Position numbers and translations under genes: made by a program
Part shown: positions 1 to 64,000 of the stretch, one piece after another
How the letters are laid out: every line of letters begins with the position of its first letter
How positions within the stretch are numbered: the first letter of the stretch is position 1
Virus record (IMG/VR): IMGVR_UViG_3300027784_000004
DNA length: 64,000 bases
Direction: 5' to 3' (one strand)
Source: a virus
Notes under the pieces: generated by a model
What the model was told of the DNA's origin: nothing
Seen by the model: only the letters and a program-made list of their open reading frames with translations
Database searches by the model: none

Positions 1-284
1 GGATAATCTTTAATGTTTAAAATATCCATTAAATGTAGTTTGCAGTATTCTTCTAGCAAGCCTTCTACATCTTGCCTTATATCATCAGCTTTCCTATCAT
101 CTTCACCTTGCGCCATTTCAATCAATCTTTCTTTTAAATAAGGCTTTACATTAGCTGTATTGATGCCTAGAATTACTTTATCTTTATTATCATTTTCAAC
201 CGCAAAAGCTTTACCTAAATTAAATTCCTCTATTGCTGTTACATTATAATTACCATCTTCATCTTTGATTAATTTAAGTTGCAT
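1..284 (-). CDS. Hypothetical protein, 3' end runs off the window
   Basis: Hand-translated open frame MQLKLIKDEDGNYNV... from ATG at 284 after RBS GGAAGGTG, overlapping the upstream stop. Confidence 0.6.
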   Translation of the reverse strand, partial: MQLKLIKDEDGNYNVTAIEEFNLGKAFAVENDNKDKVILGINTANVKPYLKERLIEMAQGEDDRKADDIRQDVEGLLEEYCKLHLMDILNIKDY

Positions 285-711
285 CTAAAACACCTTCCAT
301 TTCCTTGTATTCTATTATTTTTACATCATCTTTTTCATATCCTGTAGGCAAGCTTTCTTGTATCATTTTTGCAAAATCAATAACTTCTTCTTTAGTATTT
401 AATCCCCATTCTTCAACTCTATCATCTATAACAACCGCATAATTAACCCTTAAGATGCCAAGCGCTATACGTTTAGATGTAACACTTTTTAAGCGCCTAT
501 CAAGCTTATCAGCAATTTCTTTATCACCTAAACCTTCATAAAATAATTTTTTCAAAAGTTTTTTATCTTCTTCACTCCATTTATTAACATGCCAATACAC
601 TATGCCCATTCTGCGCCTTTTTGATTCTACGCTTTTTTCACCCTTGCCTATAACTTCGCCAATTTCTCTATCACTATAGCCTTGTTCAAAGAGTTCTTTT
701 AATCTTACCAC
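274..711 (-). CDS. Tandem HTH (Myb/GcrA-like) repeat DNA-binding protein
   Basis: Two W/Y-S-x-E-E...G-x-S-D-x-E-I-A repeats; similar to 47498..47788. Confidence 0.65.
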   Translation of the reverse strand: MVRLKELFEQGYSDREIGEVIGKGEKSVESKRRRMGIVYWHVNKWSEEDKKLLKKLFYEGLGDKEIADKLDRRLKSVTSKRIALGILRVNYAVVIDDRVEEWGLNTKEEVIDFAKMIQESLPTGYEKDDVKIIEYKEMEGVLDAT

Positions 712-747
712 ATCTTTAACAGCCCAAGTAATTATAATACACCCCCT

Positions 748-1098
748 CTAAAACCAATCTATAGGCTCAAAACCCATACTATCACAATAAAAGGCTTTAC
801 CATCTACTAATACTATATCGCTAACACTTAAGCTATGCCCCTTAAAATCTTTTGGTCTTTCCATATTAAATTTCATAAATATTTTTTCTAACTCAATATA
901 ATAATCTTCATCAGCGCTAATATCACCATTTCTATCATAATCATAAACTTTTGTATAACAAGATTTTTCTAAAAAGTCTAAGTCAATTCTATCTAAAGCT
1001 TCAAATTTAAATAAACAGCTATCGCCATGTTTTTTACCACATATTTCACTTTTACAATTTACCTGATATATCTCTATATTCAACATAGTATCTATCAT
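748..1098 (-). CDS. YodL-domain protein
   Basis: Motif FN..RPKDFKGHSLSVSDIVLVDGKAFYCDSMGF. Confidence 0.8.
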   Translation of the reverse strand: MIDTMLNIEIYQVNCKSEICGKKHGDSCLFKFEALDRIDLDFLEKSCYTKVYDYDRNGDISADEDYYIELEKIFMKFNMERPKDFKGHSLSVSDIVLVDGKAFYCDSMGFEPIDWF

Positions 1099-1294
1099 TC
1101 CCTTCTACTTTTTGTATGTTTTTGTATTATATGTTTAATCTTTATTACCGTTTCCCTCAACCTCTAAATATAGTATATCATACTAAATGTATAAATGTCA
1201 ACACATAAGTTAAAATACTTATACGTTATTTTTTAGTAAAAAAAAGAGTAGCTTATTTCTTTAAAGCCAACTCTTTTTTTACCTCTTTTTTTAC

Positions 1295-2371
1295 TTAAGC
1301 TATCTTTGAATTTAATAATTTGCCAGCATATCTTTCAATTTTAAGCCTTTTAACTAAGTCATATTCTTGCGCTATTTCAGTTACTGCATTTATATAGCCC
1401 CACGCTGTTTTATCATATACACCGCTATCTATTAAGGTTCTAGCCTTATCTATATTAGCGCTTGATACCTGCTGTGCAAGCATAAATTTATTAAATAAGC
1501 CTTCAAGCTTATCACTATCAATTTTAATATTTTTGTTTTTTTCTATTTGTTCTTTAAAGTATTCTAACATTTTAGGTAACTTAGCCACTATATCTTTCAC
1601 TTCACCGCCCACTTCTTGCCCATCAAAGCCCACATGCTTTTTCTTGTATGCTGTAGCACTACCACCGCCCATTAACAAGCCATTTGAACAAGCCCACTTA
1701 TAAACAAGCACTTCTACATACAAACTACTTCTGCCTACCCTAGAATTTCTAATATTAAAGCCAATAGATAAATCATCATCAAATTTTTCTTCTTGTATAA
1801 TTCTAATATTCATAAATTCAGGATTAACAGCATAGCTTTCTACCCTGTAACCATCTTTTTTAAATACATCATTTATAATATCAAATACCTCTATATCATC
1901 AAAAATAGAATACCTGCTACTTAAAATACCATGCAATCTTTTTTCCTGTTTATCAAATCTTAAAAGCAAATCATCATTTTCAAATTCACTATCAAGCCAG
2001 CTATTAATATTTTTACTAGCTAAATAATTATGCCCCTTGCTTATGCAATGCTTGATATAAGCGCTAGGTATATGATACCTATTGCAAAGCTGTTTTAAAC
2101 TCCACTCACTAAATAAAAAACTTTCATCAGTATCTTTAATAGTTAATGCTATATTATCAATATTTTTAATATCAACCTTTAAATTATTGATAGGTGTAAT
2201 AATATCTTCTTGCCTATCATCAATAGCCTTCACGTTGTCATATACCTGCTTGAAATCTTCTATATAACTGCCAGCACCTTTTCTAAAATCATCTAGGCTT
2301 ATTAGCTTTTCGCTATTATCGCCTAGTAGAATTTTAAGCCTTTCTTTTTTTGTTTTAGCCACTAAAAACAC
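1295..2371 (-). CDS. DUF932-family phage/plasmid protein
   Basis: GILSSRYSIFDD, NSRVGRSSL, VYKWACSNGL and TAWGYINAVTE motifs. Confidence 0.75.
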   Translation of the reverse strand: MFLVAKTKKERLKILLGDNSEKLISLDDFRKGAGSYIEDFKQVYDNVKAIDDRQEDIITPINNLKVDIKNIDNIALTIKDTDESFLFSEWSLKQLCNRYHIPSAYIKHCISKGHNYLASKNINSWLDSEFENDDLLLRFDKQEKRLHGILSSRYSIFDDIEVFDIINDVFKKDGYRVESYAVNPEFMNIRIIQEEKFDDDLSIGFNIRNSRVGRSSLYVEVLVYKWACSNGLLMGGGSATAYKKKHVGFDGQEVGGEVKDIVAKLPKMLEYFKEQIEKNKNIKIDSDKLEGLFNKFMLAQQVSSANIDKARTLIDSGVYDKTAWGYINAVTEIAQEYDLVKRLKIERYAGKLLNSKIA

Positions 2372-2388
2372 CCCTTATTATATTAGTT

Positions 2389-2688
2389 TTATATAGTTGC
2401 TCTTTCTGTAGTATTGCCCATATTAAAGCTATAATTTTTATGCCCTTCACTTCTATAAACTCCAACATTACATTCATATAAACCAACTTCAAAATCATCA
2501 GGTACATTTTCAAAACCATCTATTTCAGCAAGCATACTTCCTTGTCTAAATAAGTCATAATAGTCATGCCCTGAATTACTTTCTATAAAGCTAATATATA
2601 AAGATTCGCCTAAGTCATTAACAGCAAATAAGATTTTAAATTCATCAACACAAACTTCACTACTAATATTTATAGCCATTAATACCAC
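2389..2688 (-). CDS. Hypothetical early protein
   Basis: ORF with RBS directly downstream of a repeat promoter. Confidence 0.6.
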   Translation of the reverse strand: MVLMAINISSEVCVDEFKILFAVNDLGESLYISFIESNSGHDYYDLFRQGSMLAEIDGFENVPDDFEVGLYECNVGVYRSEGHKNYSFNMGNTTERATI

Positions 2689-2815
2689 CCCTTCTAGGTT
2701 TTATCTTTTCCCTCAACCTCTAAATATAGTATATCATACTACTTGTAAGAAAGTCAACACACCTTGCCTGCTAGTTTATGGTAAAAATAAAGCTAAAAGC
2801 CTTAAGCAAATAGCC

Positions 2816-2974
2816 TTATTTTTTTTCACTAATATATATCTTACTGTATTTCTGCCCATCTTCTTCTATTGTGTAATTCACACGAACTTTTTCATATCTG
2901 CCACTATTTCTAAGTTCTTTCGCCTTGTGTAAGGCAAAAGAGTGCTTGTAATGGCTTGTACACCATAACATCAT
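2816..2974 (-). CDS. Small hypothetical protein (52 aa, MMLWCTSHYKHSFALHKAKEL...)
   Basis: Hand-translated; RBS AAAGGGGG; followed by a terminator-like hairpin. Confidence 0.6.
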   Translation of the reverse strand: MMLWCTSHYKHSFALHKAKELRNSGRYEKVRVNYTIEEDGQKYSKIYISEKK

Positions 2975-2997
2975 AGTATAAGCCCCCTTTGTTACTA

Positions 2998-3243
2998 CTA
3001 CCCCCTAGCAACTATCATACCTTTTGCTAGGTGATGTAGATAATCATTAATATCTTTATTTAAGAAGTCTAATTTAGATAACATCTTTTTGATTGCTTTT
3101 CGTTCTTCACCCTTAGTATTTAAAATACCCTCTATAACAACTTCATTATCAATTAAATTAAATTCGCCATTATGTTCAATATTCCAGCTTTTATATTCTA
3201 AATCTTTTTCGTTAAAAAATGTTTTAATGTTCATTTCTATCAC
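2998..3243 (-). CDS. Hypothetical early protein
   Basis: ORF downstream of a repeat promoter. Confidence 0.65.
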   Translation of the reverse strand: MIEMNIKTFFNEKDLEYKSWNIEHNGEFNLIDNEVVIEGILNTKGEERKAIKKMLSKLDFLNKDINDYLHHLAKGMIVARG

Positions 3244-3359
3244 CCTTTTTTATAGTTTTTATTATCGTTTCCCTCAACCTCTAAATACATTGTATCATAC
3301 CACTTGTAAGAATGTCAACACACTTTAGCTGTTAGTTATTGGTAAAAAAGATATAAGCC

Positions 3360-3533
3360 TTAAGCTTTAATATAACCGTATTTACTCATGAACTTTTCAG
3401 CGCCCTTTAATGTTTTGTAAGTTTTTGAATCTACTTTAGTTACCGCTAAATATCTATTATTTTCAATATAAGCTATGCTACCTTCATTACCTGCCTTGTT
3501 AGCGTTTTTATAATACTTTACTATCTTCATCAT
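3360..3533 (-). CDS. Small protein with SKTYKTLKGAEKFM motif (57 aa, DUF1391-like)
   Basis: Hand-translated; RBS AGGGGG. Confidence 0.65.
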   Translation of the reverse strand: MMKIVKYYKNANKAGNEGSIAYIENNRYLAVTKVDSKTYKTLKGAEKFMSKYGYIKA

Positions 3534-3556
3534 CAATACCCCCTGTATTAGTTATA

Positions 3557-3772
3557 TTAAAAGCCCATCAACTCTGCCATTTCATCTGCCTGTTTTCTTG
3601 CATCTTCTATCTTGTTTTCATTATATTTTGATTTAGTAATTATTTTTAAATCTTTTTTGCTATGATATTCAATTTTATAATCTTTGCGGTTGCTATATTT
3701 GCTAGGTATTTTTTTTGCTTTAATTACTATATCAACAAATCTTTTATCTTTTAATATTTTAGGGTTATACAT
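3557..3772 (-). CDS. Hypothetical early protein (start corrected to MYNPK)
   Basis: The ORF-track start lies inside the promoter repeat; RBS GAAAAGGTG precedes ATG 3772. Confidence 0.6.
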   Translation of the reverse strand: MYNPKILKDKRFVDIVIKAKKIPSKYSNRKDYKIEYHSKKDLKIITKSKYNENKIEDARKQADEMAELMGF

Positions 3773-3936
3773 TGCTATCACCTTTTCTAAGTTTTTTATT
3801 ATTACCGTTTCCCTCAACCTCTAAATATAGTATAACATACAACTTGTAAGAATGTCAACACACATTAGCTGTTAGTTATTGGTAAAAAAAATACCACTCA
3901 ATATAGAGTGGTTTTTACATTAGCTTTTAATATTTT

Positions 3937-4176
3937 TTATTTATATAATACTTCTTTAAAGCCTTGATAGTTGTAGCTACCTTCAATTATTGCTTTTGAT
4001 AGTTTTTCATAAACCTTATAAGCATCTTTCATTTCAGCAAAAGCCTTATGATTATATTCTTTTGTATTCTCGTTCATAATACCTACTGTGTAACTATCTC
4101 CACTTTGTCCAAAACTCAATTCTAAGTTACGCTCCAAGTCCTGCATATTAGCTATTGTAAAATCCATTTTTATCAA
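3937..4176 (-). CDS. Hypothetical early protein, paralog of 61889..62116
   Basis: Shared FTIA-M-D, YTVGI-NE-TKEY and DAYKV motifs. Confidence 0.7.
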   Translation of the reverse strand: MIKMDFTIANMQDLERNLELSFGQSGDSYTVGIMNENTKEYNHKAFAEMKDAYKVYEKLSKAIIEGSYNYQGFKEVLYK

Positions 4177-4196
4177 CTCTTTCTAATTTTTTTGTT

Positions 4197-4379
4197 TTAA
4201 GCAAAATGTTTTTCTGTATTTTCAACAACCATTGCCCAATATTTATTACCTAAACAACTATTTTTTTTACCTTCTTTTAAGCCTTCTTCAACACTTAAGC
4301 CAAGAACTTCTATACTTGCAATAATTTTATTAGTAGTTTTTTCAACCGCTTGCATAAATGCTTTTTCCATTATTATCAC
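4197..4379 (-). CDS. Hypothetical early protein
   Basis: ORF with AGAGAGAGTG RBS after a repeat promoter. Confidence 0.6.
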   Translation of the reverse strand: MIIMEKAFMQAVEKTTNKIIASIEVLGLSVEEGLKEGKKNSCLGNKYWAMVVENTEKHFA

Positions 4380-4559
4380 TCTCTCTAATTTTTTTATTTA
4401 TTATCGTTTCCCTCAACCTCTAAATATATTATACCATACAACTTGTAAGAATGTCAATACACTTTAGCTGTTAGTTTATGGTAATAATATATAAAGATTA
4501 ATTAAAAGAAAAAAATTTTACTTTTAAGCAAAAAAAAAATAAGCCAGCTTATTGCCAGC

Positions 4560-4751
4560 TTATAATAGTGCGCTTTTTGTATCCCATTCTTTTATATTTA
4601 AAGGCTTTTGTTTTAAGTTGTTACGCTTTACACGCCAGCCAGCCTTTTTTTCCTCATTAGTTAAAATATCATTAATCCTGTGGTAACTTTTTAACCATAA
4701 GCAAACCATTTCTTTTGTTATATCATTTTCAAGTATAAGCCATCTTTTCAT
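4560..4751 (-). CDS. Hypothetical protein
   Basis: ORF followed by a terminator. Confidence 0.55.
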   Translation of the reverse strand: MKRWLILENDITKEMVCLWLKSYHRINDILTNEEKKAGWRVKRNNLKQKPLNIKEWDTKSALL

Positions 4752-4840
4752 ATTTTTTCACCTGCCTTTATATAATTATTATTCTGCATAAAGTTTTTTG
4801 CACCTTTTAAAGTTTTTACCTTTACTGTATTATTAAGCAT
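4748..4840 (-). pseudogene. 30-aa remnant or mini-gene similar to the C-terminus of 3360..3533
   Basis: KTLKGAKNFMQNNNYIKA versus KTLKGAEKFMSKYGYIKA; ATG overlaps the upstream stop. Confidence 0.4.
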
Positions 4841-5219
4841 AGATAATGTTATATTCAGCCTTTGAGTACAATTTAGTATATATACTATCAAAGCCAAACC
4901 ATTTGCCTTGTTGGTATCTCTTTCTGCTTTCCTCACCCTTTGTAGCTTGTAAAGCTTTTGCCCTTACTTTTAAGTTGTTAATATCACTTTTAGTTAACTT
5001 ATCATTTACTAGCTTATCTTTTATTTCATTTAATGCACTTATAGCGCCATTATAAAATTCGATATTATCTAAAACTCTTTCTAGTCCATACCCTTTAGCA
5101 ACTTCTTTTTTAACTTCTTCCTTATATAATTTATTATCAATTTTACTTATTTCCTCATTTATCTCCTGTGCCTTTTTATTTACATTATCTTTTAGGTTAA
5201 TAGTTAACATCTGCATCAC
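4833..5219 (-). CDS. Hypothetical early protein
   Basis: ORF after a repeat promoter. Confidence 0.65.
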   Translation of the reverse strand: MMQMLTINLKDNVNKKAQEINEEISKIDNKLYKEEVKKEVAKGYGLERVLDNIEFYNGAISALNEIKDKLVNDKLTKSDINNLKVRAKALQATKGEESRKRYQQGKWFGFDSIYTKLYSKAEYNIIYA

Positions 5220-5371
5220 TCTCTCTAAGTTTTTTTGTTTATCGTTTCCCTCAACCTCTAAATATAGTATATCATACTACTTGTAAGAAAGTCAATACAC
5301 TTTAGCTGTTAGTTTATGGTAGAAAAAAAGCCACCTGCTTAAAGTGGCTTATAGCTTTTATTCAACTATTA

Positions 5372-5980
5372 TTATATATTTAAATTTTCATTTATTATTT
5401 CATCAACAGGTTTTGCAGGTTTATTTTCAAAAGTACTTTGGTCTAGTTCTGCAAAAGGTTTTTCCAGCCATTCTTCAAGTTCATCTTTAAACCTTTTTAC
5501 TGTATTAGGCAAACTCTCTTTAGCCTGTTTTATTAAATCTTTTTTAGCACTTTCTTTATCCTTGCTTATAGTGTCCATATAACAGCTACCATTTAAGCGC
5601 AACATATAACGCTTTAAATCTAAAGGCAATCTATCTTTACATCTAATAAGTTTTTGCACCCTATCATCAAATACAAGCCTATGATAGTTTTTTTTCACAT
5701 AAGAAATAACATCTTGAAAATTGCTATCCCATCTGCTAACATTCTTATCTAAATCTTTTAAAATCTTTGTCATTTGCTCCATCATAAATAAATCACCGTT
5801 ATCAACAGTTACATGCCCCCCATAAAAGTTCATAGTGCCTATAGATGCTTGAAACTCTAATTTGCCTACCCATTCATAGGTATTATCGCTAGAACCCTTG
5901 CAAGCGCCAAAACTGATAACAATAAAAGCATATCCATGCCTTTCTGTAGCACTAATATCAAACCCTTTTTTCCTTTTCAT
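5372..5980 (-). CDS. Hypothetical early protein
   Basis: 202-aa ORF between a repeat promoter and a terminator. Confidence 0.7.
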   Translation of the reverse strand: MKRKKGFDISATERHGYAFIVISFGACKGSSDNTYEWVGKLEFQASIGTMNFYGGHVTVDNGDLFMMEQMTKILKDLDKNVSRWDSNFQDVISYVKKNYHRLVFDDRVQKLIRCKDRLPLDLKRYMLRLNGSCYMDTISKDKESAKKDLIKQAKESLPNTVKRFKDELEEWLEKPFAELDQSTFENKPAKPVDEIINENLNI

Positions 5981-6080
5981 TATATATCACTCTCTCTAAT
6001 GTATTTTTTATTATCGTTTCCCTCAACCTCTAAATATAGTATATCATACTACTTGTAAGAAAGTCAACACACTTTTAATA

Positions 6081-6326
6081 TTATTTTTTGCTAGTATTTT
6101 CTTTTACTATTTCATTAACAATATCATATATCTTAAAGTTATCTGAACCCTTTATTAGAAAGAGTTTTCTATAATCTTTTAAATCTTTACCATTAGAATC
6201 TTTTGCGCCATCTTCTATATTAAAAGCTATACCTGCTATATTTAAAGCCTTACATGTTTTCTTTACTTCACTTATATATATATTACATGCAAAACTTAAT
6301 TCAACTTGTTTTATCATTATGAACAC
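6081..6326 (-). CDS. Hypothetical early protein
   Basis: ORF with RBS AAGGGTG. Confidence 0.6.
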   Translation of the reverse strand: MFIMIKQVELSFACNIYISEVKKTCKALNIAGIAFNIEDGAKDSNGKDLKDYRKLFLIKGSDNFKIYDIVNEIVKENTSKK

Positions 6327-6341
6327 CCCTTATTATTTTTT

Positions 6342-6704
6342 TTACCATATATAATAATTGCAATTATATTCATCAGCAAGCATCTTGCCATATTTTGTAG
6401 CGCACTTTTGATATTTAAAATCTTTTAAAGCTATGGATTGCATATTATCTAAATCATCATTTATTAAAGTATGCAACCATACAGTAATAGGCGCATCTTC
6501 ATCTTCATAGTGAGCATATACTTCTATTTCTCTAATTTTAACTTCACATTTAAAATCAAACTCAACATCAAAATCACCTTTCTTTTGAGCCTTTATTTCT
6601 GCTAAAAGTTCTCTTTCGCTGTACTCTTTAGCATCAATAACTACTTCATCAAACAAAATTGTAGTAACCATTAAGCCTTTATTTATAATTTTTTTACAAA
6701 TCAT
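6342..6704 (-). CDS. Hypothetical early protein (start corrected to MICKK)
   Basis: The ORF-track N-terminus runs through the promoter repeat; RBS AGGGGAGAG precedes ATG 6704. Confidence 0.6.
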   Translation of the reverse strand: MICKKIINKGLMVTTILFDEVVIDAKEYSERELLAEIKAQKKGDFDVEFDFKCEVKIREIEVYAHYEDEDAPITVWLHTLINDDLDNMQSIALKDFKYQKCATKYGKMLADEYNCNYYIW

Positions 6705-6922
6705 TATATATCTCTCCCCTTTTTTATAGTTTTTATTATTACCGTTTCCCTCAACCTCTAATAACATTATATCAACTATGTGTAAGTAAGTCAATACATA
6801 CAAGCTGTTAGTTTATGGTAATAAAATTAGTATTTTATATATTAAATAGTAAGTATTCAATATTTAAATCTGTCATATTGTTACAAAAAGGTGTTTTCTG
6901 CTATAATTTACATACATAATGT

Positions 6923-6951
6923 TTGACTTTATGAACATTATTAGATATAAT
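6923..6951 (+). promoter_or_regulatory. sigmaA promoter for the repressor-parA operon
   Basis: TTGACT-17bp-TATAAT, divergent from repeat promoter 6739-6797. Confidence 0.8.
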
Positions 6952-7119
6952 AATAGTTGTTAAACGAACTTTATTTATTTTTTGTGCAGAAGGTGGACAA
7001 GCTATATTTAGCTAAAATAATAAGATTGCTTAAATATTCTGACAACTCGTTTTAAGTAATATTATTAAAAAAGGATAAATATAGATTATATGTAACAAAC
7101 TTTAAAGAATATAAGGAGG

Positions 7120-7533
7120 TTGAAAAAAATGGGATTAAATCAGGAAGCGGTTGACTATTTTCACGAAAATAAAGAGTTCACTTATAGTGATTCTTTTGTA
7201 AAAAGGGTAAAAGGTTTGAGGAAAGAACACGATATTTCACAAATAAAACTTGCTGAACTTCTAGGCAAATCTAATGGTGCTATTGGACATTGGGAAACTG
7301 GGAGGCGTGACCCCTCTCTTGAAACTTTAATACAGATGTGCAAGATTTTTAATTGTAGTTTGGATTATCTTTTTGGCTTATCTAATATTAGAAGGTATGA
7401 AGAAAGCCACAAATATATGCAAAGAGAAATGTATAAAGTAGGTATATTAAAAGATGGAAATATTGATAAGAAAGCTGTAGATGATTTTGTTAAAAAATTT
7501 GACTTAGTAAAGCAAATTGCTAGTGGAGGTTAA
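7120..7533 (+). CDS. XRE-family HTH regulator (candidate immunity repressor)
   Basis: LRKEHDISQIKLAELLGKSNGAIGHWETGRRDP HTH; first gene of the only plus-strand operon. Confidence 0.85.
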   Translation: MKKMGLNQEAVDYFHENKEFTYSDSFVKRVKGLRKEHDISQIKLAELLGKSNGAIGHWETGRRDPSLETLIQMCKIFNCSLDYLFGLSNIRRYEESHKYMQREMYKVGILKDGNIDKKAVDDFVKKFDLVKQIASGG

Positions 7534-7535
7534 AC

Positions 7536-8297
7536 ATGATTATATCTTTAGTAAATCAAAAAGGTGGCGTTACTAAAACCACTTCTGCTATCAATATAGG
7601 TGCAAGCCTATCTTTTCTTGGTCATAGGGTGCTTTTAGTTGACCTTGACCCTCAAAGCAACTGTACAAGTGGTGTAGGCTTTAATAGTGAAGGTGAAAAT
7701 AATATTTTTGATGTTTTAACTTTTAACAAAGATATAAATAGTTGTATTCATGAAACGGGTTATAAAAACTTATATATATTACCTTCTATTGATAGATTAG
7801 CTAATGTAGAACAAATATTAGTTAATGAAATGGATAGAGAAAGAATTTTAAGAAATGAACTTAAAAAAATAGAAAATGATTATGATTTTATATTCTTAGA
7901 TTGTCCACCTTCTTTAGGCTTAATAACATTAAATGCTTTAGTAGCAAGTGATAAACTATTAATACCTATGCTACCAAAACTATTTGCTTTTGAGGGTTTA
8001 ACACTACTTTTAAACACTTATAAAAAAGTGAAAATAAAGATTAATAAAGATTTAGATATATTAGGCTCTTTCTTTTGCTATGTAGATAAGCGCACTAATA
8101 TAGAAGAATATCGACAAGAATTAAAAGATATTTTTAAAGATAAATTTTTTGATAGTATCGTATATCAATATAAACATATCGCTGATTCACAAGAAGAAGG
8201 TACGCCTTTATGCTACCATAACAGAAGTTCAAAAGGTTCTCGTGAATACTTTAACCTTGCAAAGGAGATTTTAGAACATGCCCAAACAAAAGAATAA
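7536..8297 (+). CDS. parA: ParA/Soj-family partition ATPase
   Basis: Deviant Walker A NQKGGVTKTTS, VDLDPQSN, DFIFLDCPP. Confidence 0.95.
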   Translation: MIISLVNQKGGVTKTTSAINIGASLSFLGHRVLLVDLDPQSNCTSGVGFNSEGENNIFDVLTFNKDINSCIHETGYKNLYILPSIDRLANVEQILVNEMDRERILRNELKKIENDYDFIFLDCPPSLGLITLNALVASDKLLIPMLPKLFAFEGLTLLLNTYKKVKIKINKDLDILGSFFCYVDKRTNIEEYRQELKDIFKDKFFDSIVYQYKHIADSQEEGTPLCYHNRSSKGSREYFNLAKEILEHAQTKE

Positions 8298-8766
8298 TAA
8301 GTCAAGCAAGCTTGCAAAAAAATCATTAGGTATCCTTGATAGTTTAGAAGAAACTATTGCTGATAAAAGACAAGCAGAAGAAAGCAATGAGGATATTTTT
8401 TTAGATGATAATGTTAACACTAACAATAATGATAATGATACTGTTAACACAAAAGCTAACAATAATACTAATGCTAAAGCTAACAAGAAAGCTAACACAA
8501 AAGCTAAAGTTAACACTAATGCTAATGTTAATAAAAAAGATGCAAATATTAACAAAAATAATTCAGACAATGACAGCCTAAATGATAGCTTTAAAATTAC
8601 TATTGCTGATAAAACACAAAAAGAAGAAACTAAGCTTAAAGGTATATATCTAAAGCTTACTACTATTGAAAAGGTTGAAATATTAAGCAAGAAAACTGGA
8701 CAATCTCAAAGTTATATAATAGATGAAATACTACAAAAAGCTTTAGAAAGGATTGATGTGAAATGA
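8278..8766 (+). CDS. Putative centromere-binding partner with C-terminal ribbon-helix-helix and an Asn/Ala/Lys-rich linker
   Basis: Overlaps parA; C-terminal KGIYLKLTTIEKVEILSKKTGQSQSYIIDEILQKAL fits an RHH pattern. Confidence 0.65.
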   Translation: MPKQKNNKSSKLAKKSLGILDSLEETIADKRQAEESNEDIFLDDNVNTNNNDNDTVNTKANNNTNAKANKKANTKAKVNTNANVNKKDANINKNNSDNDSLNDSFKITIADKTQKEETKLKGIYLKLTTIEKVEILSKKTGQSQSYIIDEILQKALERIDVK

Positions 8767-9029
8767 TAAATAAAATGGTGGATTTAGCAGAATACAAAAA
8801 GCATAAAGTAGATATTAAAAAAGATGGTAATAAATACATCAATAATATTAGAATAAAATTCTACAAAGAGTTAACAATACAATTAGGTATAGATGCTAGC
8901 ATAGCTTTAGAATTTGCTAATAGTGAAGAAGATACTTTAATTGAAATGTATAATGATAAGCAATTCCCTATAGCAGAATATGCCAATTTTAAAGAAAATT
9001 GTGGTGATATATTTGCAAAAACAATATAA
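8763..9029 (+). CDS. Hypothetical protein in the parA operon
   Basis: Translationally coupled ORF. Confidence 0.6.
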   Translation: MINKMVDLAEYKKHKVDIKKDGNKYINNIRIKFYKELTIQLGIDASIALEFANSEEDTLIEMYNDKQFPIAEYANFKENCGDIFAKTI

Positions 9030-9264
9030 TAAATCCAAAATAGATAAATATATAGATGATAATAAAGAGGTTTATACACTAGCTGATTATAAGCAAATAG
9101 CTATTAAAATGAGTAATGGAGATACTGAAAATAAAGCTGTAAAATGGTTTGATAAAAAGATTGAAGAATCAAAAGATGGAGAAAATCAAATAGTAAAAGG
9201 TGATAAAAAAAAGATGCTGTGGTTTATAGAATCTTTTGTATGGGAACAAGAAGGCTTATCATGA
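9013..9264 (+). CDS. Hypothetical protein, paralog of 55750..55974
   Basis: TLADYKQIA...NKAVKWFDKKI; TTG start after GGTG RBS. Confidence 0.6.
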   Translation: MQKQYNKSKIDKYIDDNKEVYTLADYKQIAIKMSNGDTENKAVKWFDKKIEESKDGENQIVKGDKKKMLWFIESFVWEQEGLS

Positions 9265-9268
9265 TATT

Positions 9269-9323
9269 AAAAAAACACAAGCCCCTTAATCATACATACT
9301 TAAAAAAGGCTTGTGTTTTTTCT
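9269..9323. terminator. Bidirectional intrinsic terminator between convergent operons
   Basis: AAAAAACACAAGCC...GGCTTGTGTTTTTT. Confidence 0.8.
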
Positions 9324-9332
9324 TAAACTCTT

Positions 9333-9905
9333 TTATTTTATTAGGGTTTTATTTTTATCCCATTTTCTTTGATATTTCAAACTTCTATAAGCACCAATAC
9401 ATTCCAAATTAAACAAAACTAAGCTAGAACAATCCCAACCATATAGGTTATATTCCCATTTTTTCAATGGTAATCTTAATTCTCTAATACCACTTTCTGT
9501 AAGATAAATACCATCATAATCTTTAGCAATTTCTTCATAATTAGGATAAGTAAAAGCTTTAGGCAAATAATCTTTGTGGGAATATCCAAAACTTTCAAAA
9601 GGGTTTACTTCTGTATAATTTTTTATTAATATTACTAAATCTTCTTGCTTATCTAAAGTATAAATATTTGCATTATTTTCTAAGTTGAACAAAATAAAAT
9701 CTTCGCTTAAGCCATCAAAGCTATTTTGAATACACCACCTTTCCCATGAACAAATATATTTATCATCATTTATTATAGGTGATGCCCACAAACCGCCAAT
9801 AGGTTTATTTGAGCAAGGCTGATTTTTTATTTCATCAAATTTTTCTTTATCAAGTTCACCTATACCAAAAGATAAGAAATGTTCTTTGCTGTGAAAATCA
9901 TACAT
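9333..9905 (-). CDS. Conserved phage hypothetical protein
   Basis: KP.GGLWASP, YDGIYLT and LYGWDCSS motifs. Confidence 0.65.
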   Translation of the reverse strand: MYDFHSKEHFLSFGIGELDKEKFDEIKNQPCSNKPIGGLWASPIINDDKYICSWERWCIQNSFDGLSEDFILFNLENNANIYTLDKQEDLVILIKNYTEVNPFESFGYSHKDYLPKAFTYPNYEEIAKDYDGIYLTESGIRELRLPLKKWEYNLYGWDCSSLVLFNLECIGAYRSLKYQRKWDKNKTLIK

Positions 9906-9915
9906 TAGATACCCC

Positions 9916-10245
9916 CTATTCTTTATTTAAGTCTAGTAAAAGTTCATTGCTTACTTCGTATAGATGAAAACAGTTTTGGTGCATATTAACATATTCTTTT
10001 TTAGGTGGTAAAAACATTACACAATCTTTATCTTCTCTTAATATCTCATATCTTGCCTTTTTAATTTCTTCCCAATGCGGATAGCGTTCAGGGTGGGATA
10101 TAGATAGATGTGTATTTTTAAACTCATTACTTACCAAAATAGTGCAACCAGTATCAGTATTATATACGTCTGCATATACGCCATCTAATTCTATTTTATT
10201 AACTTTTGTTATCTCCAAAATAAAGCCCCCTTTTTTAAATATCAA
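9916..10245 (-). CDS. Conserved phage hypothetical protein (HLSISH..RYP.WEE / YVN.H..C.HL family)
   Basis: Motif recognition. Confidence 0.7.
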   Translation of the reverse strand: MIFKKGGFILEITKVNKIELDGVYADVYNTDTGCTILVSNEFKNTHLSISHPERYPHWEEIKKARYEILREDKDCVMFLPPKKEYVNMHQNCFHLYEVSNELLLDLNKE

Positions 10246-10697
10246 TCAAGTATAGCTTCATCACAAAATAAGATTCTATCAGGTATATCAAGTATTTTTG
10301 CAATAGATTTTCTATTTCTTTCATTCGGCAAAGCGCCATCATAAACCCATCTTTGAACTATTCTATCGCTTACATCTAGCTTTTGTGCAAATTGTGATAG
10401 CTTAATATCTTTAGCAAAAAGCGCACCATATAAAAACATATTTTTAACACTCCACTTTTGAGTTTTTAAAGTGAAACGCTTTTTTCTTTTACCAGCGTGA
10501 TTTTTTATTGATACATCTTGCTTATTTGTAACTTCTATATCTAGTTCCCAGCATTTATGCCTGATTGATGCAGGTTTTCTTTTCATCTTTCTAGCTATTT
10601 GATTATAGCTTAAGCCTTCTTTTGCTAGTTTTTTTAATTGAGCCACCATTTCATCACTATAAACTAAGCCACTATTATCAGTATTATATTTAGCCAT
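10242..10697 (-). CDS. Two-HTH DNA-binding protein (GcrA-like N-terminus plus XRE C-terminus)
   Basis: GLSYNQIARKM and IKLSQFAQKLDVSDRIVQRWVY. Confidence 0.7.
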   Translation of the reverse strand: MAKYNTDNSGLVYSDEMVAQLKKLAKEGLSYNQIARKMKRKPASIRHKCWELDIEVTNKQDVSIKNHAGKRKKRFTLKTQKWSVKNMFLYGALFAKDIKLSQFAQKLDVSDRIVQRWVYDGALPNERNRKSIAKILDIPDRILFCDEAILD

Positions 10698-10712
10698 AAT
10701 TAAACAGCCCCT

Positions 10713-10916
10713 TTAAATCTTTACTCTAACTGTCATGCTATCAATAAAATCTTCATCAGAAACCTTACCAACAAAAGTATCATCATTTTCTTTGATAATA
10801 TCTCTAATAACTATACCTTTTTTTATATAATCAAGCCACTCTGTTTTATCCATTTCTATTAGATATGCACCCATATTATATATACCCCCTGTTTTAGTGA
10901 TTATATTCAATATCAA
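10713..10916 (-). CDS. Hypothetical protein
   Basis: ORF in the co-directional run. Confidence 0.5.
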   Translation of the reverse strand: MILNIITKTGGIYNMGAYLIEMDKTEWLDYIKKGIVIRDIIKENDDTFVGKVSDEDFIDSMTVRVKI

Positions 10917-11214
10917 ATACCCTTAAATAGTTTATTTTTGGTGTAATAACTAATCTACAAAAGTATTCTTTGCTCTTTATCCTAGAAAATCTTCTATGGC
11001 AAATATAGCCAGCATTATTTTTCATTTGAGATACTTTCAAATTATCATTATCATACAAGTAATCTTTATCTTGTTTGCTAGGTTTTATTTCAATTATATT
11101 ACTGCCAAATTCTATTGTAACAAAAGAAGGCTCTTTAATTGCTTGATAAGCACGTTCCAACATAAAAAGGTTTTTGTTGTAGCCCCTAAGCTGTTCACTT
11201 ATTCTTATATACAT
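10894..11214 (-). CDS. Hypothetical protein
   Basis: ORF in the co-directional run. Confidence 0.55.
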   Translation of the reverse strand: MYIRISEQLRGYNKNLFMLERAYQAIKEPSFVTIEFGSNIIEIKPSKQDKDYLYDNDNLKVSQMKNNAGYICHRRFSRIKSKEYFCRLVITPKINYLRVFDIEYNH

Positions 11215-11237
11215 TTAGCCAGCCACCTTAATTTGTA

Positions 11238-11435
11238 TTATAAAAATTTTTCTAAAACAGTTACTTCATCACGCCCAACCCATCTTTTAGCTTTAAGCCT
11301 ATATTGAAAATAAGCTTTAGGTTCTCTAATAGTTTGAATCATTCTAATATCCCACAAATAGCCCTTTTCACCATCTATTTCAACTAAATCACCAACCTCT
11401 AAATCACTAACAGCCTGTGCATACTGATATTTCAT
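11238..11435 (-). CDS. Small SH3/KOW-like hypothetical protein
   Basis: LEVGDLVEIDGEKG pattern. Confidence 0.55.
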   Translation of the reverse strand: MKYQYAQAVSDLEVGDLVEIDGEKGYLWDIRMIQTIREPKAYFQYRLKAKRWVGRDEVTVLEKFL

Positions 11436-11440
11436 TTTTA

Positions 11441-11620
11441 CTAAGCCCCTTTATAGTTATTTAAATCTATTTTGAGAACTTCTATTATATGATTGTCTAT
11501 GTATTGAGATAGTGCAAGCACTCTTTTTGACTTAAACCCTTCTTTAATAACAACATCATTAAGCCTTACTTTTAAAAACTCAATATCTTCTTCAATTATA
11601 TCAACAATAGAATCGCCCAT
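11441..11620 (-). CDS. Spo0E-like aspartyl-phosphate phosphatase (59 aa)
   Basis: Hand-translated MGDSIVDIIEEDIEFLKVRLNDVVIKEGFKSKRVLALSQYIDNHIIEVLKIDLNNYKGA; LSQYID matches the Spo0E SQ-x-LD motif; RBS GAGAAGGT. Confidence 0.7.
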   Translation of the reverse strand: MGDSIVDIIEEDIEFLKVRLNDVVIKEGFKSKRVLALSQYIDNHIIEVLKIDLNNYKGA

Positions 11621-11648
11621 CTACCTTCTCCTTTAATATTTTTTTTAA

Positions 11649-12026
11649 TTAATATTTATTTTTTAAGCGTTTCATAAACTCACTTACATTTTCTTCATTA
11701 TATTTTTGCTTTTGTTTTTTCTTTTTAGAATCTCTAATATTAAAATCTCTAAAAGATTTAAGAAAGCCTTCTAACTCTGCGCCTGTTAGTTGCTCTTTCA
11801 TACTATTAATCATTTCTTCATCATTAAGCAAATCATCAAATAATTCAGAAGTTTGGTCTTTGTGTATATTTATCAACTCGCTAATCAAAATATCCAATTC
11901 AAAAGGATTGATACTATCACACATAATTTTAAACCCGTTATTTTTTTTAGCTACTATCATAAACCCATCACCTGTCATTACTTCTTTTCTTCCACAATCA
12001 TCACAGTAATATTTTACCTTTTTCAT
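11649..12026 (-). CDS. Hypothetical protein with N-terminal CxxC
   Basis: YYCDDCG; start moved to MKKVK. Confidence 0.55.
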   Translation of the reverse strand: MKKVKYYCDDCGRKEVMTGDGFMIVAKKNNGFKIMCDSINPFELDILISELINIHKDQTSELFDDLLNDEEMINSMKEQLTGAELEGFLKSFRDFNIRDSKKKKQKQKYNEENVSEFMKRLKNKY

Positions 12027-12229
12027 GATATACAAACCCTTCCATTTTTTATTTTCTAACAAGATGTAAGCAACCAGCTTAAAAAAACACGATATTTCCT
12101 ATAATGCATAATTTATGCAATAAAATGCTTACAAATCGTTAAAATGGTTCTTCTTAGCAAGAATTATTGATAAAAACTACGCAAAACAAACCTTTTGCGC
12201 ATATACTACATTTTTCTGCAATTTTCTTG

Positions 12230-12565
12230 CTAAATATTCTCTTTTTCTCTTATCATTGCCTTTACTTTCTCAATTTCTTCTTCTCTAGGCTTTATATTGC
12301 TTTTAATGTATTTAAATTTCAAATAAACCCTATTTGCAAAATAAATGTTAGTTATTGCTAAAGATAAGTAAAAAAATCCTGATAGTATCGAATTGCTCAA
12401 AAATTCATTAATTGCTACAATACTTACAAAAAATATAACTAATGCAGAAAAGCCCAAACTTATATAAGTATTTCTAACAGAATTTTTTGCCCCTTCATTA
12501 ATTTCTTCCAACATCTTCAACCTATCTTCTAAATTAGTAATCTCATATTTTTCTAATTTATTCAC
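12230..12565 (-). CDS. Two-TM membrane protein (paralog 1)
   Basis: Two hydrophobic segments between charged coils. Confidence 0.7.
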   Translation of the reverse strand: MNKLEKYEITNLEDRLKMLEEINEGAKNSVRNTYISLGFSALVIFFVSIVAINEFLSNSILSGFFYLSLAITNIYFANRVYLKFKYIKSNIKPREEEIEKVKAMIREKENI

Positions 12566-12891
12566 CCCCCATTATTACCATCTTTTATTTCTCTTAATTT
12601 TTTAATTCTACTAATCTCTTTTTCTCTAGGCTCTATGTTTTCTATTATAGATTTTCTTTCCAAATAAAGTTTAACCCCATAATAAGTGTTTAGTATTGTT
12701 ACAAATAAGAAAAAAACTCCTGTTATTAATGAACTATCTTTAAAACTTATTATTGAAGTAAAAACTGTAACAGGTGTAACTATAGTTGATAGCAAAATAC
12801 AATAAAAAGTTTTCTTTGATACTTCTTTTGCTCTTTCATTTAATTGTATCAAAACTTTTAATCTATCATCTAAATTATCCACATTAAACAA
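12562..12891 (-). CDS. Two-TM membrane protein (paralog 2)
   Basis: L(E/D)DRLK.L...NE.AK and NI.PRE.EI shared with the neighbour. Confidence 0.7.
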   Translation of the reverse strand: MFNVDNLDDRLKVLIQLNERAKEVSKKTFYCILLSTIVTPVTVFTSIISFKDSSLITGVFFLFVTILNTYYGVKLYLERKSIIENIEPREKEISRIKKLREIKDGNNGG

Positions 12892-12912
12892 ATCATCAAT
12901 TCTTTTAATTTC

Positions 12913-13407
12913 TTATTCCCCCTTATTATTCTTCCAAGGCTCAAGAAACTTATTTAAATCTACAATTAAACACCTTACTTCATCATTCCAATTTGCAATG
13001 TATCTTTTAGTATCACTAGAAATCATAGTTTCTAATCTACTTATAACAGTAGGCGCACTAAAAAAACGTGCATTACTACCGCTGTTTTGCTTACTAGGTT
13101 TATTTAATACTATACTACCATTTATTGAGTCTTCTAGCGGTTTAATAGCTAGTAAGCCTTTAAAAATATCTATTCCAACTTGTACTGCAATAAATTCTTT
13201 TGCATTTATATTTCTATGTATTAGGCGCATTGCATCTGAATTAATATAAAAGTTTGTAGTTTTAAGTGGTGATATAGTTACAAAGGGAAAACCGCTTTTT
13301 AAACCTTTACCGTTTTCTATCCATTCAAAATTGTACTTTGTAGGTTCATCACCTTCCCAATCAAATTTAAAATCATCTAGTTTTTTAACTTCCATTATAT
13401 AATTCAT
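12913..13407 (-). CDS. Hypothetical beta-rich protein, 3-member paralog family
   Basis: FYI...AM, VGID....LAIKP and LIVDL motifs. Confidence 0.65.
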   Translation of the reverse strand: MNYIMEVKKLDDFKFDWEGDEPTKYNFEWIENGKGLKSGFPFVTISPLKTTNFYINSDAMRLIHRNINAKEFIAVQVGIDIFKGLLAIKPLEDSINGSIVLNKPSKQNSGSNARFFSAPTVISRLETMISSDTKRYIANWNDEVRCLIVDLNKFLEPWKNNKGE

Positions 13408-13429
13408 TACCCCCCTTAAAGTATTTCTA

Positions 13430-13840
13430 TTAGTTTTTCTCTTTTAAATCTACTACTAAACATTCATACTTAGTATTAAATTTAGCCTTGTATCTATTAC
13501 CATCATCTTCTGTATTTAAAAATGGTTCTATAGTTTCATATAATGTATTAGAGGTAAAACATTTAGAATTAGACTTGCTACCGCCTTTACTTAGCTTATA
13601 AGTTTTGCCATTTATATCATCACCTAAATAGGGTTTAATTGCTAGCATCTTTTTTTCTTTATCTAAGCCTACCTTTATATATGTAATATCATCTTCCTTA
13701 AAGTTATATTCTAATAATTCCATAGCTATTGATGATAAATAAAACCTATTGTTGCCATTTGTGTTATTTATAGACAAAAAGGCTTGTCCTGTTTGACAAC
13801 TATTTTTATAGTCTTTAACCCAATCAAATTGATAACTCAA
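13430..13840 (-). CDS. Hypothetical beta-rich protein, same family
   Basis: Same motifs as 12913..13407 and 52546..52962. Confidence 0.65.
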   Translation of the reverse strand: MSYQFDWVKDYKNSCQTGQAFLSINNTNGNNRFYLSSIAMELLEYNFKEDDITYIKVGLDKEKKMLAIKPYLGDDINGKTYKLSKGGSKSNSKCFTSNTLYETIEPFLNTEDDGNRYKAKFNTKYECLVVDLKEKN

Positions 13841-13930
13841 TTAAAAACCCCCCACTTGTATTAATTTTTTAGCTTATACATACTATTTCTTTAATTGTTG
13901 TATTATTCCTGCTTAAATTTTTACTTTTTG

Positions 13931-14251
13931 TTAGTTTTTTTTCATAGTTGTTACTTCTTTACTATATCTTTGATTAATTACTTCCATTTCACATTTTATC
14001 TTATTTAGTCTAATCTCTATATCTTTTGTTTTTAATTGTTCCATTCCCCTATAACTTGCAAAACCCTGCCATTTTTCAATTAATTGTTCTATTCTTTTTA
14101 TATCTTTTAATGCATCTGTATCTTCAAAAACTTTGTATGGTTTAGGCTCTAAATTCTCATAACCGCCTACGCTTTGAGGACAAATATCTTCTCTGCCTTT
14201 ATTGCAACCACCAAATATATCTTCATATTCACAAAAAGCACTATAACACAT
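13931..14251 (-). CDS. Hypothetical protein with Cys-rich N-terminus
   Basis: ORF after a degenerate repeat promoter. Confidence 0.6.
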   Translation of the reverse strand: MCYSAFCEYEDIFGGCNKGREDICPQSVGGYENLEPKPYKVFEDTDALKDIKRIEQLIEKWQGFASYRGMEQLKTKDIEIRLNKIKCEMEVINQRYSKEVTTMKKN

Positions 14252-14273
14252 AATAACAACCCCTTAATATTAA

Positions 14274-14329
14274 TTATCATTTCCCTCTTGTATTTACATT
14301 TTATCATACTTCTTGTAAGAATATCAAGC
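14274..14329 (-). promoter_or_regulatory. Degenerate copy of the repeat promoter
   Basis: TTGATA-TTCTTACAAGAAGTATGA-TAAAAT followed by GAGGGAAATGATAA. Confidence 0.7.
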
Positions 14330-14357
14330 AAATAATAATGGTATATTATACTATATG

Positions 14358-14912
14358 TTAATGTGCTTTTATCTTTAATCTTACTTTTTTACTTGCTCTT
14401 TTTAATATCCTGCATACATAGCTTTGAGTAATATTTATTTCTTTTGCTATTTCCCTCTGATTCTTATTTTCAAAAAAAGATTTAATGAAAATTATTTTTT
14501 CTCTATCAGTTAACTCTTTTTCAATTATTTCTTTTACGCTTATCATATCATCAACAATAATAGTTTTATCATCTACTTCTAATTTTTCAATTAAATCTCT
14601 ATGATAAACTTCAACGCCAGTATCATCATAACTAATAAGCATATCTGTAAAAGTATTGCATCTTTGCTGTAACTTAGATTCACTTTTTCTTAATTCCATT
14701 TTAATTTCATTATCAATACATACACTTGCAAAAGTTATAAATTTTAACCCTCTGCTAAAGTCAAAATTAACACCAGCTTTAGTAATGCCAACATAACATA
14801 ATTGTAAAAGTTCTTCATTGTCTAAGCTAGTATTAAGGGTTTTCCATTTATTAAGTTTGAAGTATATAAAATTATAATTATCTTCAATCAATTTTTTTCT
14901 TCTTTCATTCAT
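14358..14912 (-). CDS. Sporulation-type sigma factor (SigE/SigK-like, no pro-sequence)
   Basis: Region 2 KFITFASVCIDNEIKMELRK; region 4 QREIAKEINITQSYVCRILKRA. Confidence 0.85.
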   Translation of the reverse strand: MNERRKKLIEDNYNFIYFKLNKWKTLNTSLDNEELLQLCYVGITKAGVNFDFSRGLKFITFASVCIDNEIKMELRKSESKLQQRCNTFTDMLISYDDTGVEVYHRDLIEKLEVDDKTIIVDDMISVKEIIEKELTDREKIIFIKSFFENKNQREIAKEINITQSYVCRILKRASKKVRLKIKAH

Positions 14913-15070
14913 ACTAACTTACACTTGCTTTTTTTATTTTCTTTTAGCTTATGGTTTTTGCAGTATTTTACAAATATCTCTTTATCTCTTAAAGTTCTAG
15001 GACAATAGCCTAAAGTTAATATATCTTTATCTTCTAGCCCTTTCATTATATCTATCATATTAATTATCAT
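14909..15070 (-). CDS. Small hypothetical protein (53 aa) coupled between spoIIID and sigma
   Basis: Hand-translated MIINMIDIMKGLEDKDILTLGYCPRT...; its stop overlaps the sigma ATG. Confidence 0.5.
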   Translation of the reverse strand: MIINMIDIMKGLEDKDILTLGYCPRTLRDKEIFVKYCKNHKLKENKKSKCKLV

Positions 15071-15072
15071 AT

Positions 15073-15357
15073 CTACATTGCCCCTTCTTTGTATAATTTC
15101 TTAGTGCTTAAACCGCCCCTTTTAACCGCTTCTGATTTATTGGTTTTTATAATATCTTTAACTTTTAGATATAAATTGTAGTCTATATTTTTAAGCTTTT
15201 TTGTTACATCTACATGTATTTGAGTTTTGCCAACGGGAAAGGCTTTTTCTGCTTGCCTTAAAGTGCATTTATTTTCTATAATATAGTTTGCTTCTTCAAT
15301 TATTCTTTTTTCTATATAAATTTCTGCTTGCTCTTTATTCATAATTAAACCAACCAC
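15073..15357 (-). CDS. spoIIID: Stage III sporulation protein D homolog
   Basis: IEEANYIIENKCTLRQAEKAFPVGKTQIHVDVTKKL...RGGLSTKKLY. Confidence 0.85.
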   Translation of the reverse strand: MVGLIMNKEQAEIYIEKRIIEEANYIIENKCTLRQAEKAFPVGKTQIHVDVTKKLKNIDYNLYLKVKDIIKTNKSEAVKRGGLSTKKLYKEGAM

Positions 15358-15454
15358 CCTATTTTAGAAAATATATTTTAATAAGAAAATAAAAAAAGCA
15401 AGCTTTTAATTAAAAAAGATTGCTCTTTGCAGGTATCTATTTTTTTATCTAAAA

Positions 15455-16030
15455 TTATTTTTCATATTCTAGCATATCATTATTTTTATCAACATATTTT
15501 TTCAAGCCAACTACAACAGCATTTGCATACTTATGCCAGTTATCTAATAGATTTTCTCTATCATCTTTTCTATCAATAAAACCATATTCTATTATTAAAG
15601 CCTGTGTTTTATCTAAAGTATTTCTATTAATAAAGAAATAATCTTTGCCACTTAAATTAGGGTGTCCTACCGTATAAATACGCCTTCTTCTCTGCCCTTT
15701 TTCTACTATACTATCAAGTAACATATCAGCAAGTACACCATCATCACGTTTTGAATATATTATCTCTGCACCTTCGCCACCGCCTGCATTTATATGGTTG
15801 CTTAATACAAAGTGTGGCTTAAAATTATTTATTCTTTTTATTCTTTCTTTAGCCCTTAAAGTTTCATCACCGTATCTAGTTAATACTACTGAAAAGTTTA
15901 GCTTTTTTAACTCTTTTAGCTGTAGATGTGATATTTTTAAAGCAAGTTCTTTTTCTTTTACATCACCATAACTAGCGCCATCATCTATGCCACCATGCCC
16001 AGCATCAATTACTACTCTAGGTTTACTCAT
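15455..16030 (-). CDS. N-acetylmuramoyl-L-alanine amidase (Amidase_3) endolysin, catalytic domain only
   Basis: VIDAGHGG, EKE, SNHINAG and IIEYGFID zinc/catalytic motifs. Confidence 0.9.
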   Translation of the reverse strand: MSKPRVVIDAGHGGIDDGASYGDVKEKELALKISHLQLKELKKLNFSVVLTRYGDETLRAKERIKRINNFKPHFVLSNHINAGGGEGAEIIYSKRDDGVLADMLLDSIVEKGQRRRRIYTVGHPNLSGKDYFFINRNTLDKTQALIIEYGFIDRKDDRENLLDNWHKYANAVVVGLKKYVDKNNDMLEYEK

Positions 16031-16049
16031 AATTAAATATAAACCCCCT

Positions 16050-17048
16050 TTAATTATTATTTTGCTCTAATGCTAAAAAATCAGTAACATCACCTTGCCC
16101 ATATGCTAAATTACTTATTACTACTGTATTAGGGTCAATATCTGTACCTACAATGGTTGCGCCTAAATTCCCTGAAGAATTTCTTGCAATTACTGATAAA
16201 TGTATTTCATCACCTTCATTTAAAAATCTTATTCTAGTAAAAGCCTGCGCTATAGTACCGCCTACACCGCTTCTATGTACTTGGTCTCTTTCAACCTCTG
16301 TACCATTTAAAAACATGCTAACCTCTAAAGCGCTATCACCTGCAACCCCTGAAAAGTGTCGCATATAATATTGAATTAGATATAAACCACTTTTATTTAT
16401 AGTAATTATTGTGTTGTCAACACCTAAATTAAAAAAATTATTATTATCAAATAAAACTTCGCCCCACTCAATTATAACATTTGCATTTTGTGGTGTATCT
16501 ATAGATGAAGTAATTCTTGCCTTGCCAGTTTCAGGCAAATTGTGGTATATTCTCAAAGCATCAAAACTAGTATGGTGGCTTATATCTCTTGTATCTTCTA
16601 TATCTTGTTGTACTATACTAACGGTTTCTAGTTGTTCAACATATACATTAGCCAGCCCTATTTCATATACTAAATTATTTTGAGTTAATAAAGGCGGTTC
16701 AGGCTCAATAGCAGGCACGCCTTCAACTACATCAATAACTACTGCCCTTACCCCTGTATTTCTATCCATTCTAGCAACTATAGTATCTATTCTATCATTA
16801 TTACCATCACCATCACTTATTGTAATATTTTCAGGGTTTTCTCTAACTCTAAAAAACCTACCTTGTACCCACCCTGTGCCTAGCTGTACATCAACACTCA
16901 TGCCAGCCCCTGCCAATACCTCTAATTCATCTTCAACGCCTGCGCAAATACCATTAAGGCTTAATACATTTAAACTTCTGCTAAACTGTGTAGCACTATA
17001 TACCCTATCGCCATCTATGCTTTCAAAAAATTTGCTTTCTACTACCAT
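16050..17048 (-). CDS. Baseplate or tail-fibre receptor-binding protein with C1q/TNF-like C-terminus
   Basis: N-terminal NDRIDTIVARMD...YEIGLANVYV structural domain; ITINKSGLYLIQY beta-sandwich; position after Tal. Confidence 0.7.
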   Translation of the reverse strand: MVVESKFFESIDGDRVYSATQFSRSLNVLSLNGICAGVEDELEVLAGAGMSVDVQLGTGWVQGRFFRVRENPENITISDGDGNNDRIDTIVARMDRNTGVRAVVIDVVEGVPAIEPEPPLLTQNNLVYEIGLANVYVEQLETVSIVQQDIEDTRDISHHTSFDALRIYHNLPETGKARITSSIDTPQNANVIIEWGEVLFDNNNFFNLGVDNTIITINKSGLYLIQYYMRHFSGVAGDSALEVSMFLNGTEVERDQVHRSGVGGTIAQAFTRIRFLNEGDEIHLSVIARNSSGNLGATIVGTDIDPNTVVISNLAYGQGDVTDFLALEQNNN

Positions 17049-17071
17049 TTTTTTAAAAGCCCCCTTCTGCT

Positions 17072-18241
17072 CTAAATTCTTTCTCTATCATCATCACCAT
17101 ATTCTAAGTCTGACCTACTTTTTATTGTTGGATATATTTCGCCTAATTGTATTTTTATTATAGGTTCACCAACCCCCGTATTTAATTCAACAGTAACCCC
17201 TACTATCTGTACATTTAAATCTAAGTTCCATTTAGTATTTCTAACTTTAACAATATTACCTATATCCCAATTTCTTCTATATTCTAAATTGACAGCTTCA
17301 TTATAATCAATTTCTATAATATTTTCTCTTTGCCTTCTTCTTAAATAACTTCTGCCCCTACTTAATAAAGCACCTTCTTCTTCTAAATTACCAGCATCTA
17401 AAAAATCTTCTTTTCTTTCAAAGCCAGCAGGTTCTTCTTCTTCTAAAAATGCTTTTTCAATTATTCTTAAATTGCCTTCGCCTTCACCGCCTGCATAAAC
17501 TAAACTTTTTGCCCCCAACTCTTTTTGTAAAAAACTTTGCGCTGTAGCAGTTTCAATTTCTACATCAAATATTATATTATCACTTACATCAATAGTTTCT
17601 ATAATATCAAATATAAAAATATTAAAATCTATATCATAGAAAGTTTCCCAGCCTATAGCGCCAGCCCTGCTTATTTCTTGTAAAGTATCTTCTAACTTTT
17701 GAAATCTGCCTTTATATGTTACAAAATCGCCACGCCCTAAATTAGGTGCAGTTGTTAGCCTAGGTATTCTTCTAGGCTCACTTGTATTTTCACCGCCATT
17801 ATAATCAAGATAATGTTTCATCACTTGCTCTGCGCTACCTTCTTGATTATCAAAAGCCCATGCATCTATTATCTGATTTTCATTTTCTTCTTGTGGTGGT
17901 TTTGGTGGTAGTATTAAATCATCATTATTAATAGGTGGTAAAATTATTCTATCTTCAAAAATACCACCAAATTGCCTACCACTTATACTTAATATTTCAC
18001 CTTCCCTACCAGTATCATCTACTTCTAATTGTTTTTGCTCTATTTGATACAATAAATTATTAAATCCTAATTCTGTAGGCAAAATAAATAAGCCAATTTC
18101 TAAAAAGTCTGAAATATATTGGTTTTGATTTATCTGTAACTCAAAAGCACCATGTGTATAAAACTGCCTTGAATAAGCAAAGCTTTCATAGTTTTCAATT
18201 TCTCCAACTAAATTACCTTCGCTATCTATAATTAAAGCCAT
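17072..18241 (-). CDS. Baseplate hub / Tal (ReqiPepy6 Gp37-like)
   Basis: YVGGEGEG-like and W.IGNIVKV motifs; follows Dit. Confidence 0.8.
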   Translation of the reverse strand: MALIIDSEGNLVGEIENYESFAYSRQFYTHGAFELQINQNQYISDFLEIGLFILPTELGFNNLLYQIEQKQLEVDDTGREGEILSISGRQFGGIFEDRIILPPINNDDLILPPKPPQEENENQIIDAWAFDNQEGSAEQVMKHYLDYNGGENTSEPRRIPRLTTAPNLGRGDFVTYKGRFQKLEDTLQEISRAGAIGWETFYDIDFNIFIFDIIETIDVSDNIIFDVEIETATAQSFLQKELGAKSLVYAGGEGEGNLRIIEKAFLEEEEPAGFERKEDFLDAGNLEEEGALLSRGRSYLRRRQRENIIEIDYNEAVNLEYRRNWDIGNIVKVRNTKWNLDLNVQIVGVTVELNTGVGEPIIKIQLGEIYPTIKSRSDLEYGDDDRERI

Positions 18242-19147
18242 TTAAACACCTGCCTTTAAACCTGTATAATATATAACCGCACTACCACCATCTATTGTAT
18301 CAAAAAGTAAATCAACATCATTTAAGCCTTCTATAAACTTCCAAAAATCTCTATATATCAAAGTTACTGTATTTATAGCATTTCTTCTTTCTCCTGTATT
18401 AACATTAACTATCTCAACCCTTTTTTCACCATATCCTGTATAAATTTCTATATATTCATCTTCTAAAATTAAAGCATCTAAATTTAATATTTCGCCTGTA
18501 GTATTGTTTATTATTGAAAAACCATCTACATAGCCATAAACCTGTAATAAAAAAGGTATAGGTATATCAGTATCTATATCAAAAATTTCTGTAACATTAC
18601 CTGATACAAACTCTAAAGGAAACTCTAAAGTATCTTCAAATAAAGCAGGTATATTTACCATTTCAAAATCAAACTCAACTTCTTCTGTTTTTTTAAAATA
18701 AGGGTTTGGTGCTAAAAATTCTATATCTACATCAACAACATTACCCCTAATAGTAACATAAGATAAACTAGGTGATTCAATAGGTGTAACATTTATTTCT
18801 AAAGTTTCTTCTCCTGCTCTATGATATTCTAAAATACCTAATTCGCCTATTTTATGAAAATCTACATCTTTATCTAATTTTAAATATAGTTCTTCTATTA
18901 ACTCATTTATCTCTGCTATAGAGTTTTTATTTAATCTTAAGTTTATAACAATATTTCTCATATCAACATTATTATTAAGATATTTTACCCCTTTTCTAAA
19001 AGGTATTTTTTTTGTAAGTGGTGTTACCTGTGTGCTAGCTAAACCATTAAAATCAACTAAATTAAAATCAGTATTAGCCCTAAAGGTTATGCCATCTTCT
19101 TTATCCTTTGTAGGATAAAATACAAAATAATTACACATGAAAAACAA
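18242..19147 (-). CDS. Distal tail protein (Dit)
   Basis: DIEFLAPNPYF, IINNTTGE; position. Confidence 0.8.
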   Translation of the reverse strand: MFFMCNYFVFYPTKDKEDGITFRANTDFNLVDFNGLASTQVTPLTKKIPFRKGVKYLNNNVDMRNIVINLRLNKNSIAEINELIEELYLKLDKDVDFHKIGELGILEYHRAGEETLEINVTPIESPSLSYVTIRGNVVDVDIEFLAPNPYFKKTEEVEFDFEMVNIPALFEDTLEFPLEFVSGNVTEIFDIDTDIPIPFLLQVYGYVDGFSIINNTTGEILNLDALILEDEYIEIYTGYGEKRVEIVNVNTGERRNAINTVTLIYRDFWKFIEGLNDVDLLFDTIDGGSAVIYYTGLKAGV

Positions 19148-19176
19148 CCCCTTTAAATCAAATTATGCTTAATTAT

Positions 19177-20523
19177 CTATGGAGTACCTACTATTGTAAG
19201 TTCTGCGCTAAATTCTGATTCATTATTAACAGCACTTATAAGCCTATCTACTCTAGGCGCACTTGCACCATCTAAGCCTGCACCAAATAAATCAAAGTTT
19301 CTAACACTATCTACTTGATTCCAAAAACCCCCTACACCATTCCAATAACCGCTAGCTATATGATTAGTTTCTATTTCAAAAAGCCAATTTATAGGTTCAT
19401 CTTCGCCATCTTCCCACCATTTAGCCTTGTACTCATTGCCTTCTAGTCTTAACCTTAGCCAATAATAAGTGTCAACTTGCCAGTTATATTCTATTTCACC
19501 ACCTGTAAATAAGGTATAATCTATATCTTCTTGCGCTAAATAATAACCGCATCTTATATAGCCAACATTATTTGCTTCATACATATCTAAAAAATACCCG
19601 TTTACATCTCTTTGTGCATAGTTAAAACTACGCTGTGTACCGCTCATTCTAGCTAGCAATCTGTTTTGTGTGCCTGCTCTATCACTTGTTTTAACCCTTG
19701 TAACTAACTCTATATCATTAATATTATTAATTAAATTCCAACTTAACATAGCAAGCACGCTAGAAATAGGGTTTGTATTTTCTAAAGTATTATCGCCTAA
19801 TTCTTCTTGTTCATCAACTGTAAGCCAGCTAGCATATTCAGTTTCATTATGAATACTTTCAAGCCTAGGTGTCCACTCAAAAGGCGTTTCATTAACTTCA
19901 TATTCACTAAAATCAGTAAACAGCCTTCCGCTAGCAGGTAATATAAAAAGATTGGAATTATTTAAATTGCTTGTATTAAAAGAAATACCTCTAGCTTTTT
20001 TTCTTAGCATTAAATTAGTATCTAACAAGCTTTCATTTTCAAATATAGTTATATTCGTGAATAATGGTGAAACTTGCCATTCAGGGTTTGGTGCAAAAAA
20101 TTCTATATCAATATTAACAACATTACCCCTAGTTGATGCATTGGTAAAAACAGGCGAATTTATAGCCATTGCATCAATTTGCAATGTTCTTTTGTTTTGC
20201 CTAAAATAAAATAATGTACCTAAATTAGGTATATTAAATTCTCTATCAGGTATAGCAACACAAGCTTTTGCTAAATCTTGTTTTAACCTATTAATAACGC
20301 TTATATCTTTATCAATTAAAAAGGCTTGAATACTTATTAGCCTACCGCTAATTTCAGCATCTAGAAAGCGTTCTCCATGTTGTAGCAAGCCTTTATAGGT
20401 TTGTGCCTGTGCAACATTACTAAGCGCACCTGTATAATCTCTAAGCCTGTAGTCGCTAGTTTGTGAAAATTCTATATCATCAACATTTTCATCAGCACTA
20501 CGCCATATAAAAAAATTAGCCAT
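19177..20523 (-). CDS. Second Dit-like protein with an inserted lectin-like domain
   Basis: IDIEFFAPNPEW Dit motif followed by a ConA-like domain; directly after the tape measure. Confidence 0.75.
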   Translation of the reverse strand: MANFFIWRSADENVDDIEFSQTSDYRLRDYTGALSNVAQAQTYKGLLQHGERFLDAEISGRLISIQAFLIDKDISVINRLKQDLAKACVAIPDREFNIPNLGTLFYFRQNKRTLQIDAMAINSPVFTNASTRGNVVNIDIEFFAPNPEWQVSPLFTNITIFENESLLDTNLMLRKKARGISFNTSNLNNSNLFILPASGRLFTDFSEYEVNETPFEWTPRLESIHNETEYASWLTVDEQEELGDNTLENTNPISSVLAMLSWNLINNINDIELVTRVKTSDRAGTQNRLLARMSGTQRSFNYAQRDVNGYFLDMYEANNVGYIRCGYYLAQEDIDYTLFTGGEIEYNWQVDTYYWLRLRLEGNEYKAKWWEDGEDEPINWLFEIETNHIASGYWNGVGGFWNQVDSVRNFDLFGAGLDGASAPRVDRLISAVNNESEFSAELTIVGTP

Positions 20524-20536
20524 TTTTTCACCTGCC

Positions 20537-23107
20537 TTACCTTACTATTCTACCATCTTCAATATCCCAATTAACCGCAAATTCTCTAAACTTGCGCCTA
20601 GTAACCCTAACTATATCTTCGGGTCTAGTTATCGCTTCTATTCTTTGATTAAAATTAACAACTCTGCCACCGCCACCATTCATGCCATTTAATCCAGCAC
20701 CATTAAGTATAGCACCATTACCATTGCCAATACCTATTTGTGCGCCATCTAGCCTGCCTAAGCTTGTAGTCATAGCGCTTACATTTCTTCTTAAGGCAGA
20801 AGATGCTTCACTACTAGTTTCAGCCATTCTATTAAATGCCCTACTTATAAAATCATCACTTTTTAGCCCTAAAAACTCTCTTCCTTGATTTGCCAATTTA
20901 GATAAGCCTGAACCAAAATCTTTAAAAGGCTGTGTTAGTGCGCTAATTCTTTTTGTTACCTGTTCTGACATAGACTTAAATATTCTCTCTACGGTTCTGC
21001 CTAATTCAGTTACCGTTTCAATAATAGGCTTTACATGTTTATCAAAAATACCTTCTACTGAATCCCATATTGTTTGTGCAGTACTTTCCATAAACTCTAA
21101 TATTACCTTAACAGCATTTACCGACTTATCAAAATCAGCAACTATTTCTTGCCATATACCTGCAAAAAATGAAACTATGCCTTGCCAAACATCACTAGTA
21201 AATTTTTCAATACTACTCCAAGTTTCAGTAATAAATTCATCAACTGCCTGCATAGATGTGGTTATAATTTCTATTAAATCCACGCCAAAAATACCGCCTA
21301 TAAAAGCCAGCAATGCCCTTAACATATTGTGTACAAAATCATCAAAGTGTGCAAATAAGCTTTCAGCCAATTCCCAAGCACCTGCAAAATCACCTTGTAT
21401 TATTGCCAGTATTATTTCAACGCCATCAAGTATTGCATTAACATAAGAATAAAAAGCTTCACTAAGTGGTGCAACCGCATCTATAACACCTTGAAATACT
21501 CTTAATACAACTGTTAAAAAGCTTTCTAATGTTAACATTAAGCTATCAAAAACAGGCTGTAAAACTTGTAATACACTATCTATTATAGGCTTTATTCTAT
21601 CAAAAATAGGCTCTAAGCCAGCAATAAACTTACCGCCTTCTTCTAATAAGGTGTTCATTAAAGCACTAAATTCTTTATAAAAAGCCGATAAAATAGGCTC
21701 TATTTTTTGCCATACACTATTTATTACACCTAAAACACTATTAAATACTTCTATAGCTATTGCTCTAAATTCTTCATTAGTTGCTATTAAAATAGCAATA
21801 GCGCCTATAAGTAAAAATACAACGCCAGCAGGTGATGCAAGCAAACCTATTATTTTGGTTACTTTAGCTATTATTGGTGCAACTTTAGTAAAAGCATCAA
21901 TTAATTTGCCAGCTATCAAAAGTACGGGTCCAATAGATGCAAGTAAAGCACCAAAAGCTATAACCATAGACATAGTAGTTTCATCTAATTCTCCAACCCA
22001 TTTTGCCATAGCAATCATAGAATCTATTACCGTACTTATTGCAGGCTCTACTATTTCAAAAAAGCTTATGCCAACATCTTGTAAGGTGGCTAATAAAACT
22101 TTCAAATCTGCATTTAAAGTATCTCGCATAACTTCTGCCATAGATTTAGTGTGACCTTCACTATTTATTAAACTTAGCGTATATTCATCTAGTTCATCAG
22201 CGCCAGCATCTAATACTTGTAGCATTGCACCCATAGCATTTTGCCCAAATAATATTTGAGCGTGGCTTGCCTTTTGCGCCCCTGTCATATCTTCTGTGGC
22301 GCTTTCCCATTGCCTTGTTAACTCATTAATGCCTACAAACTCACCGCTTGCATCTTCTAAATCTAAGCCTAATGTTTTAATAGTTTCTTGCATAGCATCT
22401 GTGGGAGCAACCATTCTTGTCATAGCAGTACCTAACAGCCTTCCAGCCCTTGATGCCTTAATACCTGAATCTGCCATAACTGCAATAGCAGTAGCAGTTT
22501 CTTCCATACCTATGCCTAAAGTTGATGCTATTGGTGCAGAATAGGACATTGCTTCCCCTAAGCCTGCTACATCTATATTTGCAGTTGCACTAGTTTTAGC
22601 TAATATATCTGCTACTCTGCCTGCTTCTTCTGCTTCTAAGCTAAAACCTGCCATAATATCACTAGTAATCCTAGCACTCTCTGCTAAACTCATATTATCA
22701 GCTGTAGCCAAATCTAAAACATGTGTAAGTGCAGTCATTTGCTCTGTAGCGCTCCAACCTGCCCTACTCATAAACTCCATACCGCCTGCAACTTGTTCAG
22801 CACTAAACTCTGTTTCTATACCAAGCCTTCGTGCTTCATCTGTAAGTGCTTCAAATTCATCTGCTGTAGCACCTGATACCGCTTGTACTACTGCCATTTG
22901 TTCTTGAAAATCAGCACCTGATTTTATAGCCATTGTAGCCATACCTACTAAAGGCAAAGTTAAACCCTTAGTAAGTGTTTTGCCAGTTTGTGTAGCACTT
23001 TTACCTACACTTTCTAAACCACCAGCAACACCGCCCATGTTCTTTTCAAAATCTGCAATATCAGCGCCTACACGAACTAATAAAGATGCAACTGCCAATC
23101 GCTTCAC
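20537..23107 (-). CDS. Tail tape measure protein (TP901 family); start probably TTG 23098
   Basis: F...MA.V.AVSGAT and IAVMADSGIKASRAG motifs, helical repeats. Confidence 0.95.
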   Translation of the reverse strand: MKRLAVASLLVRVGADIADFEKNMGGVAGGLESVGKSATQTGKTLTKGLTLPLVGMATMAIKSGADFQEQMAVVQAVSGATADEFEALTDEARRLGIETEFSAEQVAGGMEFMSRAGWSATEQMTALTHVLDLATADNMSLAESARITSDIMAGFSLEAEEAGRVADILAKTSATANIDVAGLGEAMSYSAPIASTLGIGMEETATAIAVMADSGIKASRAGRLLGTAMTRMVAPTDAMQETIKTLGLDLEDASGEFVGINELTRQWESATEDMTGAQKASHAQILFGQNAMGAMLQVLDAGADELDEYTLSLINSEGHTKSMAEVMRDTLNADLKVLLATLQDVGISFFEIVEPAISTVIDSMIAMAKWVGELDETTMSMVIAFGALLASIGPVLLIAGKLIDAFTKVAPIIAKVTKIIGLLASPAGVVFLLIGAIAILIATNEEFRAIAIEVFNSVLGVINSVWQKIEPILSAFYKEFSALMNTLLEEGGKFIAGLEPIFDRIKPIIDSVLQVLQPVFDSLMLTLESFLTVVLRVFQGVIDAVAPLSEAFYSYVNAILDGVEIILAIIQGDFAGAWELAESLFAHFDDFVHNMLRALLAFIGGIFGVDLIEIITTSMQAVDEFITETWSSIEKFTSDVWQGIVSFFAGIWQEIVADFDKSVNAVKVILEFMESTAQTIWDSVEGIFDKHVKPIIETVTELGRTVERIFKSMSEQVTKRISALTQPFKDFGSGLSKLANQGREFLGLKSDDFISRAFNRMAETSSEASSALRRNVSAMTTSLGRLDGAQIGIGNGNGAILNGAGLNGMNGGGGRVVNFNQRIEAITRPEDIVRVTRRKFREFAVNWDIEDGRIVR

Positions 23108-23143
23108 CCCCGTTAATAAAAAAAAAGATAAAAAACCCTTTTA

Positions 23144-23365
23144 TTATGCAAAAGAGTTTCTATCTTTTTTACTTAACTTTTTATTCTTGTTTTTGCGCTT
23201 TTGTTTTTTTTCTTCTTCTTCCATTCTCTTAGCTTTTATATCAAAATATATTTGCCATTCGCTTAATCTGTAACTACTCATTTGTAAAACTTCTTCAACT
23301 GATTTACCAAGAGTTTCTGCTAATTGAAAATAAAAGAAATACTCATGGTTTTCATTTAGTTTTTT
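23144..23365 (-). CDS. -1 frameshift extension of the tail assembly chaperone (gpGT-like)
   Basis: Slippery A AAA AAC at 23359-23365; the -1 frame reads YFFYFQLAETLGKSVEEVLQMSSYRLSEWQIYF. Confidence 0.8.
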   Translation of the reverse strand, partial: KKLNENHEYFFYFQLAETLGKSVEEVLQMSSYRLSEWQIYFDIKAKRMEEEEKKQKRKNKNKKLSKKDRNSFA

Positions 23366-23748
23366 TCTATTTCGCCCATTTCTTTAACAGTAATACCTGA
23401 TAGTTCCATTGCTTTTTTCGCTATTTCCTCTAGCGCTTCCCCTGATTTTTTATTTAGCGCATCTCTATCAGCCATTTTAAATATCTTTTCTCTTGTTTTA
23501 GGGTTATAAGCTGTAGCTATAATTAGTTCAGGATAAGCTTTGCCTATATCTACTTGCTTTGTTTTAGGGTTTATATTATTAGTTAATACACTATTTCTTG
23601 CTTCTCCTGTAAGCCCTCTAACTAGAATATCAACACCCCAACTGTCAATAGTAATTATTTCCTCCCTAATATCCTTACTACTTAATATAGTTTGTCTTAA
23701 ATCCATTGCATTATTTTCTTCGCCTTGTTTAACTTTTTTATCAACCAT
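23356..23748 (-). CDS. Tail assembly chaperone (gpG-like)
   Basis: Position between tail tube and tape measure; WGVDILVRGLTG. Confidence 0.85.
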   Translation of the reverse strand: MVDKKVKQGEENNAMDLRQTILSSKDIREEIITIDSWGVDILVRGLTGEARNSVLTNNINPKTKQVDIGKAYPELIIATAYNPKTREKIFKMADRDALNKKSGEALEEIAKKAMELSGITVKEMGEIEKN

Positions 23749-23790
23749 TATTTTTTATACCCCTTTTGTTTTATATTTTTTAAAGTAATA

Positions 23791-24408
23791 TCAGCCAAAA
23801 GCTACACATAATCTTTCTTTGTCTGTAGTACTTTCAAAGTCTATTTCAGTTTCAACCAAATCTTCAACATCAGCGCTAGTTTCTCTACTTTCTAATAATG
23901 CCCTTACTCTAATATGATAATCTTCATTTTCATCAACAAAAAATTCTATAACTGTAGCAATATCATCAACTAATAAATCAAAGAAAAACTCATAATTTAG
24001 TTCTTCAAATTTAGAAATACCACCACTTGCTTCCTTTAAAGTTTGTTCTCTTTTAATAAAAGTATTACCAAAAGTATTAGCTTCTGCATTTTCAGCGCTT
24101 AAATCTATTGCAAATTCAAAAGCCTGTCCTACAACAATGCTAGGCAAATAGAATATATCAGCTGTAATATTTCTAACTTCTGCTGTGTCAAAGGATATTA
24201 GCCCTTGCAAGCGGTTTAAAGTGTATTCTTGTTCATCTACTTCTATAGCATCATCATATACAACAATATCTGCAAAAGCGTGCCAAATATCTTTATCTAC
24301 ATCATCAATAAAATAATTTAAATCATCAGTAGTGCTAAAGCTTTCACCTTCGCTTAAAATAGATTCGCCTGTAGCCTTTATCATTGCCCTTTTACCAGCT
24401 AATGCCAA
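23791..24408 (-). CDS. Second tail-tube-like protein with an N-terminal insertion
   Basis: MALAGK start, EANTFG...REQTLK, VEDLVETEIDFEST parallels the neighbour. Confidence 0.65.
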   Translation of the reverse strand: MALAGKRAMIKATGESILSEGESFSTTDDLNYFIDDVDKDIWHAFADIVVYDDAIEVDEQEYTLNRLQGLISFDTAEVRNITADIFYLPSIVVGQAFEFAIDLSAENAEANTFGNTFIKREQTLKEASGGISKFEELNYEFFFDLLVDDIATVIEFFVDENEDYHIRVRALLESRETSADVEDLVETEIDFESTTDKERLCVAFG

Positions 24409-24491
24409 TAAAGCCACCCCCTTATAAATAAAAAAAATATAGCTAGCCATATATTATATATAAGCTAGCTAATATAAGCCTTTATTATTTT

Positions 24492-24902
24492 TTAAACAAC
24501 TATTTCAACTGCGCCTGTGCCTTCTAAGTCAATACTCAATTCAATAGCATCTTCAACAGTTGCATCAATTTCAAAACTAGCCACTCTTACCTGCTGTTTA
24601 AAGCCTTCGCCAGTATTTTTATCTATAATGTATCTAACATATAAATCTTCATCATTTAGCCAGCTATCCCTTATAAGTATTTGTCCAAGAGTATCAGCAG
24701 GGTTATAAAAGCCTGATAAATCAAAAGTATTATCTTTCAACCCCTGTATTCTTTGAATAAATTCACTACAAAAGGCTGTAACCTCAATATTTTCAGCTTC
24801 TAAGCCTATAGATGCTTCATTTAAATCAGCTACAATATTATAAACAGTATCATCACTAGAAACTTCTATATTTACATTCTTACCTTTTAATGCTCCACTC
24901 AT
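24492..24902 (-). CDS. Major tail tube protein (TP901-1-like)
   Basis: IEVTAF...IQGLKD..FDLSG...VEDAIELSIDLEGTG. Confidence 0.85.
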   Translation of the reverse strand: MSGALKGKNVNIEVSSDDTVYNIVADLNEASIGLEAENIEVTAFCSEFIQRIQGLKDNTFDLSGFYNPADTLGQILIRDSWLNDEDLYVRYIIDKNTGEGFKQQVRVASFEIDATVEDAIELSIDLEGTGAVEIVV

Positions 24903-24915
24903 TTTTTAAACCCCC

Positions 24916-25146
24916 CTATTCTTCAAGTTCTTCTTCTTTATACTCATAACCGCAAAGCTTGCAAACCCAATGCTCTTTACCACCCATAACAGTATAATTT
25001 TTCCTATTATTTGCAGGGTGGTTGCAGTTTTCTTGTATTTCTTCTTCGCTCAAATCATTTTTTTCCAAAAGAAAAAACAGGCTTTGTATCTGCGCCTGCA
25101 TAGATAGAACAATGTTATATATTATTAGCTTTTCATTATCTTCCAT
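24916..25146 (-). CDS. Small zinc-ribbon protein (C-x-H...CxxC)
   Basis: NCNHP...WVCKLCG; start moved to MEDNE. Confidence 0.6.
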   Translation of the reverse strand: MEDNEKLIIYNIVLSMQAQIQSLFFLLEKNDLSEEEIQENCNHPANNRKNYTVMGGKEHWVCKLCGYEYKEEELEE

Positions 25147-25154
25147 TTTTTTAT

Positions 25155-25574
25155 TTACTCCTTTTCTTGAACTATGCAAACAAAGTCTAAAATATAGTGC
25201 CTGTAAACACTAGGATTATTAGTTTCTCTATCAAAATTACCGTTTTCATATCTTAAGTAAACTGTGTGTAAATCATCTACTTCAATATTTGTATAGTCTA
25301 ACAGCTGTTTTATTCTTGCGCCTATTTGATTAATTTCTTTATTACCTTTGTATTGGGAAAATACATGTAAAGTAAAATCTATTTGCCTGCCCAGCTTATC
25401 AAAAGTATGGAAATTAGTGTCGCTAAAATCACCAAAAACTATATAAGGGAAAGGGTGTTTTGCTTTAATATCATCAAATACACCCTTTGTGTTATTTCTT
25501 ATATAATTATCGTTTCTTAATATGTTATATACTTTTTCTTGTACTAAACCCATAGCTTCATGTATTGCTATCAT
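25155..25574 (-). CDS. Tail terminator (DUF3168 / gp17-like)
   Basis: PFPYIVFGD, FTLHVFS; position. Confidence 0.85.
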   Translation of the reverse strand: MIAIHEAMGLVQEKVYNILRNDNYIRNNTKGVFDDIKAKHPFPYIVFGDFSDTNFHTFDKLGRQIDFTLHVFSQYKGNKEINQIGARIKQLLDYTNIEVDDLHTVYLRYENGNFDRETNNPSVYRHYILDFVCIVQEKE

Positions 25575-26023
25575 TCACCTAGCCCCCTTAAAATACGCTT
25601 TAAGCCTTCTGTGTAGCTATCTCTTTCGCCCATAAAGGCAGGTTTTAGATATGGTTGCGGTTTTGTGCCACGCCTATATATATTAATAGCTATAGCCCAT
25701 TCAGCGCCAGCCATACCCTTTCTTCTAGCCCAACCAGCTAAAGCATCAGGTGGTGGGAAATGCCCTCTAGGTAAACCATATTCTATAGCAGGCGCATATA
25801 CTTCTTGATTAAATATTTCTGTGCTTAAATCAGCTGACCTAATTTGTATATCTTCCCTTAAAGAACCTAAATCAACAGACACTTTACCCCTAGCACTTGA
25901 TTGTATAGCCCTACCTGTTTTTTCGTTTAATACTTCTACTTCACGCCTTGCGCTTACTTTTATTTCTTCAAATATTCTTTTTGCATCTTCTATGCCTTCA
26001 ACTCTTATAGTACTAGTAGCCAT
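25571..26023 (-). CDS. HK97 gp10-like tail completion protein
   Basis: YAPAIEYG, GTKPQPYLKPAF. Confidence 0.85.
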   Translation of the reverse strand: MATSTIRVEGIEDAKRIFEEIKVSARREVEVLNEKTGRAIQSSARGKVSVDLGSLREDIQIRSADLSTEIFNQEVYAPAIEYGLPRGHFPPPDALAGWARRKGMAGAEWAIAINIYRRGTKPQPYLKPAFMGERDSYTEGLKRILRGLGE

Positions 26024-26060
26024 AAAAAAACCCCCTTATTTTTAGAGGTTATACTATCTG

Positions 26061-26486
26061 CTATAATAATCTAATTTCTAAATCTTCAACTGCAAACCTT
26101 GCTGTATCACCTTGCTCTATTGTTTTTGGTATTACCAGTTCACCCCAGCCCATGAAAACACCTGCATCATCTGCTATTATAAAATGTGTTACTGTACCCC
26201 ATGTAGCTGTAGCTTCTGGAAAGGTTATCTCTATAGCATTTTCTTTTATTGTAATACCCTCTGCTGTAGCGCCATCTTGTGTAACAGCTACATTCCAAGT
26301 TACTAAATCATTATCTTCTGTTACTCTAGCATAACCATCAACGCCATCAGGTTCAGTAATATTTGTACCATCATCATTAGGTGCTGTAGTAGATAAACCA
26401 AATTCCAATGCAGTTGGTGCAGTATAGTTTTGCGCACCAAAAACTTCATCTAATAAATCTTCTCTTAAACTATTTCCAAAACTCAT
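26061..26486 (-). CDS. Small virion fibre or collar-associated structural protein
   Basis: GYARV...ITFPEATATWGTVTHFII.D motif. Confidence 0.7.
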   Translation of the reverse strand: MSFGNSLREDLLDEVFGAQNYTAPTALEFGLSTTAPNDDGTNITEPDGVDGYARVTEDNDLVTWNVAVTQDGATAEGITIKENAIEITFPEATATWGTVTHFIIADDAGVFMGWGELVIPKTIEQGDTARFAVEDLEIRLL

Positions 26487-26501
26487 TAAACATACCCCCT
26501 T

Positions 26502-29500
26502 CTAAATTTCAATAACTTCAATTTCATCATGTTGTCTTAGCCCAGCAGTAACATTAGAAAATCCTATCCAGCCACCCCCTGTAATTTCAGTATCAGTAGC
26601 TTCAACAGTCCAATTAACAGGCTCACTATCGCCAACTTCCCATATTTTGCCTTGTAATGTACTGCCATTTACTCTAAATCTTAAATTGTAAAAAGTATTT
26701 GCAAACCATTCAAAGTTTTCTATATCTAAATTTAGAAAACTACCGTTTAAATACCGCCTTATAACTAGCCTTTTAACACCGCCAAATATATCAGCTTGCA
26801 AAATATAAGAATTTTCATTGCCAGCTGTGCCACTTGCTCTAACAGCCAAGCCAAGTTGTATGCCAGTTTCATTTTCTGTTCTACTTTGTGCAAATATATC
26901 AACATTAACTAAATCATCTACCTCATTCCAACTTAAAAGCCTTCTATCAGTAGCAAAACTTTCATGCTCTAAAACATTTCTGCCAGCAAATTGTACTACT
27001 TGCCAGTTTGAATTAGTTGTTACCCATCTTTGTTGCCAATCAGCAGGCTCAAAATTTAGTTCATATTCTTCAAAATCAGAAAAATGTGGTGGTGGTACAG
27101 GTACATCAGGTGCAGTAGCGCCATCAATGCCAACACCTATTATATCCCACATTCTATCGCCTGCCCCTGTAAAGTTACCAACACCAATGCCACCGCTAGC
27201 AATATCATTATCAGTAGCGCTTATTTGCCAACCAACAGGCTCTGCATCATTTTCATGCCACAATTTAGCCATTATATTATTACCATCTGCTCTTAATCTA
27301 ACATAAAACCATTCATTAAATTCCCATACAGGCTCAACATAAAAACCTGCTAGCCCTGTAGGTGTGCCATTAACTGTTTTGTATAACTCAAAGGCTTTAT
27401 AATCGCCATAACTTTGTAGCCATGTAAAATAGGCTGTTTCATTACCAGCACTACCACTACCCCTAACTACTGCAAAAGAACTTTCGCCATCACCTTGCGA
27501 ATTAACTAACATTAATAATTCCATATCATCAGTATCAGCAATTTTATCCCATCTTATAAACCTATAAGCACCGCCAGCACTATCATTAAATAATACTTTA
27601 TCACCTTGCCTGCCTATTTCTTCCCTTACTTCCCATATAGCATTACCAGCCCACATATTAGTAAAGTCAAAAGGAAACTGATTTAAAGGGTATTGCCTAA
27701 AGCTATTAAAAAATCTATTGAATACTTCAACTATAGTCAAATCAGCTAAAGTAAGGCTGTTTTCTTCAACTTCACTATTTATTAATCTATCTACTTTTAT
27801 TAATGCATTTATATCATCTATGCTTTCAATTTCGCTTGTTACGCTATATAAGGCGCTTAATAGTGCTATCTTATCGCTAGCATTTTCTATTTCGCTTTGA
27901 ATACCTATAAGCGGTTTTAATAGGCTTTCTAATTCGCTTTGATTAACTTTAATACTACTTATATATTTTAATATTTTTAAATTGCCATCAGCTGTATTTA
28001 TATTCTCAATAAAAGAAGAAATCTTCTTAAATAAAGTTAACAAGCTTAACATTAAACTATTAGATAGTAATTGAGTTTCAATATATTTATCTAAAGTTAA
28101 AAAGCTTGTTTTTGCTATAGTATTTAAAAGAGTAACTTTCATATCTTTAAATAGATTTAGCCTGCTTATCTTTTCGCTTTCATTATATATACTAGTTTCT
28201 ATACCCCTTTGTGCTACTAAATTAGCCTGTTTTTCACTAGCATTTATAACATTAGCCAGCAAGCCTAAATTTAGCCTTAGTTGCCCTGTTTTTTCACTCT
28301 CATTTAATAAAAAGCCCTGCAAATTAAATAGCACGCTCATAAATACTATATTTTCGCTGTTTTCTAAGATAAAACCCTCTATTGTTCTTACTAGCTTAAT
28401 CATAGCTTGCTTTATACTCTCATTATCTAATATAGCTTGAATTTTTCTTTGCCTGCCAGCAATAGCTATATTATCGCTTTGATTTAATATAGTGGTTTGC
28501 ACTTCAAATATTAAACCAAGCAAGCTTTCTAAATCAGCATTATTTTCCATTAAGCCTACTAATAAGAATACTTCTTCAATAAATAAATCAGCACTTAAAA
28601 TGCTTTCATTTTCCATTTCAGCAATATAGTTTCTAATTCTTTTTACTTCTGTATCTATATCACTTTCTTCTATCATCAAACCTTCATATTGCTCTAATAT
28701 AATTAGCAAACTTTCAAGGTTTGTATCATTTATTACTTCGCTTATCATCTTTTTATTTCGTTTGATAATGCTTTCAAGGGTTACATCATTTTCTATATTA
28801 GATTCTAAGCCTTTTGATATAGCACTTACCGCTTGAAATAAAGAGAAATTTTCTTTAGTAACTGATAAGCTAATATATTTTTTTAAATCAGCTTGAAAAC
28901 TTGATGTGTTTTCAATTAATGATAATAAAGCAATAAATAATGATAAGGTTGAACTTGTATCACTCTCATTTTCTATGATAGATTCAAAATTTATATCTAG
29001 GCTTAAAGCCACGCTTAAAGCACTATCGCTTATGCTCTCACTATCAAGCCTTATATTTAAAGTTGTAAAAGATTCTAAGCTAGTTTCACTAGTAAGAATT
29101 GCTTGTATTTTTTTATTAATACTAGTTTCAGCACTTAAAAAAGAATTAGTTTCTACTTCTGATTTTAAGCCCCTAAGCCTATCTAAATCACCAATTATAT
29201 TAGTTTCAATATCTACATTACTCATGATAAGCCTATCCACTTTTAAAACAGCATTTTTAAATATTTGATTATCAATATTACCTTCAATTTTCACCTGTAG
29301 CCTTATTATAGCTTGATACTTACTATCATTAATCATTTCGCCAGTAAGTAACTGAACTATGCTAATAATACTAGTCAAATCTGTTTGGTGGTTAATAACA
29401 CCAATACCTAGTTCATCAGGTGGTATAATAGTCAAATCAGCTATACCTTCACTTATATTTACCATTTCTATCAAGAATACAAAATCAGGCTGTATCTCAT

Positions 29501-29831
29501 AAACATGTACTTGTAAATGGTGCGCTTTTCCTTTTTGATAGGAAGGCTCTCTTATATCAGTAACTATAAAAGTAGTACCTTCTGCTATAATTTTATCGTT
29601 TCTTTTTACATCTACATCAGGTTCAAAAAATATCCTATATTTCATATCGCCAACTTCTTGCATAGTATTATATCTATCACTAATAGCTACCCCTAATGTA
29701 GAAATATTACCCTTTACTTCACTTATTTTTTCATATTTTCTTTTAGTGCCACCCATACTATCATAATTATAAACTGGTCTAAGTATAGTAATATCGCTTA
29801 ATAATAATTTTTTAAAATTAATATTATCCAT
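26502..29831 (-). CDS. Head-closure domain fused to an about 600-aa repeat stalk and two lectin-like domains (putative collar fibre)
   Basis: N-terminal about 115 aa resembles 29855..30328; about 21-aa repeats; two ConA-like C-terminal domains. Confidence 0.75.
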   Translation of the reverse strand: MDNINFKKLLLSDITILRPVYNYDSMGGTKRKYEKISEVKGNISTLGVAISDRYNTMQEVGDMKYRIFFEPDVDVKRNDKIIAEGTTFIVTDIREPSYQKGKAHHLQVHVYEIQPDFVFLIEMVNISEGIADLTIIPPDELGIGVINHQTDLTSIISIVQLLTGEMINDSKYQAIIRLQVKIEGNIDNQIFKNAVLKVDRLIMSNVDIETNIIGDLDRLRGLKSEVETNSFLSAETSINKKIQAILTSETSLESFTTLNIRLDSESISDSALSVALSLDINFESIIENESDTSSTLSLFIALLSLIENTSSFQADLKKYISLSVTKENFSLFQAVSAISKGLESNIENDVTLESIIKRNKKMISEVINDTNLESLLIILEQYEGLMIEESDIDTEVKRIRNYIAEMENESILSADLFIEEVFLLVGLMENNADLESLLGLIFEVQTTILNQSDNIAIAGRQRKIQAILDNESIKQAMIKLVRTIEGFILENSENIVFMSVLFNLQGFLLNESEKTGQLRLNLGLLANVINASEKQANLVAQRGIETSIYNESEKISRLNLFKDMKVTLLNTIAKTSFLTLDKYIETQLLSNSLMLSLLTLFKKISSFIENINTADGNLKILKYISSIKVNQSELESLLKPLIGIQSEIENASDKIALLSALYSVTSEIESIDDINALIKVDRLINSEVEENSLTLADLTIVEVFNRFFNSFRQYPLNQFPFDFTNMWAGNAIWEVREEIGRQGDKVLFNDSAGGAYRFIRWDKIADTDDMELLMLVNSQGDGESSFAVVRGSGSAGNETAYFTWLQSYGDYKAFELYKTVNGTPTGLAGFYVEPVWEFNEWFYVRLRADGNNIMAKLWHENDAEPVGWQISATDNDIASGGIGVGNFTGAGDRMWDIIGVGIDGATAPDVPVPPPHFSDFEEYELNFEPADWQQRWVTTNSNWQVVQFAGRNVLEHESFATDRRLLSWNEVDDLVNVDIFAQSRTENETGIQLGLAVRASGTAGNENSYILQADIFGGVKRLVIRRYLNGSFLNLDIENFEWFANTFYNLRFRVNGSTLQGKIWEVGDSEPVNWTVEATDTEITGGGWIGFSNVTAGLRQHDEIEVIEI

Positions 29832-29854
29832 TTAAAAACCCTCATTTCAAATTA

Positions 29855-30328
29855 TTATAAGCTTATATCCCCTGTTATCTCTGATATATCTTCTACTATA
29901 GTATCTAAATATCTATCATGTTCTACAATTTCTAAATTACCCTTTATATTAACTTCGCTATAAACACTAACTTCATCTACTATTTTTGGTTGTATTTGCT
30001 CTAAAGTTACTTCTAAATGGTGTTTCATAAATCTAGGCTCTTTTACACCTTTAACCTCAAAATATTTTTTCTTTGTAAACACCCTATCATTTTTTTGTAT
30101 ATCTATGTTAGGTAACAAAAATAATAGAAATTCAACATCTGCCACTTCTTGCATAGTATTGTATCTTTCACTTTCACTAATACCAGTAATAGAAAGCCTG
30201 CCCCTAGTATTAACAATAGTGCTAAATCTTTCAGCATAACCGCCTAAAGAATCTCTGCCTTTTACTATTCGCCTTTGTATAACAACATCATCAATTAATA
30301 GCCTAGTAAAATCAGCATTTCTAAACAT
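29855..30328 (-). CDS. Head closure (stopper, SPP1 gp16-like) protein
   Basis: DSLGG, IQKNDRV, HHLEVTL; position. Confidence 0.8.
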   Translation of the reverse strand: MFRNADFTRLLIDDVVIQRRIVKGRDSLGGYAERFSTIVNTRGRLSITGISESERYNTMQEVADVEFLLFLLPNIDIQKNDRVFTKKKYFEVKGVKEPRFMKHHLEVTLEQIQPKIVDEVSVYSEVNIKGNLEIVEHDRYLDTIVEDISEITGDISL

Positions 30329-30778
30329 CTAATTACCCTTTTTATTTTTGCTATATTTTCTGCTTTTATATATATCCATTAAATCTTTTTTAAAGGCAGG
30401 TTTAACCCTATCTAAATTTAATATTTGTCGTTTTTTATCACTTCTGCTTATACCGCCTGCATATGGTTTAGCATTTCTTGCTTTTTTGGTATCAGCTGTA
30501 TCTTTTAGCTTTCTAGCTAATGCAAGATATTTTTCACTTAAATCACTATAGCTTATGCTATAATCACCTATAGTTTGTGATACTAAGCGTGAAAACTTAC
30601 CAGCTAAAGTTTCAGCTAGCTTGTAAGATGCAAAATAAATATCACCATTTTCTGAATCTAGCATAAATTGTATTTCAGCATCATTTAAAAGCTTATCATC
30701 TTCATCAGTATCTTGTATTAAAAACCTTACACTATCTAAAGGTGAATCACTAGGATTACCGCTGTAACTCCAAGACAT
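30329..30778 (-). CDS. Head-tail adaptor protein
   Basis: SYSGNP...VRFLIQDTD...LLNDAEI. Confidence 0.8.
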   Translation of the reverse strand: MSWSYSGNPSDSPLDSVRFLIQDTDEDDKLLNDAEIQFMLDSENGDIYFASYKLAETLAGKFSRLVSQTIGDYSISYSDLSEKYLALARKLKDTADTKKARNAKPYAGGISRSDKKRQILNLDRVKPAFKKDLMDIYKSRKYSKNKKGN

Positions 30779-30793
30779 AAAACCACCGCCTTT

Positions 30794-30967
30794 TTAGCTT
30801 GCTTCTTCCTTTTCATCTTCTTCTTCAACTTTTCTTACCCAACCCATGTTCATTAAAGCCTTCTTATTTTGTGGCTTAAAAAACTTAAAATTCTTTATTT
30901 CTTCGCCCCTGTGAATATGCTTTTTGCCTACCTTTAGCTTTTTACTTGCAATATATTTAGTAGCCAT
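30794..30967 (-). CDS. Small basic protein (57 aa) in the head-neck module
   Basis: Hand-translated MATKYIASKKLKVGKK...; RBS AAGGAGG. Confidence 0.7.
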   Translation of the reverse strand: MATKYIASKKLKVGKKHIHRGEEIKNFKFFKPQNKKALMNMGWVRKVEEEDEKEEAS

Positions 30968-31006
30968 AAACTTTTAAACCTCCTTAAATAAGTACCCCGT
31001 AACGTG

Positions 31007-31471
31007 TCATTTTCTAAGTTCTTCCAATAACTGCATTACCTTTTTTTCTGTATCTTTGCTTAATTTAATACTATCTTTATTTTTAATATACCAATTATAA
31101 GGGTCTTTTTCACCAGTAATAGCCCAGCCTGCGCCAGCCCAATCAGCAACCATTTCTTTTATATATTTATCGGGAATATTAATCGCTATTGTTACGCCAT
31201 CTTTATATAAAAGCCAGTATTGCCAATGGTGTTTATTGCGCTTTTGATGCATATTCCATGCAAGTTTAAACTCTGCACTTGCATCTTCTTCACTAAAGAA
31301 AAACTTTGCATAAGCCAAAAATTCACTAGGCAAAAGCTTGCTTAAATCATGCACTAAACCCCTAAAAGGTATTCCTAGTTTAAAGCAGTTTAGAAGTACA
31401 AAATATTTGTGCTTGATAATATGTATCAGGTTCTTTAAATATTTCAACATAATATTTAAACCCCTTTTCAA
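31007..31471 (-). CDS. DUF5662-like HD-type protein
   Basis: HIIKHK, GLVHDLSK, HQKRNKHHWQYW, EMVADW. Confidence 0.75.
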   Translation of the reverse strand: MKRGLNIMLKYLKNLIHIIKHKYFVLLNCFKLGIPFRGLVHDLSKLLPSEFLAYAKFFFSEEDASAEFKLAWNMHQKRNKHHWQYWLLYKDGVTIAINIPDKYIKEMVADWAGAGWAITGEKDPYNWYIKNKDSIKLSKDTEKKVMQLLEELRK

Positions 31472-31574
31472 AAACTAAATTATAAAAGCAAGCTATTTTT
31501 AAACATAAAAAAATAGCCTGCTCTATTTTGATAACAGCCTAGCCTATATTTATTATATTTTTTTTTAGCTTTTA

Positions 31575-32552
31575 CTAGCCAATAGCGTTTTGAAAAAATA
31601 CGCCTAAATCATCAGCGACTACTTTCATATCCATTGCTAGTTCGCCTTCAATTCTGTCTGCGCCTAATTGCTCCATTCTAAATTGTCTAATTCTATTACC
31701 CATAGCCCCTGCGCCTAAGAAACCAGCCCAGCTAAAGGTATAACCTGCGCTAGGTTGTAATATAGAAGGTTGCGGGTTTGCATAAGCTAGTAAAGCGTGT
31801 TTGCCAAATACAAAATTCATATCAGCATCAGCGCCAGCATTAGCTACATTTTCTGTACCCCACGCTATTAATACCCTATCTACATCAAACAAGCCTGCTA
31901 GTATATCACTAGTAACAACGCCAGTTTGTGTATATTTTATTCTATCTAATATATCAGCGTGATTACTAAGCGCTGTATATACATAAGGTGATAAAACTAG
32001 TACATTAGGCTTAAAGCCTGTAAGTTCTGCAACTTCAACACTAGCATCACGAATATCTTCAATAGGTGTACTATCAGCCTGATCCCATTGTTTAAACTCA
32101 CCTGCTGTAGGTGTGCCAGTAACGCCATCTAGTTCAGTTGCCCAAACACCAGCTGTGAAGTAGCTATTAGCCCATAACTTTTCACGCTTTAATAACATCA
32201 TTTGTGTTACCCACTCTGTAGCATCTCTATCCATATTGATAACATCATCAGCATTAGCCCTAATTTGGTCATCAACATCTTTATGAATAGCAAAAACATC
32301 AGCATAATAAGTAGGTGTGTTATCAAGCTTGTAGCCACCGCCTGCGCTTTCAGTCCCAGGCGCTCTTTTCTTAGCTACATCACGAAACCAATCTTCCCTT
32401 AAATATTTATAGTACCTATCACTTTTTTTCTGTACAGGTATGTTTGGAAAAACCTCTGTAGCAATAAAGTTTTCTGCATCTTGCATATATGCAATACTTA
32501 TTTGTGTTAGAGGTTGATTAACATGTACCTGATTAATAGTAGGATTTGCCAT
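31575..32552 (-). CDS. Major capsid protein (HK97 fold)
   Basis: HVNQPLTQISIAY, IATEVFP.IPV; position after decoration and scaffold genes. Confidence 0.9.
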   Translation of the reverse strand: MANPTINQVHVNQPLTQISIAYMQDAENFIATEVFPNIPVQKKSDRYYKYLREDWFRDVAKKRAPGTESAGGGYKLDNTPTYYADVFAIHKDVDDQIRANADDVINMDRDATEWVTQMMLLKREKLWANSYFTAGVWATELDGVTGTPTAGEFKQWDQADSTPIEDIRDASVEVAELTGFKPNVLVLSPYVYTALSNHADILDRIKYTQTGVVTSDILAGLFDVDRVLIAWGTENVANAGADADMNFVFGKHALLAYANPQPSILQPSAGYTFSWAGFLGAGAMGNRIRQFRMEQLGADRIEGELAMDMKVVADDLGVFFQNAIG

Positions 32553-32593
32553 TTGTTTATACCCCCTTTAATTTATCATAAAATCTTATTTGC

Positions 32594-32962
32594 TTATACT
32601 TCTAAGCGTGAAGATTTTAGTAAAACGCTACCAATTTCATCTACACCAGCGCCAACAACCGCTACACCTAAGATGTATTCACCTGCTACCGCTTCTTTTG
32701 CTTTACCATCTGCATCAACACTAACAACCGTACCTGCTTCTAATTCTGCGCCAAATACCATTTTTGTTATACCATAAACCATTACGCCTGCATATTGTTC
32801 ATCATCAGGCTCGCCCTGTAAAACACCAATGCTAAATTCACCATCAGCAGTAGGCAAAGCTATTTGTTCATTTGCATCAATCACCACGCCTAAAAACTGC
32901 GCATTACTTAAATCAACACTTGATTCAAAGCTTGCACTTAGAACTTTCATAAAATAAGCCAT
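32594..32962 (-). CDS. Capsid cement/decoration protein (DUF2190-like)
   Basis: SIGVLQ..P, GITKMV.GAEL.AG..V. Confidence 0.8.
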   Translation of the reverse strand: MAYFMKVLSASFESSVDLSNAQFLGVVIDANEQIALPTADGEFSIGVLQGEPDDEQYAGVMVYGITKMVFGAELEAGTVVSVDADGKAKEAVAGEYILGVAVVGAGVDEIGSVLLKSSRLEV

Positions 32963-33034
32963 TTTTTAAATTACCCCCTTTTAAAAGATTACTATTTTTA
33001 AATCATCAAGCTACTTTTTTAGAATTGTATCGCC

Positions 33035-34093
33035 TTATTTGCTGTTTTCTTCTTGCATATACTGCAAGTACAATTCAGGGTTTTCAGTAATAATTTTAGA
33101 TACCGCCTGTGCTTCACTTATATTGGGATTATCTTTTGCATATTCCTTAGCAGACTTTTCAATCTTAGCCCATGCACCGCTAGTACCTTTACTATCACTA
33201 CCAACCTCCTTAAATAGTTCGCTCTCATTTATCTGCCCATTTAATGCTTTTAGCAAGCCTTCAAGCTGTGTATATTCATCAGGTGCTTTCTCGTGTATGC
33301 TCTTTAATAACTTACCAAATTCAGCGCTTTCAACAGGCAAAGTGCCAAATTCTGTTTTAGCTTTATCAATGAACTCTTTTTCAATTTTTTCATCTTCAAG
33401 CCTACTAGCTTTTTCAGCAGTTTCTTTATGCTCTTTATAAAGCTTCTCAATGATAGGCTTAACATTATCAGGCATCTTTTCTAAGCTTTTTTCTATATCC
33501 ATTTCCATTTCATCACCCCCTGTGCCAGCTTGTTCTTCTGCATCAGCTAATACTTCTAATACATCAACAGGTGATAAACCCTCATACTCTCTACTAATAA
33601 CACCAGCAAGTACAGTTCTATCTTGCGGTTCTGTAGGGTCTATTGCATTAATAAACTCTAATGCTTCGCCAGTAGTAATATCCCATATACCAGCAAGTTC
33701 ACCAGCTAAACTTCTTCTATCCATTTCCTGTTTATTGATAAAAGAAAGCAACTCTTTTTCATCATAATCACCAGCTTTAGAAAGAAGTTTAGCCATGCTA
33801 CCTAGCAAATCTTTTGGTAATACATCAGCATAGGTTTGCACTATTTTAAGCATATTCCTAAGCGCATAAGCGCCTTCATCATTAATATCAATCTCTTTTA
33901 TTACCTTTTCTACCTCACTTTCATTTTCAATTTTACTCTCTAATATTTCTTTAATAATATTATCCATGTTGACACCTCCGTTTTTTGCTTTTAACATTAA
34001 AAATTCTCTTTCATTAGCAGGCTCACCTACAATAGATACCTCATAAACCTTAGCATCTAATATCTCACTAACATCTTTTTTAAGTTCAGCCAT
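33035..34093 (-). CDS. Capsid scaffolding protein
   Basis: N-terminal EVSIVGEPAN motif, coiled coil, LFKEVGS. Confidence 0.75.
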   Translation of the reverse strand: MAELKKDVSEILDAKVYEVSIVGEPANEREFLMLKAKNGGVNMDNIIKEILESKIENESEVEKVIKEIDINDEGAYALRNMLKIVQTYADVLPKDLLGSMAKLLSKAGDYDEKELLSFINKQEMDRRSLAGELAGIWDITTGEALEFINAIDPTEPQDRTVLAGVISREYEGLSPVDVLEVLADAEEQAGTGGDEMEMDIEKSLEKMPDNVKPIIEKLYKEHKETAEKASRLEDEKIEKEFIDKAKTEFGTLPVESAEFGKLLKSIHEKAPDEYTQLEGLLKALNGQINESELFKEVGSDSKGTSGAWAKIEKSAKEYAKDNPNISEAQAVSKIITENPELYLQYMQEENSK

Positions 34094-34185
34094 CTAAACA
34101 CCACCTTTTTTAAGGCAAAATAAAAAACTAACATATTTTGTTAGTTTAATAATTAACGATATTGAATTTATAAGCTTTACTTGCC

Positions 34186-36306
34186 TTACCTATTAACACG
34201 CTTACCCATAGCCCCTATAGAAAAGCCTGTAAAATCACCCCTTTTAATTTTTTTCCATTTTTCATTATCTAATATCTTAACAGCCATAACCCAACTACCT
34301 TTTTTAACATTGCCTTTGCCTAGTTTAAAGCTAACAGGCGCTATATAACTTTCTAATATTCTAGCTTCACTAAATGTTTTTTTGTGACTTAAGCCTATAG
34401 TTTGTGAATTTAACATATAGAAATGACAGCTTTTCTCAATTTCTTCTGCACTCATAATATCATTATGTGCATCTATTGTATCAGGCTCTAAAACTACACC
34501 ATAGATTATTTGTTTATCATCAATACTTTTAACTATTTTACATTCAATCTTTTTTTTTACCTTGCCAGTATCATCATCACCTTTATTATCTTCTAAGCTT
34601 TTTTTAACATGCTTAATTTTTCTATCAACTTCACCAAAATCACCCATTTTATATAGCGCTACAGGGTGTGGTAGTTTAAAATCTGCATCTTTTAATAAAT
34701 GCCTGTAAGCCTTATTACCTAAAGCTACAATATATTTAGGATTTACTTCTTTAATCTTGCTTATAAACCAATCGCTATAGCTTATAATTTCATCATTAGT
34801 TGGTTGTCTTAAGTAGCCATATTTATTATGCTTTGCTACGGGTACTAAATTAATTATATAAGTATCTTCTTTACTTAAGCCTAAAGGCTCTAAGTATTTA
34901 TCTTTAAATATCTTACCTGCTTTACCTGTAAGTGGCTCTTTTCTTAATACATCTTTATCACTAGGTGATGCACCTATAAAAGCTATACTAGCATTTTCAT
35001 CACCATATGGTGGTACATCAACTACCTGTAATGGTGAAGGTACATTTACATCACCTACGGTTATCTTCTTTTGTTTTTTATCTTCTCTATCAGGTGAAGT
35101 AGGTTTTTTGATGTAATAAGTAGCCACCTTTTTATGCTCTTTTTCAACATCTATAAAGGCTTTGAAAACTTTTATAAGCCTATCTTCGCTAGCTTGCATT
35201 ATAGATGTTTTATAGTGTTCTATCGCCTTTCTTTCTGCCATATATGCAAGCATAAAGTTTTCTTTATCGCTTTGTGCGCACTCTACATCATCAGGCAAAT
35301 CAGGTATTTCAACACCCATCATTTCTGCTAATTCATCTTTATGTTTTTCTTCGTGCCTTGCAAGCCTTCTAAAATAGCTTTCACTTATCCTATTTTCTGC
35401 ATTATCTGCCATGCATCTATAAACTGATTCACAATATGCTTCTAATTCTAAAGCCTTTTGTGTATTTTCAGCGCTAACCTCACTTAAACTTATTTGCTCA
35501 TAGTGTATATAATCTTTAGGTATTACTAAATATTTTTCTTTTACGCCACAATGTGCGCATCTATCAGGCTTTTTATAGCCAAGATATACATAACCGCAAA
35601 TATCGCAACGCCACGCCTTAAATTTTTTATATTTATATTTATCTTTATCAATAGGATTATTCCATGGAACGCTTATTTGTTCATCATCAAATTCTTCTGC
35701 CATTCTATCATATAATTCTTCAACTCTAGCCCTTACCCTATCTTCATCATCAGCAGGTATATCAACACCGCCCATAGCCCCTTGCAGTACACCAGCTATA
35801 GTAAATACTGCACTAGGTATTATATGTGGCTCACCATCTATAATATCAACATATGGTAGCTTGTAACCGCCTATTTGTTCTTGCAGTTGTTCATCATACC
35901 AAAGGTGTGCTTGCCTAAATTGCGCCCATTGTTCGCTATCCCATTGCTCAAAATCACCATCATTACCTATATATTGCCTAACTCTACCGCCAGCGCCAAC
36001 AGCATCTTCCATATCCCAAGTTCTATCTCTGCTAGCTAAAGGGTAATCAGGCAAAGTAGGTACAGCTTTATCTATATCATCATCAGGGTTATCACCTTCT
36101 ATATAATCTTCCCAATAACTTAAAGCCACCTCATAGCGCTGTTCTTCATCAGGGAAATCTTCAAGCGCTTCTTCATCAGCCATAAACCTATTTATAAAAT
36201 CTTCTCTTGTTTCTTCTGCTCTAGGTTCAGGCTTAAAAATAGCATCTGTATCATTAGTGCTAAAAGTATCTAAAAAATTCTTAAATAACTTGCTAATATT
36301 ACCCAC
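34186..36306 (-). CDS. Multidomain prohead protease: two phage head-associated domains, rubredoxin/ferritin-like unit, UDG-like domain, XkdF-type serine protease
   Basis: CDIC/CAHC, ExxH di-iron motifs, IAFIGASP..EPLTGKAG, YGVVLEPD..DAH.D..GFSIG. Confidence 0.85.
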   Translation of the reverse strand: MGNISKLFKNFLDTFSTNDTDAIFKPEPRAEETREDFINRFMADEEALEDFPDEEQRYEVALSYWEDYIEGDNPDDDIDKAVPTLPDYPLASRDRTWDMEDAVGAGGRVRQYIGNDGDFEQWDSEQWAQFRQAHLWYDEQLQEQIGGYKLPYVDIIDGEPHIIPSAVFTIAGVLQGAMGGVDIPADDEDRVRARVEELYDRMAEEFDDEQISVPWNNPIDKDKYKYKKFKAWRCDICGYVYLGYKKPDRCAHCGVKEKYLVIPKDYIHYEQISLSEVSAENTQKALELEAYCESVYRCMADNAENRISESYFRRLARHEEKHKDELAEMMGVEIPDLPDDVECAQSDKENFMLAYMAERKAIEHYKTSIMQASEDRLIKVFKAFIDVEKEHKKVATYYIKKPTSPDREDKKQKKITVGDVNVPSPLQVVDVPPYGDENASIAFIGASPSDKDVLRKEPLTGKAGKIFKDKYLEPLGLSKEDTYIINLVPVAKHNKYGYLRQPTNDEIISYSDWFISKIKEVNPKYIVALGNKAYRHLLKDADFKLPHPVALYKMGDFGEVDRKIKHVKKSLEDNKGDDDTGKVKKKIECKIVKSIDDKQIIYGVVLEPDTIDAHNDIMSAEEIEKSCHFYMLNSQTIGLSHKKTFSEARILESYIAPVSFKLGKGNVKKGSWVMAVKILDNEKWKKIKRGDFTGFSIGAMGKRVNR

Positions 36307-36337
36307 AAAATTAACCTCCTATCAGCTAATAACTTTT

Positions 36338-36928
36338 TTATTCAAAATTAACAAAACCTTCTATTTCTTCTTCATACCAGCCAAAAGCCACCCTAGCCAG
36401 CCCTTCATCTGTCTCATGCAAAACTAAACCTATAGCTTTAGAAGGTGGTACAATATATTTACCATCTTCATTACTTATAATAGTTGTATAATCTCTTGTT
36501 TGCCTTGTAAAACCCCTTATACCTCCAAAGTTTTCAATGCTTTCAATTAAGCCATCATTGTACCTTATTTGTGCTTTAGGCTCGCTAACAGGCTCAATTA
36601 AATTAGTACAAGTTATATTTTCACTTATAGTGTAGTTTTGAGTTTCATCTATATCAAAAATAAACTCTATATTAAATGGTATTTCTCCTGCCCCTTGCCT
36701 TGCTAAAAAATTAGTAACAGTCCAAGTATTTAAAAAAAGATATACACCTGAATTAGCAGGATTATGCAAAATACAGTATGCTATATTTTCCCCACCAAAA
36801 GTTAAATCTTCACTTTGACCTAAAAAATATTTCTTTTCTAAACTTAACCTTCTCAAATTATTATCTTTAATATTTAAAGAATGAATTATGTTATATCCTC
36901 TGTGATTTTCAGGCAACCTTATCACCAC
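36338..36928 (-). CDS. DUF6143-like protein
   Basis: KYFLGQSE.LTFG...NP.NSGV.LFLN..TVTNF. Confidence 0.6.
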   Translation of the reverse strand: MVIRLPENHRGYNIIHSLNIKDNNLRRLSLEKKYFLGQSEDLTFGGENIAYCILHNPANSGVYLFLNTWTVTNFLARQGAGEIPFNIEFIFDIDETQNYTISENITCTNLIEPVSEPKAQIRYNDGLIESIENFGGIRGFTRQTRDYTTIISNEDGKYIVPPSKAIGLVLHETDEGLARVAFGWYEEEIEGFVNFE

Positions 36929-36939
36929 CTTTTTTAATT

Positions 36940-37608
36940 TTAATCTTTTTGGTTAACTTGCCCTAAATGATACTTTTCTAAAAAATCATATTCACTCATA
37001 TTATGTAGTTCGCTGTGGTGTATTCTACAAAGTGGTATAACTTCCCTACCTTCATTATCTACTTTCTTTCTATTATTACCCATGCCAATTCTGCTACCTT
37101 CTAAATGGTGTTCTTCGCTATCTCTACCGCAAATACAACATATTTCTTGCTTTAGGCAAATAGCTATATATCTTTCAATATCATCAATAATATTTTTAGG
37201 GTGTTCTTGTAACTCTACACCATATTCAAAAGCAAATATTAGTAAAAATTCTATAAAATCACTAGCTAATACTTTGCCACATGTGCTTAAACTAAAAATT
37301 TCATACTGTATATTCTCTTTTAGAAATTCTTTCTTTAAATTCTCTTTTGTATATGCCTTGTTTGCACCTGTGCCATCTGCAATATCGCTTATTAAAGCGT
37401 ATATTTTTTTTCTTTGCTGTGGCGTTATCATATCAAGTTTTTCATTTTCTAATTTAGTGTTAACTTCAAAATCAACAATCAAAAATTTATCCATAAAATT
37501 ATATATCTCTTTTAATACGCTTTTTACGTTATCATCTTCAATAGCAAGTGTGATTTTCATTCCCTTTTTTAAAGTTTTAACATTATCTATTTCACATGTA
37601 AATCTCAT
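36940..37608 (-). CDS. Putative HNHc-type nuclease
   Basis: CCICG...HH...IGMG.NR...IPLCR.HH.E.H. Confidence 0.8.
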   Translation of the reverse strand: MRFTCEIDNVKTLKKGMKITLAIEDDNVKSVLKEIYNFMDKFLIVDFEVNTKLENEKLDMITPQQRKKIYALISDIADGTGANKAYTKENLKKEFLKENIQYEIFSLSTCGKVLASDFIEFLLIFAFEYGVELQEHPKNIIDDIERYIAICLKQEICCICGRDSEEHHLEGSRIGMGNNRKKVDNEGREVIPLCRIHHSELHNMSEYDFLEKYHLGQVNQKD

Positions 37609-37622
37609 ATTTTATGCCCCTT

Positions 37623-38558
37623 TTAATCAACTGGAAAACTATAGTCAACACCGCATCTACATCTTACATGCATTGGTGGTTCATCTACTAAACCATAAGG
37701 CGTATCAAACATTCTATCAATACCAACTTCAACACCTATCATTTCCATGCATAAAGGACATAGCCTATCATCAGGTGTTACTATCCATGCCTTTTTACCT
37801 AATGCCCTATTAAGCACGCCAGCCCCTACGCCTGCCCTTACTAGGCTTGAATACCCTTCATTTGCATATAAGATACTTTCATTATCGCCAAATCTTTGCG
37901 CCCTATATTCTAAAGAGTTTTCAGCATAGTTATTAGTAAGGCTTTCTATTCTATCAAAAGTTATTTCTTGTTCTATTAAATTACGCCTGTAGTTATTAAC
38001 TGCCCTTGTTTGCCTTTGTGTTAACCCTATTATAGGCAATAAAAAAGATGCTTTTCTAAAAGCACCTACATCATCTTCATTATTTATCTGCCTTAAGCCA
38101 TCTTCAAAAGCCACCCTACTAGAATTTCTCATATAATTAACTAGTTCATTTTCTCTCGTATTTATCCAGTTTTGTATATCGCCATTCATTTCAAAATCAA
38201 AATCTCTCATAGTTGGTGGTAAATGTATTTTCATTTCATTGCCAGCTTGTAAAATTGTTTGCTCAATAGGTTCTCTAATATTTCTTAAATTATTTTCATA
38301 TATCTGCCAATCCACTTCACGCTGTATCATATTCAAATTAGCATCTGCAAAGCCTTGCCTTACTCTTGATACTCTTACATTATCTTTAAGCGAATTGGTA
38401 GCTAAAAGCAAAACACTTGCTAATACAGGTGCTATATTATCAGCTATAGAATGTATCTTTTGATAAGTTGGTACATCAGCTTGTTCATCTACTCTATTAG
38501 CCCCTAAACTTTCCATTTCCCTTATTTCTACATCTTCTTGTTTAGTAATCCATACCAT
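37623..38558 (-). CDS. Minor head protein (MuF / SPP1 gp7-like)
   Basis: KKAWIVTPDDRLCPLC...PPMHVRCRC; start moved to MVWIT. Confidence 0.85.
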   Translation of the reverse strand: MVWITKQEDVEIREMESLGANRVDEQADVPTYQKIHSIADNIAPVLASVLLLATNSLKDNVRVSRVRQGFADANLNMIQREVDWQIYENNLRNIREPIEQTILQAGNEMKIHLPPTMRDFDFEMNGDIQNWINTRENELVNYMRNSSRVAFEDGLRQINNEDDVGAFRKASFLLPIIGLTQRQTRAVNNYRRNLIEQEITFDRIESLTNNYAENSLEYRAQRFGDNESILYANEGYSSLVRAGVGAGVLNRALGKKAWIVTPDDRLCPLCMEMIGVEVGIDRMFDTPYGLVDEPPMHVRCRCGVDYSFPVD

Positions 38559-39846
38559 TTTTATGCTCACCGCCACCATTTTCAGTAGGCAAATTAGCAA
38601 TTCTTCTAAGATAGTTTTCTAAATCTTCATCAGGGAAAATAGTAGCGCCTGCCCCTGATAGTGTATTTATATATTCTGCTAAATCTTTTAGATTAATTTT
38701 TCTTATTTTACCAGCTTTTATTTTAGGTAATCTTTCTAAATCAAAGCCATTTATTTTAAATAGTTTTGGTATCGCTTTTCTATTAAACTCCGCTTCTATA
38801 CTATCTAACCAAGTTTTTAATGCAGTAACAAATAAATCAGTTTTATCATTACTAAGCGCAAAGCTACCTGTGCCACTTTGCCCAAGTAATAAAAAATCAG
38901 CCATTACGCTCATAGCAATTCTTTTATCATATCTTTCTACTATTTCACTTGTATCAAATTGCCTGCTACCGCCAGTACTCATTAATTGTAAATCATACAT
39001 TTTATTACCCTGTTCATCATGTACTAGTGGGAAAACTATACCTTCTTGTTCATCACGCCTTATATTAGTTACTATATCTCGTACAGTTTCAAAAATAGCC
39101 TTTTCTTCTGTGCTAGCATTTTCATCTAATATTTCAGGTGGAACCCATGCAACGGGTAAACCTGCTAAATCTCTTTCAATACCTATACCTTCAATTTCTT
39201 CTATGTTCTTTTTAAAATACCATGGTCTGTAGCTGTTTCTTAAAATACTTCTGCCTTCGGGATTGCCTTTTTGTGAAGTTGTTTTAAAAAGTAAGGCTTT
39301 TTCCATTGGTATAGTGCGAATTTTAAAATTAGGTGGTTGTATCTGTGCCATTGCTACCACATGCCCATTATCGCCAAATTGCCATTTATACAATGTATCT
39401 TGCGCCCTAATAGCTATCTTTTCCCAGCCAACAAGCCCATCACCAAACCTGCTACTTTTACTTTCATCTTCTTTTAAGCCTAAGCGCTTTTTATATACCA
39501 ACTCGAAAAAACTCCAGCCATATGTTAGCATAGATAATATTTCTGATATTAATTCTTCCCATGTAATACTCATATCCTGCATACAACTATTAACAAAATT
39601 AGCCTTTTCAACATCTTCTTCTTCTTCGCTAAATGGTTTAACCTTCCAATCTACTTGCCTTATTAGCTTTTCAATAGCAAATAAAATAGCGCCTACTATA
39701 GGGTCATTATCGCTCATTTCCTTAAAGATTCTAGTGCGCTTTTCTGTGCTAATTAATTCAGGTAAAAATTCTTCATATATCAAGCCAGCATATCTTTTTA
39801 AACCAGTATCACCTAGTTCTCGCATATTTAAATTTCTGTTAGGCAA
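38542..39846 (-). CDS. Portal protein
   Basis: GNPEGRSILR..YRPWYFK, GIGIERDLAG.P; position. Confidence 0.9.
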   Translation of the reverse strand: MPNRNLNMRELGDTGLKRYAGLIYEEFLPELISTEKRTRIFKEMSDNDPIVGAILFAIEKLIRQVDWKVKPFSEEEEDVEKANFVNSCMQDMSITWEELISEILSMLTYGWSFFELVYKKRLGLKEDESKSSRFGDGLVGWEKIAIRAQDTLYKWQFGDNGHVVAMAQIQPPNFKIRTIPMEKALLFKTTSQKGNPEGRSILRNSYRPWYFKKNIEEIEGIGIERDLAGLPVAWVPPEILDENASTEEKAIFETVRDIVTNIRRDEQEGIVFPLVHDEQGNKMYDLQLMSTGGSRQFDTSEIVERYDKRIAMSVMADFLLLGQSGTGSFALSNDKTDLFVTALKTWLDSIEAEFNRKAIPKLFKINGFDLERLPKIKAGKIRKINLKDLAEYINTLSGAGATIFPDEDLENYLRRIANLPTENGGGEHKNGMDY

Positions 39847-39891
39847 ATTATACTCACCACCTTCTTTTAAAACTTAAGCTTTAAAAACTGA

Positions 39892-40057
39892 TTAAACACT
39901 CTCTGCACCAACTTCTAAAAGTGCGCTGTAAGTTCTTATTGCTTTAGTTTGTATCTTCATCACCAACTGCCATTTCTTCATCAATCCATGTGTTAATATC
40001 TGTTTGTAAATCATCAATATTATTCGCTTCAAAAATTTGCACTTGTTCTGTAGCCAT
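39892..40057 (-). pseudogene. Small ORF split by a +1 shift, weakly Cse60-like
   Basis: MATEQVQIFEANNIDDLQTDINTWIDEE (stops at 37 aa) then MKIQTKAIRTYSALLEV in the next frame. Confidence 0.35.
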
Positions 40058-40080
40058 TATATTTCACCCCCTTTTGTTTT

Positions 40081-41286
40081 TTAAAATTCTTCACGCCATC
40101 TTGTTGACATTCTTGCATCTCCATTACCATCAGGTATTGATACAAAAGAAAGCGTATCATTAGGAAATAAACTTATTAAAAAATCTCTTAGATGTATTTG
40201 AGTAGAATCAGTACTACGGGTTCCAAATTGCAATACAGTTTCTCCACCTTCTACTGTAGTGGCTTGCGTATCAATTTCTAATGTTGAATCAACTTCTATA
40301 TCTTGCCAATTAGGTGTGCCAACTAAAGTAGCGTTTAATACCAGTTCAAAGTTATTAAGCTGTGCGCCAGTATCACTAACGGTTGAAATAAATCCAAATA
40401 TAGATTCTATAGTGTTTGGTCTGCCACTATAAATATCTTTGCTTCTTAAAGTAAAGATATTATTTCTTACATTTGCAATAGCATCTTTTAGGTTGCTTGC
40501 GCTAAAATATCTTTCACTTGCCCTAGTAATCTCACCAACTACGCCTGCATTTAAAGAACCTGTGCGCATTATAATAGTGGTATCATCAGCATTTATTTTT
40601 TCTACCGTATATCTAACAGGCAAAACAGGCTGTATAATAGATACCATAGGTTCACTATTAGGATAATTTTCCCTGTGAAACTCTATCCATTCTCCATCAT
40701 TAGTCATAGTTTCATATATTATTACGCTTGCACCAAGCCAGCCAAATCTTATCCTAAAAAGATTACTATTAGAAAAAATCATATCAAATTCACTATCTGC
40801 GCCACCGTTTAAATTATCTCTATTAAAATCTTCTTGATAAGTAATATAATCTGTGCCAGCCCTGCGCCTTATTACACAAAATCTTTCACCTAAAAAACCT
40901 ATCATATACCCATTATCATCATTAAATAAACCTGCTAGCTGATTAGCATTTTCTATGCCATTTTTGCCATTCTCGCCAGTAGTAAAGCCTAAAGTAAATT
41001 GTGCAAAGCCTTCATGCCCTGCAACATACCTTAAATTTCTTTTAGTTCTCATACTAGCAAAACCATTAACATCTTCACCAGTTGATATTAAAGCCATAGC
41101 ATCTTGCTCAACAATAGTACCAGTTTCTTGTGTATCTAATATAAGTTCTCTTTCACTTAAGCCATATTCAAAAGTAACAGAAACTGTATCTACTCTGCTA
41201 GCTGTTATTAAATTAGAAAACACATCAACCCTAGCTTCATTTAATCTATTAAAATGCCTATGGTTTTTGTAGCTTTTTATACTCAA
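40081..41286 (-). CDS. Beta-rich hypothetical (probable structural/lectin-like) protein
   Basis: LRYVAG, IRFGWLGAS, LPVRY; lies between terminase and portal. Confidence 0.65.
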   Translation of the reverse strand: MSIKSYKNHRHFNRLNEARVDVFSNLITASRVDTVSVTFEYGLSERELILDTQETGTIVEQDAMALISTGEDVNGFASMRTKRNLRYVAGHEGFAQFTLGFTTGENGKNGIENANQLAGLFNDDNGYMIGFLGERFCVIRRRAGTDYITYQEDFNRDNLNGGADSEFDMIFSNSNLFRIRFGWLGASVIIYETMTNDGEWIEFHRENYPNSEPMVSIIQPVLPVRYTVEKINADDTTIIMRTGSLNAGVVGEITRASERYFSASNLKDAIANVRNNIFTLRSKDIYSGRPNTIESIFGFISTVSDTGAQLNNFELVLNATLVGTPNWQDIEVDSTLEIDTQATTVEGGETVLQFGTRSTDSTQIHLRDFLISLFPNDTLSFVSIPDGNGDARMSTRWREEF

Positions 41287-41320
41287 AATATTACACCCCC
41301 TTAATTAAACAATAAACAAA

Positions 41321-41779
41321 CTAAATTTTCTTATCATCTGATATATCAGTTAATATATTAATGCTCCTTAAAAATGCATCATTACTATTATCTTTTTTTC
41401 TTATAAGTTCTTTCTTTATTACTCTTAAAATATCGCCTATAAAAGCACCTTCACTATCTTCATTTTTAAACTGTATTTTATAGTGTTTGCCAGCATATAA
41501 GCCCTGTTTTTCTAATATTTTTAATAGTTTTTCATCACTTTTTTTATCACTAACTTTTTTCTTTTTTTTAACGCCACCTATATTATTACTAATATCAATA
41601 GTTACCCTGCCTTTTAAATCTTTAATAGCCATATTAGCTAACACCCCTTTTTTAAAATCGCTAACTATTCTATCTGCTAAAGCCTGTTTAGTATCATAAC
41701 ATTCACCATAAATACCAGCCTTACATATATGCTCTATGCTGTGAATACATTTCTTTTCACAAAGCTTTAAACTCTCCAT
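41321..41779 (-). CDS. Hypothetical protein
   Basis: ORF overlapping the terL stop. Confidence 0.55.
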   Translation of the reverse strand: MESLKLCEKKCIHSIEHICKAGIYGECYDTKQALADRIVSDFKKGVLANMAIKDLKGRVTIDISNNIGGVKKKKKVSDKKSDEKLLKILEKQGLYAGKHYKIQFKNEDSEGAFIGDILRVIKKELIRKKDNSNDAFLRSINILTDISDDKKI

Positions 41780-43092
41780 CTTGATGCCTTCTTTTGTGTG
41801 CTAATAGGTGATACTTTAGGTGCATTTTTATTAAGCATTAATTCAGTTAATGCCCATACAACTGCATCAAGCCTATTAGGTGATTTTGTAGATGTAGTAG
41901 GTACATAAGTACATAGTTCATCTTCTAATTTAGCAAAATTGCCTACATGCTTAACTAAGCCACGCTCATATAAAGCAGAAATAGGCTCTGCCCTTGTTAT
42001 TTTACCCCTGCTAGCGTGAACGCTCTTATATGATACCTTGTTATCAACACCATATATTAATTCTTCTATTAAATCGCCACCGTTATTTGCTTCGCCAATT
42101 ATTCTATCTGATTCATAATTATAATAAGCATTAATAGATATTTCTGCCCATTTTTTAGGTGATACCTTGCACGTTTTATCAGCCAACACATAAGCTATAT
42201 TATCTACGCCAAGCCCTGCAACTACTATACCCGTTTCATCACTCTTTTCATTAGCAGTAACAGCAGGGTCAATAGCAACAACAACCCTTTTTAACTCAAC
42301 TAAATCATCTTCATCAACTCTATTTTTTTCAATTAAATCTCTGCTCCACAATGCCCCTTCAACATCTTCTAAAATATTAGCATAAAGTTCTTGTTCTCCA
42401 AGCCTTGTACCCTCATATCTTGCAACTATATCCCTAAAAAACTTTTCAGGTAAATTTGCCCTGTTATCATATGTGCTACCCCTAGTAATATAAGTTCCAA
42501 CTTCTTGCATTATTTTTTTTAAAACAGGTATATTTTTTGGTGTAGTGGTAATAATAGTCCTAGGATTATCACCAAGCCTAGTAGCAAGCTGTAAATTATC
42601 CCATGTTTTTTCAGGGTATTTAAAACTACATAATTCATCAACCCAAGCTAAATCAAATTCGGGTCCTCTAATTTGTTCAGGGTTTGCACCACTATAAACT
42701 GTAGCTATAGTGCCATTTGCCCATGTAAGCCTTCTTTTGCTAGGCTCATATTTTGGTCTTTTTAATGGCTCACCAACATTTAAAATACCACTCTCACCCT
42801 GTATAACAACATCCCTAGCACTAGCAGGCGTTTCCGATACTAAAGCAATACGCCTAACTTTGCCAGCTTGCGCCTGTTCATCAACAAACTCTGCGCCAGT
42901 TCTCGACTTACCAAAACCACGCCCTGCAAGTAGTAACCAAATAGCCCAATCATTGTCAGGTGCTAATTGTTCATCTCTAGCTAAAAAAGCCCAATTTCTT
43001 AAGATACCTTTTAAGTCAATTCCATATTTTTTAGCAAAAACTTCTCTACTTTCTCTATCTAATTCCATTAACTTTTCAGCAGGAGATACCAA
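41767..43092 (-). CDS. terL: Terminase large subunit
   Basis: Walker A AGRGFGKS, Walker B AWVDE, nuclease VVAIDPA...DETG, DAVVWA. Confidence 0.97.
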   Translation of the reverse strand: MVSPAEKLMELDRESREVFAKKYGIDLKGILRNWAFLARDEQLAPDNDWAIWLLLAGRGFGKSRTGAEFVDEQAQAGKVRRIALVSETPASARDVVIQGESGILNVGEPLKRPKYEPSKRRLTWANGTIATVYSGANPEQIRGPEFDLAWVDELCSFKYPEKTWDNLQLATRLGDNPRTIITTTPKNIPVLKKIMQEVGTYITRGSTYDNRANLPEKFFRDIVARYEGTRLGEQELYANILEDVEGALWSRDLIEKNRVDEDDLVELKRVVVAIDPAVTANEKSDETGIVVAGLGVDNIAYVLADKTCKVSPKKWAEISINAYYNYESDRIIGEANNGGDLIEELIYGVDNKVSYKSVHASRGKITRAEPISALYERGLVKHVGNFAKLEDELCTYVPTTSTKSPNRLDAVVWALTELMLNKNAPKVSPISTQKKASRWRV

Positions 43093-43231
43093 AATAAACT
43101 ACCTCCTTTTGATTAACCCTATTAAGCCTGCTAACTTTTTAACTACTTTTTCAAAATATAAAGCATCACATATCAACATAAATAAGTTTTTAAATTCAAA
43201 TTTTACTTCTAAAAAGCTATCTCTTAAGGTT

Positions 43232-43744
43232 TTATTTTTCACTAGAATCATTCTCTTTTTTTTCTTTATTAGAAAGCTTTTCTATTTCATCTAAAAAGTT
43301 TTCTCTTATAGCTTTCACATCTTTCACTTCAACATCAGCACTTAATTCTACTTTTTGTACCGCTTTTTCAATTACCCCTGATTGAGATAACATATTATAT
43401 ATATTACCTATATTTGCATCAATTTGTTTTAGTGCGCCAAGCTTGATACTTTCATTTTCACTATCTTTAAAAACTCTATATAATTCCCTTCTTACCTCTT
43501 TTTGCTCTGCTACTATATCTAAAAATAGAAGTTCAGGGTTTTCTAATTCAAAATCAAATACATATTTTATCCAATCTACCCTAGTGTACCAATCTTTTTT
43601 TATAGTTGAATCTTTAACGCCATATTTTTTAGACAATATCTCTGCTATGTTATCTAATGAAAAACCCCTGTATTTATAACTACATAACTCACGCCTGCGC
43701 TTATTAATTTCTTGCACTTTAACTAACCCCCCTATTTTCTGCAT
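43232..43744 (-). CDS. terS: Terminase small subunit
   Basis: N-terminal HTH, helical body, directly upstream of terL. Confidence 0.7.
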   Translation of the reverse strand: MQKIGGLVKVQEINKRRRELCSYKYRGFSLDNIAEILSKKYGVKDSTIKKDWYTRVDWIKYVFDFELENPELLFLDIVAEQKEVRRELYRVFKDSENESIKLGALKQIDANIGNIYNMLSQSGVIEKAVQKVELSADVEVKDVKAIRENFLDEIEKLSNKEKKENDSSEK

Positions 43745-43839
43745 ATTTTATTATTTAAATTATTGATAAGCATATATTTTATTTTTTTTATTTTCTCATT
43801 TTTTTAAGATAAAAAATGCCATAAACTTAGTTATAACAG

Positions 43840-45132
43840 TTATGGCTTGTTTTTATTATTTAAATTATAGTTTTCATATTTTTCATTAGGCTCTTTTAGT
43901 CTATGTAGTAGCTTGTTTTGCTTTAAATATAGCTTAAAGTTATCAAAGCTATCAGCTTTATTTGTATCATCAGGCTGTTTACCAAGCCTAATAGCTTCAT
44001 CAGGGTTGCACCTATGAAATACCCCTCTAAAAGCACTTCTTGCCATGCTCCTTGTAGGTAATACTCTAATTCTAGTGTTCTTACTACTAAAAACTTTAAA
44101 AGCCCTTTTAGTATCACAAAAATTTAGATTAATTTCTTTATCATGATAAGGTGTGTGTGGTATAGGGTCAAAGTATGTAAGTTTTACTATCATTTTAGGT
44201 GATTTATCACTATCAGCAGGTAATATATTAGTGAATTTTTCTACATCTTTCATACTCCAATCATCTTTACCCACGATAAAAAATAATTCGCAAGTTTGTT
44301 TATGCTCTTTAGTTTGTTTGATAAGCTTTCTAATATTTTCATCTTTAATAGGCTTACCATAATCTTTGCGCTCTTTCTCACTCCAACCTTCTATGCCAAA
44401 GTGTAACATATTAGCCTTATATCTTAATGGCTCTATAATATAATCTTCTACCCTAACGCTCTGTGCGCTAACTGCCTTACTCTCTATAACAGTATTACTA
44501 TCATTAGTTATTAAAGTTATCTTACCATATTTCTTTTTTTCTATACAATTAACTACTTTTTTAAGCCTGTGCTTATTAACTTCTTGTAACGGTTGAATCC
44601 AACTAGTAGCGCAAAACTTACATTTTCTTTTGCACCCCTTAGCGCTTAAATAATAAAATCTATTCCTGCCAGTTAACTTTACTAAAGGGAAATCTTTAAA
44701 TACTATATTATAACTAGGTGTAACTTTATCATTTTCACTTTTCATAACACAATCTAAATTTAAAGCCTTATTATAATCTTCACCCCACGCCTTAATAAAA
44801 TCATAGCCTTCACCCACTACAACATAATCAACCCATGCAAAATAAGGTATAGCAAAATAACTTTCAAAACCACCCATAACTATAGGCTTTTCAGGGTTTT
44901 GCTCTCTTAACTTAATTAATACATTCAAATCATCTACATCACAAATACTAACCCAAATAAAATCAGCATCTTTAACACAATCTACTAAATTAACACCAAA
45001 CTTATTGCATAAATGCCTAAGCGCACTCATGCTATATAGGTTTATAGATTTACTATGTGAAGTTAAAAATACTTTAGGTGTTGATAAACCAGTTTGCAAA
45101 CCTTTCAAGCGCTTCATCTTCTTCATCACCAA
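43840..45132 (-). CDS. Radical SAM enzyme with an N-terminal cobalamin-binding-like domain
   Basis: GCKRKCKFC (CxxxCxxC), IVMGG...DYVVVGEG, FGIEG, P.PHTP. Confidence 0.9.
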   Translation of the reverse strand: MVMKKMKRLKGLQTGLSTPKVFLTSHSKSINLYSMSALRHLCNKFGVNLVDCVKDADFIWVSICDVDDLNVLIKLREQNPEKPIVMGGFESYFAIPYFAWVDYVVVGEGYDFIKAWGEDYNKALNLDCVMKSENDKVTPSYNIVFKDFPLVKLTGRNRFYYLSAKGCKRKCKFCATSWIQPLQEVNKHRLKKVVNCIEKKKYGKITLITNDSNTVIESKAVSAQSVRVEDYIIEPLRYKANMLHFGIEGWSEKERKDYGKPIKDENIRKLIKQTKEHKQTCELFFIVGKDDWSMKDVEKFTNILPADSDKSPKMIVKLTYFDPIPHTPYHDKEINLNFCDTKRAFKVFSSKNTRIRVLPTRSMARSAFRGVFHRCNPDEAIRLGKQPDDTNKADSFDNFKLYLKQNKLLHRLKEPNEKYENYNLNNKNKP

Positions 45133-45706
45133 ATTTATTTTTTATTTTTTCAATAACTGCGCTAACTAAATCATAATCTAATACGCTAGAAAATGTACCA
45201 ATACTTATAACTAAATTAGTTTTGCCTGCTTGCATCATTCTTTTATCTCTAGTACTTTTTTCATTACTATTATCTACTATTTCAGGTAAATCACTCATAA
45301 TACCATCTATTTCATCTAAATTAAAACCAGTATCAAGCAAATTAATATCATCTTCATATTCTAACTTTTCAAATTCTATAGCTAATAATTCCATATCCCA
45401 ATCACTTTCAGCTACTTTATTATCAGCAATTCTATAAGCCCTTACCTGTGCATCATTTAAATCAACTCTTTTTATAACGGGTATTTCTTTTAACTCTAAC
45501 TTCTTACTAGCAAAATATCTGCCATGACCTGCTATTATCTCATTTTTCTTATCAATTATTATAGGCACGTTAAACCCATAATTTTTTATACTACTAGCTA
45601 TTTTATTAATCTGCTCTTTCTTATGCTCTTTAGGGTTTTCGTTATATGGTATAATTTTATCAATATCAATCATTTCAACTTTTATATTATCTTTAGTATC
45701 TGCCAT
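45074..45706 (-). CDS. ParB/sulfiredoxin N-terminal domain protein (no methyltransferase domain)
   Basis: IPYNENP, SIKNYGFNVPII, IIAGHGR, AYRIADNKVAE. Confidence 0.9.
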   Translation of the reverse strand: MADTKDNIKVEMIDIDKIIPYNENPKEHKKEQINKIASSIKNYGFNVPIIIDKKNEIIAGHGRYFASKKLELKEIPVIKRVDLNDAQVRAYRIADNKVAESDWDMELLAIEFEKLEYEDDINLLDTGFNLDEIDGIMSDLPEIVDNSNEKSTRDKRMMQAGKTNLVISIGTFSSVLDYDLVSAVIEKIKNKFGDEEDEALERFANWFINT

Positions 45707-45786
45707 ATCATAACTCCTTATTATTTTTTAGCAAGCATTACCTATACTATATAAGATTGATAAATAATGCTTGCATTTAAGGGTGT

Positions 45787-46044
45787 TTAATCTTCAAGCC
45801 TTTCTTCTTGATGCTTTAAAACGCCTTCTTTAAACACTACCAAAAATTCTATAATCTGTGGCTCTATCTTATTCCCTGGGATTACATCAGCCACAAACTC
45901 ACCTAAACCCCTTACAAAATTTCTTACGCTTTCATTAGAATTAATCTCACTTAATATCCTAGCAATAATTTTAACTATCATACCTTCCATCATACCCCTC
46001 CTTATAATTTGCTCAATTACCCAAAAAGCCAACTTCTCTAGCAT
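45787..46044 (-). CDS. Hypothetical protein, first late gene
   Basis: ORF with GGTGG RBS. Confidence 0.6.
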   Translation of the reverse strand: MLEKLAFWVIEQIIRRGMMEGMIVKIIARILSEINSNESVRNFVRGLGEFVADVIPGNKIEPQIIEFLVVFKEGVLKHQEERLED

Positions 46045-46160
46045 TTAGATAACCACCAGCCTTTGTTGTTTTAATGCCCTTTACGCCCTAACCTGTCCAC
46101 TCTATCTATATAAAAAAACCTTGCCCATTTCATAGGCAGGTGTAATTAAATTTAGACAAC

Positions 46161-46196
46161 AAAAAAAGCAAGCTAGCTAACCCAAGCTAGTTGCTC
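46161..46196 (-). terminator. Intrinsic terminator about 100 nt downstream of the late promoter
   Basis: AGCAACTAGC-loop-GCTAGCTTGCT-T7. Confidence 0.7.
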
Positions 46197-46267
46197 TATT
46201 TGCCAAAATCCACAAGATATATAAGGTGGAGAACCTTTATAAGAAACTTATATTTTCTTCCACTTTA

Positions 46268-46296
46268 ATAATATCATAAGCAAATTCATACGTCAA
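46268..46296 (-). promoter_or_regulatory. Candidate late promoter
   Basis: TTGACG-17bp-TATTAT with TG extension. Confidence 0.7.
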
Positions 46297-46301
46297 GTAC
46301 A

Positions 46302-46790
46302 TTAAAAGTGTAGTTCCATATTACCAATTCTTGCACCTTGTATAGTTAATGGTACAAAAAAAGAGTTTCTATCTATCATTATTTTTAAATCTTCCAATGA
46401 TTGTTTCTTTAATTTCTTAGCCCAACTTTCTGTAATATCTAATTTATCAATAAATTCTTTATACTGCATACCTAGAATTACTTTATGTAATATTATATTT
46501 TTTTCAGTTTTACCTAGTGCATTAAATGAACCTATTAAAATCTTAAGCTTTAATCTTATCAGTTTAATGTTAAACTCTATAACCTGCCTTTTATCATCAC
46601 TATCTATTACGCTATCTTCTACACCGCTATAAAAGCTATTGCTGTTAGTATTAACCTTATCATGCCTATAAGTAACCGCCTGCAAATTATCTATAACTTC
46701 TACCTGCTCTAACTGCCTTTCTAAATTGTTTAACTTAGTATAACTTTTAAGCAAATTGCCATATTCTTTTTGTATATCATTAATAGTCAA
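46302..46790 (-). CDS. RinA/ArpU-like late transcriptional regulator
   Basis: C-terminal sigma4-like HTH; last gene before the packaging module. Confidence 0.7.
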   Translation of the reverse strand: MTINDIQKEYGNLLKSYTKLNNLERQLEQVEVIDNLQAVTYRHDKVNTNSNSFYSGVEDSVIDSDDKRQVIEFNIKLIRLKLKILIGSFNALGKTEKNIILHKVILGMQYKEFIDKLDITESWAKKLKKQSLEDLKIMIDRNSFFVPLTIQGARIGNMELHF

Positions 46791-47163
46791 TTTCCTTAAA
46801 TACCTCCTTCGGCTTAACTATAATAACACATCTAGGGTTTTTTCTATCAACCCTGCCCCTTAGCAATAACTCAATATTCAAAAAACTATCATCTTCTATT
46901 ACGCTAGCTTTAATCATGCCATCAAGTAAAAACTTAATATAGTTATCTAAATCACGCTTGCGCCTATCTTTAAAAAAGAAAGCTATTTCAACTAATGCTT
47001 TATCAATAGGTTTATCAGGCTTAACTTTTTGATTCATGCAGGCAACCTTTACAAGCCATTCCCATCTTAACTTATCTTGCCTATAAATATTAAAATTTCT
47101 AGAATTACCTGCATATTTATTTATTGAAGGTGGTATATCTTTTATTGTAACTTTATAATCAAC
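46780..47163 (-). CDS. rusA: RusA-family Holliday junction resolvase with a non-canonical start
   Basis: RDLDNYIKFLLDGM...IEDDS; open frame extends upstream through IPPSINKY to GTT 47163. Confidence 0.8.
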   Translation of the reverse strand, partial: VDYKVTIKDIPPSINKYAGNSRNFNIYRQDKLRWEWLVKVACMNQKVKPDKPIDKALVEIAFFFKDRRKRDLDNYIKFLLDGMIKASVIEDDSFLNIELLLRGRVDRKNPRCVIIVKPKEVFKEIDY

Positions 47164-47438
47164 TAATAAGCACCCCCTTTGCTCTTAATGTTTTTGTTTT
47201 TACTACCTTCTTCCTTTGCCTTTTTTAAAATTTTTCTCATGCCCTTCCAAATAAAATCTCTTACTTCTGATTTAGTTAACCTGTACTTTTCGCCTATTTC
47301 CTCTAAAGTAACTTCTTTACAAGCACCATATTCTTTCATTAATTGCCATTCAGTTTCTGTTAAAAATTCAGGCTTTTCAGCAATTAACTTAACAGCTTGT
47401 ACTGAAAACTTTTTAACTTTACCCATTCTTCCACCCAT
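47163..47438 (-). CDS. Sigma70 region-4 HTH protein
   Basis: LTETE...TLEEIGEKYRLTKSEVR. Confidence 0.75.
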   Translation of the reverse strand: MGGRMGKVKKFSVQAVKLIAEKPEFLTETEWQLMKEYGACKEVTLEEIGEKYRLTKSEVRDFIWKGMRKILKKAKEEGSKNKNIKSKGGAY

Positions 47439-47497
47439 TATGCATTTTCCCCCTGTTTTTTATTGTAAGTTATTTTATGTTAACTGATATTAAGGCT

Positions 47498-47788
47498 CTA
47501 TGCTCTTTTTTTTTTTAACCTGCTTATTTTATTTGCAACCCCTGCATTTGTTTTGCCTAAAATATCACTCATTTCTTGATGTGTTTTATTTTTATTATAC
47601 AAAGTTTTTAATAGCCTAACATCTTCTTTATCCCAGCCCTTGCTTATCTTCATTCTAAGCCTTTTAGTTTCAACAGCTTTTGCACTTCTTTTAACTAGCT
47701 TTTCAGCAATTTCTTTATCAGTATAGCCTTTTTCAGTTAATGCAATTAGCTTATCAACTTCTTCATCAGTCCAATACCTAGTAAACAT
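47498..47788 (-). CDS. Tandem HTH repeat protein
   Basis: WTDEEV...TDKEIAE..RS.KAV repeated twice. Confidence 0.7.
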   Translation of the reverse strand: MFTRYWTDEEVDKLIALTEKGYTDKEIAEKLVKRSAKAVETKRLRMKISKGWDKEDVRLLKTLYNKNKTHQEMSDILGKTNAGVANKISRLKKKRA

Positions 47789-47822
47789 TGTGATTCTCCT
47801 TTCTCTTTTCTTTATTGTATTA

Positions 47823-48221
47823 TCAGCCAGTATCTATATTATATATATCTTTATTTAAATAATTATTAACAGCAATTTTATTTTTATCTCTAGGCTCATA
47901 ACCTTCATAAAGCCAACGCTCAACACTTCTAACACTTACGCCTATATCATCAGCTAATTCACTTGCTCTTATTTGTTCATCAACTAAAGCATCATATAGC
48001 CCTTTATCTCTTATTTGCCACTTACTAAGCCTTTTAAATATCTTTTCATCTTTTTCAGGTGGTGGCTCGCCATTCTTTTTATGATAAGAAATATAATCTC
48101 TGCAATCTCTGCAAGTAAGATAAGATTTATCTTCTATTTTACCACCGCACCTAGTACATAAACCTTTTTCTTTTCTTTTTTCTCTTAAGTTTTTCATCAT
48201 TATAGCGCCACTTTTACCCAT
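47823..48221 (-). CDS. Zn-finger (CxxC..CxxC) plus XRE HTH protein
   Basis: GLCTRCG...CRDC; ELADDIGVSVRSVERW. Confidence 0.7.
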   Translation of the reverse strand: MGKSGAIMMKNLREKRKEKGLCTRCGGKIEDKSYLTCRDCRDYISYHKKNGEPPPEKDEKIFKRLSKWQIRDKGLYDALVDEQIRASELADDIGVSVRSVERWLYEGYEPRDKNKIAVNNYLNKDIYNIDTG

Positions 48222-48430
48222 AAACTAAACACCACCCTTAAATCATATTAGATGTTGTAACTATCTAGCTAAAATATAGCAAATACTTACATCTTGTTAG
48301 TTTAATGCTAAAAAAATATAAAGGGTTTTGCTCTTACAAGATAAAACCCCTTATATACTATATTCTATAAATTCTTCTCAATTCCTTCTTTAGCTTATTA
48401 ATAATTGCTAGCTTTAATAAAGCCTTAATT

Positions 48431-49216
48431 TTAATAATCTTCGGCAATATATACCCTATTGTGTGTTATACCAAAATCTTTTCTTTCAGTAACCATCATG
48501 CCTAAAGCGTTTTGCGCCCTGTAGGTTGCAGTTACACGCCATACAGGTGTATCAAAATCTTCACCTTCATAATCTAAACGAACATTGCCCCAATTAGTAA
48601 ACTCTAAAGAATCAGGGTAATATAAGCTATCTTCTAAATAATCAACAACTTCTTTAACAGCGTTATCCCATCTACTATTAAAAGGTTTTTGCCCTGCCTT
48701 TTCAATAATTTTTCTGTTATCTTCTAAAATTAAATTACTTGTAAAGCTTTTAGTAGAAGAATCATCACCATATTTATCTTCTAATAGTTTAACTTCTGCA
48801 AGCTTTTCTTCTGCTTTATCAAGTTCAAAATCACCTAATAAAATGCCTATCTCACTATACATATCATCTATCTTTGCTAGCATTTTTTCTTTATCTTCTT
48901 CAATCTTAGCCTGTGCATTTAATTGTTTTTGTTCATTTTTTAATTCTATCTTTTTATCTAATTCGCTTATCTTATTTTCAATATCTTTTATGCTTAAATC
49001 AAAATCACCTTCATCATCATTATCAGCTATAATTTCTAGCATCTTATTATAATCACCAATAGCCCTATCATAACTTTCAATATTTACATTTCTTTCAGCA
49101 CTTTCTTTTAAATTATTAAAGCTTGCATTAGTATTATTATTAAATAAAGATAAAATTATAAGTCCAATTATAATATAATATTTATATTTCTTTGCAAAAT
49201 CTTTCATTGCTATCAC
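48431..49216 (-). CDS. Membrane-anchored protein with an extracellular coiled coil and a YRAQNALG domain
   Basis: N-terminal hydrophobic anchor; L..PDS.EF...YRA.N..G motif. Confidence 0.65.
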   Translation of the reverse strand: MIAMKDFAKKYKYYIIIGLIILSLFNNNTNASFNNLKESAERNVNIESYDRAIGDYNKMLEIIADNDDEGDFDLSIKDIENKISELDKKIELKNEQKQLNAQAKIEEDKEKMLAKIDDMYSEIGILLGDFELDKAEEKLAEVKLLEDKYGDDSSTKSFTSNLILEDNRKIIEKAGQKPFNSRWDNAVKEVVDYLEDSLYYPDSLEFTNWGNVRLDYEGEDFDTPVWRVTATYRAQNALGMMVTERKDFGITHNRVYIAEDY

Positions 49217-49230
49217 CTTTTCTATTTTTT

Positions 49231-49431
49231 TTATATTTTTTTAATACGCTTTATTATTACTTTTTTAAAGTCTTGTACCTCTTTGCCTTTTAATACGTTT
49301 TCACTATACATAGCCCCTGTATCTTCGCCTAAATCAATTAACTTTTCATAGTGCGCCCAACATTCATCAGCATCAGCCTTCATACTAAACAAATCATCTA
49401 CCATATCTTTAATTACTTTCTTTTCGCTCAT
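49231..49431 (-). CDS. Hypothetical protein
   Basis: ORF with GGGGGG RBS. Confidence 0.55.
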   Translation of the reverse strand: MSEKKVIKDMVDDLFSMKADADECWAHYEKLIDLGEDTGAMYSENVLKGKEVQDFKKVIIKRIKKI

Positions 49432-49444
49432 TTGAGTTCCCCCC

Positions 49445-49669
49445 TTATAGTTCCCAATTATCTATAACGCTAGCCATAGTAGTCCTAGTATCAATATAAC
49501 CATCTTTTAATATAATAAAGATTTTGCCAACTTGCCATGCATAACCCTCTATAATTTCTTTACCCTCAAATTCAACATTATATATATTATGGTTGCTTAC
49601 CTTATCTTCTCTTTCTAAAAATTTTACCGCCCTAGCCTTAACTTCATTTACACAAGTGATAGATGTCAT
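49445..49669 (-). CDS. Hypothetical protein (start corrected to MTSIT)
   Basis: The ORF-track start lies in the repeat leader; RBS AAGGGGTG. Confidence 0.6.
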   Translation of the reverse strand: MTSITCVNEVKARAVKFLEREDKVSNHNIYNVEFEGKEIIEGYAWQVGKIFIILKDGYIDTRTTMASVIDNWEL

Positions 49670-49695
49670 TTTTACTTCACCCCTTATAAGCTTTA

Positions 49696-49753
49696 TTATC
49701 GTTTCCCTCAACCTCAAATATAGTATATCATACTACTTGTAAGAATGTAAAGC
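49696..49753 (-). promoter_or_regulatory. Dispersed copy of the repeat promoter
   Basis: TTTACA-TTCTTACAAGTAGTATGA-TATACT plus GAGGTTGAGGGAAACGATAA. Confidence 0.9.
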
Positions 49754-49784
49754 AAAAAAAGCCTTTGTATTTTGCCAATATAAA

Positions 49785-50438
49785 CTAGTTTTCTAATCTA
49801 TTTATTTCTTCTTGTAGCTTACTTCTACCGCCCATATTTCCACCGCCACCGTATGAAGGGTGATTCGGTTTATTTTCTCTTAAATTAATAAAAGTATTTA
49901 CTGCATTTTCTTTGTTATCTTCGCACCCTACATATAAAACGCCTTTAGGTGGTATGCCTAAAACCATATTTTCGCTATTTTTTAATTTTTTAAGCTTAAG
50001 GGTTTCTTTTGCTATTACTGCACGCCAGTTATCTTGCTTGTAAAAATCATCATCAAAGCTTGCATACATTTCAAGTTCTTTATTACTTATACCTGCATCT
50101 ACTACCATAGCACCAAATTTAGTTTTAACTACGCCAAAAGCGTGGTGTATAGCTTTAAATGTTTTTAAAAATATCCAGCCTGCATAAAATTTTATATCAA
50201 CATCAACACTTTTACCTATATCAACTATCTTTGCAGTATTAGTATAACATCTGCCAGTTTCAAAAGTTTCTTTATCTATAGCATTTATTAACTTTGCAAG
50301 CTTTAACTTCTTTTTACATTTTTCATTATCAAAGTATTCAGCCTTGCTTATATCTTTAACAGGGAAATATTCATCACCTATAGTGTATTGTTTATTATTA
50401 ATGCTAAAACTAACGCCTTTGCCATCTTCTAATATCAT
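49785..50438 (-). CDS. Hypothetical protein
   Basis: 217-aa ORF. Confidence 0.65.
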   Translation of the reverse strand: MILEDGKGVSFSINNKQYTIGDEYFPVKDISKAEYFDNEKCKKKLKLAKLINAIDKETFETGRCYTNTAKIVDIGKSVDVDIKFYAGWIFLKTFKAIHHAFGVVKTKFGAMVVDAGISNKELEMYASFDDDFYKQDNWRAVIAKETLKLKKLKNSENMVLGIPPKGVLYVGCEDNKENAVNTFINLRENKPNHPSYGGGGNMGGRSKLQEEINRLEN

Positions 50439-50459
50439 TTTTTTGCCCCCTGTTTTTTT

Positions 50460-50708
50460 TTAACTAGAATATCTAGGCACGAATATGCCATCAAATTCTC
50501 TTTTTTTTCTATCTATATTTCTTTGTATGCCCATTATATCGTGTACAAAATTAAATTTATCAGCGTTTAAAAATTCTTCTAATCTTAAATTAAATGTATC
50601 ATTAGCTAAAGTCAAATCCATATTTAGGGAAAGCTTATCATAATCTAATAAATTCATTTCATCTGCTCTATCAACTATTTTATTAATTAGCCTAATATCT
50701 TCTATCAT
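50460..50708 (-). CDS. Conserved phage protein (DUF6874-like)
   Basis: LEEFLNADKFNFVHDIMGIQRNIDR...FVPRY. Confidence 0.7.
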   Translation of the reverse strand: MIEDIRLINKIVDRADEMNLLDYDKLSLNMDLTLANDTFNLRLEEFLNADKFNFVHDIMGIQRNIDRKKREFDGIFVPRYSS

Positions 50709-51460
50709 TTTTTATTACCCCCCATTTTTTGTAAATCTAGTTTTTTAAAAGCATCATTTTCAGCATCTGCTATTTCTTTTACTTTTGTATATCTATTATT
50801 CATTTCTCTTAAATCAGTATAACTAAAAAGCTTGCTTGAATTATTAAAAAAAGTTCTATATAACTTGTTAAAATCAGCATCAAGATGTGGTGGACTCCAC
50901 ATATTAGATTTAGCTAAAAAGATATAATCAGGTATAAAATTTTCAATTATGCTTATATCTGTAGTTACTTCAATTTTTTCACCTATACTTTCAAGCCCTG
51001 AATCTTCTCTTTTAACCCATCTAGCCCTAGCATTATTATCTTTAATAAAGTGGCTTAACCAATTACCACAATTTATGTCATTTTCTATATGCTTAAATGT
51101 GTCATGGTGATAATCTATATTTATAATATCTATATCTTTTATATTAAATTCTTTAACCATATGAACTATAGATAAATGTGAAATACTTGATGCTGTTATT
51201 GTATTTGATAAATCAGTATTTTTAGCCCATTTCATTATATAATCAAAAGCCTTTTTATCAACTGTAACATCATTTATACTTTTATAATCATCTACTTCTA
51301 AACTTCTGTAATAGCCAGCCCATATTATATTACCTAATGATTCTTTAAACTCACCACCATCAGGGAATAATATTACTCTATCACCTTCACCACAATCAAA
51401 AAAGTAATCCCAATCTATACTTAATATTTTAGTATTACTCATTTTTAATTTACCTGCCAT
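50705..51460 (-). CDS. UPF0489 / arginase-deacetylase-fold metallohydrolase-like protein
   Basis: ILSIDWDYF, INIDYHHD, NCGNW, WSPPH. Confidence 0.65.
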   Translation of the reverse strand: MAGKLKMSNTKILSIDWDYFFDCGEGDRVILFPDGGEFKESLGNIIWAGYYRSLEVDDYKSINDVTVDKKAFDYIMKWAKNTDLSNTITASSISHLSIVHMVKEFNIKDIDIINIDYHHDTFKHIENDINCGNWLSHFIKDNNARARWVKREDSGLESIGEKIEVTTDISIIENFIPDYIFLAKSNMWSPPHLDADFNKLYRTFFNNSSKLFSYTDLREMNNRYTKVKEIADAENDAFKKLDLQKMGGNKK

Positions 51461-51462
51461 TT

Positions 51463-51666
51463 CTAGTTTAAATTAATAGATTTAAAATATTCCATCTGCT
51501 TATTTTGCTTTAACTTAATATCACCAAGCCCTTTTTTAATTAATTTACTATCTTTTTTTAAAGTAGATAAATCAGCTTTTATAATTTTCATACCCTCTTT
51601 TATCTCAAATATTAAGTCTGTAATTTCATCATTCATTTTTGCCCCTGCCATTTCTGATTTAATCAT
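51463..51666 (-). CDS. Small coiled-coil protein
   Basis: Heptad pattern. Confidence 0.5.
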   Translation of the reverse strand: MIKSEMAGAKMNDEITDLIFEIKEGMKIIKADLSTLKKDSKLIKKGLGDIKLKQNKQMEYFKSINLN

Positions 51667-51952
51667 CTTTTACCATTTTCTTTTTTTCACCTAAAACAAA
51701 AGCCTTTGATATAGCCCTTAAAAATAGCCTTAGTTCATTTCTTTCATCTGCATTTAAAACTACACCTTCATCATCATCTTCTTCATAAAAATTGCCTTCT
51801 AAATCTTTACCATCAACTACTTTAAATCTAGCCTTGAACTTTTTACCGCTTTCAAACTCAATATCCATTTCAACTTTTTTTAATGGCTCTTTAGCTATCA
51901 CCTGAAATAAAGCCCCCTGCCTTTTCGTATATTTATTAACAAAGTTATCCAC
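51659..51952 (-). CDS. Hypothetical protein
   Basis: ORF in the co-directional run. Confidence 0.55.
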   Translation of the reverse strand: MDNFVNKYTKRQGALFQVIAKEPLKKVEMDIEFESGKKFKARFKVVDGKDLEGNFYEEDDDEGVVLNADERNELRLFLRAISKAFVLGEKKKMVKDD

Positions 51953-52046
51953 AATTTCTTACTTGTTGTTAGTATTTTTTATCATTTCCCTCAACTGCAT
52001 CTTTATCATATCACTTTTAATCATACAATTCAATTGTTATATTCTT

Positions 52047-52544
52047 CTATATCCACTTCTTCTTTCTTGCTACCTCTTTAAAGGCTGTTACCATAGCTTT
52101 TCTTAAATTAAATACCTTAGATGTGATAAGCTTTCTTTCATCTGTAGCCCTATCTTGTGTTAGTATAAACAAAGCAAATTTATCTTGATTTAATAAAGCC
52201 TTAGTATATTCTTCTTGTTTTTCAGGTTCATTATAAAATTCAGTTTCAAAGAAAAAAGGATAATCTATAAAATCTATTCTAAATATTATATTTTCGCCTT
52301 CTAAATAACTACACATAGATGCAGTAAGCCTTTCAGGTATTGTGCCTTTTTCTTTTTGTTCTATCAATTCTTTTATAAGGCTTTTCTCTGCCTTTACAAT
52401 AAAATAAATTTCTTTATCATTATCTTCTAAATTATCATTAAGCTTTTTTTCAGCAATAAAAGGTGTCATGCAATTAAAAGGCGAATTGTCTAAAGTTTTT
52501 TTATGATTTTTTAGAAATAGTTTCTCGTTTTCAATATCCATCAA
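52047..52544 (-). CDS. Hypothetical protein
   Basis: ORF in the co-directional run. Confidence 0.6.
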   Translation of the reverse strand: MMDIENEKLFLKNHKKTLDNSPFNCMTPFIAEKKLNDNLEDNDKEIYFIVKAEKSLIKELIEQKEKGTIPERLTASMCSYLEGENIIFRIDFIDYPFFFETEFYNEPEKQEEYTKALLNQDKFALFILTQDRATDERKLITSKVFNLRKAMVTAFKEVARKKKWI

Positions 52545-52545
52545 T

Positions 52546-52962
52546 TTATTTTTCCTCCAATTCTTTGCTTAAATCAACTATTAAAGAGTTCATATCCTTA
52601 TTATATTTAGCCTTAAACTTGCCACTATCTAAGTCATAATCTACAACCTCTTTTAATGTTTTTAATAATTGTTTTGAAGAAAAACTAGCGCTTTTTTGTT
52701 TTTTTCTGCTATATAATTTAAAGCCTTTAGTTTCTTCTTTAATAAATTTTATAGCCATAGCTTTATTGAACTTATCAAAACCTATCAATATATTTGTTAT
52801 GTTTTCATTGTGTTCTTCAACTTCTTTCATTGCCATAGTCGATATATAAAAACGTGGACTATTCTTGCCATACGATATACTTAAAAAAGATTCTCCGCTA
52901 TAATTTCTAGTGCCATATACCTTTTTATCAATCCATTCAAAATTAAAAGCCATTATTTTCAT
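52546..52962 (-). CDS. Hypothetical beta-rich protein, same family as 12913..13407 and 13430..13840
   Basis: FLSIS...RFYIS..AM, IGFDK.N.AMAIK, F.AKYN...LIVDL. Confidence 0.65.
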   Translation of the reverse strand: MKIMAFNFEWIDKKVYGTRNYSGESFLSISYGKNSPRFYISTMAMKEVEEHNENITNILIGFDKFNKAMAIKFIKEETKGFKLYSRKKQKSASFSSKQLLKTLKEVVDYDLDSGKFKAKYNKDMNSLIVDLSKELEEK

Positions 52963-53389
52963 TCTCCTTTTTTTTCTTCCATTTTATGTATTTTGTTTTT
53001 GCAATCTCATATAATCTATTTTCTTCATCTAACCTATCCATAGAAAGGGTTAATATATTTTTTTTCGGCAATACTTCATAATCACTTATAAAACTATCTT
53101 TAGCAGTATAATCATGATAAATCAATTTTTCTTCTAATTGCTCTTTGCTCATATGTTCTTTGCCTGCTAACATTATACTAGCAAATGGAAAATATAACTC
53201 ATTTGGTTGCAAAAATATCAAAAGAAATTCTTCTTGTTTTTCACCATCATAAAAAGTTTCTTCTAAATCATTAAAAAAATTATTATGTGATGCCAATTCA
53301 GGGTTATATATTAAAGCCCAATATTTTTCTTTATCATTTATTAATTCTATTATCTCTTTATCTTCTGCACCTTTAGTATCATAGCCCAT
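52943..53389 (-). CDS. Hypothetical protein
   Basis: ORF in the co-directional run. Confidence 0.6.
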   Translation of the reverse strand: MGYDTKGAEDKEIIELINDKEKYWALIYNPELASHNNFFNDLEETFYDGEKQEEFLLIFLQPNELYFPFASIMLAGKEHMSKEQLEEKLIYHDYTAKDSFISDYEVLPKKNILTLSMDRLDEENRLYEIAKTKYIKWKKKKENENNGF

Positions 53390-53391
53390 AT

Positions 53392-53730
53392 CTAAAAGCC
53401 CCCTTGCCTTCTTGTATTTTTATATTTATTAATATATATTAAAAAAGGATTATGAATTTTATTATCATCATCAGCATTTATATTTTTAAAACCGCCCTGC
53501 CATTTAGAAATACTAGCATCTGTATGATATAAATAGATTAAATTAATATCACCAAGTTTATATGTTCTTCTAAGCAAATCAATAAAATCATCATCAATAG
53601 CATTAGTAACTGTCATAGTATTTTCATAATTTAAATCCAAAATATGCAATATTTTGCTCTTTTCATAAAAAAATATTTCACCATAACAATATGCCCCGTT
53701 CTGCATTTTTATCTGAAATACTTTTTTCAA
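53392..53730 (-). CDS. Hypothetical protein
   Basis: ORF in the co-directional run. Confidence 0.6.
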   Translation of the reverse strand: MKKVFQIKMQNGAYCYGEIFFYEKSKILHILDLNYENTMTVTNAIDDDFIDLLRRTYKLGDINLIYLYHTDASISKWQGGFKNINADDDNKIHNPFLIYINKYKNTRRQGGF

Positions 53731-53814
53731 AAGAAAACCCCCTTTATTTTACAACTTTTATATAGTTTTCTACAAAAACTTATCAATTCCTGCTATTTGT
53801 GCAAAAAAAATATA

Positions 53815-54120
53815 TTAATTTTCAGTTATTATTTCTACCCCTTCATTTTTAAAATCATTAAGCATATTTTCTACTATTTCATCAAATTCTTTAGTTTTTA
53901 TAAAATCTCTGCCCTTTGCTAGAAAACCTAACTGTAAAGGGTTTATATACATATTAACCCAAATTTCTTTATATCTCTTATTAATGGGATATTGACCTAT
54001 ATCATTAGCTGTTAGAAAAAACTCAAATTTATCTTCCTGATTCAAACCTATATTTAAATAAAGCTTTCTAATTACTGCCTGCTCTAAGTTATCAATTATA
54101 TCTTTTTTCTTAATCTCCAT
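53815..54120 (-). CDS. Hypothetical protein
   Basis: ORF in the co-directional run. Confidence 0.55.
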   Translation of the reverse strand: MEIKKKDIIDNLEQAVIRKLYLNIGLNQEDKFEFFLTANDIGQYPINKRYKEIWVNMYINPLQLGFLAKGRDFIKTKEFDEIVENMLNDFKNEGVEIITEN

Positions 54121-54448
54121 TTTTGCAACCCTCCTTTAATTCAAAATAATAATCATCTACTAGTTCATCTTGTGAAATAAACATAGCACCATCACTAGAA
54201 ACTGTTACATTTATTCTTTTACCCTCATTAGTCCATAAACAATGCTTATATGTGCCATCACCTTTTATATGCCCTTTGCCATGCTCATATCTATCTGAAC
54301 CATCTTTTAAAACGCCCCTGCCAACGCTAAAATCTATCTTATCCCATTCTATAAATAACATTGCGCCAACTGATTTAATGCTTTTTTTTAATGCATCTAC
54401 CTGCTCTTTTGTTACGCTTTCAACTTTTTCAAGTTGCATACTTATCAC
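54110..54448 (-). CDS. Hypothetical protein
   Basis: ORF in the co-directional run. Confidence 0.55.
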   Translation of the reverse strand: MISMQLEKVESVTKEQVDALKKSIKSVGAMLFIEWDKIDFSVGRGVLKDGSDRYEHGKGHIKGDGTYKHCLWTNEGKRINVTVSSDGAMFISQDELVDDYYFELKEGCKNGD

Positions 54449-54717
54449 GCCTTTTTACTTATTTTTGAGAAAAGATATTTTCTAAATTCATCTTCTGCCC
54501 AATCTTCTTTTAAAAAACAAGTTGTAATATCATCTTCATTTTCTAAATCTCTAAAAGTAATAGCTGTTACATTACCGCCTATTTCTTCAACTATTATTGC
54601 AGAAAGTTCTTCATAATCAAAAGTTAATGCTAGTGCATTACCCTGTTCATCAATATTAGTAATATATATTTCTTCAAGCCCTTCATTAACTTCAAGCAAA
54701 CAATCTTGATACACCAT
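54445..54717 (-). CDS. Acidic hypothetical protein
   Basis: ORF with AAGGGG RBS. Confidence 0.6.
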   Translation of the reverse strand: MVYQDCLLEVNEGLEEIYITNIDEQGNALALTFDYEELSAIIVEEIGGNVTAITFRDLENEDDITTCFLKEDWAEDEFRKYLFSKISKKA

Positions 54718-54741
54718 TTTTAAAAAAGCCCCCTTTATCAG

Positions 54742-55050
54742 CTAGCAATTATCAATCATTCTTTGAAATGTAACTTTTAAAGCGTTAATTATTTCAAATT
54801 GAAAAGGTATTAAATATTCTTCTCTTGTATCTTGCCATTCTTTTTCACTAAACATTTTAGGGTTTTTCTTTAAAATAAAACCATCTTCTTTTATCTCAAT
54901 AATAACACCCATGATAGCCAGCCCATCAAATATATTATATAATTCATTTTTGCCATATAAATTTTCAATTACTTCAAGTAATAACAGCCACAATTTAATT
55001 TGACCTTTACTTCTATCATCTTTGTTAGCTACATCTTGAATGAAACTCAT
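54742..55050 (-). CDS. Hypothetical protein
   Basis: Coupled ORF. Confidence 0.6.
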   Translation of the reverse strand: MSFIQDVANKDDRSKGQIKLWLLLLEVIENLYGKNELYNIFDGLAIMGVIIEIKEDGFILKKNPKMFSEKEWQDTREEYLIPFQFEIINALKVTFQRMIDNC

Positions 55051-55328
55051 TAGAAAGGTAACTCCTTTCTGCTTTTCACATTATATATCCTAAGTTTCAA
55101 ACTGATATTATCACCATATATTTCACTAATATAATCTTCTATCTCATTTTCTTTTGTGCCAGCCAATTTCATATAAAATTTTTCACTCTCTTTATAGTCT
55201 AAAAATATTTCATCTTCATATATTTCACTTATGCAACCTTTTTCCAAACATATTGATAAGGCTTTATTTTCTGTGCTAACTAAGTTTATTAATTCATGCC
55301 ATTTATTAATCACATCTTTCATGTTCAT
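55050..55328 (-). CDS. Stand-alone domain resembling the DnaX (tau) C-terminus or DnaA domain I
   Basis: KWHELINLV...KALS..L...IFLDY...FY...IE.YI.EIYG..I.L.L pattern. Confidence 0.45.
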   Translation of the reverse strand: MNMKDVINKWHELINLVSTENKALSICLEKGCISEIYEDEIFLDYKESEKFYMKLAGTKENEIEDYISEIYGDNISLKLRIYNVKSRKELPF

Positions 55329-55376
55329 TTTAAATAAAGCCCCCTCTCAATTTATTTTAAATAAATTTCATAACCC

Positions 55377-55664
55377 TTACTGGAATACCCCAAAATCTTC
55401 AACTTTAGACCTAGCATCTAAAAGTTCAACTTCGCTTTCATGTAGTAGTAGTTTTTTACCATGTATTTCAACAGCAAAAGTTCTGCCCCTGTATGCATTA
55501 ATTAAAGCCCTGCCCATTCTAAATGCATACTTGCCTATTATGCTATTACCGTTTATTTCATGCCAGCGCTTACCATCAAATACATCAGTATCTTCACCAA
55601 CTACAAAACAAGTATTACCCTTAAATTCACCATCTGTGACTTTAGCACTATAACTATATTCCAC
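55377..55664 (-). CDS. Hypothetical protein
   Basis: ORF after a degenerate repeat promoter. Confidence 0.6.
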   Translation of the reverse strand: MEYSYSAKVTDGEFKGNTCFVVGEDTDVFDGKRWHEINGNSIIGKYAFRMGRALINAYRGRTFAVEIHGKKLLLHESEVELLDARSKVEDFGVFQ

Positions 55665-55691
55665 AAAATCACCCCTTAAAGAAATATATAA

Positions 55692-55745
55692 TTATCATTT
55701 CCCTTACTACCTAAGTATATATACAAAGTGTATGAATGTCAATAC
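55692..55745 (-). promoter_or_regulatory. Degenerate copy of the repeat promoter
   Basis: TTGACA-17bp-TATACT followed by AAGGGAAATGATAA. Confidence 0.7.
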
Positions 55746-55749
55746 CTTT

Positions 55750-55974
55750 TTATAGCAAATTCTTAATTAAGTGTAGCATTTGTGATTCACTAGCTAATAC
55801 TATTTCGTCTGCACCTTGTTCAGCTATCTTATCATCAAAGAACTTAACAGCCTTGCTATCTTTATCATTGCCACTTAAAACAAGCGCTATGCCCCTATAA
55901 GTTGCTAATATAGAAGGCTCACCAGTAGATATAGTTGGTATCTTCTTTTTACTCTTGTTCTTCAAATAAGCCAC
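55750..55974 (-). CDS. Hypothetical protein, paralog of 9013..9264
   Basis: LATYRGIA...SKAVKFFDDKI. Confidence 0.65.
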   Translation of the reverse strand: MAYLKNKSKKKIPTISTGEPSILATYRGIALVLSGNDKDSKAVKFFDDKIAEQGADEIVLASESQMLHLIKNLL

Positions 55975-56881
55975 CGCCTTTTATTCTAAAATCATTACCT
56001 TCAAAAAATATTCTATTTTCTCTACACTTTTCATTAATTCGTGAAGTGATACGCTTAAATTGCCTTTGTGAAAATTTCTCAATATCTTTTGTATATTCAT
56101 CTAAAAATAAATCACTAAATCTAATATTACTAGTAAAGATAGTTGTTTTATCTGTGTTATATCTGTAACCTATCCAAGAATGTAGTTTCTCTAGCGCCCA
56201 AGGTGTTGCCCTTTCAGCAAAAATATCATCTAATAATAAAACCTTAGCCCTTTTGCATTTACCATCAATTTCTGATTCTAACATACTTTTTTTCTCACCA
56301 TAAGATGCCCTAATTGCTGTTAGTGTAGAATTAACATCTAAAGCATAAACAGGTAAATACTTATCTTTGTTTTGCCTTATCCACATACCCCTTCTATTAT
56401 TATTTTCATCATACCATTCTTTTTTAACATAATAATCTATAATGCCATTTAATACAGCGCTTGCCATAGTAGTCTTGCCATTACCAACATCACCATTTAA
56501 ATATAACCATTTTTTATTTTTATCATCATAATTAGAAGTGAACTCTTTTAACTTATCAAAATTTTCTTTATCATGCTTGCAATATTTTTCTCTATCTATT
56601 GAACTAAATCTAATTTTTCTATAGTCTTTTATCAATTCGCAAAGGTTTGAATTTTTTAAGAATTGTTCTCTTGTATTAAGATAAAAGCTTTTCTTAATAG
56701 CTTGTTTATGTTTATCACAATGCTTGTATAAAAAATAGTAATCATCAGCAGTAAAATCTTCTGCTGTTTTAGCTTTAATTTTTTCAATTCTATCAGCTAT
56801 ATAATTACTATCAGCTTTTTCCTTTTTCTTATTTTCTAACTGTTCTTTCTTTTTTTGTATAATATCTTGAAATGCACTCAC
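55949..56881 (-). CDS. DnaC/IstB-like AAA+ helicase loader
   Basis: Walker A GDVGNGKT, Walker B LLLDDIFAE, TIFTSN. Confidence 0.92.
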   Translation of the reverse strand: MSAFQDIIQKKKEQLENKKKEKADSNYIADRIEKIKAKTAEDFTADDYYFLYKHCDKHKQAIKKSFYLNTREQFLKNSNLCELIKDYRKIRFSSIDREKYCKHDKENFDKLKEFTSNYDDKNKKWLYLNGDVGNGKTTMASAVLNGIIDYYVKKEWYDENNNRRGMWIRQNKDKYLPVYALDVNSTLTAIRASYGEKKSMLESEIDGKCKRAKVLLLDDIFAERATPWALEKLHSWIGYRYNTDKTTIFTSNIRFSDLFLDEYTKDIEKFSQRQFKRITSRINEKCRENRIFFEGNDFRIKGGGLFEEQE

Positions 56882-56911
56882 TTATATAACACCTGCCCCT
56901 TTTATTTTAAA

Positions 56912-58117
56912 TTAATCTTCAAATCTAGCCCTATGTGCCTTTAATTCTTCTTTAGTATATTTGCCACTACTTATTAGTTCTTCATCTGACATTGTATTAA
57001 AGCCATAACTAAATTCTTTATTATTATAATTATTTTTTTTGCTATTAGGTTTTTTATCTTGTTGCATTTGAATCCATATATTTTTATCTGCCTGTATTCT
57101 TAGCTTTTTAGCGCTTAATATATTAGTGTGCCAAAATTCATGGCTCTGTGTCCAATTTATCATTTTTTCAATATCATTATAAGAAAAACCCTTATTATCA
57201 CTTTCTTTGTTGCCCATACCGCCCAGCCTATTTAATCGCTCAATCTCAATAGCCCAACCTTCAAGCCCAGCAGGTGTAGCATCAGGCAAAGCAATCTTAC
57301 CATTATTGTTTTCTATAAGTGTTCTAAGCAATAAAGCCAGTTCATAAGGCTTGCTGTTTTCATCAAATTTAGGCTTGTACTTTTTCTTATTAGCTTTATT
57401 GTTAGCTTTAGCATTAATATCATTATTAGTTTTATTGTTAACATCAGTATTAATATCATTGTTAGCTTTAGTGTTAATATCATTATTAACACTAGCACTA
57501 ATATTAGCGCTAGCATTATTGTTATTTTTAATATCAATATTATCATCATCATTAATATTTTTAAATAAAGTTCTTTCTTCTTTGCTTAAATTATCATTAT
57601 GTATAGCTTTAACTCTTTTTTCCTTTTCTTCTCTCAATTTACTATATTTATTATATAAATTAATAACTTCTTCAATATCAGGTATAGGGTGTACTTTAAG
57701 CCTTGCTTTTACCGCCTTATATAAGTCATTTTTTTTATTCTTTTTTGCATAACTTAATATATTTTCTATATAAGTAACATCTACGATAGTGTAAATATTG
57801 CTATTTTGACCGCCATGTTTATTATATCTTTCTTGCTTTTTTATATAACCTGCTTTAACTAAATTTCTTATAGATTTATCACCCCTTAATCTTTTGCAAT
57901 GTGCCATTTCAAATAAAGCACTCCTTTTAGGAAATGCTTTACCCGTTTTTATATCTGAAAAAAAAGATAAAGCTAAATACATATTTATATCATATGAATC
58001 TAAAAGCTTATCTTTTATAGGCAAATTAAAAATTTTAGTATAAGACCATGTAACACCGTTTACTATTACATCTTCAATTTCATCATTTTTCATTGTGTCT
58101 TTTATGTTTTCTTCCAT
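56912..58117 (-). CDS. Phage replication initiator (N-terminal wHTH, low-complexity linker, C-terminal domain)
   Basis: KAFPKRSAL...L.KAGYI...Q.SNIY; WTQSHEFW..NILS..KLR; upstream of the loader. Confidence 0.85.
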   Translation of the reverse strand: MEENIKDTMKNDEIEDVIVNGVTWSYTKIFNLPIKDKLLDSYDINMYLALSFFSDIKTGKAFPKRSALFEMAHCKRLRGDKSIRNLVKAGYIKKQERYNKHGGQNSNIYTIVDVTYIENILSYAKKNKKNDLYKAVKARLKVHPIPDIEEVINLYNKYSKLREEKEKRVKAIHNDNLSKEERTLFKNINDDDNIDIKNNNNASANISASVNNDINTKANNDINTDVNNKTNNDINAKANNKANKKKYKPKFDENSKPYELALLLRTLIENNNGKIALPDATPAGLEGWAIEIERLNRLGGMGNKESDNKGFSYNDIEKMINWTQSHEFWHTNILSAKKLRIQADKNIWIQMQQDKKPNSKKNNYNNKEFSYGFNTMSDEELISSGKYTKEELKAHRARFED

Positions 58118-58169
58118 TTGTAAAAACCTTCCCCCTCCAAGTAGTATAATTTCTAGCTTAATGGCTGTT

Positions 58170-58208
58170 AAAATAGCACTTATTGCTAGTAAATAGTGGT
58201 GCTTTTAT
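58170..58208 (-). terminator. Hairpin with a short U-tract in the initiator-gene leader (possible attenuator)
   Basis: AGCAC...GTGCT-ATTTT on the minus strand about 50 nt upstream of the ATG. Confidence 0.4.
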
Positions 58209-58210
58209 TC

Positions 58211-58239
58211 TTGCATAAAGATAAAAGTAATGATATAAT
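58211..58239 (+). promoter_or_regulatory. Antisense-oriented sigmaA promoter
   Basis: TTGCAT-17bp-TGnTATAAT. Confidence 0.7.
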
Positions 58240-58245
58240 ATATCT

Positions 58246-58784
58246 AAGCAGTCAAAGTTTTAAACTTTGTCCGCAAAAATTGAATATCTGAAAACTAAAA
58301 ATCAAACATCAATAACTGATAAAAGCTATTGATACTAAAATATTTAATTATTTGTGATTTTTTCTTAAAATTATTTATTTAGTGAATCTCTTTAATCTTC
58401 TTTTTGATTCTTAAATTATTTGATTATTTGATTCTTGATTTTTGTTTTCTTCCCTGAAAAGCTTTTTTAAATCCATTGGCGTGGTTTTTAAGCTTTTCTT
58501 TTTTTTATGTTGCTTTTTCATTTTATCATATCCCCTTTAAAATTACAATTAGTTTAAAAGCTTATTTAAAAAAATATATAGACTTACTACTTGTAATAAA
58601 ATACATTTATTGTTATAATATATTTGTAGTTGCTATATTAGCTTTTTGCAAAATCTTCCGTTTGTATATTAAGCCTACATATGCAAAGCACGTTTAGTGC
58701 TATTTTTTGCAAAAAGCGAATTATAGTAATTCTATTAAAAAAAATAAATCAGCCCATTATGCAGGTTTCTTACCTGCATTTTTT
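58246..58784 (+). ncRNA. Putative antisense RNA to the replication-operon leader
   Basis: Bounded by promoter 58211-58239 and plus-strand terminator ATGCAGGT-TTCTT-ACCTGCAT-T5 at 58759-58784; no ORF with an RBS. Confidence 0.4.
58411..58521 (-). CDS. 36-aa basic peptide MKKQHKKKKSLKTTPMDLKKLFREE...
   Basis: Hand-translated; RBS AAAGGGG. Confidence 0.45.
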   Translation of the reverse strand: MKKQHKKKKSLKTTPMDLKKLFREENKNQESNNQII

Positions 58785-59394
58785 AATGCCTGCTTAATTT
58801 TAATATCTATACAGAAAGCCCTTCAATTACTCTATTTAAATATATTATAGTTCCATAATTGATGGGTTTTATTTCTAAATATTCGGTTGCCATTTAAACT
58901 GCCTTTAAAGCCTAATTGTGACTTTAACGTGTATATTTATATCAAGATAGGCTTAAATCTCTATTTAAAGCATATACATAGCTTAAATTTGATATGTTTA
59001 ATTGAATTGTTTTACTCTATCTTTTTATTTAATAAATTTAGAGAAATGATTTTTTCTAAAAAATATTGCATTTTTTTAATGCAATAGAAAAGCGCCAGTT
59101 GTTTTTATATTGTTCTCTTTTAAAGTATGCTTTATATATAAATAGCTATAGTTCTGTGGTATTTTTCGCATACCTCTTTACTACATTTTGAAAATTACTC
59201 TGTTTAAAGCTGTTGTTACAGCAAGCTTAATAAAAAATATGATGAAATCTAAAAACTAAAAGAGGTATATTTAAAAACCACCCTTGCCCTATTTTTTAAA
59301 TACCACCGCTAGTATATATTAAATACCTCATTAAATATATGATACATAACCTGTGTTATATATAAAAATTACTAATATTTGTTATTTATTTTTA

Positions 59395-59433
59395 CAAAAC
59401 AAAGCGCCAATATTTAAAAAAATATCAGCGCTT
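59395..59433 (-). terminator. Intrinsic terminator after the 42-aa peptide
   Basis: 13-bp stem AAGCGCTGATATT/AATATTGGCGCTT plus U-rich tail. Confidence 0.65.
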
Positions 59434-59442
59434 ATAGTTCAC

Positions 59443-59571
59443 CTATTTTATTTTATTTTTTGTTTTAAATTTAATATTCGTTATTTCGTATCTTTCAGGT
59501 TTTCTCTTATGTTTAATATATAAGCAAACAGCCATTACAACTATCAAAAATATAGTAATTATTACCTCCAT
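59443..59571 (-). CDS. 42-aa single-TM peptide with a basic tail
   Basis: Hand-translated MEVIITIFLIVVMAVCLYIKHKRKPERYEITNIKFKTKNKIK; RBS AAAGGGGG; flanked by hairpins. Confidence 0.65.
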   Translation of the reverse strand: MEVIITIFLIVVMAVCLYIKHKRKPERYEITNIKFKTKNKIK

Positions 59572-59639
59572 TTTCAAATAGCCCCCTTTAACTATGTATT
59601 AGCCTGCTAGCTAAAATCATAAGAAAGCAGGCTATTTTT

Positions 59640-60827
59640 TTACAAGTTTTTTACTACTTCTTCTTCAATACCATAGCAAATATCTTCAAAGTCTTTTGCT
59701 TTTATATTCTTAGTTGATGCCTTTTTATAACCATATTTTAACATAACTTTTCTTACAATATCGCCATCATGTTCAGCAAGTGCAAATAATTTGCCTGCTT
59801 GCTCCATGCTAATAGTTTTATTTTCTTCAATCTTAGCATCAGCCCTAGCCTTAGCATCAGCATTAGCCTTAGCGCTAGCACTAGCTTTAGGGTTCTTGTT
59901 ATCGCTAGCGTTACCGCTAGAATTAGCGCTATTGTTGGTGCTATTATTATCATTAGTATTATTGTTAGCTTTATTGTTAACATTAGCATTAGCATTATTG
60001 TTAACCTTATTATTAGCATTAGTATTATTGTTCTTGTTAGTCTTAGTATTCTTGTTAGTCTTAGTATTAGTGCTAGTATTATTATTAGTATTATTGCTTT
60101 TATTATTGTTCTTATTAGCATTAGCTTTAGTATTATTGCTTTTGTTCTTATTAGTATTAGCTTTAGTATTATTACTTTTGTTAGTATTCTTATTAGCATT
60201 ACTGTTATTATTGCTATTATCATCATTATTATTATAGCTGTTAGCTTGCTCATTAGTAGCATCTAAAACTTCTTCATAGCTTGCCAACCCTGTGCCTATA
60301 AGCCCTATGCCTGCTTGCGCTATAGCACGCCCAATAGCAGAAGTCTTAGCCTTTTCAATAGGGTTTGTGCTGTTAGCACCGCCACCAGTCCAAAATATTC
60401 TGCTAATACCTTCTAAGTTGCCAAAAAGTTCACTTTCTATTTTTACCACTAAAGGGTAATATTCAGGCGTGCCATTGTTTTCTTCTAATAACTTACATAC
60501 ATGCTCTATATTTGATGTGATATTATACTTGCTACGCTTGTTATTTTCCTTGTCAAAGTGTTCATTAGCAAACCACAATACCCTGCCATGTACAGTAATA
60601 TAAGGGTTTTTAATTTTAATAAAAGTTTTTTGCTTATAAATAAAGCCACCTAATTTTTCTAATTCTATTAATTCTTTACCATTTTTAATTGCAAAGTTAC
60701 CTATTTTTTTATTTTGTTCAAGCATAACAATAAAAGAATGATATTGTTTAGGTGTTTGATTAAAAGCTTGCTCTATAAGTTTACCTTCTTTTTCTTTTTC
60801 ACTTCTTGCTATATCAATAATATCCAT
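59640..60827 (-). CDS. Single-strand annealing recombinase (Rad52/Erf/Sak superfamily) with a long N/T/K/A linker
   Basis: YITVHGRV, AKTSAIGRAIA motif, C-terminal three-helix domain. Confidence 0.7.
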   Translation of the reverse strand: MDIIDIARSEKEKEGKLIEQAFNQTPKQYHSFIVMLEQNKKIGNFAIKNGKELIELEKLGGFIYKQKTFIKIKNPYITVHGRVLWFANEHFDKENNKRSKYNITSNIEHVCKLLEENNGTPEYYPLVVKIESELFGNLEGISRIFWTGGGANSTNPIEKAKTSAIGRAIAQAGIGLIGTGLASYEEVLDATNEQANSYNNNDDNSNNNSNANKNTNKSNNTKANTNKNKSNNTKANANKNNNKSNNTNNNTSTNTKTNKNTKTNKNNNTNANNKVNNNANANVNNKANNNTNDNNSTNNSANSSGNASDNKNPKASASAKANADAKARADAKIEENKTISMEQAGKLFALAEHDGDIVRKVMLKYGYKKASTKNIKAKDFEDICYGIEEEVVKNL

Positions 60828-60855
60828 AATGTAAACCTTCTTCCTAGGTTTTAGT

Positions 60856-61431
60856 TTAGTTTAGTTTAATAATCATTTTAACTTCTCCATCTTCAACTTC
60901 AACGCCATCTACAATTTCACCCGTATTAGTATCAACAACTTTACCTTCAACTACTTCAAAGTTTTGCTTAAATTCTCTTTTTTTGAGTTTTTCTTGTATC
61001 TTATAAAAGTCATGGTATTTATTTTCTTTAAGCCAATCAACTATTTTTTGTTCATCATTATATTTCCACTTATCCCGTCCTTTTCTAGTTGATACCTTGC
61101 CATGTGGTGTATTAATTTTAAAATCTTCGCCTTCTTCTTTAAGCTTTTTGCTATAATATTTTTCAATCAGGCTTTCAAAATAAGATATAGAAGTTTCTAT
61201 TCTCTCTTTCTCATTATCTTCCCATTCTTGTATATTAGCCCTTTCTTTATCAGCAGTTTTTTGCACTTCATCAAGTTGCTTATTTAAACTAGTAAGCATC
61301 TTTAAAGTCCAACTAGCACTACTATTATTAGTTACTTTAAAAGGGTCGCTATCTTTTTTATCTTTAGCTTGAACCTTAGCCTTAATCTCATTAGCCCTAC
61401 TAACATAATCTTGTTCATAAGAATTTAACAT
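60856..61431 (-). CDS. Mu Gam-like host-nuclease inhibitor / DNA end-binding protein
   Basis: Coiled coil then INTPHGKVSTRK and K.KKREFK. Confidence 0.8.
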   Translation of the reverse strand: MLNSYEQDYVSRANEIKAKVQAKDKKDSDPFKVTNNSSASWTLKMLTSLNKQLDEVQKTADKERANIQEWEDNEKERIETSISYFESLIEKYYSKKLKEEGEDFKINTPHGKVSTRKGRDKWKYNDEQKIVDWLKENKYHDFYKIQEKLKKREFKQNFEVVEGKVVDTNTGEIVDGVEVEDGEVKMIIKLN

Positions 61432-61484
61432 ATATTATACCTCCTGTATAATTTTAATTTTTTTGTATTTCTAAGCCTTCGCCC

Positions 61485-61775
61485 CTACTCACTAGCTGTT
61501 AGATTCATATTAAAAATATCATCTATGCTATCAACTTCAAAAAGTTCTTTAAGTGCTAAAAGTTCATCTAATTTAAAATCACTAGGCTTATTTTCTCTAG
61601 CATAATATGTGTGCCTTGAAAAGCTTAAAGCCCTAGCAACATCACTTTTATTAATATCTCTTGATAATCTAACAAACTCAAATCTTTCAGAAAGTTCATC
61701 TTCGCTTAATTCTCTTAGCGGTTTATCGCCTTGCTTTCCAAGTATTTTTTCTTTACTAAGATATTGGTTTATCAT
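61485..61775 (-). CDS. XRE/Cro-like HTH regulator
   Basis: DINKSDVARALSFSRHTYYARENKP.DF. Confidence 0.8.
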   Translation of the reverse strand: MINQYLSKEKILGKQGDKPLRELSEDELSERFEFVRLSRDINKSDVARALSFSRHTYYARENKPSDFKLDELLALKELFEVDSIDDIFNMNLTASE

Positions 61776-61888
61776 GTTAGCAACCCCTCTCTAATGTATA
61801 TTATCTGATACTCTTGTAATTATTATACCATACAAGGTGTAAGAAATACACCCTATATAGTTGGTATTTTTTACACCTTTAAAGAATT

Positions 61889-62116
61889 TTAGTTTAAAAA
61901 AGATTTTCTTTGTTCATAGCTATAGCAACCATCTATAATTGCTTTAGTAAGCTTGCTAAATACCTTATAAGCATCTTCTTTGCTAGCATATGTGTTATGT
62001 GTATATTCTTTAGTTTCTTCGTTTCTAATGCCTACTGTATATTTGTTACCATCTTTGCCATACTTTACTTTAATATCTCCTTGTATATCTACCATTTCAG
62101 CTATTGTAAAATTCAT
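61889..62116 (-). CDS. Hypothetical early protein, paralog of 3937..4176
   Basis: Alignment by eye. Confidence 0.7.
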   Translation of the reverse strand: MNFTIAEMVDIQGDIKVKYGKDGNKYTVGIRNEETKEYTHNTYASKEDAYKVFSKLTKAIIDGCYSYEQRKSFLN

Positions 62117-62147
62117 TTATATCACTCTCTCTAATTTTTTTTATTTA

Positions 62148-62204
62148 TTATTTCCCTCAACCTCTAAATATATTATACCATACAACTTGTAAGAATGTCA
62201 ACAC
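62148..62204 (-). promoter_or_regulatory. Copy of the repeat promoter
   Basis: TTGACA-TTCTTACAAGTTGTATGG-TATAAT plus leader; nearly identical to 4401-4460. Confidence 0.9.
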
Positions 62205-62322
62205 TAATGCACTACTTTTCATACACCAATTAATGGTAAAACTAAAATAAATCATTTTCTGCAATTACATCTATTATTTCAACTAATAGCCATGATTTAA
62301 GGTAAAAAAATAAAGCTAGGTT

Positions 62323-62613
62323 TTAAGCCCTAGCTTTTGTTCTAGTGCAAGTATCATCAAAGCTTTCAACATACCCATCAGGCTTGCTAATGCCATAATG
62401 TTTAGTTATCCAAAAAAACTTACCTTTTCTGATTCTAGCATTGCAATATTTAAATTTACAATCTTTAAAATAGATTCTACCACTTGCAGTAATCTTATCA
62501 ACTTGCTTTAGGCTTGAACCGCCCAAGCCTATTAAGCCAACTTTAAGCTTGCCATTTACCACCATTTTCTCAGCTACTTCTTTTGCAGTAAAACCTAATG
62601 TATTAGTTTTCAT
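62323..62613 (-). CDS. Hypothetical early protein
   Basis: ORF between a repeat promoter and a hairpin. Confidence 0.65.
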   Translation of the reverse strand: MKTNTLGFTAKEVAEKMVVNGKLKVGLIGLGGSSLKQVDKITASGRIYFKDCKFKYCNARIRKGKFFWITKHYGISKPDGYVESFDDTCTRTKARA

Positions 62614-62649
62614 TTATTATCACTCTCTCCAAGTTATTTTTTGTAATTA

Positions 62650-62708
62650 TTATCGTTTCCCTCAACCTCAATATTAGTATATCATACTACTTGTAAGAAA
62701 GTCAATAC
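62650..62708 (-). promoter_or_regulatory. Copy of the repeat promoter
   Basis: TTGACT-18bp-TATACT plus GAGGTTGAGGGAAACGATAA. Confidence 0.9.
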
Positions 62709-62784
62709 ATATTTTATATTTTCTTTTAAAAATAGACAAAAAAAGATGCTATATAAAAACTTACTTATATAACACCCTAAAAAA

Positions 62785-63402
62785 TTATTTAGAAGTTCTT
62801 CTTTGATTCTGTATCATGTTTTTTAAATCTTCTACATTAGTAAAACCCTTTAAAACAACTTCGGTTGCCCCTGTAGCACTAGTTGCAAGGCTTAAGTTAC
62901 CAAAGCCAAAGATTCTTTCTCTTATACCCTGTTTAACCTGTATATTACGAATATCTGAAATAAAAATTTCATCTAAATTTTTTCTAATTATACCAGTTCG
63001 ATATATTACCATATCTTTTTTAATAATAAGTTTATGATTTTTTGCTTTAATAATAGAAGTTATAAATAATATAGTATAAACAAAAGTAATAAAGCCTATG
63101 TTTAAATCACCAACCATAATTAAACCTAATATAAAAAATATAGCCCAATTTACAACAGCATTAATATTAATATGATACCATTTAGGATTGCCTTCATAAA
63201 GTATAGTGTTCTTATCATCAAGCCTTTTGTGTTCATCATAAAACTTAAAAACTTCTTCATCATAAGAATTTCTACTCTTAAGTATATCTCTAATATTTTC
63301 TATTTCGTTTACTTCGTATTTGTGATAATCATTCATAACAATATTTTCTAGTTCATCAATAGTTTTTAAAGAAAATTCATCTTTTTTAGCCAATACATAC
63401 AC
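62785..63402 (-). CDS. Membrane protein with a bacterial PH domain (bPH_2)
   Basis: Two TM helices then IRNIQVKQG..ERIFGFGNL.L.TS. Confidence 0.8.
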   Translation of the reverse strand: MYVLAKKDEFSLKTIDELENIVMNDYHKYEVNEIENIRDILKSRNSYDEEVFKFYDEHKRLDDKNTILYEGNPKWYHININAVVNWAIFFILGLIMVGDLNIGFITFVYTILFITSIIKAKNHKLIIKKDMVIYRTGIIRKNLDEIFISDIRNIQVKQGIRERIFGFGNLSLATSATGATEVVLKGFTNVEDLKNMIQNQRRTSK

Positions 63403-63563
63403 CCCTTTCTATTTGTATTATTAAACTTCTTTTCTTATGTATTTAATTATATTATACTATATGTAAGAAAATCAACACACAATAATTGCCAAATAAAATT
63501 TAGACAATAAAAAAACGCTGTATTATTTAATACAACGCTTATGCTAAATGCAATATTTAAAAA

Positions 63564-63905
63564 TCATTCTTTTGCGCCACTCTTTACTTCTAAAATTTTT
63601 CTCAAATCATAAGCCTGTAAGCATTTAAGACTAAATCCATTCTTATCTTTTGGTATCGCTACACATAAAGAACTAAACTCATGCTTGCCTGTAGGATTAA
63701 CAGCTACTTTTTCTAATGCTAGTTTTATATCTAAATTCTTTTCTATCTCTTTAAAAGTACCGTTATCAAAATCAAAATCAACCTTTTGCCCTAATAACTC
63801 ACCTTTAGGGTAAAATACCAACATGTGCCACCCTTCCATCTGATTGTATAATTTTAAGATACATTCAAATTCCCAATCTATGCCTAGTAGTTCCATCTGC
63901 ATCAA
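63564..63905 (-). CDS. Hypothetical protein
   Basis: ORF followed by a terminator hairpin near 63510-63540. Confidence 0.6.
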   Translation of the reverse strand: MMQMELLGIDWEFECILKLYNQMEGWHMLVFYPKGELLGQKVDFDFDNGTFKEIEKNLDIKLALEKVAVNPTGKHEFSSLCVAIPKDKNGFSLKCLQAYDLRKILEVKSGAKE

Positions 63906-64000
63906 CTCTTTCTATGATTAATTTTTTTTAAATAAAAGCCTAAAAGGTAAAAACATTATCACAAAAGGTAACTTAAATATATTAAAAATGAAAATACCCA

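Follow-up and report, generated by a model that had tools for sequence, protein, structure and literature searches.

The DNA analysed here, hereafter the window, comprises 64,000 nucleotides from an uncultivated, siphovirus-like phage of soda-lake sediment with a genome of ~68 kb and 29% GC. Between positions 1151 and 6819, its minus strand carries eight copies of a 70-nt repeat family, spaced by 1556, 561, 540, 599, 838, 772 and 728 nt in the repeat search, and the repeat-delimited array that an earlier note had described in this DNA is therefore real. Three more copies lie at ~49.7, 62.2 and 62.7 kb. Allowing up to two mismatches, the 18-mer TTTAGAGGTTGAGGGAAA was found 11 times, always on the minus strand, at 1151, 2707, 3268, 3808, 4407, 5245, 6017 and 6745 and at the three distant positions, 49702, 62151 and 62656, which bears out the distant close copies reported previously; shuffled sequences yielded an expectation of 0.18 copies, and 0 of 100 shuffles reached 11. 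Common to the copies are TTGAC(A/T), a spacer of 17–18 nt, TGnTATACT and the leader TTTAGAGGTTGAGGGAAA, with T-rich or AT-rich sequence upstream of the promoters. Scored over 12 positions against the consensus TTGACA-17/18-TATAAT, all eight array copies reached 10–12 matches, each with the TG of an extended -10, supporting the proposal that every repeat is a predicted full sigma-A/sigma-70 promoter followed by a conserved leader. Nine copies aligned in register showed a mean identity of 84% over 54 nt. An upstream extension of 25 nt is present in six copies (the repeat search returned it as a 61-nt element at 2744, 3305, 3845, 4444, 5282 and 6781), a ribosome-binding site (RBS) is shared by five to six copies, and the own RBS of each gene lies 25–45 nt beyond the leader.

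Followed along the minus strand, the array begins with P6794 (6745–6819), which adjoins the divergent XRE promoter region, carries the 25-nt extension and consists of TTGACT, a 17-nt spacer, TGATATAAT and the leader ATTAGAGGTTGAGGGAAA. Behind it, at 6081–6704, lie two orphan ORFs of 120 aa (6342–6704) and 78 aa (6081–6317). P6067 (6017–6067), with TTGACT, an 18-nt spacer, TGATATACT and the leader, has neither the extension nor a preceding terminator and is identical to P5295 over 54 nt; the shared RBS TTAGAGAGAGTGATA comes next, followed by a single orphan ORF of 202 aa (5372–5980) and a terminator at 5328–5350. P5295 (5245–5320), which has the extension, precedes ORFs of 125 and 63 aa (4560–5210) and a terminator at 4539–4563. 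P4457 (4407–4482), likewise extended, matches the consensus at 12 of 12 positions (TTGACA, 18-nt spacer, TGGTATAAT) and leads into a 57-aa and then a 76-aa ORF (the latter at 3937–4167, the pair at 3937–4370), with a terminator at 3893–3912. The extended P3858 (3808–3883) is followed by ORFs of 71 and 57 aa (3360–3772) and by a weak hairpin only, and the extended P3318 (3268–3343) by a 78-aa ORF (PHROG 6004, unknown function) and a 52-aa ORF (2816–3234), with a hairpin and U run at ~2783–2823. In P2757 (2707–2782) the extension has diverged; its block holds a 96-aa ORF and a 355-aa DUF932 protein (1295–2679) and ends in a hairpin and U run at ~1235–1284. The last array unit, P1201 (1151–1201), opens an operon of ~12 genes that runs past window position 1 and starts, at 274–1086, with a YodL-like protein (748–1086) and an HTH/GcrA-like protein (274–711).

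Each distant copy also stands ahead of genes on the minus strand. P49752 (49702–49752; -35 TTTACA, leader ATTTGAGGTTGAGGGAAA) precedes genes 49445–49717 and 48431–49216, P62201 (62151–62201) directly precedes a paralogue of gene 3937–4167, and P62706 (62656–62706) precedes ORF 62323–62613. Full repeat copies are confined to the early and replication regions, and none occurs among the structural genes between 43 and 16 kb. On its other side, the array adjoins a divergent plus-strand operon (7120–9264) encoding an XRE-type HTH protein, a ParA ATPase and a possible RHH protein, which suggests a temperate or plasmid-like lifestyle.

The content of the blocks is largely orphan. BLASTP found one paralogue pair only, in line with the claim that the blocks hold one to three unrelated small ORFs; family searches gave no match for 12 of 15 cassette proteins, the exceptions being the DUF932, YodL-like and HTH proteins, and the cassette proteins are singletons among ~15 billion proteins. 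Homology searches tied none of them to host takeover or anti-defence, and a comparison of the cassette proteins with known defence-related families returned zero matches. Directly upstream of five of the seven internal junctions lies a GC stem with a U run, a predicted terminator, whereas one junction has a weak hairpin and one has none, so that the claim that many blocks end in a terminator holds for five junctions. The module, which occurs at least 11 times in this phage, thus runs from an optional terminator hairpin and T run over an optional 25-nt upstream element to a near-consensus sigma-A/sigma-70 promoter with extended -10, after which come the fixed leader, rich in purines, an A-rich spacer and one to three small orphan genes, preceded in five to six copies by the same RBS. 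Such a layout would produce many short, mutually insulated transcription units. The array region is the predicted immediate-early part of the genome, where the array provides a series of early expression units, each complete in itself; the description of its blocks as short, terminator-bounded orphan-gene units is supported.

A repeated promoter-cassette layout is already known from SPO1 and T4 phages, and the earlier note was right to name both as analogues. In the SPO1 host-takeover module, ~24–26 small genes are grouped into ~12 operons, and every operon has a strong early promoter of the sigma-A type, a strong RBS and a terminator; the module is part of the terminal redundancy of SPO1, a 130-kb, strictly lytic myovirus, and several module genes have been shown to function in host shut-off. 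The soda-lake array resembles it as a cluster of short early operons in a Gram-positive-type phage, each predicted to have its own strong, near-consensus sigma-A promoter, strong RBS and terminator, and in encoding small proteins mostly without homologues. Unlike the SPO1 module, it abuts a repressor and partition operon, and we know of no description of a long identical leader at SPO1 promoters. The module is mentioned in PMC6873191 and PMC10531801. Together with this module, the PeSL (promoter-early stem-loop) cassettes of T4-type phages are the closest known systems. A PeSL is a sigma-70 early promoter with an adjacent stem-loop terminator and flanks orphan genes; PeSLs recombine, producing indels as well as mini-circles, and the crossover points have been placed in the interval from the -10 to the Shine-Dalgarno sequence (Arbiol et al., 2010, PMC2839356; Comeau et al., 2014, PMC4122927). 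The soda-lake phage likewise combines a sigma-70-type promoter repeat with predicted adjacent terminators and orphan genes: in both systems, a composite of stem-loop terminator and strong early promoter with an AT-rich upstream part is clustered among small orphan genes, flanks one to a few ORFs and is proposed to undergo homologous exchange, and the exchange inferred here between -10 and RBS agrees with the mapped PeSL crossovers. The two repeats are not homologous in sequence, however, and ours adds a fixed transcribed leader and often an RBS. PeSLs belong to large lytic myoviruses of Gram-negative hosts with T4 recombination machinery, whereas the soda-lake phage is a 68-kb, low-GC siphovirus-like phage that encodes XRE and ParA proteins and in which no recombinase was recognised. 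Furthermore, the experimental core of the PeSL work consists of indels between close relatives and mini-circles, while the present array is described from its sequence.

Several features of the window lend indirect support to recombination between the repeats. A promoter-plus-gene unit is duplicated ~10 kb away: gene 3937–4167 has its paralogue at 61889–62116 on the minus strand, directly behind P62201. P4457 matches P62201 at every position over 51 nt, yet the genes behind them share only 51% amino acid and ~70% nucleotide identity. Upstream of gene 3937–4167 lies a degenerate copy of the repeat's A-run and RBS, lacking the promoter. The promoter copies are moreover mosaics of two subtypes, with the left half of P3858 matching one subtype and its right half the other, and P49752 similarly joining halves from both. 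Weighing against turnover, no recombinase family was recognised among the genes of the phage besides a Mu Gam-like protein and RusA. Database searches returned no relative at an informative distance; two to three contigs of the same sample, 99.9–100% identical to the window, are collinear with it. A further comparison comes from L105 and L106, a distantly related pair of phages with the same architecture, which share a DUF932 array protein and a ParA with the soda-lake phage and whose shared proteins are 45–85% identical. Over the compared stretch, L105 has 14 promoters and L106 has 8; four promoter-plus-ORF units are private to one of the two, one unit has moved together with its promoter, and two units stand in swapped order.

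We therefore favour, with a probability of roughly 0.7, the reading that the array consists of units started by host-type promoters that persist and turn over like the PeSLs of T4-type phages. Upon infection, host RNA polymerase would fire all units at once. The 50–110 bp of near-identity at each boundary would permit ordinary homologous recombination or gene conversion, by which units would be duplicated, deleted, inserted and moved over evolutionary time, leaving their neighbours undisturbed and requiring no dedicated recombinase.

Exchange does not account for all of the uniformity of the repeats, which is partly due to purifying selection, because unrelated phages have retained the 14-nt leader core GAGGTTGAGGGAAA. 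Located 7–8 nt past the -10 box, it reappears directly behind the host-type promoters of unrelated phages whose GC ranges from 30 to 68%, namely low-GC siphovirus-like phages, Streptomyces phages of the Hiyaavirus type (63–68% GC) and a filamentous inovirus. Conserved initial transcribed regions are also found at the very strong phage early promoters T5 N25 and T7 A1, which likewise have a purine-rich stretch right after +1 that is common to early promoters of one phage; the 14-mer, in contrast, is common to unrelated phages of very different base composition. In our view, the core most likely influences how transcription is initiated, how the polymerase escapes from the promoter or how stable the message is at its 5' end, via machinery common to many hosts. 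More speculative, and rather doubtful in our estimate, is the idea that GAGGTTGAGGGAAA represents an undescribed promoter-proximal element of unrelated phages that acts via a universal host component, the modules being exchanged as expression cassettes that capture early genes. Candidates for such a component are RNA polymerase (at initiation or escape), the ribosome and a 5'-end RNase.

Instead of being traces of recent exchange, the upstream 25-mer and the conserved spacer TTCTTACAAG could be regulator sites. Taken further, the repeats may be uniform mainly as operators, at which the XRE protein or a small Cro-like HTH protein silences at least 11 strong promoters, as would be needed during a plasmid-like prophage state, with recombination being incidental. 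Mycobacteriophage L5, with its many repressor sites, offers a parallel. The XRE-ParA operon adjoins the array, and TTCTTACAAG is conserved in all copies and in three leaderless promoter variants (14321, 61845 and 63469), beyond what sigma-70 recognition needs; the spacer at 14321 forms a 12-bp palindrome, TTCTTACAAGAA, and in a sister phage the palindrome GTAGACAATGTCTAC covers the -35. We nevertheless consider the odds to be somewhat against this explanation. The XRE promoter region itself yielded no matching site, and tblastx showed that the unrelated phages that keep the leader core share no regulator with the soda-lake phage, so that at least the leader is not a lineage-specific operator. 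Silencing through the repeats is also compatible with cassette turnover.

Another possibility concerns the leader, which could be a Shine-Dalgarno-like 5' stabiliser: a 30S subunit positioned at GAGG..GAGGG would block 5'-to-3' decay by RNase J, and the leader would be the best-kept part of the repeat because of this stabilising role. It is rich in purines and placed at the predicted 5' end, a separate RBS serves each gene further downstream, and its first eight nucleotides, GAGGTTGA, act as the actual RBS of the XRE gene in the window as well as in locus L037. Where the hosts of phages carrying the leader can be identified, they belong to Gram-positive lineages (Streptomyces), and these have RNase J. 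Parallels exist in the cryIIIA STAB-SD and the SP82 polypurine stabiliser, for both of which references are listed in PMC3997798. However, the pairing of the 14-mer with the 16S rRNA 3' tail is predicted at -7.7 kcal/mol, compared to a mean of -9.8 for same-letter shuffles, 82% of which pair at least as well. Moreover, an exact 14-mer across hosts is not expected of a generic Shine-Dalgarno mimic, the motif is predicted to be base-paired and not free in the GC-rich phages and the inovirus, and many leader variants are tolerated in the sister lineage. Taken together, these data make a stabiliser of this kind rather unlikely.

Least convincing is a stronger form of the earlier note's proposal, in which the array would be an integron-like library whose cassettes are actively swapped, circles being frequently excised and reinserted at the repeats and the anti-defence or takeover genes of the population varying fast. 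The repeat boundaries, the orphan content and the terminator insulation would fit, the turnover in L105 and L106 agrees, and mini-circles are documented for T4-type PeSLs (PMC2839356). Like integron arrays, the blocks form a linear series of short cassettes between repeated elements, with content that differs among relatives. What defines integrons, however, is IntI, attI, attC hairpins and a shared promoter from which promoterless cassettes are expressed, and none of these is present here: no IntI-type tyrosine recombinase occurs among the Pfam and PHROG matches of the flanking genes, in agreement with the earlier note, which saw no integrase, and the repeat itself, unlike attC, is a promoter, such that each cassette has its own. 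The label is thus misleading. Contigs assembled from the source run contained two low-depth, unclean joints. One of them, a back-joint from 6740 to 3249, is arranged as expected of a junction formed between two repeats by circularisation or duplication, but it includes 16 unmatched letters, has a depth of 3 compared to ~26–30 for the genome and lies in mutually similar sequence; the other has just 21 nt on one side. Considering also the collinear strain-level copies and the lack of matches to defence-related families, we regard an active library as improbable.

As a way to keep and rearrange orphan early genes, promoter-terminator cassettes are known from experiments only in T4-type phages. 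Here, the same design occurs in a very different phage, which is low in GC, siphovirus-like and probably temperate or plasmid-like, and in the distant pair L105 and L106 whole units come and go. Such arrays should therefore be a good hunting ground for new takeover and anti-defence genes of uncultivated phages. More useful as a lead is the 14-nt leader, kept closely downstream of host-type promoters across hosts of 30–68% GC; if it indeed raises expression, it would be a portable gene-expression part for Gram-positive bacteria.

The eight repeat copies described in the earlier note were confirmed by a repeat search; they lie between positions 1151 and 6819 on the minus strand, with the longer version present in six of the eight. 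An 18-mer from the leader, the conserved transcribed sequence after the -10 box, occurs 11 times in the window, always on the minus strand (0.18 occurrences expected), and certain pairs of copies share 51-54 nt of complete identity. Read 5' to 3' on the coding strand, the full unit consists of a terminator T run, TACCATAAACTAACAGCTAAAGTGT, TTGAC(A/T), an 18-nt spacer starting TTCTTACAAGT, TGnTATACT, ATA, TTTAGAGGTTGAGGGAAACGATAATAA, an A-rich stretch, TTAGAGAGAGTGATA and ATG. Each repeat had been described as a sigmaA promoter plus leader, and all eight array copies are indeed predicted to be such promoters, matching the sigma-70 hexamers at 10-12 of 12 positions and carrying an extended -10 TG. 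Similarly, the reported terminator-ended blocks are reflected in putative terminators, a hairpin plus U run, which immediately precede five of the seven promoters inside the array. The final array promoter, P1201 (promoter-leader units are named by position), heads an operon of ~12 genes that extends past window position 1, as seen in a 7.2-kb contig from the same sample. Three further promoters of the family on the minus strand (14321, 61845 and 63469; regions 14260-14330, 61790-61850 and 63410-63475) share the spacer TTCTTACA and the extended -10 and have different leaders. Because spacer and -10 are kept with other leaders, promoter and leader are separable parts. Of these three promoters, one stands at the head of an accessory block (14.2 to 9.3 kb) and another at the head of a small Cro/C1-type HTH gene (61485-61775).

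The window has a GC content of 29%, and nearly all of its genes lie on the minus strand. It encodes structural proteins (tail tape-measure, Gp37-like tail, large terminase, capsid and prohead protease), replication-type proteins (Mu Gam-like, DnaD/O-like and DnaC-like) and, in a single plus-strand operon, an XRE repressor-type protein (7120-7533) and a ParA ATPase; given this combined gene set, the window represents most of a tailed phage genome. In the XRE promoter region, examined for operator sites, none of the conserved parts of the repeat was present. No tRNAs were found in the window, no Rfam family reached the gathering threshold over its whole length, and at E<=1 the stretch 3750-6100 returned nothing except one chance snoRNA match. 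Exact protein matches were located in JGI metagenome 3300000557, from soda-lake sediment, on a contig of 68,026 bp. The terminase (41767-43092) and the DnaC-like protein (55949-56881) have exact matches in Logan contigs, and their counterparts on the 68-kb JGI contig differ slightly within the same 90% cluster, so that at least two strains of the phage are present in the sample. Window-wide, the RBS motif usual upstream of minus-strand starts is AGGGGG(T) rather than GGAGG, with AGGGG preceding 24 of 73 sampled starts; this preference may be a clue to the phage's host. Additional small-protein paralogues, at 31-36% identity, lie outside the array (12913-13407, 13430-13840 and 52546-52962; 12230-12565 and 12562-12891), the copy at 52546-52962 being far from its two late-region relatives.

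Between 6704 and 274 we counted 15 ORFs, only three of which had family matches: a DUF932 protein (1295-2362), a YodL-like protein (748-1086) and an HTH/GcrA-like protein (274-711). One array ORF matches a PHROG whose function is not known, none matched a defence-system model in PADLOC, and an ESM Atlas look-up of the largest orphan protein returned nothing; on the function of the cassette proteins, Pfam, PHROGs, PADLOC and this one look-up yielded nothing usable. For eight cassette proteins, exact matches among ~15 billion proteins were confined to contigs of this sample. Since no informative family or defence match emerged, a host-takeover or anti-defence role for the cassette genes, proposed from their position only, is a guess. 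The DUF932 cassette protein has its closest homologues (54-61% identity) on a Logan SRR7048219 contig (L026) and a GCA_048618615.1 contig (L027), where their genes follow an Amidoligase_2 gene and a number of small ORFs. This setting is not phage-looking and hints that the DUF932 gene moves among kinds of mobile element.

Searches of named phages, plasmids and IMG/VR revealed nothing close to the window phage. No match was obtained when the first 12 kb were compared by megablast with named phages and plasmids, searches with TerL, capsid and DUF932 returned only proteins of at most 61% identity in unrelated contexts, and the Gam search recovered only itself. For the replication initiator, a full HMMER search found nothing above 45% identity over the full domain and one 57% match over a short stretch. 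Three shorter contigs from the same sample are collinear and 99.9-100% identical, too close to inform on turnover. A search for sequencing runs yielded one public DNA run, probably the source, and no RNA run. In this DNA run, contigs break at the repeats; a skip joint from 4511 to 7091 (one side spanning 21 nt) and a back-joint from 6740 to 3249 (depth 3, 16 foreign letters) are not convincing. Better, though indirect, evidence comes from within the genome, where a paralogue of gene 3937-4167 (51% amino acid and about 70% nucleotide identity) lies at 61889-62116. This paralogue sits directly behind P62201, and over 51 nt P62201 shows complete identity to P4457, the unit heading the cassette that contains gene 3937-4167. 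The latter gene is now second in its cassette, with a decayed module A-run plus RBS upstream of it. Such a duplicated-unit pattern would be expected from an exchange located between the -10 and the RBS, and it is in this zone that crossovers have been mapped in PeSL (promoter-early stem-loop) cassettes of T4-type phages (PMC2839356). Moreover, P3858 and P49752 each join halves of two promoter subtypes. Judged from the sequence, cassette swapping by recombination is plausible in this phage.

Following the leader motif, we reached L105 (IMGVR_UViG_3300027811_000039, 17352-38365), an IMG/VR phage of 86.7 kb and 35% GC, whose array comprises ~14 promoters in 9 kb, each ahead of one to four small ORFs. 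L105 and the window phage have in common the DUF932 array protein and ParA (48-50% amino acid identity). A second phage, L106 (IMGVR_UViG_3300037424_001076), shares with L105 proteins that are 45-85% identical and has an early-promoter array of 8 promoters, as compared to 14 in L105. In the arrays of this pair, the -35 sits within the palindrome GTAGACAATGTCTAC. Comparing the two genomes, we found four promoter-plus-ORF units unique to one of them; at one site, two such units separate a pair of genes whose counterparts in the other genome overlap by 4 nt. One further unit occupies a different place behind its own promoter copy, and the order of two units is swapped. The cassette turnover predicted in the earlier note is thus borne out in L105 and L106, where units were gained, lost, moved and swapped; it is seen in this distant pair and not in the window phage itself.

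In unrelated phages whose GC content spans 30-68%, the leader core GAGGTTGAGGGAAA, a 14-mer, is placed 7-8 nt downstream of a sigma-70-type -10 box and is conserved where its flanks have diverged. It is present at window position 1151-1168 and at the 10 other leader sites, as well as at the loci L005, L007, L008 (IMGVR_UViG_3300037760_000038), L088/L093, L089, L092, L099, L103 (MT316461, 71.9-73.9 kb) and L107 (PQ006119, 3002-3033). Its bearers include Streptomyces Hiyaavirus-type phages, and the leader stands in promoter context in the inovirus PQ006119 and in two further AT-rich phage contigs (L019, L061/L089). An 18-mer scan of IMG/VR matched a 63% GC phage in which three copies of a TTGCGT-17-TAAAAT promoter are each followed by the same 20 nt. 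A second GC-rich lineage carries the unchanged 14-mer with diverged flanks in promoter context, and the isolated Streptomyces phage Galactica has three variant leader copies, likewise in promoter context. A scan that looked for the 14-mer preceded, at a distance of 6-9 nt, by a -10-like box found about eight independent instances in promoter context among 30 distinct contexts, as compared to 0 or 1 in 14 contexts for the letter-reversed control. A shared regulator as the cause of the shared leader was dropped, because tblastx of the window against the leader-bearing GC-rich phage G001 gave only tape-measure similarity. Across 185,579 bacterial and archaeal species genomes the 20-mer had two coding-type chance matches only, and therefore a conserved host gene is not the source of the leader. 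Its recurrence in unrelated phages, together with this absence from species genomes, argues that the motif is under selection in its own right. In the literature, the leader sequence was matched only by unrelated primers, and no description of it was found.

Regarding its role, the leader is predicted to pair with the 16S 3' tail no more strongly than shuffled versions do, and the sequence of its first 8 nt does act as a genuine RBS for the XRE gene. The 5' UTRs of the window are predicted to be unstructured, the motif is predicted to be paired in GC-rich contexts, and the L106 lineage tolerates many purine-rich leader variants. Considering this pairing, RBS, structure and variant evidence, we lean towards an action at initiation or promoter escape, or at the RNA 5' end. 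A second tandem promoter with TTGAGG as its -35 was rejected, as no consistent -10 follows, and so was a leader peptide, as no start codon lies at a workable distance.

With respect to known designs, the array fits, at the level of sequence, what defines PeSL-type cassettes, and it is similar to the host-takeover module of the Bacillus phage SPO1. The description "integron-like" had to be abandoned, as the array lacks every defining integron feature. The design is a known one, newly exemplified here in an unusual phage, and the leader it shares with other phages merits separate follow-up.

What the first reader, a model, noticed from the sequence alone, without database searches (positions are those of the whole stretch)
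14358..16030. Mother-cell-like module: amidase, SpoIIID, small ORF and pro-less SigE/SigK-like sigma
Seen: four co-directional genes at the end of the late region; the sigma factor lacks an N-terminal pro-peptide. Known: SpoIIID and SigE/SigK run the mother-cell programme, host pro-sigmas need proteolysis, and SigK drives mother-cell lysis amidases. Inference: a checkpoint-independent circuit that mimics or derails late sporulation or drives holin-free lysis. With the Spo0E-like gene, the phage touches both entry and late stages of sporulation.
Basis: partly seen in the sequence, partly recalled or inferred. Interest (0 to 1): 0.72.

Follow-up and report, generated by a model that had tools for sequence, protein, structure and literature searches.

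The report
Phage SpoIIID plus sigma-E/K-like operon
A salt-lake phage carries, just after its ordinary cell-wall-cutting lysis enzyme, a small operon that pairs copies of two bacterial spore-mother-cell regulators (a SpoIIID-like DNA binder and a short sigma factor related to SigE/SigK). The same pairing recurs in several unrelated phages, but what it controls is untested.

Summary
Four co-directional minus-strand genes lie at 14358-16030: an Amidase_3 enzyme (191 aa), a SpoIIID-like protein (89 aa), a 53-aa ORF with no family, and a 184-aa sigma factor.

The sigma lacks the pro-sequence and also region 1.2. It is not SigE or SigK. It scores far below both curated cut-offs, AU tests reject membership (p 0.008 for SigK, 0.002 for SigE), and it sits in a separate, well-supported clade of short phage-borne sigmas that is sister to SigE+SigK. 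It keeps the SigE/K-type region 2.4 and has the SigE-type glutamine at the -35 specificity position.

The amidase is an ordinary single-domain endolysin at the end of the tail genes. Two conserved 2-TM holin candidates exist, so holin-free lysis is unsupported.

The new result is the pairing. SpoIIID-like plus this sigma type recurs in a 44%-identical relative with the same synteny (including Spo0E-like and ParA/repressor genes) and in at least two further phage lineages.

No SigE/K-type promoters are enriched in the phage. Its late operon has a sigma-A promoter followed by tandem terminators. I favour host sporulation interference (0.42) over a phage-internal switch (0.35).

Novelty: a new variant of known phage sporulation-like genes. 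The scan returned no matching earlier finding on other DNA.

The parts
15455..16030 (-). Single-domain N-acetylmuramoyl-L-alanine amidase (191 aa). Probable endolysin and last gene of the virion/late block. It has no wall-binding domain, signal peptide or TM segment.
   Evidence: PF01520 E 7e-28. phrog_435 endolysin E 8e-30. CwlD equivalog 64.6 bits against cut-off 221.55. Best PDB matches are the Cwp6 amidase domain and CwlV. 50.6% identical to the amidase at the same place in L004.
15391..15430 (-). Weak AT-rich hairpin followed by a run of seven T between the amidase and spoIIID-like genes. At best a leaky terminator.
   Evidence: Sequence. Fold -16.3 kcal/mol, z -1.36. Not called by the terminator scan.
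15073..15342 (-). SpoIIID-like helix-turn-helix protein (89 aa).
   Evidence: PF12116 80.7 bits. TIGR02844 72.2 bits, below cut-off 111.5. phrog_11726. Gap-free alignment to B. subtilis SpoIIID 2L0K residues 4-81, with both the HTH and the C-terminal RGG..TK..YK region kept. 46-47% identical to bacterial SpoIIIDs.
14909..15070 (-). orf53: a lysine-rich 53-aa ORF with three Cys and no family. It starts 2 nt after the spoIIID-like stop and overlaps the sigma start (ATGA).
   Evidence: No hit in Pfam, NCBIfam or PHROGs. No homologue in any fetched locus, including L004.
14358..14912 (-). Short sigma-70 family factor (184 aa) of a phage-borne clade sister to SigE+SigK.
   Evidence: Pfam r2 and r4. 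NCBIfam best models SigK 84.9 and SigE 58.3 bits, both far below cut-off; sigma70 superfamily 72.2 bits against cut-off 42.9. phrog_351 E 5e-26. Tree and AU tests. Alignment.
14298..14327 (-). Sigma-A-type promoter (TTGATA, 18 nt, TG-extended TAAAAT) carrying the phage's early-cassette spacer TTCTTACAAG. It starts the next transcription unit, directly after the sigma stop codon.
12230..12891 (-). Two tandem paralogous 2-TM proteins (109 and 111 aa) with charged C-terminal tails. These are the only holin candidates found.
   Evidence: Hydropathy scan of the called ORFs up to about 220 aa plus the 332-aa fibre gene. A protein of the same architecture lies in L004 at 9081-9386. No family hit.
11441..11620 (-). 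Spo0E-like protein (59 aa), in the unit downstream of the sigma gene.
   Evidence: PF09388 E 6e-8. 64.6% identical to the L004 copy.
46122..46296 (-). Entry to the late operon: a sigma-A-like promoter (TTGACG, 17 nt, TG, TATTAT) followed by two hairpin-plus-T terminators.
   Evidence: 3 terminator-like sites found against 0.4 expected. Sequence.
46302..46790 (-). orf162, directly after a RusA gene and before the late promoter. Candidate late regulator or antiterminator.
   Evidence: Position. Weak phrog_36 'transcriptional regulator' hit, E 3e-4. RusA at 46780-47037.

Best explanation
The four genes form two functional units.

(1) The amidase is the phage's endolysin and closes the virion/late gene block.

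(2) spoIIID-like, orf53 and the sigma gene form a tightly coupled regulatory operon. This phage lineage has captured the mother-cell pair of a sigma-E/K-type sigma and SpoIIID.

Proposed mechanism (inferred):
- The sigma needs no proteolytic activation. It binds host core RNA polymerase and, to judge from its region 2.4 and its glutamine at the sigma-E Q217 position, prefers sigma-E-like promoters.
- The SpoIIID-like protein keeps both DNA-binding regions of SpoIIID and modulates the same promoters, as SpoIIID does with sigma-E in the host.
- The operon has no convincing promoter of its own and follows only a weak hairpin. It is therefore probably transcribed as the tail of the late transcript, very late in lytic growth.
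- The phage's own late genes have a sigma-A promoter with an antitermination-type layout, and the phage shows no sigma-E/K-type promoters. The most likely targets are therefore host mother-cell (sigma-E-type) promoters.

On this reading the operon is an auxiliary dormancy-interference module. It would act together with the conserved Spo0E-like gene to mis-time or block sporulation in an endospore-forming host.

Shown: gene content, homology, clade placement, conserved synteny and recurrent pairing. Inferred: timing, targets and effect.
For: Homology and architecture.

Sigma placement: it lies in a starred clade (98/91) of short phage sigmas, inside the SigE/K supergroup that is split 100/100 from SigF/G.

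Promoter-recognition residues: region 2.4 reads CIDNEIKMELRK against the SigE/K form CIENEILMxLR. Region 4.2 reads ITQSY, with Q where SigE has Q217 and SigK has R. The Q/R rule is stated in PMC3789822.

Conserved synteny: L004 has amidase, SpoIIID, sigma, a 2-TM protein, Spo0E and ParA/HTH in the same order, at only 44-65% protein identity.

Recurrent pairing:
- L115: overlapping spoIIID-sigma genes.
- L151: the two genes lie 1.2 kb apart. Both L115 and L151 sigmas have CI.NE..M and SQSY motifs and fall in the same clade.
- CP51-type Clostridium perfringens phages: the two genes lie 2.5 kb apart.
- 17 of 40 IMG/VR records that carry SpoIIID also carry a sigma-70 family gene, and 8 of 15 of those at least 90% complete do. 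About 13% of phage genomes overall carry one (PMC9429907).

Against a role in phage late transcription:
- The late operon starts at a sigma-A promoter followed by two terminators, after RusA and orf162.
- No sigma-E/K-type promoter lies upstream of late genes, and there is no shared non-sigma-A motif.

Precedent: phage sporulation-like sigmas reduce spore yield when expressed in B. subtilis. One is dispensable for lytic growth, and they occur only in phages of spore-formers (PMC9429907). spoIIID is listed among phage sporulation genes (PMC10294663).
Against: No host genome, RNA data or experiment is available, so the targets are unknown.

- Relatives of the sigma sit in clearly phage-autonomous contexts: next to DNA polymerase A, dUTPase, or an amidase just upstream of the packaging genes. 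In L115 the pair lies in the early region after cro-like genes. Both patterns fit a phage-internal regulator.
- The sigma is very divergent from SigE and SigK (at most 35% identity) and lacks region 1.2, so it may not read host sigma-E promoters at all.
- The SpoIIID-like recognition helix differs from the bacterial consensus (GKTQIHVD against SKSTVHKD).
- In the cited work the effective phage sigmas were SigF/G-like, and two of the four tested had little effect.
Confidence: 0.42

Rival explanations
1. Phage-internal transcription switch. The sigma redirects host RNA polymerase to a few phage promoters of unknown sequence. The SpoIIID-like protein is its co-activator, or a repressor that shuts off the roughly 13 sigma-A early promoter cassettes. 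Host sporulation is not a target; the proteins were merely recruited from sporulation regulators.
For: The sigma's clade is phage-borne and often sits beside replication or lysis genes: L152 and L155 next to DNA polymerase A, and L154 with an Amidase_3 gene directly upstream of the sigma and shortly before a ParB_N gene. In L115 the overlapping spoIIID-sigma pair follows the repressor/cro region, the usual place for middle or late regulators. All early cassettes share an invariant spacer, TTCTTACA(AG), between -35 and -10 that could be an operator. Host SpoIIID represses by binding over promoters (PMC517825).
Against: No repeated non-sigma-A promoter motif or SigE/K-type promoter was found in 64 kb. 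The late operon has its own sigma-A promoter and terminator layout. The operon lies at the distal end of the late block, an odd place for an activator of that block. The spacer motif is only a partial match to the SpoIIID consensus as I recall it, and it is not conserved in L004. It may equally serve the XRE repressor at 7120-7533.
Confidence: 0.35
2. The four genes are one mother-cell-lysis circuit, in which the pro-less sigma drives the amidase as SigK drives CwlC. This gives holin-independent lysis or derails late sporulation.
For: The four genes are adjacent and co-directional. An Amidase_3 gene directly precedes a related sigma in L154 as well. CwlC and CwlD are Amidase_3 enzymes.
Against: The amidase lies upstream of the sigma and 19 nt after the tail-fibre gene, with no promoter-like gap, so it is expressed with the late operon and not under the sigma. 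There is no CATA-type -10 element upstream of it. It is an ordinary endolysin domain without a secretion signal, so it needs a holin. 2-TM holin candidates are present and conserved.
Confidence: 0.03
3. Neutral or decaying passenger genes picked up from a host, with no present function.
For: The window's SpoIIID-like copy is on a long branch (0.96 changes per column) and falls below the equivalog cut-off. orf53 has no relatives.
Against: The frames are intact, with RBS and translational coupling. All invariant SpoIIID columns are kept. The sigma's regions 2 and 4 are intact. The same gene order is kept in L004 at 44-50% identity. The pairing arose or persists in several lineages.
Confidence: 0.05

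Closest known systems
[quoted passage not shown] Schwartz, Lehmkuhl and Lennon 2022, PMC9429907.
   Same: A sigma-70 family gene in a phage whose best bacterial models are sporulation sigmas. It has no regulatory N-terminus and is suspected to act on host sporulation. SPO1 gp2.21 was likewise proposed to use SigK-like promoters.
   Different: The studied cases are mainly SigF/G-like. This one belongs to a separate clade sister to SigE+SigK. It is co-transcribed with a SpoIIID homologue and comes from an uncultured low-GC phage-plasmid-like element from a salt lake.
Host mother-cell pair sigma-E / SpoIIID (and sigma-K) of Bacillus and Clostridia.
   Same: A SigE/K-type region 2.4, the SigE-type Q in region 4.2, the short region 3 typical of SigE/K, and a SpoIIID fold with the HTH and the C-terminal basic region. 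It is also the same two-component logic of a sigma plus a small monomeric DNA binder.
   Different: There is no pro-sequence, no region 1.2 and no adjacent SpoIIGA. Both proteins score far below the equivalog cut-offs. AU tests reject SigE and SigK membership for the sigma. Here the two genes are fused into one operon, whereas host spoIIID is a separate sigma-E-dependent gene.
Clostridium perfringens phage vB_CpeS-CP51 (NC_021325): annotated sigma factor phiCP51_0037 and SpoIIID phiCP51_0043.
   Same: A temperate siphovirus of a spore-former that carries both a 184-aa sigma and a SpoIIID homologue.
   Different: In CP51 the two genes lie 2.5 kb apart in the early/replication region. Its sigma has SigF/G-like motifs in regions 2.4 and 4.2. 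Its SpoIIID is only 36% identical to the window's.
Sporulation genes in gut phages (spoIIID, sigE/sigK-type KOs, cwlC/cwlD). Schwartz et al. 2023, PMC10294663.
   Same: The survey lists spoIIID, sporulation sigma factors and Amidase_3 sporulation amidases as phage-carried genes.
   Different: It is a survey of single genes. The operon pairing and its recurrence are not described there, nor in any paper my searches found.

Membership tests
SigK (TIGR02846 / NF004471) | Score at or above the curated equivalog/subfamily cut-off | tested here: not met
   80.7 bits against 298.65, and 84.9 against 252. True SigK proteins from five Bacillota genomes score 254-357 bits; three pass the cut-off.
SigK | Falls inside the SigK clade | tested here: not met
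   AU test of query plus SigK held together: p 0.008, log-likelihood 40 lower.
SigK | Arginine at the position equivalent to sigma-E Q217 (recognition of the AC -35 element) | tested here: not met
   The window has Q163 in ITQSY. All five SigK references have ISRSY. The rule is stated in PMC3789822.
SigE (TIGR02835 / NF006158) | Score at or above the curated cut-off, and placement in the SigE clade | tested here: not met
   56.1 bits against 348.6, and 58.3 against 339. AU test p 0.002.
SigE | Glutamine at position 217, and the CIENEILM-type region 2.4 | tested here: met
   Q in ITQSY, and CIDNEIKM in region 2.4.
SigE / SigK | N-terminal pro-sequence removed by SpoIIGA or SpoIVFB | tested here: not met
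   The protein starts at model position 50 (SigK) or 59 (SigE). The alignment shows that about 50-58 N-terminal residues are absent. No SpoIIGA gene is nearby.
Sigma-70 family | Regions 2 and 4 present, and superfamily model above cut-off | tested here: met
   PF04542 30.9 bits against 24; PF04545 43 bits against 24.1. TIGR02937 72.2 bits against 42.9.
Phage sporulation-like sigma factors (sense of Schwartz et al. 2022) | A phage gene whose best TIGRFAM models are sporulation sigmas and which clusters with them in a tree | tested here: met
   Best models are SigK, SigB/F/G and SigE. It lies inside the SigE/K supergroup, 100/100. The phage context is shown.
SpoIIID (PF12116 / TIGR02844) | Pfam domain above the gathering score | tested here: met
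   80.7 bits against 27, covering 78 of 82 profile positions.
SpoIIID | Equivalog score (orthologue of bacterial SpoIIID) | tested here: not met
   72.2 bits against 111.5. Bacterial SpoIIIDs score 117-147 bits.
SpoIIID | The HTH and the C-terminal basic DNA-binding region | tested here: met
   Gap-free alignment to 2L0K residues 4-81. K39, H43, D45, T47, N68, K69, E71, R75 and G76 are invariant across 9 sequences. Binding itself is not testable here.
CwlD / CwlC sporulation amidases | Equivalog score (CwlD), or a C-terminal SPOR domain (CwlC) | tested here: not met
   CwlD model 64.6 bits against 221.55. Only the catalytic domain is present, 191 aa.
Phage endolysin (Amidase_3 type) | Amidase_3 catalytic domain in the lysis position after the tail genes | tested here: met
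   phrog_435 E 8e-30. The gene starts 19 nt after the fibre gene. The same arrangement is seen in L004.
Holin (for 12230-12891) | A small protein with 1-3 TM segments and a charged C-terminal tail, near the lysin | tested here: inconclusive
   The 109-aa protein has 2 TM segments above the hydropathy threshold and the 111-aa paralogue has 1 (its second lies by eye at about residues 56-75); both have K/E-rich tails. The architecture is conserved in L004. No holin family hit. They lie 2.5 kb from the amidase.

The most novel reading that the evidence does not exclude
Phages of endospore-formers have repeatedly assembled a portable 'mother-cell core' in a single operon: a processing-independent sigma-E-type sigma plus SpoIIID. 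A phage-plasmid could use it to switch on a mother-cell-like transcription state whenever the phage chooses. It might run its lytic programme in, or convert the cell into, a terminal 'mother cell' without the host's forespore-to-mother-cell checkpoints. The Spo0E-like gene would meanwhile block normal entry into sporulation.
Probability: 0.12. Interest if true: 0.8.

Novelty: new variant of a known kind. Interest (0 to 1): 0.52.

Why it matters
Phage genes that resemble sporulation regulators are known, but functional work has dealt with single SigF/G-like sigmas. This finding adds three points.
- There is a distinct phage-borne clade related to the mother-cell sigmas.
- It shows repeated physical coupling to SpoIIID, the protein that partners sigma-E in the host.
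- The pair is co-conserved with a Spo0E-like gene in a phage-plasmid-like element.

If the pair acts on host promoters, it would be a two-component takeover of the mother-cell line of sporulation. It would also be a compact tool for switching that regulon on without the SpoIIGA or SpoIVFB checkpoints. If it acts only on phage DNA, it is an example of a whole host regulatory pair being re-used as a phage timing device. Either result is directly testable with two small genes.

Tried and rejected
- DNA search of 12000-18000 against phage records: no match. The protein at 43840-45132, which I first took for the terminase, also gave none. It is a radical-SAM-like protein; the true terminase is 41767-43092.
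- No whole genome is held for this window. Word-based homologue searches returned only the query itself, for the sigma and for SpoIIID.
- Genome scan with a sigma alignment: no relative above 35% identity, so no host assignment. The first alignment was too diverse to search with.
- Sequencing runs: one DNA holder (a salt-lake metagenome, probably the source) and no RNA holder listed.
- SigE/SigK consensus scans: 3 distinct intergenic SigE-like sites and 1 SigK-like site on the sense strand, none before late genes or before this operon. The excess of SigK-like hits on the antisense strand (17 against 3) is explained by C/G skew.
- A k-mer search for a shared non-sigma-A promoter motif found only ribosome-binding sites and A-runs.
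- The spacer motif TTCTTACA of the early cassettes was not found in L004 promoters, so it could not be tied to the SpoIIID-like protein.
- SpoIIID tree: unresolved on 78 columns, with viral and bacterial copies interleaved and no donor inferred.
- Complex prediction of the sigma with orf53: no answer.
- Rfam scan of the window: nothing.
- The paper on Clostridium perfringens phage phi3626 (PMC135250) is not held.
- Caveat: some IMG/VR 'viral' SpoIIID hits are short (for example L141, L147, L148). They may be halves of a spoIIID gene split by an integrated element, as earlier scan notes describe, and genome size and host bias also confound the comparison with 13%.
Full report
**What is there**

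The window is 64 kb of a 68-kb contig. The same DNA is found in one 2012 salt-lake metagenome run, and no genome is held for it. GC content is about 29%, and nearly all genes are on the minus strand.

The contig is a tailed phage:
- large terminase at 41767-43092;
- tape-measure, Sipho_tail and Sipho_Gp37 genes;
- a fibre with a BclA_C-like end.

It also has one plus-strand block with an XRE repressor and ParA, and I saw no integrase among the proteins I scanned.

The finding's four ORFs are real:
- **Amidase, 15455-16030:** Amidase_3, E 7e-28.
- **SpoIIID-like, 15073-15342:** PF12116, 80.7 bits.
- **orf53, 14909-15070:** no family.
- **Sigma, 14358-14912:** regions 2 and 4.

**Anatomy**

- The amidase starts 19 nt after the fibre gene.
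- A 112-nt gap follows. It holds only a weak AT-rich hairpin with a T-run (z -1.36, not called as a terminator) and no convincing sigma-A promoter.
- spoIIID-like, orf53 and the sigma gene are separated by 2 nt and by an ATGA overlap.
- Directly after the sigma stop lies a sigma-A promoter. It shares the spacer TTCTTACAAG with the phage's roughly 13 early promoter-leader cassettes and starts the next unit. That unit holds a Cys-rich ORF, two paralogous ORFs, two 2-TM proteins and the Spo0E-like gene.

I therefore read the cluster as an endolysin closing the late block, followed by a three-gene regulatory operon that is probably read through from the late transcript.

**The sigma**

Its best NCBIfam models are SigK (84.9 bits against a cut-off of 252) and SigE (58.3 against 339). 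The alignments start at model positions 50 and 59.

I fetched authentic SigK, SigE, SigF, SigG and SpoIIID genes from five Bacillota genomes and from annotated records. The alignment shows:
- The phage protein begins at the 'LIERNL' position, so it lacks both the pro-sequence and region 1.2.
- It has the short region 3 of SigE/K, not the long one of SigF/G.
- Region 2.4 reads CIDNEIKMELRK, against CIENEILMxLR in SigE/K.
- Region 4.2 reads ITQSY. The Q is at the sigma-E Q217 position, where sigma-K has R. That residue sets the ATA versus AC -35 preference (PMC3789822).

A full HMMER search of 1.8 billion representatives found no protein above 44% identity. Most top hits were 165-230 aa long, and none of the ten I tested reached a SigE or SigK cut-off.

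In the careful tree:
- SigE/K-type proteins split 100/100 from SigF/G.
- True SigE and SigK form one group (87/81).
- The window's sigma falls in a separate starred clade (98/91) of 21 short sigmas.
- AU tests reject placing it with SigK (p 0.008) or with SigE (p 0.002).

Contexts of clade members are plainly viral: next to DNA polymerase A and dUTPase, next to a holin and an Amidase_2 gene, or directly after an Amidase_3 gene and shortly before a ParB_N gene. So 'pro-less SigE/K-like' is a fair description. The protein is a member of a phage sigma family, not a stolen SigE or SigK, and lack of a pro-peptide is normal for that family.

**The SpoIIID-like protein**

It aligns without gaps to residues 4-81 of B. 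subtilis SpoIIID (2L0K). It keeps every column that is invariant among nine viral and bacterial copies, including the recognition helix K..H.D.T and the C-terminal NK.E...RG stretch.

It is 46-47% identical to bacterial SpoIIIDs and falls below the equivalog cut-off (72 bits against 111.5). The family tree is unresolved.

**Conservation and recurrence**

The closest sigma (P0002, 44% identity in the HMMER search; 40-42% in the later alignments) lies on a contig (L004) with the same layout. Tail genes are followed by Amidase_3 (51% identical), a small ORF, SpoIIID (47%), the sigma, a 2-TM protein, Spo0E-like (65%) and a ParA/XRE block.

Among 47 IMG/VR loci with a SpoIIID homologue:
- L115 has overlapping spoIIID and sigma genes in its early region.
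- L151 has the two genes 1.2 kb apart. Both the L115 and L151 sigmas are of the same clade and motif type.
- The CP51 group of Clostridium perfringens phages has the two genes 2.5 kb apart.

At record level, 17 of 40 SpoIIID-bearing viral records carry a sigma-70 family gene, and 8 of 15 near-complete ones do. About 13% of phage genomes overall carry one (PMC9429907). This comparison is confounded by host range and genome size. None of the 52 bacterial-genome loci with related sigmas has a SpoIIID homologue within 6 kb.

**Lysis**

The amidase is a normal endolysin domain (phrog_435; the PDB matches include Cwp6, CwlV and a germination-specific, CwlD-type amidase). It has no export signal.

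The only membrane proteins found in the ORFs scanned are the two 2-TM proteins at 12230-12891, and their architecture is conserved in L004. Holin-free lysis is therefore not indicated.

**Targets**

The late operon is entered through a sigma-A-like promoter followed by two terminators (three terminator-like sites against 0.4 expected; two of them are these tandem minus-strand hairpins). This lies just after RusA and a 162-aa ORF with a weak regulator hit. It is a lambdoid antitermination layout that needs no phage sigma.

Scans for SigE- and SigK-type promoters and for any shared non-sigma-A motif gave nothing upstream of late genes or of the operon.

**Reading**

The pair is a conserved, functional regulatory unit. 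Two roles remain open.

- **Host sporulation interference (0.42).** I slightly favour this, for five reasons: the phage's late genes appear to be provided for; the operon sits in the distal, moron-like position; it is co-conserved with Spo0E-like; such sigmas occur only in phages of spore-formers; and they can lower spore yield.
- **Phage-internal switch (0.35).** This is supported by the clearly phage-autonomous contexts of the sigma's relatives and by the early-region position of the pair in L115.

**Literature**

Phage sporulation-like sigmas, spoIIID and sporulation amidases are known as single phage genes (PMC9429907, PMC10294663). I found no description of the SpoIIID-sigma operon pairing, or of this SigE/K-related phage clade as such. 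The scan returned no matching earlier finding on other DNA.

Noticed in passing
window 46122-46296 (-), with 46302-47037: The late operon is entered through a sigma-A-like promoter (TTGACG, 17 nt, TG, TATTAT) followed by two hairpin-plus-T terminators. This lies directly after RusA and a 162-aa ORF with a weak regulator hit. It is a lambdoid Q-like antitermination layout in a low-GC Bacillota-type phage.
   Followed up: partly
window 12230-12565 and 12562-12891 (-); L004 9081-9386: Two tandem paralogous proteins have an N-terminal coil, two TM segments and a K/E-rich tail. They match no family but are conserved in architecture in the relative. They are holin/antiholin candidates placed 2.5 kb from the endolysin, under an early-type promoter.
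   Followed up: partly
window, minus strand: TTCTTACA at 63469, 62699, 62195, 61845, 49745, 14321, 6061, 5289, 4451, 3852, 3312, 2751: Twelve sigma-A promoter-leader cassettes share an invariant spacer, TTCTTACA(AG), between -35 and -10. The motif is kept even in the diverged copies. One such promoter sits right after the sigma gene. It may be an operator for the XRE repressor or for the SpoIIID-like protein. The cassette array itself was already reported by another agent.
   Followed up: partly
window 47163-47438 (-): A 91-aa ORF with a weak sigma-70 region-4-like helix-turn-helix (PF04545, E 2e-4) lies upstream of RusA. It is a second small candidate regulator near the late-operon entry.
   Followed up: no
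L004 about 7415-7430: In the relative, a sequence fitting the SpoIIID box as I recall it (ATAGGACAAGT; WWRRACAR-Y) lies between the amidase's T-run and the orf96-spoIIID-sigma operon. This might be an autoregulation site. The window has no counterpart, and such boxes are frequent by chance in AT-rich DNA.
   Followed up: no
L154 5062-6549, with 3746-4042 and 8182-8700: Another uncultured 65-kb phage has an Amidase_3 gene directly followed by a sigma of the same clade. DUF7694 and ParB_N genes lie nearby, and both gene types also occur in the window. There is no SpoIIID in the 12.5-kb locus fetched. The amidase-sigma adjacency may itself be a recurrent feature.
   Followed up: no
L073 and L074 (Thermoanaerobacteraceae MAG, contig C8 at 99761-100084 and 49629-49982): The sigK gene of this MAG is in two halves about 50 kb apart on one contig. 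This is a skin-like intervening element.
   Followed up: no
window 12913-13407 and 13430-13840 (-): Two adjacent paralogous ORFs (164 and 136 aa) have no family hit. They sit between the Cys-rich ORF after the sigma gene and the 2-TM pair.
   Followed up: no
L115 about 4905-4925: Upstream of the overlapping spoIIID-sigma pair of this phage lies CATACAAG, with ATA 14 nt before it. This is a near sigma-E-type promoter and may mean host sigma-E control or autoregulation. It is a single instance, with a chance expectation of roughly 0.05.
   Followed up: no

What the first reader, a model, noticed from the sequence alone, without database searches (positions are those of the whole stretch)
34186..36306. 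Polyvalent prohead protease carrying redox and DNA-repair-like cargo into the head
Seen: one 706-aa ORF in the protease slot (MuF, protease, scaffold, decoration, capsid) with five domains: aa about 24-68 and 85-216 acidic phage head-associated domains, 229-398 rubredoxin plus ferritin-like, 428-570 UDG-like, 590-706 XkdF-type protease. Known: prohead proteases are co-assembled inside procapsids, and HK97-fold encapsulins load ferritin or rubrerythrin cargo. Inference: the protease fusion packages enzymes that protect the genome in the virion or act on ejection. I do not recognise this combination as described.
Basis: partly seen in the sequence, partly recalled or inferred. Interest (0 to 1): 0.9.

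Follow-up and report, generated by a model that had tools for sequence, protein, structure and literature searches.

The report
Enzyme-carrying phage head protease polyprotein
One 706-residue phage head gene joins two head-associated modules, an intact-looking rubrerythrin and a uracil-DNA-glycosylase-like domain to the head-maturation protease. It probably loads these enzymes into the capsid; this kind of protein is known, but the iron-enzyme cargo and the apparent docking onto the scaffold protein are new.

Summary
All five domains were confirmed by Pfam and by two confident AlphaFold models. It is not an assembly chimera. Orthologues at 56-59% identity with the same architecture and gene order occur in other samples.

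It belongs to the published class of phage "polyvalent proteins" (Iyer et al. 2017). This scan has already met XkdF-terminated versions on other DNA at least eight times.

- **UDG-like domain:** it is a conserved partner of the protease, not free cargo. At least 121 protein clusters have UDG-like followed by XkdF at the C-terminus.
- **Rubrerythrin:** this is the rare cargo. Its four rubredoxin cysteines and its E/ExxH/E/ExxH di-iron set are invariant.
- **Protease strand:** the XkdF domain lacks a beta-strand motif that ordinary XkdF proteins carry. The motif sits at the N-terminus of the next gene, the scaffold, in all six loci checked. A complex model supports docking (score 0.85, best control 0.00).

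Whether the domains are packaged, cleaved apart or ejected is untested. No cultured phage with the UDG-like domain beside a head protease was found.

The parts
34186..36306 (-). 706-aa polyvalent head protein (P0001), GTG start, stop codon at 34186-34188
36094..36237 (-). Module A (aa 24-71): small acidic helical module with a conserved F..RFM....FP.E.QR.AVA.S.WE pattern. It also occurs in P0007 and P0012, and tiny stand-alone phage proteins have the same fold.
35641..36072 (-). Module B (aa 79-222): a head-morphogenesis accessory domain with no solved fold match. Relatives are fused to HK97-type S78 proteases, XkdF, Mu-like protease I and MuF.
35530..35613 (-). Rubredoxin-like Cys4 knuckle (aa 232-259; C234, C237, C250, C253, invariant in the relatives that carry this segment)
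35107..35481 (-). Four-helix-bundle di-iron (ferritin-like) domain (aa 276-400). Ligand set: E289 or E293, E319xxH322, E352, E388xxH391, invariant in 7 relatives. With the rubredoxin module in front, this is the 'reverse rubrerythrin' order.
35038..35094 (-). Disordered linker aa 405-423, followed at once by the recurrent junction motif (DVNVPSP, from aa 423)
34582..35025 (-). UDG-superfamily domain (aa 428-575). Motif A reads GASPS, motif B reads LPHPxAL, and there are no cysteines. The C-terminal helix carries a conserved GE..RK.
34537..34575 (-). Disordered, lysine-rich linker (aa 578-590) before the protease
34189..34539 (-). XkdF-type (Peptidase_S78_2) prohead protease domain (aa 590-706), ending the protein. 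D612, H641 and S696 are invariant in 37 relatives.
33035..34093 (-). 352-aa scaffold-like protein (P0014)
33989..34078 (-). N-terminal strand motif of the scaffold (aa 6-35, core EVSIVGEPANxxxFLxLK), predicted to dock on the XkdF domain
32594..32962 (-). 122-aa cement/decoration-like protein
31575..32552 (-). Major capsid protein (phrog_1005, weak Phage_cap_E hit)
36338..37608 (-). DUF6143 protein and HNHc_6 nuclease between MuF and the polyprotein; the same pair is present in the orthologous locus L003
37623..39846 (-). MuF-like head morphogenesis protein and Mu-type portal

Best explanation
This is a phage polyvalent head polyprotein laid out as beads on a string: module A, module B, a reverse rubrerythrin, a UDG-superfamily domain and a C-terminal XkdF-type serine protease.

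Proposed mechanism:
1. (Inferred, supported by a model) The XkdF domain lacks the beta-strand motif that ordinary XkdF proteins carry in the same chain. The strand is supplied by the N-terminus of the scaffold protein encoded by the next gene. This contact would tether the polyprotein to the scaffold core, and so inside the assembling procapsid. Because the strand packs against the strand bearing the catalytic Ser, it may also complete or switch on the protease only after co-assembly.
2. (Inferred) The protease then cuts the scaffold and the exposed linkers of its own chain (about aa 72-78, 405-423 and 578-593), freeing the domains inside the head.
3. (Inferred by analogy with T4 internal proteins/Alt and with polyvalent proteins) The freed enzymes stay with the DNA and enter the host with it.

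Likely roles:
- The rubrerythrin would remove peroxide or oxygen, or hold iron, for a phage from a salt-lake metagenome. If its host is an anaerobic spore-former, which was not checked here, this would protect the DNA.
- The UDG-like domain binds or processes damaged or unusual bases in the phage DNA, or simply anchors the protein to DNA.
For: **Domains and linkers:**

**Intact-looking metal sites:** the Cys4 set and the E/ExxH/E/ExxH set are invariant in the relatives that carry them.

**Catalytic candidates:** D612, H641 and S696 are invariant in 37 XkdF domains.

**Only protease in the module:** no other head-module ORF scanned here gave a protease family hit.

**Same slot in relatives:** the relatives with long enough contigs sit between portal/MuF and scaffold/cement/capsid.

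**Module shuffling with a fixed C-terminal protease:**
- P0004 has an extra domain; P0006 lacks Rbr; P0007 lacks module B and UDG.
- Longer relatives carry other domains. Of 40 scanned, 16 match ATP-dependent DNA ligase, 6 match 2_5_RNA_ligase2 and 4 LigT (2H phosphoesterases), about 5 match methyltransferases, and one each matches GNAT and Acb1.
- Of 146 representatives with XkdF, 140 end within 40 residues of it; the median tail is 3 residues.

**Strand motif:**
- It lies N-terminal to XkdF in Bacillus phage BMBtp14 gp58, Lactococcus phage 28201 gp33, P0142 and P0128.
- It lies C-terminal to XkdF in P0120, P0091 and P0043.
- It lies at the start of the next gene in 6 of 6 polyprotein loci: the window, L003, L006, L008, L009 and L010.

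**Complex model:** XkdF (aa 575-706) with scaffold aa 1-50 scored 0.85 (three runs: 0.85, 0.87, 0.85), and the best of 3 controls scored 0.00. In the tool's calibration this mark was reached by 58 of 80 solved complexes and 2 of 110 mismatched pairs; those counts hold only roughly here because my own alignments were used. The interface covers scaffold residues 6-26 and the C-terminal XkdF strand that bears S696.

**Precedent:** polyvalent proteins with a C-terminal virion-processing peptidase (PMC5512222).
Against: - There is no experimental evidence. No virion proteome exists, and tblastn with the UDG-like domain against 50,697 phage records matched only SPO1-type DNA polymerases and three unannotated uncultured-phage records.
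- As far as I know, XkdF is a 'putative' protease that has not been characterised biochemically. No paper on it was found.
- The high complex score may only re-state the intramolecular packing seen in ordinary XkdF proteins, as the tool itself warns. It could also show a substrate sitting in the active-site cleft rather than a structural strand.
- Prohead proteases and scaffolds are usually degraded and expelled, so the enzyme domains might also be lost before DNA packaging.
- Rubrerythrin needs an electron donor, and none is evident inside a capsid.
- UDG motif A has lost the family-4 Glu. The uracil-recognising Asn is present here but is not conserved across the family.
- No cleavage site is established. 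The VNVPSP-type junction motif occurs once per protein and not in the scaffold or capsid. [IVL]xK[SA] is only weakly enriched: 5 observed against 1.8 expected, P about 0.03, and 3 of the 5 lie inside folded helices.
Confidence: 0.6

Rival explanations
1. The fusion is for co-expression only. The enzymes work in the cytoplasm late in infection, for example cleaning the replicating DNA pool and detoxifying peroxide. The protease frees them there, and only the protease domain, if anything, enters the procapsid.
For: - The domains are joined by long disordered linkers, so they could be cut apart early.
- Rubrerythrin needs a cytoplasmic reductant (general knowledge).
- UDG-like domains are also fused to replication enzymes in SPO1-type phages.
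Against: - The gene lies inside the head operon, not among replication genes.
- The protease is always the last domain, next to a scaffold that carries its missing strand. That fits release after assembly better than before it.
- Relatives carry classic injected-effector domains such as 2H/Acb1, methyltransferases and GNAT.
Confidence: 0.15
2. The UDG-like domain, and perhaps the rubrerythrin, is not an enzyme here. It would be a structural or regulatory part of the assembly machine, for example a DNA-sensing or DNA-anchoring module that times protease action or exit, and it would be degraded and expelled with the scaffold.
For: - UDG-like followed by XkdF is a fixed pair in at least 121 clusters, while other domains vary.
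- Motif A reads GASPS instead of GEAPG, there are no Fe-S cysteines, the stacking Phe is replaced by Leu, and the Asn is not conserved across the family.
Against: - The motif-B His-Pro and several pocket-forming segments are nearly invariant.
- Family 2 and family 5 UDGs work without the acidic residue (general knowledge).
- The rubrerythrin metal ligands are all invariant, which is hard to explain without metal binding.
Confidence: 0.15
3. An encapsulin-like virion compartment: the ferritin-like domain mineralises or sequesters iron inside the HK97-fold shell, as encapsulin cargo does.
For: - The domain has a ferritin fold.
- The shell is HK97-like with an internal scaffold.
- A recent paper argues that procapsids and encapsulins interconvert (PMC13669383).
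Against: - No encapsulin-type C-terminal loading peptide is present. The protein's C-terminus is the protease.
- The head must fill with DNA.
- The rubredoxin module points to electron transfer (peroxidase chemistry) rather than iron storage.
- This cargo is rare in the family: 3-4 of 150 representatives.
Confidence: 0.05
4. An assembly chimera or a mis-joined ORF.
For: Only one sequencing run holds this exact DNA.
Against: - Logan's own assembly gives one clean contig across the whole ORF.
- Three other clusters at 56-59% identity have the same domain order, and P0003 also has the same neighbours, on contigs from three runs.
Confidence: 0.02

Closest known systems
Phage polyvalent proteins (Iyer, Burroughs, Anand, de Souza, Aravind 2017, PMC5512222)
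   Same: - Several unrelated activities sit in one polypeptide.
- The gene lies in the late/head region of a phage with a portal-terminase system.
- A virion-processing peptidase sits at the C-terminus.
- The proposed fate is packaging and delivery with the DNA.
   Different: - The paper's text does not mention XkdF, rubrerythrin or ferritin, uracil-DNA glycosylase or DNA ligase. The C-terminal peptidase it names is 'assemblin-like'.
- The scaffold-borne strand is not described there.
Ordinary XkdF-type head maturation protease-scaffold proteins (Pfam PF14550; Bacillus phage BMBtp14 gp58, Lactococcus phage 28201 gp33)
   Same: - The protease domain matches at 41-45% identity.
- The gene sits in the same slot after portal and MuF.
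   Different: - The ordinary proteins are strand motif + XkdF + coiled-coil tail in one chain of 350-400 aa.
- Here XkdF ends a 706-aa enzyme chain, and the strand plus the tail form a separate protein.
Reverse rubrerythrin of clostridia (rubredoxin module first; own knowledge) and classical rubrerythrin (PDB 1b71, 1ryt)
   Same: A Cys4 rubredoxin-like module plus a four-helix di-iron bundle with E, ExxH, E, ExxH.
   Different: - It is embedded in a virion-module polyprotein.
- Sequence similarity to solved rubrerythrins is weak (E 0.014, confined to the Cys4 module).
- The Pfam scores are only just above their cutoffs.
Family 4 uracil-DNA glycosylases, UdgX, and the UDG-like N-terminal domain of SPO1-type DNA polymerases
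   Same: - Same fold (Foldseek E 1.7e-9, TMt 0.67, rmsd 2.3 over 168 columns).
- The motif-B His-Pro is kept.
- Sequence E is about 1e-8.
   Different: - Motif A reads GASPS, not GE(A/Q)PG.
- There is no 4Fe-4S cysteine set.
- The domain is about 45 residues shorter.
- A family-specific C-terminal GE..RK helix is present.
T4 internal proteins/Alt with a capsid-targeting sequence, and encapsulin cargo-loading peptides (own knowledge)
   Same: Non-structural proteins are brought into an HK97-fold shell by a short targeting element. In T4, the head protease then releases them.
   Different: - Here the targeting element appears to be the protease domain itself, docking on a scaffold strand.
- It is neither an N-terminal capsid-targeting sequence nor a C-terminal loading peptide.

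Membership tests
Polyvalent proteins (phage type) | Two or more domains with disparate biochemical activities in one polypeptide | tested here: met
   Rubrerythrin, UDG-superfamily and serine protease domains, plus two accessory modules
Polyvalent proteins (phage type) | Encoded among virion/packaging genes of a portal-terminase phage | tested here: met
   TerL, Mu-type portal and MuF lie upstream; scaffold, cement and capsid lie downstream
Polyvalent proteins (phage type) | Packaged in the head and delivered into the host with the DNA | not testable with these tools
   No isolate and no proteome. The only support is the predicted scaffold contact
XkdF / Peptidase_S78_2 prohead protease | Match to PF14550 above the curated cutoff | tested here: met
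   110.1 bits against a cutoff of 24, covering profile positions 4-125 of 126
XkdF / Peptidase_S78_2 prohead protease | Conserved His and Ser (and Asp) candidates for catalysis | tested here: met
   D612, H641 and S696 are invariant in 37 sequences. Catalysis itself has not been shown for any member, to my knowledge
XkdF / Peptidase_S78_2 prohead protease | Strand motif (.VS.V..AN...F...K) and scaffold-like tail in the same chain | tested here: not met
   Both lie on the next gene product, P0014
HK97-type S78 protease superfamily (relation of XkdF to it) | Significant profile similarity | tested here: inconclusive
   hhalign of the XkdF profile against a 3-sequence S78 profile gave E 0.051 and probability 1%, although His and Ser align in register
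Rubrerythrin | Rubredoxin-type Cys4 site | tested here: met
   C234, C237, C250 and C253 are invariant in the relatives that carry this segment; RUBY_RBDX scores 28.3 against a cutoff of 26.5
Rubrerythrin | Di-iron ligands on a four-helix bundle | tested here: met
   E289/E293, E319xxH322, E352 and E388xxH391 are invariant in 7 sequences; four long helices are modelled; ferritin fold matches were found
Rubrerythrin | Peroxidase activity with an electron donor | not testable with these tools
   -
Family 4 uracil-DNA glycosylase | Motif A GE(A/G)PG with the catalytic Glu | tested here: not met
   It reads GASPS; relatives read G/A-x-S/T-P-S/N/G
Family 4 uracil-DNA glycosylase | Four cysteines binding a 4Fe-4S cluster | tested here: not met
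   There is no cysteine between aa 344 and 588
Family 4 uracil-DNA glycosylase | Motif B His-Pro and the UDG alpha/beta fold | tested here: met
   H547-P548 are nearly invariant; Foldseek TMt is 0.65-0.67 to 1ui1, 1l9g and 4zby
Encapsulin cargo system | C-terminal cargo-loading peptide on the enzyme, and a shell without portal or DNA packaging | tested here: not met
   The C-terminus is the protease domain, and portal and terminase genes are present

The most novel reading that the evidence does not exclude
XkdF in these polyproteins is a naturally split protease. Its missing beta-strand is carried by the scaffold's N-terminus, so tethering, cargo loading and protease activation are all coupled to procapsid assembly.

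This would be the general loading rule for a very large, unstudied class of enzyme-carrying head polyproteins: at least 121 clusters in this search alone.

In this phage it would place a working peroxide- or oxygen-detoxifying di-iron enzyme inside the virion. The host may be an anaerobic spore-former, but that was not checked here.
Probability: 0.3. Interest if true: 0.8.

Novelty: new variant of a known kind. Interest (0 to 1): 0.62.

Why it matters
**Loading rule.** If the scaffold-strand docking is real, it gives a simple, testable rule for how phages load arbitrary enzymes into HK97-fold capsids. The enzyme only has to be fused upstream of a strand-less XkdF domain. That rule could be borrowed for capsid engineering.

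**Protease control.** It would also explain how the protease is kept quiet until assembly.

**New cargo.** I found no report of a redox or iron enzyme as phage head cargo. It hints that oxidative damage to packaged or newly injected DNA matters for this phage, whose host may be an anaerobe.

**The UDG-like partner.** Its constant pairing with the protease, across more than a hundred clusters known only from metagenomes, marks an unstudied function at the heart of head maturation.

Tried and rejected
- **Plus-strand reading:** full of stops; the gene is on the minus strand.
- **Frameshift or read-through joining the ORF to the scaffold gene:** rejected. The two are in different frames and 92 nt apart, and the scaffold gene has its own AGGTGGTG ribosome-binding site. 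The split is conserved in six loci.
- **Intergenic hairpin as a terminator:** AT-rich, missed by the terminator scan, and its folding z-score is only -1.6. Not claimed.
- **Solved-structure match for the N-terminal 230 aa:** none at E <= 0.001. Only viral predicted models matched.
- **XkdF as a relative of HK97 S78 by profile comparison:** not significant (E 0.051).
- **LigD 3'-phosphoesterase in the insert between UDG and XkdF in long relatives:** 15.5 bits against a cutoff of 31.1. A lead only.
- **VNVPSP-type junction motif as a general cleavage site:** it is absent from the scaffold, capsid and other ORFs.
- **Known-phage identity:** no megablast match for 20 kb of the head region.
- **Whole-genome search:** no genome is held for this window.
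- **Literature:** no hits for XkdF with scaffold and protease, for PF14550, or for rubrerythrin with prohead protease. PMC421614 is not held.
- **Contig look-up for P0019:** not on record.
Full report
**1. Observation**

The 34186-36306 interval holds one 706-codon ORF, but on the minus strand. The plus strand is closed. It starts with GTG, 8 nt after AGGAGG.

Pfam finds four domains above their curated cutoffs:
- rubredoxin-like RUBY_RBDX, aa 232-259;
- Rubrerythrin, aa 282-394;
- UDG, aa 432-552;
- Peptidase_S78_2/XkdF, aa 590-704.

PHROGs places the last domain in head maturation protease families. The first 230 residues have no Pfam match. They still fold with mean pLDDT 85.8 into a small helical module (A, about aa 24-71) and a larger mixed module (B, about aa 79-222), separated by a disordered stretch at aa 72-78.

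The model of aa 225-706 has mean pLDDT 86.0 but pTM 0.41. It shows three rigid domains joined by two disordered linkers, aa 405-423 and 578-593. Foldseek confirms the UDG fold (1ui1: E 1.7e-9, target-normalised TM-score (TMt) 0.67) and the ferritin fold.

**2. Context**

Reading the minus strand, the order is TerL, 152-aa ORF, 401-aa virion protein, Mu-type portal, MuF-like protein, HNHc_6 nuclease, DUF6143, the polyprotein, a 352-aa scaffold-like protein, a 122-aa cement-like protein and the major capsid protein. None of the neighbouring head-module ORFs that I scanned gave a protease family hit.

The window has about 30% G+C and is almost entirely transcribed on one strand. It matches no deposited phage at the DNA level. 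The only run holding it is a salt-lake metagenome.

**3. Not a chimera**

Logan's separate assembly of that run spans the ORF in one clean contig. This uses the same data, so it is not independent.

The stronger evidence is independent orthologues. P0003 (712 aa, 59% identity), P0004 (775 aa) and P0005 (708 aa) have the same domain order. P0003 lies on three contigs from three runs, with the same neighbours: portal, MuF-like, HNHc_6, DUF6143, polyprotein, scaffold, cement, capsid.

**4. A modular family**

Close relatives shuffle the upstream modules but keep XkdF last:
- P0004 has an extra domain of about 70 aa.
- P0006 has that domain at its N-terminus and lacks the rubrerythrin.
- P0007 has only module A, rubrerythrin and XkdF.
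- P0008 and P0009 have a different N-terminus, then UDG-like and XkdF.

An exhaustive phmmer search gave 9169 hits, 195 of them with E < 1e-30. I built HMMs from my own alignments and scanned the 150 best representatives:
- 121 have UDG-like followed by XkdF.
- 140 of the 146 with XkdF end within 40 residues of it; the median tail is 3 residues.
- Only this protein's own cluster has module B, rubrerythrin, UDG-like and XkdF together.
- Two more have rubrerythrin and XkdF.

The ranking favours proteins that share both C-terminal domains with the query, so 121 is a lower bound on clusters, not a frequency.

Forty long relatives (626-1628 aa) were scanned against Pfam. Sixteen match ATP-dependent DNA ligase, 6 match 2_5_RNA_ligase2 and 4 LigT (2H phosphoesterases), about 5 match methyltransferases, and single members match Acb1, GNAT and a D12 methylase. 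This is the usual polyvalent-protein repertoire. Two of these relatives (P0025 and P0068) occupy the same slot in their phages.

**5. State of the enzyme domains**

*Rubrerythrin.* The four cysteines (234, 237, 250, 253) are invariant in the relatives that carry that segment. The di-iron set (E289/E293, E319xxH322, E352, E388xxH391) is invariant in all seven sequences aligned. The rubredoxin module comes first, which is the 'reverse rubrerythrin' order (own knowledge).

*UDG-like domain.* It keeps the motif-B His-Pro, which is nearly invariant across 39 sequences. Motif A reads GASPS instead of GEAPG. The domain has no cysteines for a 4Fe-4S cluster, has Leu where family 4 has the stacking Phe, and its Asn is not conserved in the family. 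It is therefore a separate clade of the UDG superfamily, not a family-4 member, and activity is open.

Among 50,697 deposited phage records, this domain matches only the N-terminal domain of SPO1-type DNA polymerases and three unannotated uncultured-phage records.

**6. The displaced strand**

Ordinary XkdF proteins are built as a strand motif (.VS.VD.AAN...F.L.K), then XkdF, then a coiled-coil tail. Examples are Bacillus phage BMBtp14 gp58, Lactococcus phage 28201 gp33 and P0142.

The polyprotein has no such motif, and it ends 10 residues after the catalytic Ser. The next gene product begins with exactly this motif (core EVSIVGEPAN...FL.LK) followed by a scaffold-like tail.

The same holds in all six polyprotein loci examined: the window, L003, L006 (with one small gene in between), L008, L009 (where the genes overlap) and L010.

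Other natural arrangements exist:
- P0128: strand, module B, XkdF.
- P0120, P0091 and P0043: XkdF, then the strand.

So the motif always accompanies XkdF, but its position is free. That is expected for a strand that adds to a sheet.

A complex prediction of XkdF (aa 575-706) with scaffold aa 1-50 scored 0.85, and the best of three controls scored 0.00. This mark was reached by 58 of 80 solved complexes and 2 of 110 mismatched pairs; the counts hold only roughly here because my own alignments were used. The interface involves scaffold residues 6-26 and the C-terminal XkdF strand that carries S696. The tool warns that such a pass can reflect likeness to known packing, and here it may simply mirror the one-chain arrangement. 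That is still what the split-protein reading predicts. A substrate-in-cleft pose cannot be excluded.

**7. Module B**

Relatives of module B are fused to several head proteins: HK97-type S78 proteases on either side (P0010-P0012), a MuF/2H fusion (P0013), Streptomyces phage 'capsid maturation protease and MuF-like fusion' proteins, Mu-like protease I, and XkdF. No solved fold matches it. It is best described as a head-morphogenesis accessory domain, possibly a second procapsid anchor. Its function is unknown.

**8. Mechanism and its limits**

The most likely reading has three steps:
1. The scaffold strand docks on XkdF. This brings the polyprotein into the procapsid and may complete the active site.
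2. The protease cuts the scaffold and the exposed linkers.
3. The freed rubrerythrin and UDG-like domains remain with the DNA and enter the host.

Step 1 has modelling and comparative support. Steps 2 and 3 rest on analogy. Cleavage sites are not established.

**9. Comparison and novelty**

The kind is known: polyvalent proteins, including ones with a C-terminal virion-processing peptidase (PMC5512222). That paper's text mentions neither XkdF, UDG, rubrerythrin nor DNA ligase.

Earlier agents of this scan have reported XkdF-terminated polyproteins with methylase, ligase, Nudix or 2H cargo on other DNA. The class is therefore recurrent and this is not its first sighting.

Three things are new here:
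- the rubrerythrin cargo;
- the recognition that the UDG-like domain is a constant partner of the protease;
- the scaffold-borne strand as the probable loading and activation contact.

A 2026 paper speculates that procapsids might host cargo-like enzymes (PMC13669383). This locus is a concrete candidate.

Noticed in passing
window 36338-37608 (-) and L003 8734-9984: An HNHc_6/DUF968 nuclease and a DUF6143 protein sit between MuF and the polyprotein, in both the window and the orthologous contig. It is a conserved pair of unknown role inside the head operon.
   Followed up: partly
window 43840-45706 (-); L008 5127-6734: A ParB_N protein (42.8 bits) and a radical-SAM-like protein (25.2 bits, below the cutoff of 29.5) lie beside the terminase in the window. 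A distant relative's locus has a B12-binding radical SAM gene between MuF and its polyprotein. This may be DNA-modification chemistry that travels with these head polyproteins.
   Followed up: partly
P0001 aa 419-429 (window about 35020-35052); P0003 aa 21-32; P0004, P0006, P0007, P0019 junctions: A short motif (..PT.R.V[NHS]V[PD]SP..) recurs at different domain junctions in different relatives: before module A, before UDG, or before XkdF. It occurs once per protein, and in the loci scanned it was found in no other ORF. It could be a portable linker, a cleavage site or a recombination joint.
   Followed up: partly
P0025 aa 925-1215 and 37 other long relatives (alignment A2): Many long relatives carry a conserved insert of about 290 aa between UDG-like and XkdF (consensus HHWRG...H.HGDLR). 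It gives only a sub-threshold LigD 3'-phosphoesterase hit (15.5 bits against a cutoff of 31.1). Together with the frequent DNA ligase domain, this suggests a DNA-end repair kit.
   Followed up: partly
window 34094-34185 (-): An AT-rich hairpin followed by a T-run lies between the polyprotein gene and the scaffold gene. It is not significant by shuffling (z -1.6) and was missed by the terminator scan.
   Followed up: yes
P0019 aa 1-60; P0070 aa 32-60: In some relatives the place of module A is taken by a segment that looks ChaB-like to my eye (..LP..A...W..A.N.A......). No Pfam test was run on it.
   Followed up: no
L003 6050-6313: The orthologous phage contig carries a SpoVS gene.
   Followed up: no
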